DNA from: Cladosporium halotolerans
Taxonomy: Eukaryota
Direction of reading: 5' to 3'
NCBI RefSeq assembly: GCF_011745625.1
Contig: NW_027191481.1
Coordinates: 62,001-126,000, forward strand
Length of the DNA: 64,000 bases
The notes under the pieces were generated by a model. That model was not told where the DNA came from. It ran no database searches and saw only the letters and a list, made by a program, of their open reading frames with translations. The translations under genes were made by a program, and so were the position numbers. How positions within the stretch are numbered: the first letter of the stretch is position 1; each line of letters begins with the position of its first letter. Shown here piece after piece: positions 1 to 64,000 of the stretch.

Positions 1-417
1 GGCGTGATAAGCTGTCGGCGTGTCGGCATCTTTCTCCCTCTCGCTCGTCGCACCGAAGCTGGCTCGGCTGGCCCCACGTCAAGCCACGGCGACCTTCTAA
101 GACTCCCTTGGTCCACAGCCTCGAAACTTACGTGCTTCGCTCTGTCCTGGTCTCGTATGTGGATCGTTTTCCACTGACTGTGCCCCTGCGAATGTAGCCT
201 TTACCCGGTCCCAGGTTCACCAAAATCGAAATTGCACCTTCGGTAGCTTGTTGCGGAGCCCTACCGACTTCGTGGGACACGCACAGTCTGGGTGGGCATC
301 TCTAAAGACTGGCACGGCGGATACTCGCTGGCAAGCGTCTTTGTATGCGTCCCCTTTGACAATACCTTGCTCATTGTCGCTGCCATCGCTCTTGAAGCGA
401 TCAATTCACCGAGCAGC

Positions 418-1729
418 ATGGCAACACCCTCGAATACGATCCCCGATGGCCACAGAGCACCATTGATCAAGCTGGACGAGAACCACCATGGCAGCTGGCT
501 GGTTATCTGCAGTGCTTTCGGCCTGGTCATTGTCCTCCTCACACTCATTATCCGCGTATACCTTCGATACAAGGTGTCGCCGCCTTTCGCCGCAGACGAC
601 ATCGTTTTAACCGCGGCAACCGCTCTTTCTGTGATACAATGCTCGCTGGTTTTTGCCAGTGTTCACAGAGGCGACGGAACATCAATTGATCTGATTGCAG
701 ACGACAATCTCGTTCCAGTCCAACAGGTCAGCCTTCTAATATCTTTCAAGCATACGGAAATACTAATGTTTATCAGCTCAATTATGCTGCCAACCTGTTC
801 TACATCCTGGCACTATACGCTTCCAAAGCCTGCGTCGTTCTGCTTTTCAAGCGCATCTCTTCCGGCATCATGCACAAGAAAATCGCTTGGGTCGCTCTCA
901 TTGTGACCATCACTGCCGGCTTTATCTCAATCCTCCTATGTGCCCTGCGCTGCGACCTCACCCAACCATGGATCCAATTCGGCGCACAATGTAGCTCGTT
1001 ATACGCCCAGTGGCAAGCTATCGCCGCATTCGACATCATCACTGAGGTTGGACTCTTCGCAATGGCCGTTCACCTAGTCTGGGGTCTTCAGACTGCCGTG
1101 TCAGGCAAGTTCAGAGTCGTCTTCGCCTTTGGCCTCCGTCTTCCGTACGTCCCACCAATTCCCCACCAAACCCTTTTGACACCTATCTAACTGACCACTG
1201 CAGCGTCATCGCCATCGCCGGCCTCCACCTGCACTACATCAAGAAAGAAATCAACTCCCCCAACCAACCCCTCGAAGTCGTCGCCACCATCTGCCGCCAA
1301 ACCGAGATCTTCTACGCCATCATGGCCTCCACCATTCCCTGCCTCCGGCCCTTCCTCGCCAGCTTCTTCACGGGCTTCGGCGCCATGGGCGGCGAGACCG
1401 TCATCGCCGGCTCGCAGGTCGGCGGCTCCAACTCGCGCGAGAAGAGCGCCTACGCGCTGGGCTCCATGCAGAGCGCTGACAGCGACGTGCGCCGCAGCAA
1501 GCGCCGCAGCCGCGCCGCCGGGCTGAGGCCGAGCCCCCGTCGAGACAATTTTGGGAACACGGAGCAGGGCACGTCGTACGTGTCGGCTGCTGATGGCGAT
1601 GCGAGCTCGAGTCGTGCGGCGGCGGATGCGAGTTCGGTCACGAGCAATGATAGTACGCGGATGATTATCAAGAAGGAGGTGCAGTGGCATGTTGATAGCG
1701 AGAGGGGGGATGCGGGGCGAGCTATGTAA
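418..1729 (+). CDS. PTH11-like / fungal rhodopsin-domain integral membrane protein (3 exons; introns 727-776, 1145-1203)
   Basis: Splicing at GTCAGC..CTAAT..CAG and GTACGT..CAG joins three ORFs in frame. Several hydrophobic helices; motifs 'AADDIVL', 'FDIITE', 'FAFGLRLP', 'ASTIPCLRPFL' and a Ser/Gly-rich tail ending 'MIIKKEVQW'. Confidence 0.8.
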
Positions 1730-2266
1730 GAACGGGCAGGTTATGTGGGATACGCATGAGGTATGGCTCAGAGCAGTACTCGAGCTGGGATTGGGATATT
1801 TGGGTCAGTCGCTTTCCTCCAGATTATGGAAGATCGGAGGATGGTGGCGAGGTAGTTGCATTTAGCGATGGAGCTTGGGAGTTCTTGGGACTGAGAATTG
1901 GGAATGTGTGAATACCATCTAAGGGACTGGGACGGGATCTATTTTGTTTTGATGATTTTTGGGGTTTGACATTTTCTTCTGTACATAGAATAGAAGAAGA
2001 GTACCGCATCTGACTGGACCAGTATGCCTTGAACCATCGTTTCTACATAATAAAAGGTCTTGCGTCTCACCGACGCTTCGTCAATTAACTATTCAACTCA
2101 CTGCTCGGGACTTCATTACCCCGACCTGTAATGCGCACGTACCAAAGCCGCAGGCACGCCCACCGCTAGCGCTCGGGAACCCGCGTCCAATGACGCGCTG
2201 GTGTCCCGCCTCATGAGAGCATGCGTGCTACCACGACCAGTTCGAGGTTTGGACCTCTTTCTTCAA

Positions 2267-3550
2267 ATGGCTGCTATCGGTGCGCGGTCAGCCTTCGGCA
2301 CAAGGGCTATCCCAAAAATTGCCTCATCATGCTCTAGAATATACACCACTCGGCCACTGGCCGCAAAGACAACACAATGGCAACGCCGAAGCTTCCAAAC
2401 CGCACCGCCTGCTGGCAGGATACCTGACTTCGCCTTCGCTTTTGAGTAGGATTACCCTGCGATTCTGAAGCCCGAATCGGTATTGACCAGACTTCCCAGC
2501 ATCGACGGTGTCCTCCTCCGCTCGTCAACACCTATCCCCTCCGCCCACGAGGCCCTGTCATACCTCCAGCAACAGCGCATACCATTCATCCTGCTCACCA
2601 ATGGCGGCGGAAAATCCGAGGAAGAGCGCGTCGCAGACGTAGCCGAGAAGCTCAAGGTCCCCCTGGACACCAGCATGTTCGTGCAATCCCACACTCCCTT
2701 CGCGGAGATGACGGACCTGCACGACAAAACGATCCTCGTCGCGGGCGGCGACGGCGCCAAATGCGCCTCCGTCGCGCGCGGCTACGGCTTCAAGAACGTC
2801 GTCACGCCCGGCGACATCCTCGTCGCGCACCCAGAGATCTGGCCCTTCGCCAACGTCTTCCGCGAGCACTACGCGCCGCTCGCGAGCCCGCTCCCCAAAC
2901 CCATCGACCCCTCCAACCCCGCCAACAGCCTCCAGATCGACGCCATGTTCGTCTACAACGACCCGCGCGACTGGGGCCTCGACGCGACCATCCTCATGGA
3001 CCTCCTCCTGTCCTCGCGCGGCGTGCTCGGCACGCTCTCCCCCAAGAACAACGACCGCTCCCTGCCCAACAACGGCTACCTGCAGGACGCCCAGCCGCAC
3101 CTGTACTACAGCAACCCGGACCTGTGGTGGGCGGCGTCGTACCACCTGCCGCGGCTGGGCCAGGGCGGCTTCCGCGAGGCCTTCAACGGCGTCTGGGCGG
3201 CCGCGACGCAGGGCGCCAGCCTCGACATGACCGTCATGGGCAAGCCGTACCAGCCCACGTACGAGTTCGCCGAGCGCCTGCTGCGCAAGTATCGGAAGAC
3301 GCTGTTTGGCTCGACGGGGCTGAATGACCCCCTGCGCAGGGTGTATATGGTCGGCGACAACCCGGAGAGCGATATCCGTGGTGCGAATGGGTATAAGAGT
3401 CCGTATGGGAGCGAGTGGCGCAGCTGTCTTGTGGAGACGGGCGTGTATGCTGGTGGGGAGGCGCCGGAGGGTGCGAGGCCGGATGTTGTGAGTAGGGATG
3501 TGGGAGAGGCGGTCAAGTGGGCCTTGAAGGATGCCGGATGGCAAGGTTGA
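2267..3550 (+). CDS. HAD-superfamily subfamily IIA hydrolase, CECR5/HDHD5 (yeast YKR070W)-like, probable mitochondrial presequence (intron 2446-2499)
   Basis: Splicing rebuilds motif I 'FAFAFDIDGVL'. Also 'LLTNGGG', 'NDPRDW', 'GKP', 'YMVGDNPESDIRGAN'. Arg/Ser-rich N-terminus; alternative in-frame ATG at 2213. Confidence 0.88.
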
Positions 3551-4639
3551 TCGAGGGGAGCTTGGATACAGTGGGCGAGTCGCGCTTCGTCGTTCAAGAG
3601 GTTGGATGATATATTAACATATCGACGGATCATGAACGGTACACATTGATGCATATAGAGTGAAATAGATTATGTCAGCGTACCTTTCATCTCACAATGT
3701 CTGCAATCGGAACACGATCACAGCCCAGGTCAAGGTCTGAGTTGTGACAAGCTGCAGATAGATTCTCGTTGAAAGAGGTCATTTATTTTAAAAACAAGTG
3801 TGAACACCGATCTGCTACCCTCTCATATGCCCATTTCAGTGCCTAGATTCCACCGCTCGTCCGAAAAGGTGAGGTGAATGAAATCCTCCAAGAAAGTCAC
3901 TACCTCAAGATGTCGCTAGTCTCCGATGGAAGAATGTAGTAGTTGATACTATCTTTTTGCTCGTCGGCTATTGAGACTAAATCTTTACCCGGAGAGATAT
4001 ATATCTCTGAAGCCTACGACTCCCGTTGGTGGCCTGTGGAAACATCGTGATAACCCCAACCCTAACCCTACCAACACTCTTTGGCAATCGGCTCTGAATC
4101 ATCGGGGCAAGAGAAGTGGAAAAAGGAGCGATTCTTACGGTCGCTTTGCGGATGAGCTATCAAGTGAAAGACATGAGCTTACTAGCTCGTGTAAGCAAGA
4201 AGATATCGTTTTGTGCCTGGCGTAGATGCGAGTTAGATAGAACGTCATCAGCCAATCAGGTGTGCGAATTTCGATTGCCTCCAACTGCAGTAGATGTCAC
4301 GATAATCGCTCCGATAGACTTCCTTATGAGCTTCACAAACACATGTAAGGAACATGTCGCGGAGACCTTCAAATCGGGAAATGGAACATCGATAAGCATC
4401 ACATGATGAAGTGTTGTGAGAGGCGCTCCATCACATGGAAGGCATGAACGGAACCGCTTGACGCCACTTGGACCTGCCTCGCCGTCGATTGTTATTGACA
4501 CGACGTCGTCACTGCCACCTTCTTGAGAGGCACTGCATATGTTCACGACTGTGAAACTCCAACTCGAAGATCCACGACACTACCCATCAAAATTTACATC
4601 AATCGCTACAACATATTGAACAAATAGCCGATCGCTACC

Positions 4640-7623
4640 ATGACGGACCCAGACATTCCCCAGTCAGACGACACCCAAACCAAGTCGAAAGCACTCCAGG
4701 ACTTCCCTGCCGAGCTTCTTGTCAAGATCCTGGAACTTCTCCCCACCCAAGAGCTCTACGCCGTGAACCTCACGTCAAAACGATTCAATAAGATTGCTCA
4801 GCCCGCAATATGGCGCGACGTGGAACTTGTCGACTGCCGTGCTCATACCTCACCTCACACTGGCCACCGCACTGTGACCTCGGGACCCATTACCGCCACG
4901 CACACGGGTAACAGAATCCCCGCAGGTGCGACCGTGGGCGCCGAAACAGACGAGCACGACGATACGCCCTTGATTCGGAAGCTGATCATCCTGGCCACGT
5001 GAGTGCCTCTTTTGACGTCGCGCCCACTCTCATGGCAGAAAAGCTGATCCTAAGTTTCCTCAGAAATCCCAATATCGCGACCTCTGTCCAAACGCTTACC
5101 CATCGGTGTCACCTTGCTACGCCGGCCCTCTTCACCGAACTGGAGCGCACGCCTTTTACCGCGCAGACGCTTTCGATTGATCCACGTACAATACGTCTCG
5201 TGCAAATGGCAGTCAAGGGTAAGCATTTCGTGACTTTGAAGAATGCTCGGACATCAGACTAACATTTTTGCAGTACGTTAAGCTCCCCTTGAACGCCTGT
5301 TCGGGGCTGGAGAACTTCCACCCAAAATTGAGAACATCGGTAGTACTGGCTCCCATGGAATGCAAGCTAATACATCATAGCAAATGACCAACGTGCAAAC
5401 CGTTCAAATCGTGTTCGGACATCCGAGACTCTCCGAAGCGCTTCTGCGGTGCTTTTTCGACCAAGATCGACCGACCAAGATTAAGCATCTTTGGCTAGAG
5501 AACGTGAGGATCCTCGAAGGGACCGAGATCGAGATTCAAGACCACAAGTATGGACTGCCGAAGCATCTGAATTTCCACGGGCTCAAAAGCTTGCGGTTCA
5601 GAAGACTGCCGATGGAGACTGTACAGCAGGCGCATGGCCAAACCGGCCTGAACCCAGCTTACTTCAACCATGCACGCGGCAATCGATCAACTGAGCTGCA
5701 GAATGGCTTTGGAGGTCAGTACCTCACCAATACTGTCGCCGTCGGTGCCGAGCTCGTATCAGGACAAGAGCAGGTGGAGCAGGTCATGGAAGCGACAGAG
5801 TCACCAGACGAGCCGGTGCCTTTCCAGAACTTAATGGGCCCGGCGCACAAGTTCGACGACGCCATTTACGCAGCCGTATCCGGCCAAGTGGCACTTCCTG
5901 CTGAGGTTCTTGCTGCCGCCGAGCCGTCTCACCACAGACGCAGCATTCTGGCCTACCAAGCGCCTTGGTACTTGCCTGTACAGGAACTTCCTCCCGAAGA
6001 AGCTCGTATGTTCAGGCAACTCTTCCGCGCAAACGGGCCCACGGCTGGTAAGACCGCTTTGGCTTTGCTCGGCAGCGCGAAAGACACATTGACTTCTCTT
6101 ACTTTGGACTGGGCAATGACAGCACCGGACGAGTCTTCAATGAATCGAGAGGACTACGAAGGGTGGCTGCGCTGGTATTTGCAGCTCTTCGACCTGCGGT
6201 TTCCATCGCTTCAGGTATTCCAATACCGTAATGCGATTGTGGATAAGAGTATGCTGCCGTCTGGCCTGTTTCTCTTGGATCACTCGAACCTGTCCTCTGC
6301 TGATTGTAAGCTTCCCCTATACATAGAATGTGATCGATAAATTGGCAGCTTACAATTTTGTAGATCCCGAGAAGAGACCTCTTACAGGTCAGCCTCGATC
6401 GACGGTCTTTGACATGGGCCTAAAGCCACTCGAGTTCATAGAGGCACACCCCAAGCTTAAGTGTCTCGCTTGGCCAATGGATCAGTTCTTCGCTCCGCAC
6501 CCAAGACACGACATTGAAGGACGTGTGCAAATGGTCATCAGCAGACTGGCAACAATGCTCGTCGATCTCCGAGTCGATGCGTGTTATTGCGGCATGGGAG
6601 AACCACACAGCGACAACTATTCACCAGGGTGGGAGACTGAAGGTAAGTCATCAAACAACGCCCCCAACATCCGAATCGTCTAAATGTCATCTAGACACCC
6701 TTTCCCGCCGCCGCTTCATCGCCGAGTTCGCCGCCGAGATGCGCACCGTCACCAGCATCAAAATCGAAGGCGGCATCCCACTCGACGAGCGCCGCGAGAC
6801 CATCCGCGCTCTGCGCCACTGCAAGCTCGAGAAAATCGTGTTCATCGGCACCTGCTCCACCATCGGCAACACTTGGGGCGCAGGCGGCACAGACGGCACC
6901 CTCACCGACGACGAGCGGGACTTCCTCGAAGAAGAAGACGAAACCTTCATCAAAGAAATCATCAAACGCGCCCCCGTCGCCCCCAACCTCGACCTCCCCT
7001 TCCGCCCCGACTACGGCTGGAGAGGCCGCCCGCCCATGACGTACACCATCGCCGCCTACCACGGCGCTTCGATCCGCGAGCTGAAGTTCTGCGGCTACAA
7101 AGGCGCCCCAGACCTCTTCAACCCCTCACACCTCGCCGAATCCCTGCTCGACCCCCTGCTGCACTTCCCGCGCCTCGAGGCCCTCACGCTCAGCCTCAAG
7201 CTCGACACCTCGCACGGCAACGCGACGCACGACGACTCCGTCATCGCCTCCTGGCTCGCGCCGCGCAACCCGACCACCACCGCGCTCGTCGCCGCGCCCG
7301 GCTCCGCGCCCCCGGACTCCTGGGCGCGCCAGCTCGAGTACTTCGAGCCGGAGTACCTCGCGTGGACGGCCGTGTGGTTCGCGCAGGACTTTCTGAGCGC
7401 GGAGGCGAGGCGGCAGCCGGGGGGCGTGAGGTTCCGCGCGAGCTTCTGCATGGGAGATTGGGGTGGGATTTTCGACTTGGACGTCTGGGTTGGGTGCGGG
7501 GGGAGCGGGAAGGCGGTTTTGTTGGGGTTTGAGGGGCCGAGGGAGGAGAGCGAGGAGGGGAGGAGGAGGGAGAAGTTGGTGGGGAGGAGGTGGTTTGGGA
7601 GTGGGTTGAGGCTGGGGGGTTGA
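4640..7623 (+). CDS. F-box domain protein (exons 4640-4998, 5064-5217, 5381-6305, 6349-6642, 6695-7623)
   Basis: N-terminal F-box 'LQDFPAELLVKILELLPTQELYAVNLTSKRFNKIAQPAIWRDVEL'. Five ORF segments join in frame with canonical introns, provided 5218-5380 is removed as a stwintron. Confidence 0.82.
5218..5380 (+). other. [D1,2] stwintron: internal intron 5219-5273 nested in the donor of an external intron (G5218 + 5274-5380)
   Basis: G|GTAAGC...GACTAAC.TTTTTGCAG|TACGT...GCTAAT.ACATCATAG. Excising the inner intron creates the donor GTACGT; the final junction AAG|CAA ATG is in frame. Confidence 0.8.
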
Positions 7624-8471
7624 GAGGTGAGTGGAGGAGGGAGGTGGGACGGTCGCTGGTATAGTAGATTAGGAGACATACGTTGGACAATGCAGGTACA
7701 CACTCCTTACATGCCGGCCCAGAAACTATAATTCGATACCCGAGCGGAGCCAGACAGAGCAAGTAATGAGTCTCAAGACAGTCCCACGTCTTGTATCGAT
7801 TGATCCCGTCCCATGGAACAGCCAAACGTTTCTCCATCGCGCACCCGAAAGTCTATAGGCTTTGGAAGACTATCACGTGTTTCTGCGTAGCGAATGTTCT
7901 TGAATCTCCTCGGCCGAGATTTAGTTTCGGTAACTATAAGAAAAGGTAATAGCACATAACCCCTTTTCCCTTTCATAGAATTCAGAGACCCAGAGGCGAT
8001 TTACCATCTTCCAGAACCTCAAGCTCCGGACAAGCAATGGCTGCAATTGCCGTCCCAAACAGCCTGGAAGACACAGAAACGGCTCTCATCGATCCAGAAA
8101 AGACAATACACCATACCTATACCTATACACTCTCTCTGCACACCCCACAGGCCGCGGACGAGACCCACCAACAACGAAAGCAACACAACGCTCCAAGAAA
8201 TGACGCAACGACAGTCGAACAAACCCTATCTCGACACAAAATGATAACAGCAATACCGACAGCCGTTCGCCGCACCCATGCAGAAAAAAAAATACAAAAT
8301 TAACCCTTCGCAGCCCGAACCCCTCCCAACGCCATGCTAATGATAACCAACGCACCAACAAGAACCACCACCACACCCCCCCTCCTCCGTCTCCCCCCTC
8401 AAGCCGAAAAGCGAACGCAAACGCGAAAGAACAACACAACAGACCGAGAAACGAACAACTTACCCAGACAC

Positions 8472-11400
8472 TCACTCCCTCCACTCCTCCACAATCCCCA
8501 CACCCGCACCCGCACCCGCATCCCTAACGCCCTTCCCCTCCTCCCCCGCCCCGGCCTCGCACTTGAACAGATTCACGTGCCCGTCGTTCACCGCGCCGCA
8601 AGCCAGCATCATGCGGTGCGGGTGGAAGGCGGTGGCCGTGATGGGCGCCGAGCGCGGCGTCGCGCTCATGCGCAGGTAGCTCATGTAGGGCTCGAAACTC
8701 GACAGGTGCTTGAGGGCCGTGTTGTAGACGCGGATGGTGTGGTCTGCGCCGCCGGTGGCGAAGACGGGCGCGTGCTCGTGGACGGAGAGGGCGCGGAGGT
8801 TCCGCGGCAGCCGTGGGTTGCCCGGCAAAGACGCGACGGCGCCGCGCATGCGGATGTCCCAGAGGCGCACGCCGCCGTTGGATTCGGCGGTGATGAGCTC
8901 GCGGGCGCCGCCGCGCTGCAGGTGGGCGCCGACGATCCAGGAGCGGTGGTCGTGCGCGCGGTTGACCCAGTCCATGATCATGGAGTCGCGGGGGCCAAGG
9001 CGCTGGTCGTAGGCGCGGACGGAGCCGTTGCCGAAGCCGGCGACGAAGACGTTGCCCTCGACTTGGTCGGAGGTGAGGGAGGTGATGCAAGAGCCGGAGC
9101 GCGCGGGGATGTCGGAGATGCAGAGCTCGTGGCCGGCCTGCCAGACGCGGATGACGCGGTCGTCGCCGGCGACGAGGATGCGGCCCTGCCCTTGCTGCCA
9201 GTCGAAGACGAGGCCGGCGTTTTGGGAGTCCGAGGTGACGAGGTCGGAGAGCGCGCGGAAGCTAGACGCGAGCTCGATCTTGGCGACGTCTTCGTAGTGC
9301 TTGTAGATTTTGATCACGCCATCGCTGGAGCCGGTCATGAGCATTGCTTGGTCGTCTTCGTTGATGAAGCGGAGCTCGGTTACGCGGCTGCGAGGTGGGT
9401 TGCCGTTGCTGAAGCGGCAGAGTTGACGAGCTTCCTTCCAGTCCCACACGGCGATGCTGTCGCGGTCATCGCTGGTGACGAGATGGTGCTCGAACTGGTG
9501 GAAGAGCATCTTCATGGGAGCAGCGCCAATGCCAAAGTAGCCACAAGGCACGTCCCACCTCTGGATACCAGCCGCCTCTTTCATCGGCTGCGTGCCGGAA
9601 ATGATCTTGTCGTTGCGATTGCGTCTCCACAGGCGCTCGTTGTAGTCCAGCGAGCCCGGCTCATCCTCCTCCGAAGGCCTCATCTGCGGCTCGCGGAAGT
9701 ACGACGCAGACCACGTGAAGAAGTTGGACTTCAGTGGAATCTCCGGCGGCTTCGTCGCGTCTCTGACAACGAGATTAGGCGAAGGCGGGATCTTGGCCAT
9801 GGGCTGATGCGGCGGCCCGTTCACATTGTCGAGAGCGTCGGGAGGCAGGAGCGCGGCATCCGCTGGAGCCAAAGGTCGAGATCGGTAAGAAGCGTAGTCG
9901 TGCGGGTGGTCGTGAGACGATACGGAGCCTCGGTGAGCCGTGGGAGAGGGGGGCGTGGACGAGTCGTTCGATTGCTTCGACGCGGAGCCCCAACCAACGA
10001 AGCTCTTCATTGCAGCGGCTACACTAGCCGTGCGAGACAGGCCGAAATAGCCGTCCTTGTTGGTCGACGTGGGAGTCGCGGGACTGGGCGGAGTCTGAGG
10101 ACGGCCCAAGTCACGAGAACGCTGGCGTGCGAGAACGTCCATGCCGGAGAGGGTGAGCTGATCGCCCTTCAAGCCCTCAAGTAAGAGCTCGTCGAGGATC
10201 TTGTTGGCATAGCCGCCGAGCGGCGACTCGAGCAGAGCATTGACGACATAGTCAACGACGATGCTAGCGTTTTGCGCAACCTCAGGGTGCGGGTCAGCCG
10301 ACATGCTGAGCGTCTGGCGCCAGACAGCACGGTAAATCGTATTCTTCGACACATCAGCCTGCTTCGCAGCATTGTTCGTCGCGACAGATGCATCAGAAGC
10401 CGCCGTCGACGTCGTGCGGTGATGGACCGACCGCGAGCCGTTCACGCCATTAGCACCCTCGTGAGCACTCGCGTTGTCCGGCTGAGCGGGCCCATCCTCC
10501 TTGCCACCCCCGACCTTCGCCTCGCGCTCCTCGTTCAGCTGCTCCCACGCCGCCACGATGAAGCGCGACTCGTACCTCTTGATGAAAGTCGAGTAGAACA
10601 CGACCAGCTCCTTGCGGACCATGATCGACCCGTCCATGCCCATCGCCACGACCACGCTCGCAAGCGTCTCCTCCTCGAGCATGGTCGCAGCGTCGATGTC
10701 GCCCGTGGCGACGAAACTCGTCAACGCGTCCAGGCACGCCGCGCGCACCTCGGGCACCGGATCGTGGCTCCTGTCGCGGACTCTCGCGTGCGCCTGCTGC
10801 GCCATGCCGGCGGCCTTCGCCGGCGGGTAGTCCCGCCACAGGTGGCTCAGACACAGGCACGCGAACTGCCTGAGGAGGGGGTTCTCCATGTCCAAGATGT
10901 GGCCGAGGCAGCTCTCGATGATCTCCGGGTTGCTTTCAAGGACGGCGGCCTTGCCGGGGCGGAAGTCCTTGCAGAACATGGCGATGACGAAGGCGCACAT
11001 GGCGCGGTGCTCGGCGACGTTGCCGATCGGCATGCCGATGGCGTTGTTGAGGATGGCGGTGAAGTAGGTGTAGCCGGAGTCCTTGAGCAGGTCGCCCTGG
11101 CAGCTCTGGTCGACCGCGAGGATTCTGGCCCAGATGAAAACCATGGGCGGTTTGAGCTCGATGGCTTGCGATTGCAGGAGCTTGAGGACGTAGGGGAAGA
11201 TGCCGATACTGAGCGCTAAGTTGACGGCCCAGGGGCCAAGATCCAAAAACTTTGAGAGCAATATCAATGCCCGTAAGCGGTGGACCTGCGAAAGAAGGAC
11301 TTGCAGGACGATGGGTAGTTGCTCAGGGGGTTTGGCGTAGCCTGCCGCACCGGCATTGGCAGGCGCTGAAGAAAGGTAAACCTCAAACGCGCTGAGCTGG

Positions 11401-13067
11401 TCAGCAAAGAAGTCTGAATGCACGTAATCGAGTTCTTGAGGCGGTTGAGGCATTGTGCCATTCGGCGCCGACTCCATAGCTGCATCGTTCGCCTTCTGTT
11501 GTTCGATCAGTTTGGGCAGTTGGGCCAGAATCATCTCGACAGCAAGATCCCAACTCTGCCACAGCGGGTGGTTGTGTGTATCGGGTATCTCTGGATGCGA
11601 TTGTGGATGGCAGTGATATATGCGCATGACTCTTTGGGCAAGCAAGAAGTTTCTGAAGAGCGCGGCGACCATCAAGTCTTGTCTGAACAACTTCTTGAAC
11701 AAAGGTTTATCGAGACAGTTCCAGGCGATCGTATCGGTGATGGCCGTGAAGATCCAGTTCAATTCTCCAAGGGGCGTTCTACGCTCGCTGACCTTTCCTG
11801 GGATGTCTCGTGCCTGCGCTAGTGTGATCCCAGAGGTCGATGGCAGGGGATTCTGTAGCATGAAGAAGCGGACTGCCATGGTGATCGGCGTGGTCAGACA
11901 ACTCGTGAATATATCTGCGGGCAGATTCGGGTTCGTAGGGAGGTTCTCGTTCTCACGGCAAGCGGCTAGGTGGATGCTGTCTTCCCATCGGATTGTAGGC
12001 TGTTGCTGTGCGCGGTTGGGATCTCTCTTCAGCGCTTCCTGCTGATTGACGATGTGTTTCTGTGCGCCCTCCAAGAATCCGTTTATGATTCCCCCGGCCG
12101 CACTGCAATCCCACACCCAAAGACCCGGCGCGCCTACCCAGTCTTGGAGATCGTACAGGCTGATGGGGATGTACTGAGTGTAGCTCCTATTAAAACACCA
12201 CACTTCTCCACTCTGGGTAGGTTTGGGGACGCCGTGGCCGTTGTAGTGGAATAGTAAGCGCTCCGCGTGCGCCGTGCGACGCAATGATGTTGTGTATTTC
12301 TTAAGCTCTTCGATCGTCGGGTCTAGAACGACTTTATATCGTGTTCTCAGAGAGAGACTCTCGTATTGCGACTGCAAGTTCTTGCCGATCTGCGCGTTGC
12401 TGTTGTTCGTCGAGCTCTGATTAGTGCTGTCGGGCGGGATGGGCTCGACCCAGCATTGCAGTCTCGCGCAGGGGTTGGTCTTGATCACGTCGGGTGGGTC
12501 GACGCCGACGTTCAGACACACTGCGAGGATCGCGGAGACGGTCTTCAAGCGATCCTTCATCCTCCATTCCGACACGATGTTCTTGGGGTCGAATCCAGGA
12601 GGCGGGTTACCTGCTGTTTCATGTCGCTTGTCTTCAAAATACATGAAGAACGTCTGACTGAGCAGATTCGCCTGCTCGGGGCTCTCGAGCTGCGCCTCCC
12701 AGCCGTGTCGCATGCGCAGCTTGCCGTCCTTGTCCTTTCCGTCGTCCGTCGTCCTGCTGTCCCTCGTAGCAAGGGACCTCCGCGACATTTCACTCGTCGC
12801 GCGCGACATGTTAGGCCTCCGGTGTGCGCGACCGTTGGCGCGTGGCAGATGCAGACCGTCGTCATCGTCGGAACCGCTATCCGGGTTGTGCAGAGAGCTG
12901 CCGTTGGAGGCGAGAGGCCGGCGTGGCGAGGAGGTCTGCGACGAATATGTGCCTTCTTCCAGGCCGGAGGGGAGCAGGTTCTCGAGTACGGGCTGCGGGT
13001 GCTTGGATCGGTGGCCGTCCTTGGTCTCGTAGTCCGGCAGCATGCCGGTGGTGGCTCCTCGCGTCAT
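8472..13067 (-). CDS. KOG1: Raptor / TORC1 subunit Kog1 (Mip1), 1531 aa, apparently intronless
   Basis: Raptor N-terminal conserved domain ('WRMKDRLKTVSAILAVCLNVGVDPPD', 'LFHYNGHGVPKPT', 'PPEQLPIVLQVLLSQVHRLRAL'), central HEAT repeats, C-terminal WD40 repeats ('AFHPHRMMLAC'). Confidence 0.97.
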   Translation of the reverse strand: MTRGATTGMLPDYETKDGHRSKHPQPVLENLLPSGLEEGTYSSQTSSPRRPLASNGSSLHNPDSGSDDDDGLHLPRANGRAHRRPNMSRATSEMSRRSLATRDSRTTDDGKDKDGKLRMRHGWEAQLESPEQANLLSQTFFMYFEDKRHETAGNPPPGFDPKNIVSEWRMKDRLKTVSAILAVCLNVGVDPPDVIKTNPCARLQCWVEPIPPDSTNQSSTNNSNAQIGKNLQSQYESLSLRTRYKVVLDPTIEELKKYTTSLRRTAHAERLLFHYNGHGVPKPTQSGEVWCFNRSYTQYIPISLYDLQDWVGAPGLWVWDCSAAGGIINGFLEGAQKHIVNQQEALKRDPNRAQQQPTIRWEDSIHLAACRENENLPTNPNLPADIFTSCLTTPITMAVRFFMLQNPLPSTSGITLAQARDIPGKVSERRTPLGELNWIFTAITDTIAWNCLDKPLFKKLFRQDLMVAALFRNFLLAQRVMRIYHCHPQSHPEIPDTHNHPLWQSWDLAVEMILAQLPKLIEQQKANDAAMESAPNGTMPQPPQELDYVHSDFFADQLSAFEVYLSSAPANAGAAGYAKPPEQLPIVLQVLLSQVHRLRALILLSKFLDLGPWAVNLALSIGIFPYVLKLLQSQAIELKPPMVFIWARILAVDQSCQGDLLKDSGYTYFTAILNNAIGMPIGNVAEHRAMCAFVIAMFCKDFRPGKAAVLESNPEIIESCLGHILDMENPLLRQFACLCLSHLWRDYPPAKAAGMAQQAHARVRDRSHDPVPEVRAACLDALTSFVATGDIDAATMLEEETLASVVVAMGMDGSIMVRKELVVFYSTFIKRYESRFIVAAWEQLNEEREAKVGGGKEDGPAQPDNASAHEGANGVNGSRSVHHRTTSTAASDASVATNNAAKQADVSKNTIYRAVWRQTLSMSADPHPEVAQNASIVVDYVVNALLESPLGGYANKILDELLLEGLKGDQLTLSGMDVLARQRSRDLGRPQTPPSPATPTSTNKDGYFGLSRTASVAAAMKSFVGWGSASKQSNDSSTPPSPTAHRGSVSSHDHPHDYASYRSRPLAPADAALLPPDALDNVNGPPHQPMAKIPPSPNLVVRDATKPPEIPLKSNFFTWSASYFREPQMRPSEEDEPGSLDYNERLWRRNRNDKIISGTQPMKEAAGIQRWDVPCGYFGIGAAPMKMLFHQFEHHLVTSDDRDSIAVWDWKEARQLCRFSNGNPPRSRVTELRFINEDDQAMLMTGSSDGVIKIYKHYEDVAKIELASSFRALSDLVTSDSQNAGLVFDWQQGQGRILVAGDDRVIRVWQAGHELCISDIPARSGSCITSLTSDQVEGNVFVAGFGNGSVRAYDQRLGPRDSMIMDWVNRAHDHRSWIVGAHLQRGGARELITAESNGGVRLWDIRMRGAVASLPGNPRLPRNLRALSVHEHAPVFATGGADHTIRVYNTALKHLSSFEPYMSYLRMSATPRSAPITATAFHPHRMMLACGAVNDGHVNLFKCEAGAGEEGKGVRDAGAGAGVGIVEEWRE

Positions 13068-14938
13068 GTCGGAGGGCGGATCAATTCGAGGTGGTCAGCG
13101 CGGCGCACGAGAGCGTGTCCCGTGTCCGCTCTTGCGGGTGCATCGAATGCGGGCTCGAGAGAAGGAGGTGGGGAGTGCGTGTGCGTGTGCGGGTGAGTGG
13201 GTGGTCTGCGGCGGCGCGCAGGAAGTGAAGGGCTCAGCGGGTTGGCTGTCTGCAAGCGTGCGACAGAGTGAGCAGCGTCCCAAGCCGCGGTGGTGATGCA
13301 GCACTCAGACATGCGGGCGCGGTGGGAGTAAGCGCAAGCCTAAGGCAGAGAGCCCAGGCACGCGGGTCGGCCCCAGGAAAGGCGGGAGGCGTGAGCGAAG
13401 GCTGGGGCCGCGAAGTCTTGGGACGACGCCGGGGGTGCGAGGTGAAGGGTGGGTGAATGGGCACGAAAATCACGGTTGGTGTTACCTGCATTGCTACGAA
13501 TGCTCGAATGGGACAGGTCTCTTGCGCAAGCGAGATAGCCGCAGCCAAAACACCAAGGCGCACGCCGCACAATGGGCAGGCCGCCTTCGCCTTCGCCTGC
13601 GCTCACACGCAACGCCGTCACCATCTCACGCCCTCCGCCAGTTCAAGCACCTGTCGCGAAAGGAGCGGCACGTCGCTTGGCCTGCCGATTGGCTGCATGT
13701 GCCATGGTCGGTTTGGCAGCGCGGAAGCCGGTCGTGCGCCAACTACCTTCGGCCTGCCTCGGTGGTGCGATGGGCCAGGCACCGCTGGCCAGCTGTAGGA
13801 GGGAGTTGTGAAAGCCCAGGTGAATTTCCCGTCGCTCGATGCGCCGTCCTGGCAGCAGCCCATCGCGTGCCCACAGCATGTACTGCACTGCACTGTACGT
13901 GCCCACAGCCGCAAGGTGCAGCCGCCGGCTGGTGATGGTGATAGGGCGGCGGGCGGAGACGCGATGATCGGCACGGCTCCGGCGCCAGGAAGGCTTGCAG
14001 ATTCCCCCTACATGGGCCGTGGCTAAACTCGTCTCAGGCTTCGGGCTGACGGCCAGGCAATAATCACCACCACCACATCCACCACCCTCCGCCTCGCCTG
14101 CCCTCGTTGCAGGTTGATGGGCGCGTAATTACATAGACCGCTCCGACACTGCAGTCGTCATCACCATCACCACCACCACGACGCTCTTCGGCTCGCCGTG
14201 CGTGCGTCCGTCGACTCGGGCGCTGCTCCGGGGCAACAGACCGCAACTCATGTCGCCCGTGGCCGCCGTGTCGCCCTCCACCGGCGCGCTGACGCGGAGG
14301 CTGCGGGCGTGCTGTGCTGTTGCTCTCCTAGCGGCGCCGGCAGCCCTTCTCGAATCACGCCCGCCGTGGCCCGCTGCAGACGAGCGGCGCCAGAGTGCCC
14401 ACGCTTGCCCTACCGGCCACATAGCCAAGGCCTGCTCCTCGCAAGCCCGCCCTTGTCTCTCCCCCCCGTAGTTTGGCAGTTGCTCGAAACGCCAAACATT
14501 ATTTTTTGCCCCGTCCGCCTGCCCTGCCCTGCCGTGTCTGCCTCACCGCGCCTCCAATCCGACCTGTATCCCACGTCCCGCGTGCCTCGCCCGTCCTCGC
14601 GCCTGTTTGCTGCACGTTAGAGTGCTAGAGTGCTAGAGTGCTCGGGACGGGATAGCGCCGCTTGATCTCCCAGCTTGCCGGGAGTCGGGGGGTTCTTGGG
14701 AAAGAAGCACCTCATTCCTCAGCCTCCTGCTGCTGCCGCTGCCACCAGGCCACCGCTCTGCCCTACGCCCTCTCCATCCTCCTCTGCCACCGCGACAGAG
14801 CGCGAGCACCCGCCTCTGCCGCACTGCGCCGCCTGAGCACTCCCTCCCACAGCCTATGCCCGCGCCCTCGCCCTCGCTGCGTCCCTCTGCTTCGGCCGCG
14901 CCCGACGGCGCCTCGCACCCCATCGAGCCCGCGCAATA

Positions 14939-17900
14939 ATGTCTTTCCTCTTCAAGTCCAGCAAGAAGGCCGGAGCCTCGCAGGTCCCCAATGCCTTGCC
15001 GCCTGCCTCGCGCGACATTCGCTCGTCCGACGGGCCCCAGAGCCAAATCCCCACCCTCAATGGCGCCCCAAACGGCGCGAAGTCGCCCACACCCGCCGGC
15101 AGCGCAAGCGGCAGCTTGAACTCGCTTGCCTCGGAAAAACTTGGGATGAGAAGTCCGCCGCCCGGCGAGGAGAGACCGGTTCCGGGAGATCTGTCCCGCG
15201 GACAGGTTGCGCCTGTCGCGGACCAACGCGTGCGCAACATGAGCCAGGACGATGTGAGTTTCCGCAAGGTTGCGAATAGCCTGCATGCGACAGATGGGAC
15301 GAATGCTGACAATGAGACGACACAGCCTCAGAGACTCGCCATGCAAAGCCGGACACCGCCTCCAACAGATAACTCGTCGCCGTACCCGTGGTCGCAGCGC
15401 CGGCTGAACTTCACCGTTTCGCACACGAATCCTTTCCCAAGATATGGCGCCGCTGTCAACGCGACGTCGAGTAGAGACGGTTCTATATATCTGATGGGCG
15501 GCTTGATCAATGGAAGCACGGTCAAGGGCGACTTGTGGATGTGCGAGACTGGGCCTGGCAACATGTCTTGCTACCCGGTTGCGACCACTTCTGAGGGTCC
15601 AGGGCCTAGAGTTGGCCACGCAAGTTTGCTTGTCGGCAACGCATTCATCGTTTTCGGAGGTGACACAAAGATGGACGAAGGAGATGTTCTGGACGACACC
15701 TTATATTTGCTCAATACATGTGAGGATCTCGCGGAGTCGCAAATCAGGCTTCGAATCAGGCTGACATCGAACAGCAACCAAACAGTGGTCACGCGCCCTT
15801 CCTGCAGGGCCCCGTCCACCGGGACGCTACGGACATACACTGAACATTCTAGGAAGCAAGCTCTACATTTTCGGCGGCCAAGTCGAAGGCTACTTTTTCA
15901 ACGATCTAGTCGCATTTGACTTGAACGCTTTACAACAGGCCAGCAACAGGTGGGAAGTGCTGATTCAGAACACCATTGACGGCGGACCACCCCACGGTCA
16001 GATCCCGCCTGCCCGAACGAACCACACCATGATCACATGGGGCGACAGACTTTACCTGTGAGTGGCACGCTCGCGCGATTGGCACGTGGAATTCTTACTA
16101 ACCCTCACTCAGGTTCGGCGGCACTGACGGCGTCACATGGTTCAACGACGTCTGGTCCTACTACCCTCACACTAATTCGTGGACTCAGCTCGAATGCATC
16201 GGATACATCCCATCAGCACGTGAAGGCCACGCGGCAGCCCTGGTCGGAGATGTGATGTACGTCTTTGGTGGACGGACCGAAGATGGAAACGATCTCGGCG
16301 ATCTAGCGGCTTTCCGCATCTCATCGCGACGCTGGTATACTTTCCAGAACATGGGACCCAGCCCCAGCCCGCGATCAGGCCATAGCATGACCACAGTCGG
16401 CAAGCAAATCGTCGTCCTGGCCGGTGAGCCTAGCAGCGCGCCCAGAGACCCCGTCGAACTGGGCATGGCATACCTCCTGGATACGAGCAAGATCCGATAT
16501 CCGCCAGACAGCGCAAGCCAGACTCCTACAAACGAGCGCGTCCAGGGCCATCGTCGCCCCAGCGGAGAGAAGAGCGGCGTTCCCGTTGTCGCCGCAAACG
16601 GTCGCAGTCAACCGCGCGAGCTCATGGAGCGCGAGCGAGCAAACAGCGATGCACGTGCTCGGAGTGAGAGCAACTCAAGATTGCCAAGACCTGGCCATAC
16701 AAGTCAGCTGCCTGCGCCTTCTGGCCCGCCGCCTCAGACACAGCCGCCTCAGCCTAAGGTGAACGGTATGGTGGCAGCAAGGCAGCCTTCCCGGCCAGAA
16801 CGCGCGCTCAGTCCCACCATGGAGCAAGAGCGTGCTCGCAATTTCGAAGATCGCAACATGACAAAGTCTCCCACGAACAACCTGGCCCTGGCGCAGGAGA
16901 CGCGCTTGCCAATGTCGCCCACCTTTGATGAACCAGGGCAGAGCTACATGGAGGCCGCACGACAGAAGCCTGAGACATATCAGCCCTCACAGGAGACTTC
17001 GGGCCATATGTCGCGATCCTCCTCGAGAAATCAGTCGTCGACATCGATCAATGCAGACCGCAACCAGGGATCTGCTCTGGGCAACGTGGACCGCTTCGAC
17101 GACACTCCCCGCGAGTCTATCGACCAGATCGTGACAAATGGACCCAAATCTAAGGAGGTCGCTCAGAAGGCTGTCGATGCGCCCCAGGACTCTGGAATCG
17201 GATCGTCGCCCGCCCTGACTCAGCAGTACGATGAGCTGCACAAAGAACTCGAGAAAATGAAGCAGAAGAATGCCTGGTACGCTTCCGAGCTTGCAATTGC
17301 TAGAAAGGCAGGCTACCAGACGCGTTCGACCGACTCACCGGTCATGGACGAGCGCTCTGCAGACGTCTTCAGCGAGGACGACAAGCCGCTCATTGAAGCC
17401 CTGTTGAAGATGCGCAGCGAACTCGCTCGCATGCAGGAGACGATCGACGAGCAGAGCAAGAGCGCCTCGGCTAGGATTTCGGAAATGGAGAGGCAGCGCG
17501 ATACTGCCATCAACGAGGCCGTCTTTGCCAAAGCGAGACTTGCGGGCCACGGATCGCCTCAGCCTGACAAGGAGGGCGCGCGCGGCACGCCTGATCACGA
17601 GAGGAACAACGACCTCAACAAGCGCCTCGCTTCATCGATCGCCGCTCACAATGCTCTCAACGGCAAGCTGGAAAGCTTGACGCGGGATGCGGAGCTCGAG
17701 AGGCGAGCCAGGCAGCTGGCGGAGGAGACCGCGGACGCGGCGCAGAAGCGTGTCACGGAGCTGGACATGCGCCACCAGCAGCTTTCTTCCGAGATCGAGG
17801 GCCTGCGCTCCGAACTTCACGAGACGCAGACTCAGCACCGCGATGTCTCGGCCAACCATGCTGAGATCCTCACTCAGCACAGGCTTCTCACTGTTGACAG

Positions 17901-19722
17901 GGACGAGCTTCACGGGAAATATCAGAACACTTTGACCGAGACGGAGAATCACACCACCATCCTTGCGGGCCTGCATGCAGCCGTCGCTGCCTCGACCGAG
18001 AAGGCGCAATCGCTCGAATCGAAGCTCGAATCGGAGAGAGGAGCTCGCGCAGAGCTGGACGAGAAGCTCAGGCACCTGCGCAAGGAACACGAAGAGCGGA
18101 CTTCCGAGCTGGACGAGGCCACCCGCCGCTTGCAAGACGCGGAGGAGATGGCCGAGAAGCACGCCAAGGAAGCAGAGTCCCACCGCGCCGTCGTACTGGC
18201 TGGCTTCGGAAAGGTGACCGAGCGCGGCGGCTCGCAAGACGTGAACGACGAGCGCGTTGCCATTCTGCAGCAGCAGCTCGAGTCTGCCAACGCTATGGTG
18301 CGCCAGAACCAGGCTGCCGCCGATTCCGCGTTTGAGAAACTCAGGCGTGCCGAGGAGCGCATCGCTGGCCTCGAGGCGTACCAGGAGCAGGCCAGCCGCG
18401 AGGGCCTCAACATCCGCAAGCAGCTGCAGTCTCACCTCCGCGACGTGCAGACCATGACGGCGGAGAAGTCCGAGCTGGAGCAGAAGCTGCAAGGCCAGAT
18501 GCTTGAGACGAACGCGCTTGCCGTGCAGCACGGCGCGCTGAAGGACATCCTGGCGGAGCGCGGTATCAACCCTGCGGACGTCCGCCGCTCGAGGGCCGTC
18601 GACTCCCCCAGCAGCATGTCGCGCTTCAGCACGCCCGACCTCCACCGCGTCCGCGAGCTCGAGCAGCAGCTCGAAGCCAGCCTGAAGAGCCACGACGAGA
18701 TGAAGACGCAGTTCGAGGACGTGTCGGAGCGCGACGAGAAGATGAAGCGCGAGTACGAGGAGAAGCTCACCGCGCTGGACAACGACCACCAGGCTGCGGT
18801 CAAGTACCTGCGCGGCACGGAGAAGATGCTGTCCAAGATGAAGCAGGAGCTGCAACGCGTTAAGAACGAGAACGGCGACCTGCGCAAGAAGACAGAGAAG
18901 CTCCGCGGCGACGGCGACCGCGGCTCCCCCGACGGCCCCGCCGCCGACTGGGAGACGGAGCGCGACAGCCTCAAGAAGGAAGTCTCCGACATCCAAACCA
19001 AGCTCAACACCTCCGTCACCGACCTCGAAGCCCGAATCGCCGCCCTGCAAACCCAGCTCCGCGCCGCCGAATCCGACCTCGAAACCTCCCGCTCCACCCA
19101 CGCCTCCTCCCAATCCTCCCTCGCCGCCCTGCAGACCACCCACGCGCAGTCCCGCGCCGACCTCGACCGCCTGCAGGCCGAGAACGCCGCGCTCGACGCC
19201 CGCGCCCGCGACGCAGAGAACAAAGTCCAGCTCCTCCTCGACCAGGTCGAGCACAGCGTCGACAACTACCGCCGGCAGTCGCGCCTCGACGACGCCGCCG
19301 CAGCCGCCACGCCCGTGCCCAACGGCCACTCGCGCACGCCCTCCGCCGCCACCACCGCCGACGACCCGGACACGCCCACGGGCCCCAGCACCTCTTACAC
19401 CGGCGGCGGACCAGGCCACGCGCGCAGCACCTCCGACGGCGGCCTGAGCATCGCTTCAACCACGCCCTCCCAGGCCGAGGGCCGCAACAGCCTCGCGCTC
19501 GACAGCCTGGCCTCCGAGCTCGAGACGCTGCGCTCGCACTGGGAGACGACGAACAAGAACTACCGCCTCAGCGAGAAGTTCGATTTCGAGCGTGGGACGG
19601 CTGCTGCTGGCGCCTCGGGGGCTGCTGGCGGCGGGCTGGCGAGCTGGAGGAGGGGGTTGGATTTGGGGGATGAGATGGAGGAGAGTCGGCCGGGGACGGC
19701 GCAGGGGCCGCCGGGGAGGTGA
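14939..19722 (+). CDS. Kelch-repeat and coiled-coil cell polarity protein, Kel1/Tea1 (TeaA) family (introns 15254-15325, 15720-15774, 16058-16112)
   Basis: Kelch repeats ('PFPRYGAA..IYLMGGL', 'GPGPRVGHASLLVGNAFIVFGGD', 'PSPRSGHSM') join in frame across canonical introns. Long coiled coil; C-terminal 'LDSLASELETLRSHWE'. Confidence 0.9.
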
Positions 19723-20617
19723 GGGGTGTTCGGTTTGAGGACTTCTTTTTCGGGGGAGGGGGTTAATCTTCTCTTCATACATTTTTGTCTTCTTCGGGAC
19801 GGATGGGCGTTTGGGGATGGACGATGGGTTTCTTCTTTTTTTTTTTTTTAACTTTCGCACGGCAGGGCGGAAAAGCAAGGACGAGGACGAGAAGGAGAAG
19901 GCTGAAAGCAAAGCCGGCACGGGGCAGTTGCCGGAGATCGAAGGTCTCTCGGTGTGTCAAGAAGCTTGGGACGGAAACGGGGTGTGGCGTGGCGACTGGT
20001 TGTACTATAGCCCTGGCCTTTTTTTTCTTCTTTGATTCCCTCTTTTGAGAGTGAGTGTGACTGTGAGTGTGAGCATATACCCTTTTGATTGAGGCTGTGT
20101 ATCCCTTTTTCTACAACCACTCCTCGGTTTCGAGGTTTCCTTTTCCCAGTCTCTTTTCTTTGTCGTCTGAGTAGTAGGTGAGCTGTTCATGATCACTGCT
20201 TTCACTAATCGTGAACTGACGACTGCTGATCGGTGAATCGCCAGGTCCCATCGCAGACGTCGCAAAATCGCAGATACCTTGCGCTGACGTCCCAACATCG
20301 GAACTAAACGCCGCTCATCCGAAAGTCTGCTAATAAGTCACATCCAGGTGCTACCTCATACTCAAGAGCTTTGATGACCTCGCAAGGCTAGCCGCAGAGA
20401 GCTAGCTTCGGCGCGAACCTTGTGCGTCCTCTGGTACGCCGTTGTGACAACTCAAGCAGGCCACAGGCTGCTCTGGGGATGATATGATGTCCCCGAACTA
20501 CCTGACTACATCTAGATGAAATGTAGCTCGCAAGACTAGCCCTCGTCAGAGGGTGTACGCCTGCAACAACTGCAAGCCAAGACGACCGCGGCTGACCGTG
20601 ACCAAGACGCGCCTGGG

Positions 20618-22225
20618 ATGGTCAATCCAGGTCATCGCAGCCGGGGCTGCTTCGCTTGTCGACGACAGAAGGTCAAGTGCGATGAAGGTCAGGGTGCCCT
20701 GATATTCGCCGACTTCACATATCGAAGCTGATCCGTAGAGCGTAAGCACACCCGACATGCCGACGATGCTCCACGCGCGGCCGCGTCTGCAAATGGCCAG
20801 ACGTCTCGTCGAAGTTCTTCTCCATGAACGACTGGGCGCACCGAAAGGTCGAGAGCGAGGCCAGGGATGCAGGGGTCGAAGGGGCCTGCGGCCAAGCGAC
20901 GCAGGAGGGTGTCCTGGATGCTGCTGTTTTGTGGAGCCCCGATGCGCCTCTCTATCAGATCACCTTGGCGCCGGCGACGGATTGGAAGAGTGCTTCCATC
21001 GCGCCGTTCTTCGACCGCTTCGTCGTTCAGCCGGATGTCCTGGGCACGACGTGGGGGTATATGTCTGGCCTGCCTGGCATATTCGAGTCCGGGCCGGTTT
21101 ACCTCAAGCATGCTGTAGAGGCGGCCGCTGCGGCTCACCTGGCCAATGTCGGTGGACTTCAAGCACTCGGACGGATCGCAGCGCGGTCGTACGGGAAGTC
21201 GCTAGATTTGATTCGAAAGGGCCTGGGTGAGACTGGATCTCTCGACCCTTGCTCTGTGCTGATGGCTGTGACGACGCTCGTTCTCTATGAGGTCGGTAGA
21301 ACTCACATCATTGTGTTGACACTCGCTGAACATGACACAGTCCATCTCCGGCATCGGCCCCCCAAAAGACATGTTCAAAGCGCACGCACACGGCCAAGCG
21401 TCTCTCATGCAACTCTGCCTCATGCGCAACAAAGCCGTGCAAGCCTCGCCCACGAGCCAGGACATCGTGGGCACGGTAAACCGCACTCTGCTCTCTCGCG
21501 ATCTCGAACATGCCGGCGGTCCGCCGCTGGGGACATACCACTGGAGCGACACGACCTACCGAAGCTGGCTGGACGAAGCTGCAACGCGTGTGACCGCTCT
21601 GGCGGCACGAGCGTGCGCTCATTGGCGTGGTCTCCATGACGAGGACTGTGGCCTGACGGAGCGATGGCATCGCGTGCGGAGATGCTGGAACGCCCTCGAG
21701 TCCACGCATCAGCTCATCGAGACATACTATGACTCTGCTCCTCCGCAGTGGAGATGGCAGGTAGGCGAGTCCAACGTGGCAGCTGCGTATCCACCACGAC
21801 TAGACGTATATCCAACCCCAGTCACCGCCCACCTGTGGAATGCCATCCGATACGCCCATCTCCACGTTCTGCAGAAGATGCTCCAGACTCAAGACTTGAT
21901 CCGAACCTTGCAGAAACCACCCCATTCGAGAGGAGAGCTGATCGACCTGACCACGCAGGCGCGGTCCGACTTACACGATCGATTCACAGATATCCTCGGC
22001 GACATGGCCTCATCCGCGCACGTCGTCATGGAAGGCACGTGTCTGTGGATGGATCCCGGTTGCATTCCGCTCATGAACCAGCAGTTTCTCCTCTGGCAGC
22101 TGCAGAAGGTTTACAATCACATCGATCTTCCGGGTCATGTGCGGGACTGGGTGACGGAGGTTTGTCGGCGGATTGGGAGGGGTGGGTCTATTCGACAGGG
22201 TTTTTTGGTTGATTCTGCGAAGTGA
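20618..22225 (+). CDS. Zn(II)2Cys6 fungal transcription factor (introns 20688-20746, 21292-21340)
   Basis: ATG 20618 gives 'MVNPGHRSRGCFACRRQKVKCDE'; after splicing 'AHPTCRRCSTRGRVCKWP' completes the six-Cys cluster, in frame with ORF 20824. The second intron links to ORF 21332-22225. Confidence 0.8.
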
Positions 22226-22732
22226 GGTTGGCGATTGTGCTAGTTATGCTAGAGTACTGTGTATCATTATAGTATTCTGAGAAGTCAAAACTTCAAGGAC
22301 GAGCTGATGTTGGCGATTGGTGGTGAAACAACTCAGGAATGTGAATATAGTACCGTCGACTTCACAATCGATCATTTCTGCAAGCTAGCACCGGAAGGAG
22401 GTGTTCCCTTCAAGGTCACCCCTACAGCATGCATCGGCCTCTTCGTTTGAACGCCGTGAGAGCGGGCTTACTGTACATGTGCATTTTGGGTTTGGTTGCC
22501 GATCGAAACGCTTGAGGTGCCGAGTTCCATCTTAGCGACGACCCAATCATTTACTCTAACATTACTTTGGCAACTACCATCTGTCTAGATATCAGATGCA
22601 TTCGAATCCACTGAGACATACTGGCGCTCATGTCCGGATCGTTTCCTGGATCAAGTGTGCGATTACGGCGCGTCTTGCTCATTCCCTCGGTGTGACTTAG
22701 CCCCGCAGCCGTCTCGGCTATATCGACTGGAC

Positions 22733-24241
22733 ATGAGACGACCCTCGTTCTTCAAGAAGACAGAATCTAGTGGTGAGGAGCTAGAGCGTGCGGAAGTCGT
22801 CGAGTTCGCTCTCGATACGACTGCAGAAAGCTGCAATGAAGTTGCCATCGACGACCCTCCCGATGGAGGATATGGCTGGGTGGTTTGCGGCGCGGTCTCT
22901 GTGATCAATGGGTTTACTTGGGGTGTTGCTGCTGTACGTGACACTTCTTCTATCCATAAGAGAGGAAATGCTCTCTAATTCACATCACCAGTCCTACGGC
23001 GTATACCTTTCCTACTACCTCACAAGCAACACCTTCCCCACCGGTACGCCCCTCGACTACGCCTTCATCGGCGGCCTCATCTTCGGCTGCGCCATGCTCT
23101 TCTCCCCCCTCTGGACAGTTCTAACTCGCGACCTCGGCCGTCGCCCCGTAATGGCCTTCGGCAGCCTCCTCATGTCCGCCGGCTTCATCGCCGCCTCCTT
23201 CGCCACCCGCCCCTGGCACCTCTACCTCTCCCAAGGCGCCGCAGCCGGCACCGGCATTGGCGCCATCTTCATCCCCAGCGTCCAAGTCGTCCCGCAATGG
23301 TTCTTGCGCCGCCGCAGCCTAGCCGGCGGCCTCGCGAGCGCCGGCAGCGGCTTCGGCGGCCTGGCTTTCGCCCTCGCGACCGACGCTCTCATCCGGCGCG
23401 TTTCCCTCGCCTGGGCCCTGCGCGTCACGGGCCTCGTCTGCCTCGCCGCCAACCTCGCCGCGACGATGCTGATTCGCGACCGCAACGCCGCCATCAAACC
23501 GCCCCAGCTAGGCTTCGCCACCCACCTGCTCCGCCGCTACGACTGCCTTCTCCTCCTCGCCTGGGCTTTCACGAACGTCCTCGGCTACATCGTCATCCTG
23601 TACAGCGTGTCCTCGCACGCGGTGGAAGTCGCGGGGCTGACGCAGAAGCAGGCCGGGGTGCTGACGGCGGTGCTGAATTTGGGGACAGGGCTGGGACGGC
23701 CGGCGGCGGGCTTGCTGTCGGATCGGTTTGGGCGGGTGCCGGTCGCGGCGGGCATTACGCTGGGGTGCAGTGTGAGCGTGTTCGCGGTTTGGGTGCCGGC
23801 GACGGGGTTCGGGGTGCTGGTGTTCTTTGCGCTGGTCAGTGGGGCGATTCTGGGGGTTTATTGGATGTATGTCGTCTCCCTCTCTCCCCCTTCTGGCTGT
23901 CTTCTGAACTTTCTGGAGAAGAGCTTGCTGATCGAACGTGTAGGTGCGTCGGCCCCCTTTGTGCCGAAGTCGCGGGCCTGAAGGAGGTGCCGTCGTTTCT
24001 CTCGTTGCAGTGGCTGACGGTGGTGCTGCCGACGACTTTCAGCGAAGTCATCGCGCTGTACCTGCGGAAGCCTGCGATGGGTCGGTGGAGTTACTTACAC
24101 GCGCAGCTGTTCGCCGGGATAGCCTATCTCGTGGCGGCTGCGTTTCTGTTTGAGCTGTGGCGGGTGAAGAGGGCTGAGAAGCTCGACGATGGGAGAACGA
24201 TGGGGCGAGCGGGGGAATGGATGTATAGGTATCGGCCTTGA
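22733..24241 (+). CDS. MFS transporter, monocarboxylate permease homologue (MCH-like) (introns 22934-22991, 23867-23943)
   Basis: 'PPDGGYGWVV', 'SYGVYLSYY', 'LYLSQG', 'PQWFLRRRSLAGG', 'SDRFGR'; about 12 hydrophobic segments. Confidence 0.9.
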
Positions 24242-24524
24242 AGGGTCTTGTTCGGTGAGATATGATGGAATCAGGTGTCAATCTGTACGACAGATATTTG
24301 ATCAGAGACATCTCGCTTCTTGCCTCAGACAGGTTTTATTCATGAACTTTATCCAATCTTCGAATCACAGCACCCGCGGGGCCTACAGGGAACGAGGCCG
24401 TGTGGTAATTCAGATCGGGTGGGCAGCAGCTTGAGAATCGAAGAGAAAGACCGGACGATATGAAGAAAGACGAGCCCGCTTGCTGTGTATATATGATTGT
24501 GTATGCTTTCAGACACACGGGCAT

Positions 24525-26096
24525 CTAAATCTTACGCTTCAGCACCCACCCAACCTTAGCCGTCCTGGCGGCAACGAGCAGAGCTGAGCCGAGGAAGAAG
24601 CAACAGCCTCCCCATCTGAGAATATGCGTTAGCAACGACTTGCTTGATATAGGGTCGAGGAGCTCTCACATTTGAGCATACAAATAGCTTCCATTGCCTC
24701 TCTGAATTAATGCACCAGCCTAGACATGTCATCGTTAGCCTTCTTAGCTTCCTTGGTATCCTCATGGCCATCAAACAAGAGAACTCACCAAAGGCGGCCC
24801 AGTCAAACAAGCAAAACTAACAATACTAAACCCCATCCCCATCCTCACACCCGCCTTCTTCAAATCATCCGTCAAGCTCGACAACCCGGCGGGGAAAAGC
24901 GACTGCATACCAGCAGACCCACTCCCATAAATCGCCGCGAAGACAAACAGCGCCGCGCGCGACCCCACGCCCGTCCACGCGAACAGCATCGTGCCCGCCA
25001 GCAGCGTGAACGGCAGCAGCATGTTCAGCGACCCGACCTTGTCCGCGAAGTAGTTCGGCAGCAGCCGCCAGACGAACCCCACCGCCACCATCGTCAGCAG
25101 CAGGTTGATGCTGTCCGCGTACGACATGCGCAGGATCTCGCGCCCGAAGCTGCCCACGTAGAAGAAGGCGAAGTACAGGCCCCAGAAGTTGAAGAAGCTG
25201 GCCGCGCAGTAGAGCATGAAGGGCGCTTCGCGGAAGGAGCTCCATTCGACGAGGGGGCCGGTCTTGCGGGGCGGTAGGCGCGTGCGGTAGAGGGTTATGG
25301 TGAGGATGTTGGTTAGGAGCATGATGAAGCCGCACACGCGGATGCTCCAGCCGAAGCCGATGAGGGGGAGGAGTTGCTGGATGATGATGGGGAAGATGAC
25401 GCCGCCAGTGCAGGAGCCCATGGCGGCGACGCCGACGACGAGCGCGCGCTTGCGGACGAAGTACGTGCTGACCAGTGACATCGCCGGGCAGAAGTGTAGG
25501 CCGTTGGCGATGCCTAGACAGAGGCCTTGGGAGAGGAATAGTTGCCAGAAGTTGGTGGAGGCGGACATAGTGAAGACGCCGAGAAGTTGGAGAACGGAGC
25601 CCGAGATGTAGACGGGGCGGAAGAGGCCTGCGTCCAGCGCGCGGCCGCTGAAGGTGCCGAGGAAGAAGAGGAGGAAGATCTGGACGCTGCCGATCCAGGA
25701 GATGGTGGATGGAGTGAGACCGAGAGATGTGCGGTAGTATTCTTGGAAGACGCCATAGCTAGTGATCCAGCCCCAGGTGCTGAAGATGGTCAAGTGAGCC
25801 ATGGCTGCTTGCGTCCAGGCTCTGGCGCCTCCGTCGGGTGGAGGACCAGGATCCCATCGTGAAGAAGTGGCGGAGCGGCGTGAGAGTGTTCTCGCGAGCG
25901 ACTGGCCTCTTGGTTTTGGCTCAGATGAGATCTCCGTTTTAACGGTCTCGTCACGGCCCCGTGACACAGCTCGCTCCAGTTCATCGTCGTCTGGTATCGG
26001 CCATGCTGCTAGACGCTCCGGATCCTCGATCGATGGAGCCCTGTGGGAGTCGTCTTTTTCGTGCTCCTTGTAGGAGTGTTGTTGGGTTGAAGCCAT
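24525..26096 (-). CDS. MFS transporter, MCH4/MCH5-like monocarboxylate permease homologue (two 3' introns, including 24720-24788)
   Basis: 'PPPDGGARAW', 'SYGVFQEYY', 'ISWIGSVQ', 'GRALDAG', 'GVRMGMGF'. Spliced 3' end reads 'GPPLAGALIQRGNGSYLYAQIWGG...KRKI*' with TAG at 24525-24527. Confidence 0.9.
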
Positions 26097-27308
26097 CGTT
26101 GAATTGTGTGACAATAGATGCGATTCATCGAACAGAGGACGAGCACGGTATCCAAGAGGCTGAAATCAGTCACAGGCAAGATGGAAGCAAAGGCCGACTC
26201 CTCACAAACAGCGACATCGGGTCACGCCCTATAAGCACCGACGACGGGAAGAGACACCGTCAGACAGCCACTGCAGATACCAGGTATAGTTCTGTAAGAG
26301 ATTCCACAGAACAAACCATCAGCAGGGCCGAATCAACGAAACCCGCTCCACAAAAAAGTGCAGTAGTCGACCTCGGACGATTGCGTGCGCGGGGAATGGC
26401 TCGTTGGAAAAGCTGGGGGAAAGAGAGGCCGCTTGATGGTTGAAGGCTTTCCCGCCCTCGTCTGCTTGCAGATCTCTGTACGTACAGAGAAGCCAAAGGC
26501 GGCTCGCCGGCACGCGTTGGCGTTAGGGTTTGGAGGATCAAGCATTTGCGGCGTCTGTGGAGAGGGCTTGCCATTCGTGGAGGAATGCGGCGGACTGTGG
26601 TCTTTGCTGGGCGGGCTGGTATTGATTGGACATATTAATCATCGCCAGGGCGTGACTTGCGGTGTTTTGTTCTGTCACGACCGCATTCTGAGGATTGAGG
26701 ATGATGCCGCTGCCGGGATACGAGGAGGCGAGGTATTGCTTTGACCATGGCTTGTACATGAGCCACAGAGCCTCAAACCTCGGGGATAAATATGGTGATT
26801 GATATGAAGAAAGACAGCTGGGCAGCTGGTCAATTCTGGCGCTCAGCAATATCACGCGTCGCAGTCGGTTCATCCTCAGGCCTCAGATCACCGCCTGCTC
26901 TTGTCCCATTGGCTCGAATCCGCGCGACGCTGATGTTTGTGTCAGTCTTGGCGTTGATCAACGATGCATTGAGACGCGTTGAAGTTGGCGTTATTGGAAG
27001 CTCGAAGAACGGTAATAGAGAGCAGTTTGGGGCAGGCAGCAATGAGAGATCTTAGAGGAATTGCCTGGTAATTTTGCATTATATTGCACCATGCTCTTGA
27101 GAGCTACTCCTTTAGCAAGGCCTGTCACTCAATCGATCAAGATGCAGGGAACTATATCTGATATGCGCTAGGCTCTCACGGCCGAATGCTCCGCACTGGA
27201 AGATGATACGAAGGACCAGAGAAAAAAAAAGTATCGAGATAAGAAAAGAACATAACCCATACTCGTCAAAGGCGCAGAGAACCCGCGCCTCCCAGCGACC
27301 AAAATCAA

Positions 27309-29313
27309 TCAAGGCGTCGTCATGCCCGTCAGCTTCTTGACAGCCAGCTGCGGCTTCAAGCTGACGACGTACGTCAGGCGGTCGGTGAACAGGTGGCTGA
27401 TCTCGGCGTGCATGGCGGGGATGGCGCCGAAGACGAAGCCGCCGATGGGGAACAGCGCGGCCTCGAAGATGCCCGCAACCTGAAAGACCTTGGTGCTGAA
27501 GCCGTCGTGGTCCGCCATGTCCTCGAGCAGGCCCGCGCGGCGCATCTCCTCCTGGCGCAGGCCGAGGCACAGGTGGTGGTAGTGCGCGTAGAGGTAGAAG
27601 TAGCACATCATGAGGCAGAAGCCGGCCAGGCGACACCAACCGGAGAAGTCGAGGGCCCAGTGCAGGACGCTGGGGACCAGGTGGGAGGGGTGGCAGAAAT
27701 CGTAGATGCTCGAGACTGTGAGGATGACGGCGAGGTGAGAGGGGAGGAAGTGCGCTTCGAACAGGCGGTGGTAGAGGGTGAGCAGGTTGGTTTTGTTGAT
27801 GGTTTTGGGCGGGGCGCGCTCGGTTTCGGCGAGCCGGGGGATGAGGGACTTGTGCAGCCCTGTGGAGGAGTAGAACGCTGACCAGTTCGCGCTACAGTAC
27901 GTTAGTGCGAGGGCTCCCGACCGCCGGATGAGATTGAAGACTGACTTCGAGGCGCTCAGAGGCAGCTCTGCCGGTGGCGTGTTGGCTAGTCGGTGGCGAC
28001 TGGCCATCTTCACAGATTCTCTGATCGCATAGCCGGTGTCGAGTGACCCCCACATGTGTCGCAGGGCTTGCCTGTAGCGTGCTCTCAAGCCGTCGAAATA
28101 GCCTTTGAGGCCTTTGACGTCGCTGCTGACGTTGCACTGGCTGGCTGCGGAATACACTATTTGAACTTTGAGGTTACCAGCAAGAGAAAAGAAGCACTTG
28201 AGGTACATGTGCATGTCTTCGCCAATGGCGCCGGGGCCGGTGTCCCAACCGCCAACGTGCTCCACCAATGTCATGGGCAACGAATAAACGGAAGTCGGGA
28301 TGCAAACCCTGGAGCCTTGGTAAAGACTGGACAATCCGGCGCCAGCCCACATCATATCTGCTGTGCGGACAGAGATGGGCACGCGATGCAAGTTGCGATC
28401 GAAAACGAGAGGCGGAACGTAGATGGTCGATTCGTTCGTCTCGGCGTACTCCGTGTGCATGCGAGCGATTTGTTGGAAATAACGAGACGAGAGATGTGTG
28501 TCCGCTGCCTGAGGTCAGCAAATGATCGATTCGGTGATCCACGAGTTGACCAACCGTCCATGGTCGTCATGATGATATTCGCTTTTTGAGCAGCATCTGG
28601 GTAATCTTTGCTGGCCTGTTTACCTGCCCAGCTTTCGTTACTGCTCTTGCCCTGGGCTTCGCCCGGGATGTTCGCTGGGTGCATCGTGTAGCTCATCTTG
28701 TAGAAAGATTGCTTGAATGTCCCAATGAGATTCTGGGCCTTGAAGTCGGCCTTGTCTTCCTTCTCCTCCATTGCAAGGTAGATCTGCACGAAATCAGCCT
28801 CGCGGCTCGGTAGTGCCATGGACTGCTCGATGTAGAGGATCGTTCTTCAACCCACCATCCATGCAAGGGCATATGACCTACGTGGTAGCAGTGCCGCGCC
28901 TGCGAATGCGAAGCCAGAACCCGCAACGTCATCTCCAGTGTTTCCACCTCTTCCTTGTAGGCCGGGATTATAATGACGAACAATGGAACGGGGAAGGTGA
29001 AGTCGCCTTCGTCGTTCTTAATGCTGGCGACCCTCTGTCGCCTGGTGCTCGGCATGGCCGCATTGGCGTCTCTCATCCGGCGGATCATATCGATCATCGA
29101 CCAACAAACGCGAAGCGGGAATGCAATAGACATTATGTGCAGCAGAACGGTGTACCAGCTGAGGACCAGCTGCGCCCACGTCGTCTCTCCATTGTGCTTG
29201 CCCTCCTCTTCCCTTCCGTACGGCTGAACGACCAATGCCAGGACGAGTAGGACGGCGACGGCGCAGATGCTAAAGGCGGGAATGCATCGGGTTGCCCAGA
29301 CGTAGGAGCTCAT
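27309..29313 (-). CDS. Membrane glycosyltransferase, family 2-like (introns 28784-28881, 28505-28554, probably 27892-27945)
   Basis: N-terminal TM helices, 'IIIPAYKE', 'GKSSN', spliced DxD 'MDADT', 'GGWD...IGEDMHM', QxxRH-W 'QALRHMWG', C-terminal TM helices. Confidence 0.85.
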
Positions 29314-31277
29314 GGCGAGCGCGGGGCGGCGGCGACGGGCGCGAAAGAGTGTGGGCGGCTGTGTGTTACATCCAGAAAGGAGCGAGGGAAAAGACAATGG
29401 GAAGGGAGGGCATCACAACAATAGATACCTTACCGGGGCGCCGCGCAGGCAAGGGAGCAAAAACGCTTTAAGGTCCGAATTAACGTTAGGTCTGGCATGC
29501 AAGGGTTGTGGGGTAGCGGCGTGGACGGGCGCTGGGACATGATTTGCCTGTCGTTCAACACACCCACTTCGCTTCAACGACCATCACATGGACCGGTGCA
29601 GGCATACACGGCGCAGTCTTCATGCAGTAGCCGTTCGCTCGTGGCGTATCGGTCGCCTCCACCTGAGAAGAGACACCATGGCATTACCAGGCTTGGATAT
29701 CAGCGCGAGCGCGCAGACATCCTCCTACCATAGACCGCTCGAAGAGTAGTCGTCCCTGAGGCTCTCAACCCAACACTCAACAGAGTTCGCTCCTTGAAAT
29801 GACACGCAGCGGTGAGGATCGGGAAAGGAAGGCCTCTCGTCGGACCATCAGGCCACGCGCGGTTTGCCGTGTCCAAGATGTCCAGCTCAGTTACCGCATC
29901 GCTGTTTCACGGGCGCCCGAAAGAGGATGGTAAGGAGGCGCGCACCAGAACGTGGAGAGGCGTGCACGCCAATTCGCTGAAATGCTTATAACGATTGTCG
30001 CGCGTACGAGTGCTGATTGACACACGTCTTGCCGTATGTTAAAGGCGCTGCGCCATCAGCGAAGGCCAGGGACCTCAGAGCCAATGACTTCGCCCCGTGT
30101 GCTTCACCAGCGCCGACAGGCTGTAGCCAAGAAGGACCGACAGCATGTAGCATGTAGCACTGATTGACGGCAGACATGGACTGGCAGAGGCTTGCGTCGT
30201 GTAACGAAGACCTGTGAGAGCCTCAGGGCGTGGGCTGTGAGACCCTGATAGAAATTGGTGCTGTCGCAGGTGTTGGCATCCCAAGCTTGGTCGAGGGGCG
30301 GGTGAGAGAATGTCGACGAGACTCTTGCAACAGACGAGTGTATGTCTTGCGAGCAGGATGCAGTTACAAACACGTGCGAAATCTACCTCATGAGAGTGCG
30401 TCGCTTCAGCGGGCGCTAAGCCTGCAGCTGACCTTGACGAGAAGCGATTCGACGAGGAGCGGTTGAACGCTCTTCTGCCTGGAAGCTTGCGAGCGCTATC
30501 AAGACGAGAGAAGGTCAACCTTCGTCGCCGTCCGAACACATACCAGATGACAACTCGACACGGAGCTGCCGTGTACCTTGCGCGCATCCACGAAGTATGG
30601 AAGCAGTGGCGCATCGATTCCTCAGCGCAACCCGAGATACATGCATTGTACACCTCTCCGACTACGACGGTGACAGAACAGGGCCACAGCGCGCCGTCCT
30701 TGGTGAGCCTCGAATAGCCTAGAGTGAAGTCAAGCCTGCAGGCGGCACTACCTCTATGGACGTTGCTGTAGGCCAGTTGGATGTCAGTCGAGGTATCCTC
30801 GTATCCTCCGTAGGCCACACCACAGGAAGGGCCTTATCAGATGCCGACCGAGCCCAATGCGTCCATGACGGGTGCTGGCGTGGCGTGGTTGAGTTGTACC
30901 GCGGCTGCAGGAGACGCCACCCGGCCACTGCAACCGCCTGTGCCTGAGGCGAGGGCCGTATCTGGTCCAGCCGCCCTCCCAGGACTGCAGTAGGTACTCC
31001 TGGTGGCCAGCCGCGCCAGCGTCGCATCATGTGACGAACCAACAAGGTCACGCGATAACGGGACGGATGATTGTGGCTAGTGGTGGACGGTAGCGCTCGA
31101 TTGCGCGGAGAATGCGGGCTTTGGTCTTGGGATGACGTGGGTGATGCGCCCGAGCGCGCGCCCCGTTGCCAGGCACCAGCTGCGGCGTCTGGGCGCGAGC
31201 TCTGTCGCTCTCATCCTCTCGCACCACCTCGGCCTCATCCATCACTCCAACACCATCACATCCCCATCACTGCAATC

Positions 31278-32549
<1,272 letters not shown>

Positions 32550-33446
32550 ACGAGTTTGAGCAACGCATATCAGATTGTGACGGGTTACGAGAGGCCGTAC
32601 TGGGCATTTGCTGGCTCATGCCCTAGGCCAGACGGACTGTAACTAAGTAACGGCTTCTAGAAGCAGCCAACTTCGCTAGTGATCATGTGTAGCATGCAGA
32701 TCAATTGATAACCTTATTACATCTCCGTACGAGTGAGCGTCCTCTTGAGTACCAGTGCAAATGCCATTAATCAGACGAATTCCCTGTCTCTTTTCGTACG
32801 ATACACACAAGCACGTGTCGCTGCAGCGTGGTTGAGCTGCTGAGGCTGCCATCAACGTCGGCATGTGATTCAGCGCGGCCCGACCGCGGGCGTCGGGTTG
32901 ATGCATGACCTTGTAGCGAAGTCAACCAACCGAGCCAACCTAACCCAACCCTGCCTGCACGCAACGCGCGACCAAATCACGTTCGGTGCATACCTCGACG
33001 TGACTTTTTGTCGCCGGTCAGGCTGCCGCTACGCAACTCCTCTTGACCACTGCCACTTGCCTCGCGTGCTCTTTGTCTCGTGCATCCGCCGTCGCCGAGT
33101 CCTTTCGGCGAACACAGCTAACCAGTCCCCGAGCCTCCAGGTCAGGTCAGGCACTCCATCGCCCAGTTATCCACCGCCAGCACACCGGAGCCCCGGGCGC
33201 TCTGCTGCCTAGCTGCCTAGGACGCTACCTAGATCGCCGGCACCATGTCCGCGAGGTAGGAGAAAAGATCACATCATCGAACCGCGGACAATCACTTCAA
33301 CGCAATTGTCACAAATCCCCAGAAGCGAGCCAGCAAGCAAGCGGCCCTGCGCCGTTCCCGAACCGCTACACGGATTCCCCCCATCACACACTCACTTGAT
33401 TACTTGCTACCCATACTCTGCCGTTGCCACGCGGCCCTAGCCAGTC

Positions 33447-36400
33447 ATGGCTTCTTCCCAGTCACCCGGCGCCGCCTCGCCGGCCCTGCGCGCCCAGATG
33501 CAAGAGCGCAGGCGGGTGAACTTGCAGCAGTACAGCGTATCGCCTGGGAAAATGAGATCAAGCGTTCCGCTACCGGCGCGCTTTGAAGACGGCACGGACG
33601 AGGAGGATGAGGAAGAGCAAGGCGAAGCGGCCGACAAGGCTGTGTTCCAGAAGAGCATCTTGGGCGTCTTCTCGCAGGCGGGCACCAAGGCGAAGCTCGA
33701 GGAGGCTACGGAGAGTGACTCTGATGTCGAGCAGGAGGACTACAAGCAGCAGCAGGGCGACGATGCTGCGCAGGATGTTGGAGCAGTGCCCTCGAGGAAA
33801 TTCTCGGACAACAAGATCCTCCGCCCGCTGCTGAAGCCTCGCCGCAAGCGCGCTGAGTCCGAGTCGCAGGACGCCATGTCGCAGTCACAATTTCTCCCTC
33901 CGCGGGAGACGGCACAGGATGTACCAGAGCGGCCTGCGAGCGCAGGAGGAGAACGCGCGCGCGATGATACGCCGCTGATCGAGCGCAAGCTACAGGCACA
34001 GGCCGATGCGGAAATGGAGACTTCGACGGGATCGATTCGCCGGAAGAGCAAAGACGAGTCGCAGCCGGTAGAGAAGGGAGCGAGGCTCGTGAAAGCCGTC
34101 GCGGATATCTTTGACCTCCCGGAGCCCGAGGAGGTTCTGGCCGTCTGGTCGTGCTGGTACTTGGAGAAAGCGCTCTTGCAGGGCCACCTGTACGTGACGT
34201 CGAAGCACCTCTGCTACTACGCCTACCTTCGCAGGAGAGGCGTTGTGCTGAAGTCTGGATATATGGCGAAGCAGGGTAAGCGTGATCCTCGCTATTCTAG
34301 ATTCTGGTTCCAGTTGAAGGGTGACGTTCTGTCTTACTACAAGGACGCCTCGCATCTCTACTTTCCTCATGGAAGCATCGATCTTCGCTTTGCTATCACT
34401 GCAACTCTCGCACCAGAGAAGGGCAAAACCAACAAGGATACGCCTTACTTCACTGTCACGACCGAAACTCGTACATACTACTTCAAGGCGGACAGTTCGA
34501 CGAACGCGAAGGAGTGGGTCAAGCAATTGCAAAGGGTCATCTTCCGCAGCCATAACGACGGAGACAGCGTCAAGATCTCTCTCCCGATCAGGAACATCAT
34601 CAATGTCGAGGCAGCCCCTTTCGTCGACGGGGCCGATACCGTCAAGGTCTCCACTATCGACGGCGCGGACGCTTTTGCCATCGAGGAATACTTTTTCACG
34701 TTCCATGACCACGGCGAGGACGCTCTGCGTTTGCTGAGTGTGCTGACGGAAGACAATGAAGTGAAGCAGGGTGTTGAGGATGGCGTTCAAGATGTCGCCG
34801 AGCCTGCAAGCAGACAATCTGGCTCCGGTAAGAGGAGTACGCCGGCCAATCAGTCGCGGTCCCCTCGCTTGTCAACTTCACCGGCGCCTTGTGTGGAGGA
34901 GAACGTGCGGAAGACGCTCTCACCGCTGTCTGTGCCTGCATCGAGAAGTCCAAGGAGCAGTGGGGAGTTTGGACGCGCGAGTTTGGAGACGTCTCGCCCT
35001 AGCATTGACCGACCTATTTTGGACGATGATCGCGGCCGGGACGCTCGCCCTCGAGCGGATACAGGTGATTTCTCTCAGGTTCCGACCTCCCCTTCGACAC
35101 ATCAGTCAACGGATTCGTTCGCTACTACGATCGAGCATCCGATGAGTTCGCCCTCGGTCGGGCCCGCAGATAGCGACATGTCCGCCAGCCAAATGCTGAC
35201 GGGAGACAACGCTTTCCGTGCGCCGACTCTCAGAATGCCGGCACCCAGACGTACTGAGTCTGAGTCTTCCGCTGAGCGTATCAGAGAAGAGCTGGATGAA
35301 GCATCTCGATCGAACAGTGTTGGCAGCGGCCGCATCCGCGTACAACCGCCGACCCGTACACACACCGATCAAACTCTCGGCGATGGCGAAAGCCCTCACA
35401 GCCGTAAGAGCAACGACACTGTAGCCCGTCGCGAGAAATCAGACGGCTCAAAACCACACGAATCGACCAGCACCATCGCCCCTCGCCCTTCGCGCCCCAT
35501 AGCGACGCCCCTGCTCTCGGCGACCAAAATGGCCAGCTACGTGCGCGACCAAAGCAAACGCGTCGTCAACACCCTCAGCAGCAGCCCAGGCATCTACTAC
35601 GAGAAGGTCTCTGGCGCTCTCGCCGGCGGACGGCGCTCCTACGTCACCTCCGAAGGCCTCCCGCCCGAGGACGCCCTGCAAGAGGAAGAGATCGAGGAGA
35701 AGACGCGCAGCTTCCGCAAGCACTTCTCCCTGCCCGAGTCCGAGCAGCTGGTGTCTTCGCACGGCTGCGCGCTGTACCGCGTCCTCCCGCTGCTGGGAAA
35801 GATATACCTAGGCACGAGCTACTTCTGCTATCGTAGTCTTATCGCAGGCATCAGCTCCAAGATGGTGATTCCGCTGAGGGATATTCTGAACGTGGGCAAG
35901 ATGAACGGTTACCGGCTCGGAGCGTACGCTATGGTCTTGGTGATCAAGGGGCACGAGGAGCTCTTTTTCGAATTCTCGAAGGCGGACGACCGCGACTTCT
36001 GCGTTGTCGATGTTCTGAGAGCGCTGCAAGCGGTCGGAGATGTTGACGATGCGGCTTTTCTGACCGAGCAGGAGGCGATGGATGCGGAGGTTGCTGCTGC
36101 TGAGAACGAGCTCTTGCAGCAGGCGCGCAATGAGGGGGATCTTGCCTCACGCGCCGAGCTGAAGGATGTTTCTGATGACGGCCCGCCGATCCTGTTCGAC
36201 GACGGCAATGCGTCCATGCTGGATTTCAAGCCGAAGGAGCCGATGCGTGTCACTTGTCTGACGATAGGGTCGCGCGGCGACGTCCAGCCGTACATCGCTC
36301 TCTGCAAGGGCCTCATTGCTGATGGACATCATCCTAAGATTGCCACGCACGCTGAGTTCGAGCCGTGGATCCGCAAGCATGGGATCGACTTTGCGCCTGT

Positions 36401-37811
36401 TGGAGGAAACCCTGCGGAGCTCATGGCTTTGTGCGTCGAGTACGGCATGTTCACTCCCAAGTTTATCTCGGAGACGAATTCGAAGTTCCGCGGCTGGCTC
36501 GACGATCTTCTTGTCAGCGCATGGGAGGCGTGCCAAGGCAGTGAGGTGCTCATTGAGAGCCCGTCTGCCATGGCCGGCATTCATATCGCTGAGGCGCTTG
36601 GTATCCCGTACTTCCGCGCATTTACAATGCCATGGACCAAGACAAGAGCATACCCGCACGCTTTCGCGCCGCTTGCATCGAAGTTCGGAGGAAACTACAA
36701 CATCGGCACCTACACGGTCTTCAACAACGTCTTCTGGCAGTTGACGGCCCGGCAGATTAACAGCTGGCGGCGCAGGACCCTCGGCATCCGCAACACGAGC
36801 ATCGGCGCAATGCGGCAGAACGAAGTGCCCTTCCTATACAACTTCTCGCCCAACGTCGTCGCCCCGCCCCTCGACTTCAGCGCCTGGGTCCACATCACGG
36901 GCTACTGGTTCCTCGACGAAGCGCAAGACTGGACCCCGCCCGCCGACCTCCTCACCTTCATCGCCAAGGCCCGCGCCGACAACATGAAGCTCGTGTACAT
37001 CGGCTTCGGCTCCGTCGTCGTCTCCGACTCCAAGGCCATGACCCAGCACATCGTCGACGCCGTCCTCAAAGCCGACGTCCGCTGCATCCTCTCCAAAGGC
37101 TGGTCCGACCGCCTCGACCCCACCACCCCGCAAACCGCCCCCGAAATCCCCCTCCCGCCCTCCATCTTCCAGATCTCCTCCGCCCCTCACGACTGGCTCT
37201 TCGCCCAGCTCGACGCCGCCGTCCACCACGGCGGCGCCGGCACCACCGGCGCCTCCCTCCGCGCCGGCATCCCAACCATCATCCGCCCTTTCTTCGGCGA
37301 CCAGTTCTTCTTCGCCTCCCGCGTCGAGGACATCGGCGTCGGCCTCCGCCTGCGCCACCTGACGCCCAACGCCCTCGGCAAGGCGCTCTGGATCGCGACG
37401 CACGACGCGCGCGTCCGCGACAAGGCCGCGCTGCTGGGCGCGCGCATCCGCGCCGAGAACGGTGTTCAAACTGCGCTCAGCGCTCTCTACCGCGATCTGG
37501 AGTACGCGCGCCGCCTTGTTAAGCGCAAGGTGGGCAAGCGGCTGCGGGCGCCGGGAGAGAAGGGCGTTGAGTGGGAGGATAATGAGGAGGGGGAGGGGGC
37601 TGGGTTCGGGTTTGATGGCGAGGATGGTGGGGAGGAGGAGGAGGAGTGGACTTTTGTCGACGAGGAGGAGGAGAGGAACGGTGGCGGGGACGGGGCGACG
37701 GGCGTGGGGATCGGGGATCCGATGGGGTGGGAGGCTAGGGCGGCGCAGAGGAGGTTTTTGGGCGCTTTTGGAGGAAGGGTTGCGAGGGTGGGGAGTCGTG
37801 GGGAGATGTGA
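33447..37811 (+). CDS. ATG26: Sterol 3-beta-glucosyltransferase (GRAM-PH-GRAM-UDPGT), 1454 aa, apparently intronless
   Basis: PH domain ('KSGYMAKQGK..RFWFQLKGDVLSYY'), GRAM domains, 'CLTIGSRGDVQPYIAL', 'HHGGAGTTGASLRAGIPTIIRPFFGDQFF'. Confidence 0.95.
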   Translation: MASSQSPGAASPALRAQMQERRRVNLQQYSVSPGKMRSSVPLPARFEDGTDEEDEEEQGEAADKAVFQKSILGVFSQAGTKAKLEEATESDSDVEQEDYKQQQGDDAAQDVGAVPSRKFSDNKILRPLLKPRRKRAESESQDAMSQSQFLPPRETAQDVPERPASAGGERARDDTPLIERKLQAQADAEMETSTGSIRRKSKDESQPVEKGARLVKAVADIFDLPEPEEVLAVWSCWYLEKALLQGHLYVTSKHLCYYAYLRRRGVVLKSGYMAKQGKRDPRYSRFWFQLKGDVLSYYKDASHLYFPHGSIDLRFAITATLAPEKGKTNKDTPYFTVTTETRTYYFKADSSTNAKEWVKQLQRVIFRSHNDGDSVKISLPIRNIINVEAAPFVDGADTVKVSTIDGADAFAIEEYFFTFHDHGEDALRLLSVLTEDNEVKQGVEDGVQDVAEPASRQSGSGKRSTPANQSRSPRLSTSPAPCVEENVRKTLSPLSVPASRSPRSSGEFGRASLETSRPSIDRPILDDDRGRDARPRADTGDFSQVPTSPSTHQSTDSFATTIEHPMSSPSVGPADSDMSASQMLTGDNAFRAPTLRMPAPRRTESESSAERIREELDEASRSNSVGSGRIRVQPPTRTHTDQTLGDGESPHSRKSNDTVARREKSDGSKPHESTSTIAPRPSRPIATPLLSATKMASYVRDQSKRVVNTLSSSPGIYYEKVSGALAGGRRSYVTSEGLPPEDALQEEEIEEKTRSFRKHFSLPESEQLVSSHGCALYRVLPLLGKIYLGTSYFCYRSLIAGISSKMVIPLRDILNVGKMNGYRLGAYAMVLVIKGHEELFFEFSKADDRDFCVVDVLRALQAVGDVDDAAFLTEQEAMDAEVAAAENELLQQARNEGDLASRAELKDVSDDGPPILFDDGNASMLDFKPKEPMRVTCLTIGSRGDVQPYIALCKGLIADGHHPKIATHAEFEPWIRKHGIDFAPVGGNPAELMALCVEYGMFTPKFISETNSKFRGWLDDLLVSAWEACQGSEVLIESPSAMAGIHIAEALGIPYFRAFTMPWTKTRAYPHAFAPLASKFGGNYNIGTYTVFNNVFWQLTARQINSWRRRTLGIRNTSIGAMRQNEVPFLYNFSPNVVAPPLDFSAWVHITGYWFLDEAQDWTPPADLLTFIAKARADNMKLVYIGFGSVVVSDSKAMTQHIVDAVLKADVRCILSKGWSDRLDPTTPQTAPEIPLPPSIFQISSAPHDWLFAQLDAAVHHGGAGTTGASLRAGIPTIIRPFFGDQFFFASRVEDIGVGLRLRHLTPNALGKALWIATHDARVRDKAALLGARIRAENGVQTALSALYRDLEYARRLVKRKVGKRLRAPGEKGVEWEDNEEGEGAGFGFDGEDGGEEEEEWTFVDEEEERNGGGDGATGVGIGDPMGWEARAAQRRFLGAFGGRVARVGSRGEM

Positions 37812-38240
37812 GGTGTGGATGTTTGGAGTGGATTCGGCGGCGTGCTTTGGATTCTTTTTTTTTTCTTTTGTTTTTCTCTTTTGGTTCGGTTTCGGTTTGA
37901 GTTCGGCTCGGCTCTTTCTTTACATTGCGAGCAGTGACGGCGATGGCTCTCAGCGTGGCGTTGGGAGGCTTGGGTACGGACGGTATCACGACATGGGCAC
38001 CGGCGTCAGAGCATCTTCTGGATTTTTTTTTTTTTCTCTTCTTTTCTTTTCCGACTGGGATACAAAGGGCTGCGCGAACGACCTCATCATCAAAGACACG
38101 AAATGAACGGGTATACTCATGGAGAGAGGGAGTGACGTGGGAATGGGCCCGGTTTTTGGATAATGGTGGCATGACTGTAATGAAATTTGAACTCGTATCA
38201 AGAAGAGTCTCGGTTTTCGTGCTTGACTACGTGTGAGGTG

Positions 38241-38354
38241 TGGAGAATGGTGTCTCAGGTGATGAGTGTGAGCTTGAGTAATCGAGGGACAATCACATGG
38301 AGAATGGTGTCTCAGGTGATGAGTGTGAGCTTGAGTAAACGAGGGACAATCACA
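38241..38354. repeat. Tandem duplication, 2 x 57 bp, one mismatch
   Basis: TGGAGAATGGTGTCTCAGGTGATGAGTGTGAGCTTGAGTAA[T/A]CGAGGGACAATCACA at 38241-38297 and 38298-38354. Confidence 0.95.
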
Positions 38355-38965
38355 AGCATCTCTCGGAGGCAGGAAGAAGGCAGCTTTTTATTGACGATTC
38401 TTGGTGTGTTCTGAGAGCGTCTAGCCCACAGTCCAAGATGCGAGTGATTGAGCAGGTATTTGCCTATGGGGATAGTATAACGATGAAGTTGCCATTTGCA
38501 AGATATGCGGGATGTTAGTTGGTCGTGTTCTGTCATTTTGGTCTGTGGTTAAGGCGTGCGTGAATAATCTTCTCAAAATATGCTGGGATGAATAGCACCC
38601 ATTGGACGCTGTCATAGATTGAAACCGGCAGCAGCGGAACTAAAGTGAGAAAATGTCTTCGTTTGCGTATTCTCGTAAATGCTATCAATGTTCGTCAATT
38701 AAGCCCATCGTACCGAGACAAGAACAAGACCCCCAATCGCGTCGGAACGCCTTGCGTAGGAAAGAGAAGCTTAGAAATACAATTCGTCGTATAAAAAAAA
38801 AGGCGAGAAATGTAAGAAAAGGTGGATCTTTCTCCCGTGCGGCGTCGTGAAGTAGAAGAACGGTCCGTGTTCCATCTCCCTAGATCTTTTCTGATCGTCG
38901 TCCCGCTCGTGAATAATTTTCTCTTTGGTCGAAAAAAAAAAGAAAGGGGTAGATCACGATCCCGC

Positions 38966-39605
38966 TCAAGAGCCCTGCCTCGCCTTCTCTGCGCAGATCA
39001 TGGCGATGATACGGCTCAGCTCGGCGGACTGCGCGGCGTGCTCCTTGACGACGGCCTCGTCGACGGTCTCGGACTTGGACAGGTCGGCGGTCGTCTTCAG
39101 CATGCGGTTCTGCAGGGCCAGCATCTTCTGCAGCGTGTTGTCGAGGAAGGGCGCGGAGAAGGAGATGGATTGGCCGTTGCCGCTGTTCGGCAGGCGCATC
39201 TCGAGCTTGCGCGGCTGCTTCTTGCCGTTCTCCACAACTTCTTGCGGCTGTTGCTGCTGGGGCTTTTGGCTGGAGGGGTGGATATCAGTATGCCGTCGTC
39301 ACGTGGCTTGCAGGTGGGATGAATTTCGCTTACCGCTCGACGAATGTGATGCTCTCGGCCATCTCGGCGACACGGTTGGCAATGCGCGAGGCCATGATGG
39401 CGTAGGCGCCGCCGACGCCGTTGGCGTACGAGGAGTGGTCACCGCCGGCGACGGAGGCGGCCTTGTTCTGCACGGGGCGCGCTTTCTGGGCGGCGCGGTT
39501 GGCGTTGGGTGCGGCTCTCTTGACGGGTGCTCGCGAGGGCGCGACCTTCTTGGGTGTGACGCCGTTCGCCTTGGGCGCACCGTTCACCTGGGGTTTGGAG
39601 GCCAT
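38966..39605 (-). CDS. Hypothetical protein with basic N-terminus (intron 39270-39333)
   Basis: Two ORFs joined in frame by GTAAGC..CTGAT..CAG (VER|QKPQQQQPQEVVENGK); coding-like codon usage; no recognised domain. Confidence 0.65.
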
Positions 39606-41051
39606 GTCGGAGGCGGAGGTGGAGTTGTGGTGGGTGGGGTGTGTGTGTGTGCGTGCCGGCCAGTTGCGACGGGGGGAGTGGTGGCTTTAGATATGCGTCG
39701 GATGCCAGAGGTGGTCGCAGGTGGAGGAGGCTCTGGGGTTTATGCGCGGAGGGTGGTGGGAATAGTGTTTGAGAGGTAGTAAGGTAGGCAGGTAGAGTGA
39801 GCCAGCACGGCGCGGTCTAGAGGGGAATAGAAGGGCTGGGTCGGATTCGATGCACCGGGTCGGCCACGCAGGCATTCGGACAGGGTGAGAGGTGACGCCA
39901 CAGGCGGGCGGGCAGTACGTCACATTGCGGAGCAAAACAAGAAGCCTGCGCGGTGGTGACAGGGATGCCGTCGACACTTGCAGCAGCGAAGCGCCCCAGC
40001 CACAGACGCCGCCCGCGAGTCGCGTGTGGTGGTTGACGATGTGCATCTACATCGACATGGCGACATCTCTGCGCGCGGTGCGGCTGCTGGTCGAGCGACG
40101 TTGCTATCGGCGCTTGGACGTCGCATGAAGCTCTCACCAAACGGCCGCCGTTGACTCTTGCGCGCCCGGATCTCGCGATCCGTGGGAGAAGGATCGGCGA
40201 AGCGTGCCGCGCCAGCCTTTTTGCCTTCGCCGCCCTCGCCCAGTCCCAAGACTGTTCCAGACTGTCCGCCGCCATACCGTCGACGTGAAGACCGCCAAAC
40301 TCAACCGCGCTCTCCTCTTGATTTCGGTGGCATCGCTAGCCATTCCTGACCACGTGGCCGCGCTGGTCTGGCTTGCTTGTGGATCCGCGTTACATGTATC
40401 CAAACTCTCTTCACATGCTGAGTGAAGACTGTACATGATTTCACAACACCACTGCCCTGCTTGATCGACGGGGACTGTACTCTTCTGTCCATGGCCTCCA
40501 AGGCCCAGAGCAGCATCCCGGCGATAGAGTTAGATCGCCATTGGACGACATGCAGCTGCCCTCCGCTACATGCAACAGGGTCTTCTCAATCTCAGTGGGC
40601 GTCAAAGTAACACAGCAAGTCGCTGCGCAGTAGGATGCCCGCGCAGGAGCGCACCGCATGTATCCCTGCAATTCGACGCCTTTGCCGCCTTTTTCGTCGA
40701 ATGACACATCTTCACATCAGTCCCTTGGACAGCCCAGCCGTCATGGTGATCTGCACCTGCAAGGATCCCGTGTGATTGTCGAGGGTTCGACTGTGGCGGT
40801 GCGCGCTTCGACGTCACCCCTCCCTGCTGCCAGGGATCTGATCGGAGGGATGCATCTAGAATCTTGCCAGAGCTCGCAACACCTCGCCTGCCTGCCATAT
40901 CGTGTCTTTACCATACACACGCCAGTAGCTGTCCAAGCATAACGCCACGCCACTACTTTCGCTTGGTCTAAATCATACACCAGCCAAACATCTCACCAAG
41001 CAATCTCTCACTCCATTCTACGCGGCCACCAGGCCCAAACCACCGCCCACC

Positions 41052-41845
41052 ATGGTCTCCTACGTAAAGAACTACATCCAAGACCAGGCCATGGGCTACC
41101 TGCACACCGGCATCACCGCCGCAGGCACCATGGCCGGCAACGCCGTCGGCGGCGTCGGCGGCCTCATCGAATCCGGCGGCCGTTCCATAGGCGAAGGTAC
41201 CTCAGGTCTGTCTCACCGCGCACTAACGCTCCACTGACCGCATCCCCTCGTTGATACCCAGGCATCGCAGGCTCCATCTCCGGCGTCGGCGGCTCCATCA
41301 ACAACTACGGCGACGGCATCCGCAACAAGTTCGCCGCCGACGGCTACGTCGGCGCCTCCGCTTCGCAGAAGGCGAAACGCGAGCCGAGCGAGGCCAGCAA
41401 GCCGTACGGCATGAAAGGCTTACCGGACGCAGGGGCTGCAGGGGCGTATGTCACGAACGCTTCGCGGAAAGTCCTGCCCGGCTCCGCGCAGCCAAAGCCC
41501 TCCGCGGCGGCGACGAAGCAAGTCCGCAGCGCAGGCTCCAAGCCCGTCGGCGCGACGAAGGCACCGCAGAAAGCCCTCCCAGCGCCCGGGGGCGCAAAGA
41601 AACCTCTCCCCGCTGCCACTGGTGCTTCCAAGGGAGTGACGGGAGCCGCGAGGGCGCCGGCGGCCAACAAGCCCAAGGTCGGTCCGGCGGCTGGACGGGG
41701 GCCCACGGGCACGCCGAAGCCTGCGCCGCCGACACCTGCATCGAAAGGCGTGACGACGGGCAAGAAGCCTGTGTTGGCGGGCCAGAAGACGACTATCAGC
41801 GCTGCTAGTCGGCCGAGGGCTACGAAGAAGCCGGTGCTGAACTGA
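41052..41845 (+). CDS. Hypothetical protein: Gly-rich N-terminal half, Lys/Ala/Pro-rich basic tail (intron 41197-41261)
   Basis: CACC-ATG start; GTACCT..CTGAC..CAG intron joins ORF 41052 in frame to ORF 41411-41845. Confidence 0.7.
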
Positions 41846-42257
41846 GGGTATGTGAAATAATTCTTGCGGGGTTTGGTTTTATGAAAAGGATGATTATGGA
41901 TATGGGGTAACGATCTTTCTGTAACTCTTGCGGCGTTCGAGAACGGATTTGTTCTGGCTTCAGATCTTGCGACTTTTGTGTTGCGAGGACGACGATTGTA
42001 TGGTAGCAGGATGGCCTGCTTGCTGGAGGAGGGTTCGGAAAAAAACGGATACTGTTATAATCACTGAATTACTACCCGATGTTCACCACAGACACAGCTG
42101 CTTTCGAAAACCCACCACCACTCGTCCCGTCACAGGCCCTCCGCAGCACCCTTCAAAATGCTAGCCTGAGGCTCGTCCTTAGATTAAGCTTCATTTAACC
42201 TTACCCGTCCGCCCACGCCCGCAACAAATTCCATTCATTCACCCTGCGGAAAAGAGC

Positions 42258-43475
42258 CTAACCCTTGCTCACTCCCCTCCCCACCCTCTCCGTCTCACCC
42301 TCCCTCTCCCCAACCGTATACACCGATCCCTCCGTCTCCCCGGCCCCATCCCTCCTCACCCTCTCGAACCCCGCCCACCGCCTCCCCTCCTCCACCGCCC
42401 GATTCCTCGCCGCAGCCTCCACCGTCGTGCCCCGCGTAGGCGTGTACGGCCGCGGCGTCGGGCTGCGCCAGCTCGCCTCGCTCCGCGCAGACCGTCGAGA
42501 GCTCTGGCCCGGTGGCGGAGGAGCCCGGCGCGAGACTCTCGAGGTCCCACTGCGGACTGAAGCCGCAGTCGAGGGAATCCCCTCTGGGCGCAGCGTCGAG
42601 GACGCGTAGAATGGCATCGCCGGGCGGTTTTGGCCCTGCTGATCGTACTGTTGCTCGCGCCCCTGCGACTCCATCTGCCGCCTCAGATCCTGCTCGTACG
42701 AGTCCAGCGACGCGAGCAGCGCCTCGTGCAGGTCTTGCGCGTCTTGCTCTTGCTGCTGAGAGGAGGATTGCGTCGCGGAGAGAGCGAGGGCGGCGGCGGT
42801 TTCGCGGCGCTCGAGCTCGGTTTCGAGGGTGCGGATTCGGGTGCGGGCGTGCTGGAGGGCGAGGGCGCGGGCGGTTGCGGGTTGAGGGTTTTGGTGTTGG
42901 GGTTGGGGTTGGGGTTGGGTGGGGTTGACTTCGGTGATGTTTTGTTGTTCCCAGGCTGAGGCGGGCGCGGTGGGGTCGTTGTTGTAGAGGGAGGCGGTTT
43001 GGGAGGTGGGGTGAGGGGGGTAGGGGGTTTGAGGGGTTGGGACTTGGTATTGGGGGATTGGTTGAGGGTTGATGAATGGCTGTTGTGGGTATTGTTGCTG
43101 GGTCTGAGTGTATGGGTTCGCGGCTGTGAAGGCGTCGTAGGAGGCTTGCTGGGGAGGTTGTCCTCCTAAAGCGCCCTGACCAGCTAACAGATCCTGATAT
43201 TGCTGCTGTTGAGGGGGCAATGCTTGGTCAAAAGGCACTTGTTGCTGCGGGTATTGGACGCGTGGCTGAGGAGCAAAATCCTGCTGGGCGCTTTGCTGTC
43301 CCATTTGTGGGTGTTGAGAATACATTGCGTTGAGATCGGGTGTTGATTGCGTGGGACCGGGCATGGGCATGGATTGGCCGTCGTGCGGCATTTGCGGGTG
43401 CTGAGGGCCCGGTGGTTGATATTGGAAGTCTTGCTGTGGCCATTGAAATGGGTTTGGTTGCTGCTGGTTATCCAT
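42258..43475 (-). CDS. Hypothetical Gln/Pro-rich low-complexity protein with central coiled coil
   Basis: Open frame from ATG 43475 ('MDNQQQPNPFQWPQQ'); Q/P/Y-rich N-terminal half, 'RIRTLETELERRE' coiled coil, R/S-rich tail. Confidence 0.55.
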   Translation of the reverse strand: MDNQQQPNPFQWPQQDFQYQPPGPQHPQMPHDGQSMPMPGPTQSTPDLNAMYSQHPQMGQQSAQQDFAPQPRVQYPQQQVPFDQALPPQQQQYQDLLAGQGALGGQPPQQASYDAFTAANPYTQTQQQYPQQPFINPQPIPQYQVPTPQTPYPPHPTSQTASLYNNDPTAPASAWEQQNITEVNPTQPQPQPQHQNPQPATARALALQHARTRIRTLETELERRETAAALALSATQSSSQQQEQDAQDLHEALLASLDSYEQDLRRQMESQGREQQYDQQGQNRPAMPFYASSTLRPEGIPSTAASVRSGTSRVSRRAPPPPGQSSRRSARSEASWRSPTPRPYTPTRGTTVEAAARNRAVEEGRRWAGFERVRRDGAGETEGSVYTVGEREGETERVGRGVSKG

Positions 43476-43918
43476 GGAGATTGCTTGATGGGGTTGTTCT
43501 CGCAGTTTCGTAGGTGACTCGTAACCAACTACGCTGCGAATGCTGTCTGAAAATCGGTTTGGTTGAGTAAGATGACATGGAAGTCCTTCGACGAGCATTG
43601 CAGCAAACGTCAAGCGCACTGGGTCGAGCTTCTTGATGCTATTCAATGCTGAGAAACCAGCTTGGTCTTTGGAGAAAAGTGGTGAAGAAGGAACACCAAT
43701 CCGTGAATGTGGCTTTGCGGTCATCGCGATCATGTGTGCTGTTCCAGTTAAGTAAAACTCAATCATTATAAAGGGTATCTCGCCTCGTCTCATCGTATCA
43801 TAAAAACACGCCAAGCAGCTATCGTAGCGACTGGCAACTTCATCAGAACCTCCGAAAACTGGTCAGTGGCTCAATCTTCTCCATGAATACAAAAATGATA
43901 CTCCCTCTCAGGCAGGGC

Positions 43919-45829
43919 TCAATCGTCCTCGTCAACATTGAACCCGAATCTTGCGTCCATATCGCCCCTCTCACCTCGGCAAGGCAATCTGGTTTCCCTC
44001 CCCAGAACGAAATCCAGCACCTCACTCCTTGGTTCAAGATACCGTCGAGCACACCATCCGACGGGCGTTGCGTAAATCTTATTCTTCCCTTCTGCATCCA
44101 GAGCAGTTGAGCGCAGATACAAGAGCTGATTGCGGGAGTCTTCGCGCTCGTAGATCTTGTCGCTGATTCCGAAAGCGATGAGGCGAAGCTTGGCTGGAGG
44201 GAGCAGGGTCTCGATTCCAGAGGCCGAATCCGAGCTTGTGTTGGGAGGCTGCGCGGGAGGGATGATGGAGATCGACATGTCGGCGGATGGGGTACGCTTG
44301 GAAGCTAATTCGAACAGACGGGTGGACGCTGCCTGTAAGAGCTGCTCGTAGACGGAGCGCGGGAGGAGCTGTGTGCTTGGCTTATTGCTGGGCCATGTTG
44401 TGATGTGCAGAGTTACGAGGTTACGAAGCTTCGCGACCGCGTGCTCGAACGCACACCATTCCTCACTCGGTGAGCGGATGAGCGACCTGTTAGGCCATGC
44501 GCAGCTCAGCTGCTCTAGATGACTCGTGGCGGAGCAGATCTTATCAAATTCTTCCATGTCGTATACCAGTTCTTCCGCATCGCAGGACATGTCTCCAACA
44601 AGGGGTGTCGAGCTGCCCTCGCCAGAACAGTGGATGTTCAGCAGCTCGAGCGTCTTGTGGTGACGAACGATACCAGCTACGGCCGGCAAAGTTTTGACAT
44701 TCTGCAGGTCGATGATCAGATCGTTGAGACCAGAGACAAGACACAAGAAACCTTCGAGAGCGAGCAGGGCTTCGTTCTCCGTATTGTCCTTGTGCTGGAG
44801 CTCCAGCACGTGCAACTTTCTAGGTAGGTGCGCCGCACGGCTGAGCTGGCCCAGGAGCGAGTCTACGCCTGGACAGTGGTAGATGCGTAGACATTGCATC
44901 TTGTGGAAGTCGACGAATTTACACCATGTATCCGCACAGTATCGAAGACTGATACGGTGTAGGCGCAGAGACGTCAAATTTTGGAATTTTGTGCAGGATT
45001 CGAATGGCATGAAGTGACCGAACAGTGTCCTTGCGAGAAGACCGGGGCCAGTGGCTGTATCATTGAGCTCGCGAACGCTCACATCGCTTCTAGACGGGCT
45101 ATGATCGTCGATTGTCTCGAAATGCGCATGTATGATGAGCTCCTCGAGCTTCTCTGTGGTCTTCTCGACAAAGTAGCGGCCAAGGTTCAGACTCTCTCTA
45201 TTCTCCGGATATAATGCCAGTTTGCGAGCGTTGTCGAACAAGTTCTTCTCAATGTTTGGGTTCTTCTTGAGCTCCTCAAGGATCGGACGATCCATGTCCA
45301 TAGCTTCGAGCCACTTCATTCCTTTCTGCCTCCGATACAGCAGCATCATGTTCTCCGCCGAGAACGGCCGCCATGGGCACCAGCTGTCACCCAAGTTAGC
45401 AAATGTCAGGTATACACAGAGAGCGCACCGTGGCTTCTCTCACGTCTCAGTAAAGCCGCACCTGAACTCCTCGAGGATGTTCTCAGGCAAGAACTCCAGC
45501 AGCATGCGCGTCGACAACGTCGCCTGCTGCTCCTGATTGCATCGGTCTGACTTGTTGGCGAGATACAGCCGAACTTGCCGAATATGCTGGAGGCCGATAT
45601 TGCGCGGGTTCAGCAGCGCCGGCATGAAGTTGTCGTTAACGCTGCCTAGGTCCAGGCTGACGTCGTGGTAGAGGAAGCGCACGGCGAGCTCGTGCAGCTC
45701 CTTCGACACGAGACAGACATTTTTGAGGTCGGATGGCCGCGTTATCTGCTCGATGATGCTGCTTTTGAGCTCGCTGGAGAGAGACTGGAAGGTTTTCTTG
45801 CTCGGTTTGGCCACGGCCGTGACCGGCAT
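43919..45829 (-). CDS. F-box / LRR-like domain protein (intron 45384-45461)
   Basis: F-box 'FQSLSSELKSSIIEQITRPSDLKNVCLVSKELHELAVRFLYHDVSL'; intron GTGCGG..GCTAAC..CAG gives 'LEEFSWCPW'; LxxLxL repeats downstream. Confidence 0.8.
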
Positions 45830-46412
45830 GGCAGGAACTATTGTTTCCGGCGAGGTAGTGTGATCAGTCCGGACCTGTTCGGCAATGGTACACATCTTCC
45901 GTTTGAGCTTGGTTTATTCAGCTCCAGGCAGCCAGTTAGCTTGCCTACTCGGTTCAGAGGAAGTGAGTCGTATACGCGAGAGTCGAGGTGGGAAGGACTG
46001 GTCTCGCGGGTCCTTGGCTGTAAGGGCGGGTTGCATCGGCAAGCAAGTGAACGAAGAAAGAAGGCAAAGTAATGTATGCGCTGGTGAGTGACCATAAAGG
46101 CAAGGCTGTGCCGGGCGCAGCCAGCCTGCAGCCTGCATGAGACGCGCCATGTGCGTGAGCTTTACGTTCCCTGTTTCCATTGGTGAAACGAGGTCCCCGG
46201 TCAACGCGGGGCTGTCACATGCATGACCATTCGCTGGTTGAAAGAATTGAGTACATATTCCATTTTCAGTGAATGCATCAGTACATACGCGTGCATTCCA
46301 GGGTAGTCTTACTACTATGCCGCCTTGAATGAGCACTGTCAGATAAGTGAACCATACCTGTATATGGATACGGAAAATGGCAGGGAAAAGGCAGCCATAT
46401 CGTGCTCCGAGA

Positions 46413-47336
46413 TCACTTTGAAACAGCTTGTAGGACTGCCTTTGTCTTACGATCTCTTTCTGCTGTATCGATCACACCGTACGCCTTTTCGGTTTGGCGG
46501 AACACATCATCTTGCCATGTGCGACCAACCTCAATACCGCCTTGCTTCACATCATTGTCGCTAGCATCCCAGCACTCTTGCACTGTGCCTCCAATCTTCT
46601 GCATGAAGCTTTCCAACCCACCTTCACCTCCACCAGCATGGTAGCTTTTGAAGGGGCCAGCCACAGTCCAGCGAGGGCCCATGGACGCCTGCACTACTGA
46701 GTCCAGATCTTCTACGCTCACTACTCCTTGCGCAACAAGGCTGCAAGCCTCACGGAGAAGCGCAAACGCGAGACGGTTCGCGACGAAGCCGGTACACTCC
46801 TTCCGGATGACGACAGGCACTCGGCCCAAGCCTCTCCAGTACTCCAGCGTCCGGTCAACTACTTCTTGAGAAGTCACAGACGATGGAACAACTTCGAGCA
46901 ATGGCATGATGTGCGGCGGATTGTAGGGATGTACGACCACCAACCGAGACTTATCTTGCATGTCCTTGCTCTGCTCAGAAGCCACTATGCCGGACGTGCT
47001 CGACCAGAACAGCGCAGCTTCCGGCGCGTGCTGCTCGATCTTTGGCCATATGCTCCTCTTGAAGTCTGCGTTCTCGGGCCCTTGCTCTTGCACGATACTG
47101 GCATCTTTGACTGCTTCTGCGAGGTCTTGAACAATTCGAAGGCGGCTCAGGCAGTCGGCTTGGTCGACGTCGACCAGATACCCTGGGAGCTTGGACTCGA
47201 TGTATTGTTCAAGGTTGGGTCTCGTATCGAAAATGCTGACATTGCTCCTGGGGTTTTTGGTAAGGTGGAGAGCGGCAAAGGAGAGGCCGATCGTGCCGGC
47301 GCCAATTATGGCCACTCGATTGTTGGAAGTGCTCAT
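46413..47336 (-). CDS. 3-hydroxyacyl-CoA dehydrogenase family (L-carnitine dehydrogenase / lambda-crystallin-like)
   Basis: Rossmann 'VAIIGAGTIG', 'VQEQGPE..K', 'SSTSG', 'HPYNPPHIMPLLEVVP', 'GFVANRL', 'MGPRW..GPF'. Confidence 0.9.
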   Translation of the reverse strand: MSTSNNRVAIIGAGTIGLSFAALHLTKNPRSNVSIFDTRPNLEQYIESKLPGYLVDVDQADCLSRLRIVQDLAEAVKDASIVQEQGPENADFKRSIWPKIEQHAPEAALFWSSTSGIVASEQSKDMQDKSRLVVVHPYNPPHIMPLLEVVPSSVTSQEVVDRTLEYWRGLGRVPVVIRKECTGFVANRLAFALLREACSLVAQGVVSVEDLDSVVQASMGPRWTVAGPFKSYHAGGGEGGLESFMQKIGGTVQECWDASDNDVKQGGIEVGRTWQDDVFRQTEKAYGVIDTAERDRKTKAVLQAVSK

Positions 47337-47887
47337 GACGGTGCAGCGTAAGGATCATCGGGTATGCGGAAAGACAGGAAATGCTAACCGCTGTTCAGAA
47401 CAGCTCCAGGTGAGATGTGGGGTGACTGGACATGACCATTTAACCGCCGAGATATCCAGTTCTCTCACCTTGTCGGAGCTCTACCACAGGCCCTCCAACC
47501 AATGCTACAAAGCAGTCAAGATATGAGAAATGGTATCTGATCAGATTCCAGTCAGGTGTGACGCTACACAAGATGTCCACTCGTGTAACTTGATCTCTTG
47601 ATCTGTTTTGTGTCGCCAGCGCAGAGGTGGAGTCGATCAAGCTGTGGTTCGCTTGCCCCACCTCTCCGCATCTCAGCGGCGTTCTTGTGCTGCCTTCTCC
47701 AACTCCACCTGCATCTTCCATGACCGAGGCACAGAGGATGTCCAATGCGGGCACCACGCGCAGCCGGCACCCACGCGACCTGCGCCGTAGAATCAAAGAA
47801 AACTATCTCTAAGTATCGCTAAACGTTTTCGTTGTTACACAGCATTCTCTTACTACACAAGTTCCATCTACATCCTCTAGATTGACC

Positions 47888-49715
47888 ATGCCGTTCCAGA
47901 GCTTACAGAACGATATTCTACGTACGGAAATCCTTACAATTGCATAAAAACTTGCCTCTCCGTTGACCTCTTCCCTAGTCCCCCGCGACCTAACAACATG
48001 GCAATGGCTCTTCGAGCACCCAACGTACTCGCCCATATCCCGCTACCCATCCTCGCAACTCGCCGGCTACACAAACGCCATCACGAAAGAGCGCCTAAAC
48101 TGGCTCGAAGTCAAGCAAGCCGCGACGCACATCAGCACCGCGCTCGTCAAACGCTATGGGCTTCAGCCCGACAACACCGTCGCGCTCTTCAGCCAGAACA
48201 GCATCTGGTACCCCGTGGCGATGCACGCGACGCTGCGCGTCGGCGGCAAGGTGTCCGGCGCGAGCCCGGCGTACAACGTCGAGGAGATGACTTACGCGCT
48301 GAAGACGGCGGACGCGAAGTTCCTCATGACGCACCCGAATAGCATGCAGGTGGCGACGGAGGCGGCGAGGAACGCGGGTATTCCGAAGGAGAATTTGTTT
48401 TTATTGGAGGGGAGTATGGATGGTTATACGACTATCAAGGAGTTGATTGAGATGGGAAAGAAGGAGGGAGAGCAGGTGCCGTATTACAGGATTCCGGAGG
48501 GGAAGACTAACTTCGACATCTGTGAGTACTGTGGAATGACGCATCAGAGCGATTGCTGACATTACAGGTGGTTTCTTGTCGTTCAGTTCCGGGACCACGG
48601 GGCTGCCTAAGGCGGTAGGTCGTATTTCTTCTCGTTAGAAGGTGGCAAGCACTAACTTCTTCAAGGTCATGATTGCACACCAGAACGTGATCGCGCAATG
48701 CCTCCAGATCATCCAAATCACGCCCTCAGACCTCAAGCAAATCCTCGCCGTCCTCCCCTCCTTCCACATCACAGGCCTCGTCCACGCGCTACACCTTCCA
48801 GCTCTCATCAACGCCGAAGTGATCATGCTCCCCTCCTTCACCATGCGCTCCATGCTCGACACCGTCGTCGAGTACCAGCTCAAAGAGCTGCTCCTCGTTC
48901 CCCCCATCCTGATCCGGCTTGTCCGCGACCCCATCGTCGATGAGTACGATCTCAGCTTCTTGCGCCGCTTCTCCAGCGGCGCCGCCCCGCTTAGCGAAGA
49001 GATCCTGCAGCTTCTCAAGAAGAAGTTCCCGCAGACGGGCTTCAAGCAGGGCTACGGCATGACGGAGTCCTGCTCCTGCATCACCGCGCACCCGCCGAGC
49101 TTGTACGACTACTCCAACGCGCACGCGGTCGGCACGGTGTGTGCGAGCACAACGGTGAAGATCATGAAGGACGACGGGACGGAGGCGGGCGTTGGCGAGC
49201 CGGGTGAGATCTGGGCCAAGGGCCCGCAGATTGTGATGGGGTATTTGAATAATGAGAAGGCGACCCGCGAGACGTTCGATCAGGACGGGTATCTCCATAC
49301 GGGCGATCAGGGCTCTATCGACGAGAGGGGGCTTATTACGATTACGGACAGGATCAAGGAGATGATCAAGGTGAAGGGTATTGGTGTCGCGCCTGCGGAG
49401 CTCGAAGATCTGCTGCTCGGCCATCCGAAGATCAGCGATGTTGCTGTGCTGGGCATCAAGGACGACTACTCGGGCGAGGTGCCCAAGGCGTACATTGTGC
49501 CGAAGAGCGGTCAGACGGCTGGGAGGGAGCTGGGTTTGGAGCTGATCCGCTATGTGAAGGAGAAGAAGGTCAAGTACAAGGCGGTCAAGGAGATCGAGTT
49601 CATCGGTGAGATCCCGAAGAGCGCTTCTGGTAAGATTCTGAGGCGAGTGCTGAGGGATAAGGAGAAGGGTGGGGAGCGAGGTGTGGTGGTGAGAGAGGAG
49701 AAAGCGAAGATGTAG
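47888..49715 (+). CDS. AMP-dependent acyl-CoA ligase (4-coumarate / phenylacetyl-CoA ligase-like) with C-terminal PTS1 -AKM (introns 47922-47978, 48522-48567, 48615-48665)
   Basis: Spliced P-loop 'FSSGTTGLPKAV', 'QGYGMTES', 'LHTGD', 'DRIKEMIKVKG', 'IPKSASGKILRR'. Confidence 0.92.
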
Positions 49716-50463
49716 ATGGTTTGCGGAGTTGATGTTGCTGTTTAGACACGTCTGTCAACACAAGTCTCTATTGCACCGTGCGTCCAACCGTTCCAGGCTC
49801 AAGATGGACATCTTGCGAAGTACATCGGCGTGTGGTGCGGAATTCCAGGTTCAACACAGCACGTCCAGTACGACGCGTGGAAGCTTTCCCCGGGCTTTGT
49901 TTTGACGTCACGTGGCCACCCCGTCGCCGCTTGCGCTGGCTCGCGCAGCTGCCCCACGCGGCGCTGCCAAGGGCCTGCGGCAGCATATAAAGGCTGAGGC
50001 ATGCGCCTCGCGACTGGCCCCGGTGCCAAACAACGAAACGCCTGCGCGCATCCCATTCCGCCCGCCAAACACACACCACACACCACCACCCCACCGCGCA
50101 CACCCGACAATACCTCCTCCAGCCAACAATTGCCACCATCGCCCTTGATCGCGTGCATCCCGCCGCCTGCGCGCGTGCTAGCTCTCCGCATCCAGCAAAG
50201 CGCCTCTGGAAGCTCGGAAAGCAAGCTCCCGTCCTACCACTCGTAGCATCTGGCAGTGCTCACTCCGCACTTGTGAATGAACGTGCCTCTTGCCTCGTGA
50301 CGTGTAGATGGCTGCCGCCTACATGCGGCTGTGAACCACACCACGCGCCTGCCTTCCCTGCATTCCATCGCGCCGACCAAATGCCCCGGCCAAAGCATGT
50401 GACCGACCAATAAACTGCGCCAACCCCAACCCAAACCCACACACTCTTACCTCCACCACACCA

Positions 50464-53058
50464 ATGCGTCTCTACACCCCCAACGGCCTGCTGTACCCCG
50501 TCAAGGTCACGCGCCTGTTGCGCCAGCCCGGCGACGAGATCGAGGAGAACGCGCCGCTGTTCGACTACGAGTACAAGTCCAAGGTCCTCGAGGGACACAT
50601 CAACTCCAAGGGGCATTTGGAGGACAAGCTCGTCGAGCGGACATGGCCGGCTACCTTCGAGTCGGAGCTTGAAGGTTCGCTGACCTCGCTGAATTTGACC
50701 GTCGGCCAAGTGCTGACCGGCAAGACTTTGATCGCGGACATCGAGGAGACCTGCAAACATGAGGTGCAATTCGGAGGCCTGTGCGCCAACTGCGGAAAGG
50801 ACATGAAAGAGGTAAAGAGCTACAACTCTACTGTCAAAGGAACGGACCGCGCTACAATCAACACTGTACACGACAGGCATGGAATGCACACCGTCCTGGT
50901 TAGCCAGGATGAGACTGTTCGCGCGGACGAGGAGGCCAAGCGCCGGTTACTGGATCAGCGCAAGCTCACCTTGGTCGTCGATCTGGACCAGACTGTCATT
51001 CAATGTTGCGTTGAAGAGACGGTTGGAGAGTGGAAGAGCGATCCGTCAAATCCAAACTTCGAGGCGCTCAAGAACGTCGCGTCCTTCCGCCTGCCGCACG
51101 ACAGCAAAACATACTACCTCAAGTTCCGGCCTGGCCTTACAGACTTTCTAGAGGAGATGTCGAAGTACTACGAGATGCATGTCTACACTATGGCGTCACG
51201 CGATTACGCTCAAATCGTCACCAACCTTATCGACCCTGGACGCAAGATCTTCGGCACACGCGTATTGTCAAGAGATGAGAACGGGCCCGAGATGAGGAAG
51301 GCCCTGAAGCGTTTATTCCCCGTGGACACAAGCATGGTTGTTATCATCGACGATCGCGGAGATGTCTGGCAGTGGAGTCCCAACCTCATTAAGGTGAACG
51401 CATACGACTTCTTCGTTGGTGTCGGCGATATCAATAGCAGTTTTCTGCCGAAGCGACAGGAGTTGGAGGCCAAACCGAAGCAGCCTACGCAGTTCGAGTT
51501 GGAGAAGGCACCTGATGGCGTCCAGGCCGACGCACCACCAGCCGACGGCCAGGAGCCTCAGGGTGCGGATAAAGCTGCCAGAAAACCTTCCGCGCCATTG
51601 ACACCGCCCCTCACTCCACCTGCAGCAAATGGCGAGGTATCGGCTGTCGACCTAATGGTTTCCATGGCTGGAGGTCAGGATGACAACTCCATGGAGGAGA
51701 AGAAGCACGAGCACGATGAGACGTTAGCATCACAGCTCGCGGACAGGCCGCTGCTTAAGAAGCAGAAGATCCTTGATGCTGCGGACGAAGAGGCCAAGGA
51801 AGGCAAGGATTCACCTGCTGTGGAAGAAGCAACTGAAATTCTCAGAGAAGAGGGAGAGAAGAAGGAAGCGACACCCCACGATCATCCCAAGTACCGACAC
51901 AACCTTCTCCAAGACGACGACACGGAGCTCACACATCTCGGTAATAACCTCAGGAGTGTCCACGACGCTTTCTTTGCGGATTTCGAGAAGGGCGTGTCCG
52001 CGGGTGACATTGGTCGCGTTGCCGAGCTTCGCCCTGGCAAGAGCAAGAAGCAGACCGTGCAAGATCTTCAGAATCTCCCCGATGCGGCCGTCATCATGCA
52101 GGCCATCAAGTCACGTGTCTTGGGCGGAGTACACTTGGTCTTTTCGGGCGTTGTGCCTCTAGGCGTCAATGTCCACACTCACGACACCGTCATTTGGGCG
52201 AAGACTTTCGGCGCTACAGTAACAGAGAACATCACCAAGAAGACCACCCACGTCATCGCCAGTCCTGAGAGGAGAACGGCGAAGGTCCGCCAAGCTGCTA
52301 AGAAGGGCGGCAGGATCGCAATCGTCAGCTCTGGATGGTTGTTCGCGTGCTTTTCGCAATGGGAAAAGGTCGACGAGAACCCCTTCAGAATACACTCTGA
52401 TGCGCCTCTAAATGGTGCTGCGGGTCTACCGGGCTTCGAGGACAAGGAAGCTGGCACTTTGTCGTCTTCAGACGAAGAGGCTGCTCTCACCGAGACAGAA
52501 GCCGAGAATGAAACCGACGGCGAAGCAGTCAACGGATCACAGCCAACACTTGAAATCGACACCGATGTCGAGGAAGAGCTGGCAAAGTACGCGCCACACG
52601 ACGGACGTGCCGACTCGAGCCCAACCGAGGAGCAGCAGTCAGAAGACTGGGATGCACTACAGGCTGAGCTGAACGAGTTCCTTGGCAGCGAAGCCGAGGA
52701 CAGTGACGCTCCTGACGAGAGCGATAACGAATCCAGCGCTCTATCTTCGAATAACTCGACGCCAGGCAACCATAAGCGCAAACGCGACGCAGAGGCCGAC
52801 GAGGCTCCTACGACAAACTCAGAAGGAAGCAGATTGCAGAAGAGGAAGAAGGAGGCAATGAGCAGGACGACAAGCCTGAACAACATGTCTTCAGCCGGCA
52901 ACCTCGACGGCGCAGTCGCAGTAGACGAGCCCGCGGCAGCCGATGACCTCGGCGGTATAGACGAGGAGGACGGCGACGACGTCGACCTAGAGGCCGCGCT
53001 CGCTGCTGAGCTGGAAAAGGACGACGACGACGGAGGCGAGGCGGAGGGCGAGTCTTGA
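50464..53058 (+). CDS. FCP1: RNA polymerase II CTD phosphatase, 864 aa, apparently intronless
   Basis: 'CKHEVQFGGLCANCG', catalytic 'LVVDLDQT', 'MVVIIDDRGDVW', BRCT domain ('LVFSGVVP..TTHVIA..RTAKV'), acidic tail. Confidence 0.95.
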   Translation: MRLYTPNGLLYPVKVTRLLRQPGDEIEENAPLFDYEYKSKVLEGHINSKGHLEDKLVERTWPATFESELEGSLTSLNLTVGQVLTGKTLIADIEETCKHEVQFGGLCANCGKDMKEVKSYNSTVKGTDRATINTVHDRHGMHTVLVSQDETVRADEEAKRRLLDQRKLTLVVDLDQTVIQCCVEETVGEWKSDPSNPNFEALKNVASFRLPHDSKTYYLKFRPGLTDFLEEMSKYYEMHVYTMASRDYAQIVTNLIDPGRKIFGTRVLSRDENGPEMRKALKRLFPVDTSMVVIIDDRGDVWQWSPNLIKVNAYDFFVGVGDINSSFLPKRQELEAKPKQPTQFELEKAPDGVQADAPPADGQEPQGADKAARKPSAPLTPPLTPPAANGEVSAVDLMVSMAGGQDDNSMEEKKHEHDETLASQLADRPLLKKQKILDAADEEAKEGKDSPAVEEATEILREEGEKKEATPHDHPKYRHNLLQDDDTELTHLGNNLRSVHDAFFADFEKGVSAGDIGRVAELRPGKSKKQTVQDLQNLPDAAVIMQAIKSRVLGGVHLVFSGVVPLGVNVHTHDTVIWAKTFGATVTENITKKTTHVIASPERRTAKVRQAAKKGGRIAIVSSGWLFACFSQWEKVDENPFRIHSDAPLNGAAGLPGFEDKEAGTLSSSDEEAALTETEAENETDGEAVNGSQPTLEIDTDVEEELAKYAPHDGRADSSPTEEQQSEDWDALQAELNEFLGSEAEDSDAPDESDNESSALSSNNSTPGNHKRKRDAEADEAPTTNSEGSRLQKRKKEAMSRTTSLNNMSSAGNLDGAVAVDEPAAADDLGGIDEEDGDDVDLEAALAAELEKDDDDGGEAEGES

Positions 53059-53505
53059 TTTTCTTTTTGGAGATCCACACGCATTTTGGCGCATCGGATC
53101 TTTTCAGCGAGCGAAGCGAGGTGGGAGGTTCTAGGTTATTTGTTTTTCTTGACGGCGTTCAATAGGCGGCGTCCAACAGACTTGCGGCCGGATCTTGAGA
53201 TCCCGACTCTGACAGGCGTTGCTTACAGTTGTATCAGACAGCATTCTCCTCTACATTTTCCGCATACTGCTCTTCTCTCACTTTGATTCAACGAACGTTC
53301 ATTCAAGATGCCTAGGCAGGAATCCTGCAGATCATGTCCCGCATCCGTGGCGGCTGTGGAGGACCTCGGCTCGTGTGAGCAGCTCTTCTCGACCCACATT
53401 TCTTTACTGACCTACAGTCCAGTACATTCAGGTATCGATGGTTTCTTTTGGGGGTAGGATTAAAAAAAACAATAGATTTACGCTGCCGAAACTTAATTCG
53501 ACACA

Positions 53506-55299
53506 ATGGGAGAAAATGATCGAAAAGACGAATCGCTCTCGCCTAGAGACGACACAGCAAAAGCAACGAACCGCGTTGCCCAACTCTCAAACCACCTCAA
53601 ACAATCAAACGAACAAGAACAGCAAGAACCCCAACCAACCAACCCCCGCCGCAGACGTCGTCAGAAATCCACCTCCACCGACCTCCCCGCCGACTGGAGC
53701 GACATCCGCTCCCAACTCTCCACCCTCCGCCACCTAGCCTCCACCCCCGACCCCACCCGCCAGGGCTACATCCGCCAAAAACAGGCCGGCAAGCTCTGGG
53801 TCCGCGAGCGCGTCGACCAGCTCCTCGACCCCGGCAGCTTCCGCGAAATCGGCAGCGCCGCGGGCTCCGTCGAGTGGAAGCAGCTCGACGCGCTCCGCGA
53901 GGAGCCCGCGGCCTTCACGCCCAGCAACAACGTCCAAGGCTTCGGGCGGCTCCGCGGCAGGGAAGTCGTCTTCACGGCCGACGACTTCAGCCTGCGCGCC
54001 GGCCACGCCGACGGCGCCATCTGGGCCAAGACGACGTACCTCGAGAAGCTGGCCGTCGCGCTCAAGCTGCCGATGATCAAGCTCGTCGACGGCTCGTCGG
54101 GCGGAGGCAGCGTCAGCACGATCCGCTCGACGGGCTTCTCCTACGTGCCGCCGTTCAAGGGCATGGACGCCATCATGGCGCAGCTGAACGGTGGGATCCC
54201 GAACCTGGGCGCCGTGCTGGGGCCCGCGATCGGGCTGGGAGCGGCGCGCGTCGTCAGCTGCCATTTCTCCGTCATGGCGGCGGACGTCGGGTCGCTGTTT
54301 AACGCTGGGCCGCGGGTTGTTGCGGGCGCGACGTTCGAGGAGGGGCTGAGTTTTGGCGAGTTGGGCGGTCCCGGGGTGCATTGTGCGAACGGCACGATTG
54401 ATAACATGGCGGCGGATGAGGCGGGGGCGTTCGAGCAGTTGAGGACGGTGTTGGGGTTTTTGCCGAATTGTGGGACGAGGGTGCCGCCTACGGTTGCAGC
54501 GGAGGATCCCGTGGAGAGGAGATGTGAGAGCTTGAGGTCGATTATTCCGCGCAGGAGAGAGAGGATGTACGATTCGCGGCGGCTGGTTGCGACGGTGGTT
54601 GATGAGGGATCGTTCTTTGAAATCGGTGCCCTTTGGGGACGGACGGCGATTGTTGGTCTGGGTCGTCTCGGAGGCAAGCCAGTTGGAATCATTGCTAACA
54701 ACGCTGAAGTGTTGTCTGGCGCACTCGATGCCGCGGGTTCGCAGAAGATCCTGCGGCATCTGAAGTTCTGCGACGTCTTCAACCTGCCCATCGTACAATT
54801 CGTCGATGTGCCGGGTTACGCGATTGGAACGGTTGCCGAGCGACAGGCGACGATGCGGTGGGGAGTCGAGCTGACGAAAGCCTACTACACGACGACAGTG
54901 CCTATCTTTTCCGTCATCGTGCGGAAAGCCTACGGCGTGGCGGGTAGTCTGATGCTTGACGCGCGCGACCCTCACATGCGCGTTGGCTGGCCGTCGGGAG
55001 AGTGGGGTTCGCTGCCATTGGATGGTGGTATTGATGTCGGACATGCTGCGGAGCTGAAGAAGATCGAGAAGGAGCAGGGTTTGGAGGCGAGGAAGGCGAG
55101 GTACAAGGAGCTTGATGAGGAATACCGGCGGCTGATGAACCCAGTCAGAACGGCCAATCACTTCGACATTGAGGAAATCATTGACCCAGCTGATACGAGA
55201 GCTCTCGTGGAGAGATGGACGCGGCACATGTATGAGAACGATTTGCCGGAGAGGGTCTCGTTGAGGCTGGTAGGGAAGCTGCAGCCTACTTATGCCTGA
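53506..55299 (+). CDS. Acyl-CoA carboxylase carboxyltransferase (beta) subunit-like, with N-terminal PTS2-like nonapeptide
   Basis: 'GKLWVRERVDQLLDPGSFREIG', 'DDFSLRAG', 'GELGGPGVH', 'FVDVPGY', 'RKAYG', 'EIIDPADTR'; RVAQLSNHL at aa 23-31. Confidence 0.9.
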   Translation: MGENDRKDESLSPRDDTAKATNRVAQLSNHLKQSNEQEQQEPQPTNPRRRRRQKSTSTDLPADWSDIRSQLSTLRHLASTPDPTRQGYIRQKQAGKLWVRERVDQLLDPGSFREIGSAAGSVEWKQLDALREEPAAFTPSNNVQGFGRLRGREVVFTADDFSLRAGHADGAIWAKTTYLEKLAVALKLPMIKLVDGSSGGGSVSTIRSTGFSYVPPFKGMDAIMAQLNGGIPNLGAVLGPAIGLGAARVVSCHFSVMAADVGSLFNAGPRVVAGATFEEGLSFGELGGPGVHCANGTIDNMAADEAGAFEQLRTVLGFLPNCGTRVPPTVAAEDPVERRCESLRSIIPRRRERMYDSRRLVATVVDEGSFFEIGALWGRTAIVGLGRLGGKPVGIIANNAEVLSGALDAAGSQKILRHLKFCDVFNLPIVQFVDVPGYAIGTVAERQATMRWGVELTKAYYTTTVPIFSVIVRKAYGVAGSLMLDARDPHMRVGWPSGEWGSLPLDGGIDVGHAAELKKIEKEQGLEARKARYKELDEEYRRLMNPVRTANHFDIEEIIDPADTRALVERWTRHMYENDLPERVSLRLVGKLQPTYA

Positions 55300-55403
55300 T
55301 GGCTCGTGTTCATATATGGCAGATACAGACATGTTACCTGCTATCTGGTACACTTATCCTCGACACAGTGCAGTGTGCTCTAAGCTAGAGGTGTAGATTC
55401 CCA

Positions 55404-56784
55404 TCACTTCCTGCCGCGATAGAGTGCTCCCAGCCAGATGGGCCGTTTCTTTGTCTCAACTTCCGACGAAGCAACGCGGGTATTCCCAGCGGCAGCAATA
55501 ACGCCTTCACCCTTTGCCTCACCAGTTTCGACATCTGCCCTTGCAGTTTCCGTTTCCGCCCCTGCGTTTTCTTCCGGATGATTCCAAAAGTCATACTTCT
55601 CTTCCTTCCGACAGCAGCCGGCAAAGTCGAAAGGATCCATGAGTTGCCAGTACCACTTACGTGGATCTCGCCAGCCTGGCCCCTTCAGCTCCGTCACGCC
55701 GTCGGTCGAGAGGTAGATCTTGCTGTCTTGTGGAAGCAAGCGGCCAGGGTGCATGATGTTCAGCATGACTGAGTTGGACAGCATGAGGAGCACTTCAAAG
55801 ACGTAGAAGTAGGCCTCATTGGTGTTGCTGCAAATACTGTCAGTCTTTACTGAAATCCTTTGGGATCTGACCGCAGAGAAACTTACAGCTCGCCGGCCCA
55901 GCCTTGGAAGAGCTCGATGATTCTGTAGATGCACCGAATGGTGATCAACGCCGCACTGGCGTACATCGTCCAGACGACATTGCGAAGATTTTTGGTCAAC
56001 AAGTTGGCGCGCTTGACTCGTCTATGCCAAATTGCAAGAACGACGAAGTAGACAACAAAAGTGCATGCTTGCAAGATGAGCGCGATCTTGACAAGTATCT
56101 GCCCAGCCAAATGCTCGGCTGGACTAGCTGAGGTGTTGGCAGACTTCGACGCACCGTTGGCTACAAAAATTTCGATGAGAAAGTCTATCCCGATAAACAT
56201 CGTCAAGATTCGACCTGGGTGCAGAGGCGAGAGCCAAGGGATGTAGTAGAGTGTGCGGGCTAGGATGAAGTACGCTGCGCCGGAGTATATGGGTCTGAGT
56301 CCAGAGTTAGTTTCAGACATTTCAGAGATCAAAGTGGGATGAACGTACGGTCCGGAGTAGAGAAGTACAATACTCGCGATCAGGTAACCAAGGCTGTCAA
56401 TATAGAATGCTCCGACTTCGCGCATGGCCAGTCCTGCGACCATCAGGAGAGCGCCGAATGGAATGAGAATGGTTATCTTCCGTGACTTATAATGCCTACA
56501 AGTACTGTCAGTATATGTACGCTTCATCGAATAGTACTGATTGTACGCACTGCGTCTGCCAGGCATGTAGGATGCCTGACGCAAGATAGGCGGCTGCGAA
56601 TATCGGTGGAGCGATCTTGTTGGGTTGGTAAAACCAGACACTGCCAGGAACTGCAAGCCGTGATCAGTTGAGATCCTGGTGAGGTAAGGATTGATTAAGT
56701 CATACCATAAGATTCCCAGTTGTTTGCAATCCCCGCCGCAATCTCACCGTCGTATGAGGATGAACCTCCACCTCCTCTGCTCAT
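55404..56784 (-). CDS. RTA1-like lipid-translocating exporter family protein (introns 56651-56705, 56496-56550, 56295-56348, 55828-55886)
   Basis: Spliced 'WFYQPNKIAP', 'GPPIYSGAAYFILARTL', 'LITIRCIYRIIE', 'EAYFYVFE', 'HPGRLLP'; about 7 TM helices. Confidence 0.88.
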
Positions 56785-57498
56785 GGTGTATGCGGGCAAA
56801 TATGATACTTGTTCGTACGTTGTATAGCCTGTTTCCCAGTAGCAACATCGAGATAGAGGAAGAAATAGAGCACCCAAGACCGTGGAACACCCCTCAATAT
56901 ATACCTACAAAGCAGGGGCGGTACGGTAGCTTTCATACGGGCTCCGCGAGGTGAAAACCCCTGTCGCAGCACCCACACAACCAATGGTCTATTATCTTCT
57001 GGGAACGTATCTTGCGGCAGTGCAGCATATCGTCAGGAGACCGGAAAGCCATGTGCCTCGATTGTCGCCTAAAGAGGCAACAAAGGAGGATGCGGAACGA
57101 GACGCGCAACGAGCGCGCAACGACAAAGCGAAAGCGCAACGAGCCTCAGGCGAGCTTGCAGGAGCTGAATTACGGTGGCGCCCTGGTTGAGGGCAGATGA
57201 TCTTTAAACCTGCCGCGGCTGTTGCTTCGAGCGAGGCTAGTGTTGGGGTGGTATTCATCGCAGTGTTGGGGCCGTCGTTTTTGATGTCGTTTCGCGACTC
57301 GCGAGATGGACGAGGCACTTGCATCCAGTTGCCATTTCCCCAGCGCACAGCCATGCTGAACTCTTCATCATCCAATCCGTCGAAGATGGCCGTGATGCAC
57401 CAAGAATCCTGGTACGTTTCTGAACCTGCCCATGCGTTGCCAAAAGGAATGTCACTCTCATAGGAGGGGCTGTGTCCATATTGAGAGTGCAAAAGTGA

Positions 57499-57580
57499 AG
57501 GTCTTACCCGGAATCGAACCGGGGTTGCCGGAATGTGATACTATCAGAATCCGAAGTGCTAACCGCTACACTATAAAACC
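57499..57580 (-). tRNA. tRNA-Gln (anticodon CTG) with 10-nt intron (57534-57543)
   Basis: GGTTTTA/TAAGACC acceptor stem, A-box TAGTGTAGCGG, anticodon arm TCGGA-TTCTGA[intron]T-TCCGG, T-arm CCCGG-TTCGATT-CCGGG, downstream TTTT Pol III terminator. Confidence 0.95.
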
Positions 57581-57669
57581 AGAGGTTATAGGCTGCTTTG
57601 CTTGGAGGTAGAGCGCGTTGCATAAAATATATTTGTTTTGACAGTGGTGCACGTCCTAATATCTAACAT

Positions 57670-58146
57670 TTATCTGTTATCGAGAGCACAAAGAAACTCA
57701 AATATATGCCCGTCAAGATCCGCAAAGCTCCCACCGTACATTCCAGGCATCTCCATTGCAGTGGTCACGCCAGTCTCAGCACCTGCGGTCTTCGCTTGTT
57801 CGAGTCTAAAGAGAACATCAGCGGTGACTGGGGATTTTCGATGAAGGAAAACGAACATCTTGTCGACGGCATATTTGGTGGGCATCGAAACGCACAGGAT
57901 GACCTCTGAGTGCGTTTTGGTATCACCCAATTGACGCTTGTCACCCAGAAAGAACTTGAAGAAGCCGTGAGTCGCCAGCATAAGCGTGAGGGGCGTCTCG
58001 GTGACACTCGAGGAGAGAGTGACCATCGCGGCTTTGTCATTCGAGTACTCATGGTTTTGTTCGAAGCCGAGGGCTTTGTAGAATTCAAGGGAGGTGGATA
58101 ACGATGCAACAGGCAAGTTGATGTACAGCGTGTTATTTGGAGACAT
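57670..58146 (-). CDS. VOC / glyoxalase-bleomycin resistance family protein (probable intron 57806-57856)
   Basis: 'YINLPVASLSTSLEFYKALGF', 'EVILCVS', 'MYGGSFADLDGHIFE'; intron GTTCGT..CTGAT..TAG. Confidence 0.82.
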   Translation of the reverse strand: MSPNNTLYINLPVASLSTSLEFYKALGFEQNHEYSNDKAAMVTLSSSVTETPLTLMLATHGFFKFFLGDKRQLGDTKTHSEVILCVSMPTKYAVDKMFVFLHRKSPVTADVLFRLEQAKTAGAETGVTTAMEMPGMYGGSFADLDGHIFEFLCALDNR

Positions 58147-59052
58147 TGCGATGGTATATCACGTGGGCTATGCGTGCTTGGTGTGGAGGGAGGTGTTGTC
58201 GAAAGCAATTTGGTGTCCCGGCAGACTCATCTCTTATACTTGTCGTTGAGGACCGTTGTTCTGTCCTTTTGGCTACGTCCCTTCCGACGGTGTCTCGCTG
58301 AGGCTGCCTATCGCTGCCTAAAGGTAAGATGTTTTGAGTTATGCCAAGCACCATTCAAGAGGGGTGGTGGTGTGATATCGCATCATCCTCTCAAACAGAC
58401 ACCGCTCGTTAAGCTCAGACTAGCAACTGCATGGGATGAAGTCTTCACGTAGTCCGCGTGACTCGCCAGCGCCAATGGCCCTCCTGTGGTGGTACCTCTG
58501 GTTGGGAGCTTAGGAGGGTTCTCAGACTCGGATCGACGAGCCAGGCAGTAGCCACGCTTAAGAGTAGCTCGAGAATTTCGGAGTAGTAAGTATATTGGGT
58601 TTTCCGTAAGGTATGTCATTTGTGGCAATGCCGCTGCTACCTCTTGCGCATGCTATTGATGTCTGCTTTGACGCCATTCGGAATCGCAGTTTGCCGACGT
58701 TCGGATGTTTGTCAGCGTGCTTACAGTTCCATGGAACTCATCCATTCCGCACTTAGAATACATTACACATTGCCGTAAGTTTGCTAGATTTTGGCCCATC
58801 AACTTGCAATGGCTATATGTGCAGGCCTGCGGAAATGGGTAGTCCCATTGCCGCAAAAGACCGATCAAGCCTTACCCCAACCCTAACCCTTCTAACACTT
58901 AAACACAAAGCTCGGCTCCCCAACAGGACCCAAGTATTGCCCGATCACTTACTGACGACGGAATAATATGGAACACATCAAGTCCTCGTAATACTCATCA
59001 GTTGACATTTCTAAGATCTCGAGGAAACTGATAAAATACTCTGCAACCCAAA

Positions 59053-60140
59053 ATGTCAGCCAAATCTGATCATACCAACATGGATGACGTCCGCGACAAG
59101 ACCGGCGCGTTCAAACGTCCAGACGCAGCCTTTCGAAACTGGATCTCGTCCGAGACAGGCTCCCGGTTTCCTCCCGAAAAGGATCGCTACGTCCTTTATC
59201 TCAATCGTGGCTGCCCTTGGGCCCATCGAGCTAACCTTGTCCGCAGCCTGAAAGGGCTGGAAGATATCATCCAGCTTGTCACAATGAGCTTCAACCTCGG
59301 ACCGGAAGGCTGGACGTATGATGGCTCAGCTGGATCAGACCTCAAAGACCCACTGTACGGCTTCACAAAGCACAAACAGCTTTACATGAAGGCCAACCCG
59401 GACTACGCGGGCAGGTACACCGTTCCGGTGCTCTGGGATAAGAAGGAAGAGACGATTGTGTCGAACGAGTCGAGTGAGATCATTCGCATGTTCTACTCGG
59501 GGTTTGACTCCTTGCTACCGGAGGAGATGAGGGAAGCCAACAAGGCCGGTGGTGGTCTGCTTCCGGATGACCTGAAGGATCAGATCGAGGAGCAGAACTC
59601 TTGGGTGTACGAGCAGATTAACAATGGTGTCTACAAGTCCGGATTTGCCACCCAGCAAGGACCGTACGAGGAGAACGTCACGAAGCTGTTTGCCGCTCTT
59701 GACCGAATGGAGAATGTGCTAGCCGACTCCAAGGGGCCATTCATCTTTGGAGACCGCTTGACTGAAGCTGATATCAGACTGTCCGTAGACCCAGCAGTGG
59801 GGGATTAGTTCAAGATAGATTCACTAACATGGCAACAGTTACACGACCATTGTACGCTTCGACGTAGCGTACCATACGATGTTCAGATGCAATCTGAAGA
59901 TGATCCGGCAAGATTACCCGCACATTCAGAGGTGGCTACTCCAGCTGTACTACGATGACAGCGATGTGACCAGAGGTGCTTTCCGCAACACAACTTATAT
60001 CGACGCGGTGAGTCTCTTTCTCTTGGATATATTCGAGTTACGTAGCTGACTCAAAGAAGATCAAGCAAGGCTACGCAAATGCCACGAAACTGCCCATCGT
60101 CCCAGTCGGGCCGCTGCCTCACATGATGCCGAAGCCATGA
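59053..60140 (+). CDS. Glutathionyl-hydroquinone reductase / omega-like glutathione transferase (ECM4/YqjG-like) (introns 59781-59838, 60008-~60059)
   Basis: 'CPWAHR', '[11 protein letters not shown]', 'NESSEIIRM', 'INNGVYK', spliced '[22 protein letters not shown]'. Confidence 0.92.
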
Positions 60141-60178
60141 GTAATGCCTACAAAATAACGACTCTCAATGAACCTGTT

Positions 60179-61244
60179 TCACTCTGCTTTCTTGGCCTGT
60201 TCCTTGAGACCAGGTGCTGTAGTCCCCGAAGTCTCCAAGTCTGCTGCCCAAAGAGCAGCACCGCAAGTGTTGGTGAATGCGAAAAATATGCCAGCGATCG
60301 GGACCTGTGTCAAGGTCGTTAGTGTGAGCAAGGCGGCGACCGAGTGTATGAGGATGCTTACCATCTCAAGGAGAACAGCAGGAATTCCGAAGCTGCACAT
60401 GTGTCAGTGGAAGTCAATGATATGTCAAGTTTTTTTTCCTGACCTTGTGTATGCAGCCTTCCTTTCATCAACATGTCTCTCCTTCTGAGGGCCACTCATA
60501 CTCTTGAGCTGGAAGTAGCGCGAGTGTGCCTGCGGGCCAAACTTCTTGCCTTGCAGGACAACAAAAGCAACAGTTCCAACAACCTGCAAGGTAATCAGCA
60601 AGACTGATATCAGCTCAAAAATGGCGACGATTCTCTTACAGGAATGAGGTTCAGCGGCAGGTACATGAAGTACCTGATAATCGCCTTTGGGGTGAACTTG
60701 GCGAATGGCTTCCCAGCCAGCTTGCCGAGCCTTGCAATCACATCTCCAGCTCCGCCTCCCTTTACCTGGCGCTCCTTGGCGACAAGCGCAGGGTGACCAC
60801 GCTCGACCAAGGTGCCATCGAAAGTGTCGATCAGACTATCCTCGATGATAAGGGCTTTGCTCAGAACCATGGTGAGGGTGCTGGATTCACTGAGCACCAG
60901 TAGAGCAGCAGATATAGCGGCCAGAGGTCCTGAGGTGAAAGCCATGACTGCAGCCTGAGGGAGGTATGTGAAGACGAACATGAACGTCGTCACACCTAGG
61001 CCTAGGGTGATGGTGGGAGCCAGCTTCTGAACGAGTGGAGACCAGAGGCTGCGGTGGGAGACGTAGTAGAAGATACCCTACACAACATCAGTCTCCAGTC
61101 AATTCAAATCAAATTGTACACACGAGGCGTGTCAGTCCTTACCTTGATAGGGTACATGTACGCGCCGGACTTCAACCCATCATTGGCAAGCTTGCGGACG
61201 TTCTGAACCTCTTCCTTCGCGGTTTCCTTGACCTTGGCCGACAT
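60179..61244 (-). CDS. EI24-domain / RRT8-LDS-like membrane protein (introns 61078-61142, 60584-60639, 60393-60443, 60305-60361)
   Basis: Spliced 'SGAYMYPIKGIFY', 'MFVFTYLPQ', 'LVLSES', 'DTFDGTL', 'LPLNLIPVVG', 'AHSRYFQLK', 'TNTCGAALWA'. Confidence 0.8.
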
Positions 61245-61684
61245 TGTGATGAATTTGTGGTAGTTCGTGAGCTGGAAGATGGGAATCGAGCAAGTCAAAG
61301 GTGGAAGTACAGGTACGGCACGTCTTGAGATTCCTCTTGTGCCGTGTTCTCGTGTCTCTACCTACGTCATCGTGAGGCTCAGGCGCTAGCGCTCAATTCG
61401 GCTGGTCCAGAGCTTCATGGCCTTTCACGTGAAAGAGATGTACCTCAATCTCAATCATGAGATTTACAGAGGAGACTATGGCCCAGTTATCTGATTCGTA
61501 GCACAGTCCGCGTCCATTTTCACACTGTTCATCCTAGGCTCGTGATGAATGGTTGCTGTAGACTCACATCAGCCCGGTGACCTCTTTCGGTCGACTTTCC
61601 CTTGACTCACACCCCACCATTGGTATAAATCTTCCCCGCCAACAATCTCGCGCTTGAATCATAGCGAAGTGCAACACAACCAAA

Positions 61685-63480
61685 ATGTCCGACAAGCCTA
61701 CCGAGAACGTGGTGCCCGTCACCGAGGCCCCGAAGGACGCTCCCGCCGCCGAGGGTGAGAAGGGTCCCTCCAAGGGTGCCCTCAAGAAGGCCGCGAAGGA
61801 GAAGGAGAAGGTGGGACAATCTTGCGATTAACGTGGGCGCGAGGACACGTGCTGACCGAATATCTTCAGGCCGAGAAGGCCGCCAAGCGCAAGGCCGAGG
61901 AGGAAGCACAGAAGAAGGCCGCCGACGCGAATGACATCTCCAAGGAGGACTATGGCGAGCTCCCCATGCTGGGCTCCCAGCCCTACGTGCCGCCGACTGA
62001 GAAGGTTCCCCGTGTGAACCTCGCTGAGGTTGCGGAGGAGTACAAGGACACCTCTAAGATGGACGAGGCTGGCGGTCCTCAGATCGTCTTCCGCGGCATT
62101 GTGGAGAATGCGAGAGCGCAGGGTGCGAAGCTCACCTTCATCACCTTCAGGCAGGGTCTGGACACCATTCAGGCCGTCGTCGCAGAGAGCGAGACTCTGA
62201 GCAGGCAGATGGTCAAGTTTGCTGGCAAGATCCCGGCCGAGAGCGTCGTCCTCGTCCACGGTCTGGTCAAGAAGCCCAAGGAGCTGGTTAAGAGCACCAC
62301 AATCCAGCACCTCGAGCTGCACGTCAAGAAGCTGTTCGTCGTCGCTAAGGCGGACTCTCAGCTGCCCATGCAGGTCACCGACGCGGAGAGGCCTATTCCT
62401 GGTGATGGCGAGGAAGAGAAGACCGAGGATGACGGAAGGCCTATTGTCACTCTCAACACCAGACTGAACAACCGTGTCATCGATCTACGCGGCAAGCACA
62501 ACACTGCCATCTTCACCATCAAGGACGGTGTGATTGCCCTCTTCCAGGAGTTCCTTCGCAGCAAGAAGTTCGTCGGTGTCAACTCTCCCCGCCTTCTGGG
62601 TGCCCCCTCCGAGGGCGGTGCCAGCGTTTTCGAAGTCAAGTACTTCAACACCAAGGCCTTCCTCGCACAGTCTCCTCAGCTTTACAAGCAGATGCTCATC
62701 GCTTCCCGCTTCGAGCGCGTCATGGAGGTCGGCCCTATCTTCCGTGCCGAGAACAGCAACACTGCCCGTCACCTTACAGAATTCACCGGTCTCGATATGG
62801 AGATGGCTTTCGAGGAGGACTACCACGAGGTTGTTGGTCTTCTCGAGGAGCTCATGCTGTACATCTTCAACGGCCTCAGGACCCGCTACGGCCGCGAGAC
62901 CGACCTCGTCCGCAGCATCTACCAAGTCGAGGAGTTCAAGCTGCCCGAGGCTGGCAAGGTGCCTCGTCTGCCCTTCAGCGAGGGTGTGCAGATGCTCCGC
63001 GACGACGGCGTCGAGATCGGAGACTTCGACGACCTCAGCACCCCCGACGAGAAGCGTCTCGGCGCCCTCGTGCTCAAGAAGTACGGCACCGACTTCTACG
63101 TCCTCGACAAGTACCCTCTCGCCATCCGTCCCTTCTACACCATGCCCAGCGCCGAGACCCAGGCCGCTTACGACCCCAAGAACCCCAACGCCGGCACCTC
63201 CAACAGCTACGACTTCTTCATGCGCGGCCAGGAGATCATGTCCGGCGCCCAGCGTATCCACGACGCCGCTTTCCTCGAGAAGCGCATGCGGGAGTGCGTC
63301 ACTCCCGTCGACCCCAAGAGCGAGGGCCTCAGGGACTACGTCAACGCTTTCAGATACGGCTGCCCGCCTCACGCCGGTGGTGGTATTGGTCTGGAGCGCA
63401 TTGTCATGCTCTGGCTGGGTCTTCCTAATGTCAGGCTGGCTAGTCTGTTCCCCAGGGACCCTAGCAGGCTCTCTCCTTAA
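61685..63480 (+). CDS. DPS1: Cytoplasmic aspartyl-tRNA synthetase (intron 61811-61870)
   Basis: Lys-rich N-terminal extension, OB-fold, 'RLNNRVIDLR', 'SEGGA', 'LAQSPQLYKQ', 'FRAENS..RHLTEF', 'GCPPHAGGGIGLER', 'FPRDP'. Confidence 0.96.
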
Positions 63481-63846
63481 GCTCTGTAAGAGCTGTCATG
63501 GGTTTATGATGCAAATAGAGATGCCATAAAAGTGTTCGAATTTCCTGATCCATGCTTTCGAACCTGGTACCACGTAATGCTGATTGAACGTCATCTTCCT
63601 ATGCCACGCCGGCAGATCTTTCATTGCCATGCCTCCTCAACATCGCGGCATCGTATCGTCAACTCCTGGCTCTGATTTGGCAATGCCTTAACGCGACGTA
63701 AAAGGCTTTATGGTGCCCGGAGAAGCAACATTTGAAGTTGTACAGGGTTGCTGCAGGTACGTAATTCACATGTATATTCTTTCAACAAGAGCGTCTCAAG
63801 CTGGAATTACCTAAAGCTGATGAATTTGAGTCTACACGTAATCTTT

Positions 63847-63919
63847 GAAAGTTTGAAGGTCAATTGTTTCTGCTCTGCGTGATCCCCGAAAGTTTCATGG
63901 TCAGTGTTTCTGCTCTGCG
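63847..63919. repeat. Imperfect direct repeat of about 33 bp
   Basis: GAAAGTTTgaaGGTCAatTGTTTCTGCTCTGCG (63847-63879) versus GAAAGTTTcatGGTCAg-TGTTTCTGCTCTGCG (63888-63919). Confidence 0.7.
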
Positions 63920-64000
63920 GGACGATCACATGCAAATGCTTCGCGCTTGACTTGTGATGCACATGCAAACAAAAGCAACAAATACTCGTCCTCGTCCGCT

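Follow-up and report, generated by a model that had tools for sequence, protein, structure and literature searches.

Positions 5218-5380 of the window (the whole 64-kb stretch of DNA analysed) interrupt an F-box gene on the forward strand with 163 nucleotides that cannot be delimited by any canonical pair of splice sites, raising the question of how this sequence is removed to give a readable message. The sequence-only reading of this DNA had proposed a [D1,2] stwintron, an arrangement in which one intron is nested inside the 5' splice site of another. The analysis presented here makes it very probable that 5218-5380 is indeed such an element, spliced inner-first in two steps within an expressed gene that encodes an 881-residue F-box protein in a Cladosporium-like Dothideomycete. 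The gene model comprises the following parts, in which X2, X3 and X16 denote sequencing runs described below and the second intervening sequence, at 5218-5380, is set out separately.

4640-4998, forward strand: exon 1, with the ATG at 4640; F-box-like domain (Pfam, region 4640-4996); RNA-like contigs join 4998 to 5064.
4999-5063, forward strand: intron 1, canonical, 65 nt, GTGAGT ... CAG; GT..AG skip in X2, X3 and X16.
5064-5217, forward strand: exon 2, ending ...GTC AAG; homologs map up to 5217; covered by RNA-like contigs.
5381-6305, forward strand: exon 3, starting CAA ATG ACC; homologs map from 5381 or 5384; covered by RNA-like contigs.
6306-6363, forward strand: intron 3, canonical, 58 nt; GT..AG skip in X2 and X3.
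6364-6642, forward strand: exon 4; supported by contigs and related loci.
6643-6694, forward strand: intron 4, canonical, 52 nt, GTAAGT ... TAG; skipped in X2, X3 and X16 (6640 to 6693, cut +2).
6695-7623, forward strand: exon 5, with the stop codon at 7621-7623; from the open reading frame list.

The joined coding sequence is 2646 nt long and specifies 881 amino acids with no internal stop. Pfam matches in exon 1 to PF12937 (E = 2.9e-9, 37 bits against a cut-off of 24.3) and PF00646 (E = 2.6e-4, 21.2 bits against a cut-off of 20.5) confirm the N-terminal F-box from which the gene had been named. The interruption at 5218-5380 is longer than the regular introns of the gene (52-65 nt), and comparison of the misspliced, intermediate and retained forms shows that the frame is open over all 881 codons only when the complete 163 nt are removed, giving the in-frame join that had been predicted. 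Full retention leads to a stop at codon 186, whereas one-step removal of 5219-5380 leaves an extra G and shifts the frame into a stop at codon 206, and removal of 5219-5273 alone gives a premature stop at codon 174; the last two outcomes are those anticipated from the sequence.

Evidence from RNA comes from assembled Logan contigs of sequencing runs, and such contigs drop rare forms. Four of the 23 runs listed (X2, X3, X10 and X16) were compared with the locus, and the other runs listed (X1, X4-X9 and X11-X23) include four recorded as RNA, whose shares are 0.05-0.06. X2 and X3, a pair of samples from a single study, match the exons at 100% identity and belong to the same organism; they are not on record as RNA but are taken as such because all four intervening sequences are exactly missing from their contigs. 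X16 belongs to a different study and represents a relative at 95-99% identity. The X2 and X3 contigs skip 163 nt between 5215 and 5379 with a 2-nt ambiguity, equivalent to a join of 5217 to 5381, so that the mature junction GTCAAG/CAAATG is observed as predicted, and the X16 contig likewise skips 163 nt at this point. The skip can be placed in three ways, with the ends AG..AT, GG..TA or GG..AG, so no single canonical splice accounts for it. Micro-exon models inside 5274-5380 are ruled out, since the contigs skip the whole stretch; neither a micro-exon nor any other splice site there, either of which the sequence-only reading had held to be damaging, is used in the RNA-like contigs. An alternative donor GTCAAG at 5212, which would be in frame and delete V-K, was also rejected: the RNA-like contigs retain 5212-5217, and V-[KRQ] is conserved among homologs.

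The mature junction by itself fits removal in one or in two steps alike, and the 163 nt could in principle leave in a single non-canonical reaction with a GG 5' end (or AG, or GG..TA) and the acceptor at 5380, the nested signals then being coincidental. What speaks against this alternative is first the anatomy of the interruption, which resolves into the following elements.

5218-5380, forward strand: the whole proposed [D1,2] stwintron, 163 nt, phase 0; based on the contig skip, the motif match and the lack of canonical one-step ends.
5218, forward strand: first base (G1) of the external intron's split donor; read from the sequence, with the frame needing its removal, and missing from the X2/X3 mature junction.
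5219-5273, forward strand: internal intron, 55 nt, with GTAAGC at 5219-5224, ACTAAC at 5258-5263 (branch A at 5262) and CAG at 5271-5273; putatively excised as a separate unit.
5274-5380, forward strand: remainder of the external intron, with TACGT at 5274-5278 (donor nucleotides 2-6), GCTAAT at 5366-5371 and TAG at 5378-5380.

All of the elements claimed for the stwintron are thus present, exact to the base. The external intron consists of G5218 plus 5274-5380 (1 + 107 = 108 nt) and, by sequence and enumeration, starts with GTACGT after fusion. The 5' hybrid motif is present, G5218 lying directly before the full donor GTAAGC, which is one of the 24 donors in the published model, and the internal acceptor CAG is followed directly by TACGT, in agreement with the HAG/URWGY sequence required of a [D1,2] stwintron. 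The spacers from branch element to acceptor are 7 nt in the internal and 6 nt in the external intron, and both constituent introns (55 and 108 nt) exceed the 42-nt minimum for this class.

A search with the published [D1,2] 'model A' (PMC9024468, section 2.1) matches the 64-kb window only once over both strands, exactly at 5218-5380, and finds no match within 122,561 bases taken from related fungal loci. In 200 dinucleotide shuffles of the window the mean is 0.08 matches, with at least one match in 15 of the 200, so that the motif match alone is modestly unlikely by chance (about 0.075 per window). This chance rate is the second point that leaves room for one-step removal. What lifts the match above chance is its exact agreement in position with a 163-nt skip that is supported by RNA and lacks canonical ends. 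One-step removal is also difficult to reconcile with the description of U2 introns as starting with GU and occasionally GC in PMC5587772, with a complete and well-spaced inner intron that ends exactly where TACGT begins, and with the intermediates reported elsewhere for the stwintron class (PMC12403724); it is accordingly regarded as quite unlikely.

Enumeration of nested GT/GC..AG pairs yields three solutions, and only 5219-5273 followed by GTACGT supplies each of the two introns with a proper donor and branch point. The other two meet the bare GT/GC..AG rules and give the same mature junction: one pairs an inner intron at 5219-5282 with an external GC-AG intron (GCTCCC...), the other an inner intron at 5219-5343 with an external intron of 38 nt (GTACTG...). 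The former needs the donor GCTCCC without a G at +5, and the latter has no branch element near its inner acceptor and an external intron shorter than the 42-nt minimum used in the field (PMC9024468). Splicing by either of these routes is extremely improbable.

A different explanation would place the anomaly in the assembly: if the true sequence at 5217-5219 were GG rather than GGG, 5219-5380 would become an ordinary 162-nt GT-AG intron. Homopolymer runs often carry indel errors, and the canonical distal-site intron 5219-5380 is present in the sequence. The sequence-only reading had itself named an indel in this GGG as grounds for giving up the stwintron, but two DNA-like contigs of the independent run X10 that cover 4983-5299 (records 2 and 3) list indels at 5020, 5027 and 5252 and none at 5217-5219. 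In addition, run X1, although possibly the source of the assembly, contains 1.00 of the sampled words, and the G after AAG is kept in the X16 mRNA. A sequencing or assembly error is therefore judged highly improbable.

In the close relative X16, a difference seems to fall precisely on the first base of exon 3. Its mRNA reads ...AAGG/AAATG at the junction, which fits either of two arrangements: a G at the start of exon 3, with both splicing routes of a [D1,2]/[A2,3] stwintron open, or loss of the C combined with one-step use of the distal sites.

The protein alignment agrees with the junction taken from the contigs. Thirteen of 18 homologs cross it, and the orthologue comparison that had been suggested as a check finds extra residues in none of the 13; in seven of them the residue placed at 5217 is followed directly by the one at 5381. 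Homologous proteins read ..LAV[RKQ]-[QN]-M.. over the junction. At the DNA level the coding sequence is uninterrupted at the stwintron position in every one of the 25 related loci with coverage there, and no codons have been gained or lost relative to this uninterrupted sequence. As judged from these loci, the stwintron position is lineage-specific, in a Cladosporium-like Dothideomycete. Since the position is intron-free in all 25, the whole stwintron was probably gained in the Cladosporium-like lineage, a reading of gain versus loss drawn from relatives that share only 25-52% identity in the F-box protein and that, in the five loci with the Raptor neighbour in common, carry the F-box gene in the opposite orientation. 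The locus would thus document the gain of a whole stwintron (or a 25-fold loss). The fungal group to which the host belongs is known for intron gain.

Under the proposed route, the U2 spliceosome would first remove the 55-nt internal intron 5219-5273 (GTAAGC ... ACTAAC ... CAG). This would bring G5218 beside TACGT (5274-5278), creating the donor GTACGT, whereupon a second canonical reaction with the GCTAAT branch element and the TAG acceptor would remove the 108-nt external intron and join ...GTC AAG in frame to CAA ATG.... We infer both this two-step order and the splicing intermediate AAGG/TACGTT. The internal and external introns overlap by a single G (CAG/TACGT, G5273), as in the alternatively spliced [D1,2]/[A2,3] stwintrons of Helminthosporium solani and of the DHA1 gene of Trichoderma reesei (PMC5587772). 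The [A2,3] route of such stwintrons requires that the 3' acceptor be followed immediately by a G; here that base is C5381. If the overlapping intron 5273-5380 were removed first, no acceptor would be left for the donor at 5219. Because exon 3 starts with C, inner-first would be the only productive order, and the earlier statement that the [A2,3] route is closed holds for the organism itself, in which 5381 is C and the X2/X3 mRNA reads AAG/CAA. With a C at the start of exon 3 restricting the gene to one productive order, the locus is a convenient place to study, in a natural gene, how the order of splicing is controlled under intron definition.

H. solani is a Dothideomycete, and the stwintron class would for this reason not be new to Dothideomycetes. 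The class is defined in the literature, with intermediates detected elsewhere (PMC12403724; PMC9024468), and according to PMC9024468 more than 1,500 [D1,2] stwintrons have been published for Hypoxylaceae alone, with 81 sequence-unrelated, uniquely occurring examples in Hypoxylon sp. CO27-5. The present element shares with the unique Hypoxylaceae [D1,2] stwintrons of that source the five-motif architecture (G plus full donor; branch point; HAG plus U2-6 of the donor; branch point; HAG). It also resembles them in lying seamlessly in continuous coding sequence and in having no similar copies in the 64-kb window or the 27 related loci. It differs in its host, a Cladosporium-like Dothideomycete and not a member of the Xylariales, and in its position, which is unoccupied in 25 of 25 relatives, whereas most unique Hypoxylaceae stwintrons are described in that text at family-conserved positions. 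It is in phase 0, while phase 1 is the commonest in the Hypoxylaceae set (about 45%; PMC9024468). Unlike the unique Hypoxylaceae stwintrons, it shows no underlying DNA symmetry, comparison of the element with its own reverse complement scoring 14 against a null of 18.4.

The sister (propagating) [D1,2] stwintrons of Xylariaceae and Hypoxylaceae, as described in PMC12403724, likewise occupy new, lineage-specific intron positions. A comparison with their paired elements is possible through a 10-bp near-terminal helix formed by two arms.

5223-5232, forward strand: 5' arm of the helix, pairing with 5354-5363 and including two G-U pairs; present in the MFE structure.
5354-5363, forward strand: 3' arm of the helix; the external branch element follows closely.

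The 5' arm begins at nucleotide 5 of the internal donor, as does the 5'-NTIRE-10 of the sister stwintrons (PMC12403724). In those stwintrons the 3' NTIRE-10 follows the external branch point and precedes the acceptor, whereas here only 6 nt are available in that interval and the 3' arm (5354-5363) is upstream of the branch element; the 5' arm is placed as in an NTIRE-10 pair and the 3' arm is not. The helix has P of about 0.025 in 2000 shuffles, in a post-hoc test, and its significance appears doubtful because a relative with C>G at 5229 would break one of its pairs. The predicted RNA fold is no more stable than that of shuffled sequences for the whole element (z = -0.40), its inner part (z = +1.23) or 5274-5380 (z = -0.40), and for a local hairpin at 5283-5312 the value is z = -1.95.

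Searches of the 64-kb window and the 27 related loci with blastn-short found no sequence-similar copies of the stwintron or of its two parts, the best match being at chance level (16 nt), so that, unlike the sister stwintrons, it has no sister copy within this material. Its similarity to the other introns of the gene is not significant (the best, intron 3, is equalled in 46 of 500 shuffles), and none was found between the inner and outer introns. An Rfam scan of 4000-8000 at E <= 1 returned no matches and thus no intronic snoRNA or similar RNA. As with the introner-like elements of Dothideomycetes, there is a lineage-specific intron gain in a Dothideomycete; those elements, however, are described in PMC3609843 and PMC4457414 as having hundreds of copies and a stable predicted structure, in contrast to the lack of further copies in the window and the 27 related loci and to the fold z of -0.40 obtained here. 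The stwintron, unlike introner-like elements, would also need two splicing reactions. In the ratchet-point recursive splicing of animals, a donor is regenerated together with the end of the upstream exon within very long introns. The proposed route resembles that process in that a 5' splice site rebuilt by the first reaction is used in the second, and differs from it in that a short nested intron splits the donor itself between G1 and U2.

Taken as a uniquely occurring [D1,2] stwintron, the interruption is a genuine further case of a known but rare arrangement. Gene predictors limited to GT/GC-AG introns cannot model this gene correctly and would leave it truncated, frame-shifted or split. Almost all published stwintrons come from the Xylariales, and the locus adds a clean case from outside that group, supported by RNA. 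A more far-reaching proposal, which we consider rather unlikely, is that the element is a recent insertion, in a Cladosporium-like lineage, of a pre-formed and possibly still mobile [D1,2] unit, with the first base of exon 3 in relatives switching its splicing type. Were this so, Xylariales would not be the only fungi with propagating stwintrons, and relatives would switch between [D1,2]-only splicing, dual [D1,2]/[A2,3] splicing and one-step removal of a canonical intron displaced by 1 nt, which would show the proposed 1-nt intron-shift pathway in action.

Some smaller observations concern the related loci. The position of intron 3 is also intron-free in most relatives, where the homologs of exons 3 and 4 are contiguous and in one frame (e.g. 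loci L001-L004 and L006-L010). In the related DNA of X10, the TAG at 5378 is replaced by CAG, with the acceptor retained.

Contigs assembled from two samples of a single study (runs X2 and X3) match the exons of the window at 100% identity, and in each run two contigs lack all four intervening sequences of the F-box gene. A run search had matched 23 runs, and four of these (X2, X3, X10 and X16) were compared with the window, all as assembled contigs. X2 and X3 carry no RNA label on record and are taken as RNA because the four introns are precisely removed.

Skips in the X2 and X3 contigs
4998 to 5064, GT..AG
5215 to 5379, 163 nt, with 2 nt fitting either side, equivalent to 5217|5381
6305 to 6364, GT..AG
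6640 to 6693, cut shifted by +2, GT..AG

The second skip produces the mature junction 5217|5381 predicted by the sequence-only reading, and exact removal of these 163 nt is close to certain. The five exons joined by script give a CDS of 2646 nt (881 codons) with zero internal stops. Pfam places an F-box-like domain (PF12937, E 2.9e-9) in exon 1 and returned zero families at E<=0.01 for translations of the remaining four exons. On inspection of the sequence, every element of the motif layout claimed for 5218-5380 was present as described.

Gene model and sequence elements
4640-4998, + strand, exon 1, ATG at 4640
5064-5217, + strand, exon 2, ending in GTC AAG
5218, + strand, G1 of the split external donor
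5219-5273, + strand, internal intron of 55 nt, donor GTAAGC, acceptor CAG
5258-5263, + strand, internal branch element ACTAAC, then a 7-nt spacer before CAG
from 5274, + strand, TACGTT after the internal acceptor
5366-5371, + strand, external branch element GCTAAT, then a 6-nt spacer before the acceptor
5378-5380, + strand, external acceptor TAG
5381-6305, + strand, exon 3, starting CAA ATG ACC, in frame with an open stretch of 308 codons
6364-6642, + strand, exon 4
6695-7623, + strand, exon 5

The three possible placements of the 163-nt skip have the ends AG..AT, GG..TA and GG..AG, giving no canonical one-step solution. Enumeration of every inner GT/GC..AG intron whose excision leaves a remainder with GT/GC..AG ends yielded three nested solutions, among which only the inner intron 5219-5273 is credible; its 108-nt remainder starts with GTACGT, and the two acceptors are separated from their branch elements by 7 and 6 nt. 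Neither an inner intron at 5219-5282, with a remainder starting GCTCCC, nor one at 5219-5343, without a branch element near its acceptor and with a 38-nt remainder starting GTACTG, is credible. A donor GTCAAG at 5212 would keep the frame but delete V-K, and is contradicted. Removal of the internal intron alone introduces a stop, as had been claimed, at codon 174, and retention of the entire element one at codon 186. Splicing in one step from 5219 to 5380, a use of the distal sites that PMC12403724 describes as occasional missplicing in Xylariales, would here leave the extra G and frameshift that had been anticipated, with a premature stop at codon 206.

Removal by two consecutive canonical reactions is very probable. 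From the anatomy of the element and the behaviour of the class described in PMC12403724, PMC9024468 and PMC5587772, splice sites would pair by intron definition and the inner intron would be excised first, joining G5218 to U5274 to create the donor GUACGU, after which the 108-nt external intron would be excised. The primary transcript also holds an overlapping canonical intron, 5273-5380 (GTACGT...TAG). Its prior removal would be a dead end because 5381 is C, leaving the 5219 donor without an acceptor; the alternative [A2,3] route is closed in this organism, as had been proposed, and the order of splicing thus matters here.

Contigs of X16, from a separate study and 95-99% alike, also skip 163 nt, placed at 5218 to 5382, so that the mRNA reads ...AAGG|AAATG rather than ...AAG|CAAATG. 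This fits either of two readings: G replaces C5381 (Q to E), making both orders productive in a [D1,2]/[A2,3] stwintron, or the relative has lost the C and splices in one step between the distal sites. The X10 contigs appear to be DNA from relatives, and two of them are unbroken across 4983-5299. Its listed indels lie at 5020, 5027 and 5252, with none at GGG 5217-5219, where a sequencing error had been a concern. Among the substitutions listed, those within the element are at 5229, 5240, 5244, 5353 and 5378 (TAG to CAG), and the splice motifs stay usable.

A protein search with exon 3 gave 18 homologs (best 52% identity), the named ones being Dothideomycete F-box or hypothetical proteins, which were mapped back onto the window by tblastn. 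Thirteen of the 18 span the junction and none of these has an insertion, in agreement with the expectation of no extra residues in orthologues. The residues at 5217 and 5381 are consecutive in seven (P0003, P0005, P0009, P0010, P0011, P0012 and P0015), and the Q codon is represented by one unaligned residue in P0006 and P0013. In P0014, P0016, P0017 and P0018 the exon 2 alignment extends spuriously into the intron, the residues being contiguous all the same. The start of the stwintron (5218-5253) reads ..TLKNART. in the exon 2 frame and was spuriously aligned to ..LKNV.T.. of the distant homologs P0014, P0016 and P0017, a possible source of error when gene prediction is guided by proteins. The other five (P0001, P0002, P0004, P0007 and P0008) start at the M of exon 3 because their source called ORFs without introns, as seen at their loci.

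A metagenome contig scan gave 27 related loci, 25 of which cover the junction (L015 and L027 excluded). All 25 read across the junction without interruption in a single frame, ..GCA GTG CGC AAC ATG ACC.. (LAV-R-N-M-T). Intron 3 (6306-6363, 58 nt, GTAAGC...TAG, removed in the X2 and X3 contigs) is likewise absent from most related loci, where its position is continuous coding, and the gene thus has two lineage-specific intron positions; the positions of introns 1 and 4 are occupied in several related loci. A Raptor (Kog1-like) gene adjoins the F-box gene in the window and in L002, L003, L004, L011 and L012. This shared neighbour, with a C-terminus 82-91% identical over the stretch present in each locus (91% over ~500 residues in L002-L004), supports orthology; the F-box protein itself is only ~50% identical. 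In the window, where Raptor occupies the minus strand at 8472-13094, the two genes converge, but in the five loci they are arranged in tandem, which amounts to an inversion of the F-box gene with respect to Raptor. Judged from these alignments, the intron position is lineage-specific, and gain of the entire 163 nt would be the simplest reading. The element is present in the 95-99% relatives (X16 and X10) and absent from loci at ~50% F-box identity, a protein divergence that precludes finer dating.

Pfam identifies the surrounding ORFs as ordinary housekeeping genes of fungi.

Neighbouring ORFs
2450-3550, HAD-like hydrolase
33441-37811, GRAM/PH sterol-type glycosyltransferase
50335-53058, FCP1-like phosphatase with BRCT
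53497-55299, carboxyltransferase
61759-63480, class II tRNA synthetase

The carboxyltransferase, a conserved gene, shares 83-85% identity with three named Cladosporium proteins and ~70% with Mycosphaerellales, indicating a Cladosporium-like Dothideomycete host. The published [D1,2] motif has zero matches in these five ORFs. Model A, the [D1,2] search pattern given in section 2.1 of PMC9024468, matches the window once (both strands), precisely at 5218-5380; 200 dinucleotide shuffles averaged 0.08 matches, and 15 of them had a match. It has zero matches in 122,561 bases of the related loci.

Assignment to the established class of [D1,2] stwintrons, nested introns in which the external donor is split between nucleotides 1 and 2, is supported by the presence of five of six defining features, the sixth being the predicted splicing intermediate, with the order of splicing as we infer it. 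Published counts are 117 such stwintrons in Hypoxylon sp. CO27-5 and >1,500 across Hypoxylaceae (PMC9024468), 288 sequence-similar ones in 14 Xylariales (PMC12403724), and single cases in Aspergillus nidulans, Trichoderma reesei and Helminthosporium solani (PMC5587772). A full-text literature search for stwintron with Cladosporium returned one general review mentioning each word once, and one for stwintron with F-box had no match, both covering main texts, perhaps without the first paper on the class. Helminthosporium solani is a Dothideomycete. The locus is a rare and well-supported type of intron whose position is newly gained, in a lineage for which none seems to be in print, though it is no new principle.

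Neither the rest of the window nor the 27 related loci contained a sequence similar to the element, and there was no significant likeness between the element and the gene's other introns, the inner and outer introns, or the element and its reverse complement. Rfam gave no match, and RNA folding was unremarkable. In the predicted MFE fold, 5223-5232 pairs with 5354-5363 in a near-terminal helix of 10 bp, two of them G-U, which may serve as a lead only; such a helix arose in ~2.5% of shuffles in a post-hoc test, and C>G at 5229 in a relative would break one pair. Its 5' arm begins at nucleotide 5 of the internal donor, like 5'-NTIRE-10, the near-terminal repeat of Xylariales sister stwintrons, whereas its 3' arm is not on the side of the branch element where an NTIRE-10 would lie.

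An X2 contig exits the gene at 7261 into 30 unrelated letters that resemble small-subunit rRNA, probably an assembly chimera, so the RNA-like contigs leave the 3' end of the transcript undefined. At the other end these contigs start at 4340 and 4358. A telomere-like run of about three degenerate CCCTAA units is located at 4054-4072, ~570 nt before the ATG and ~270 nt before the RNA-like contig starts.
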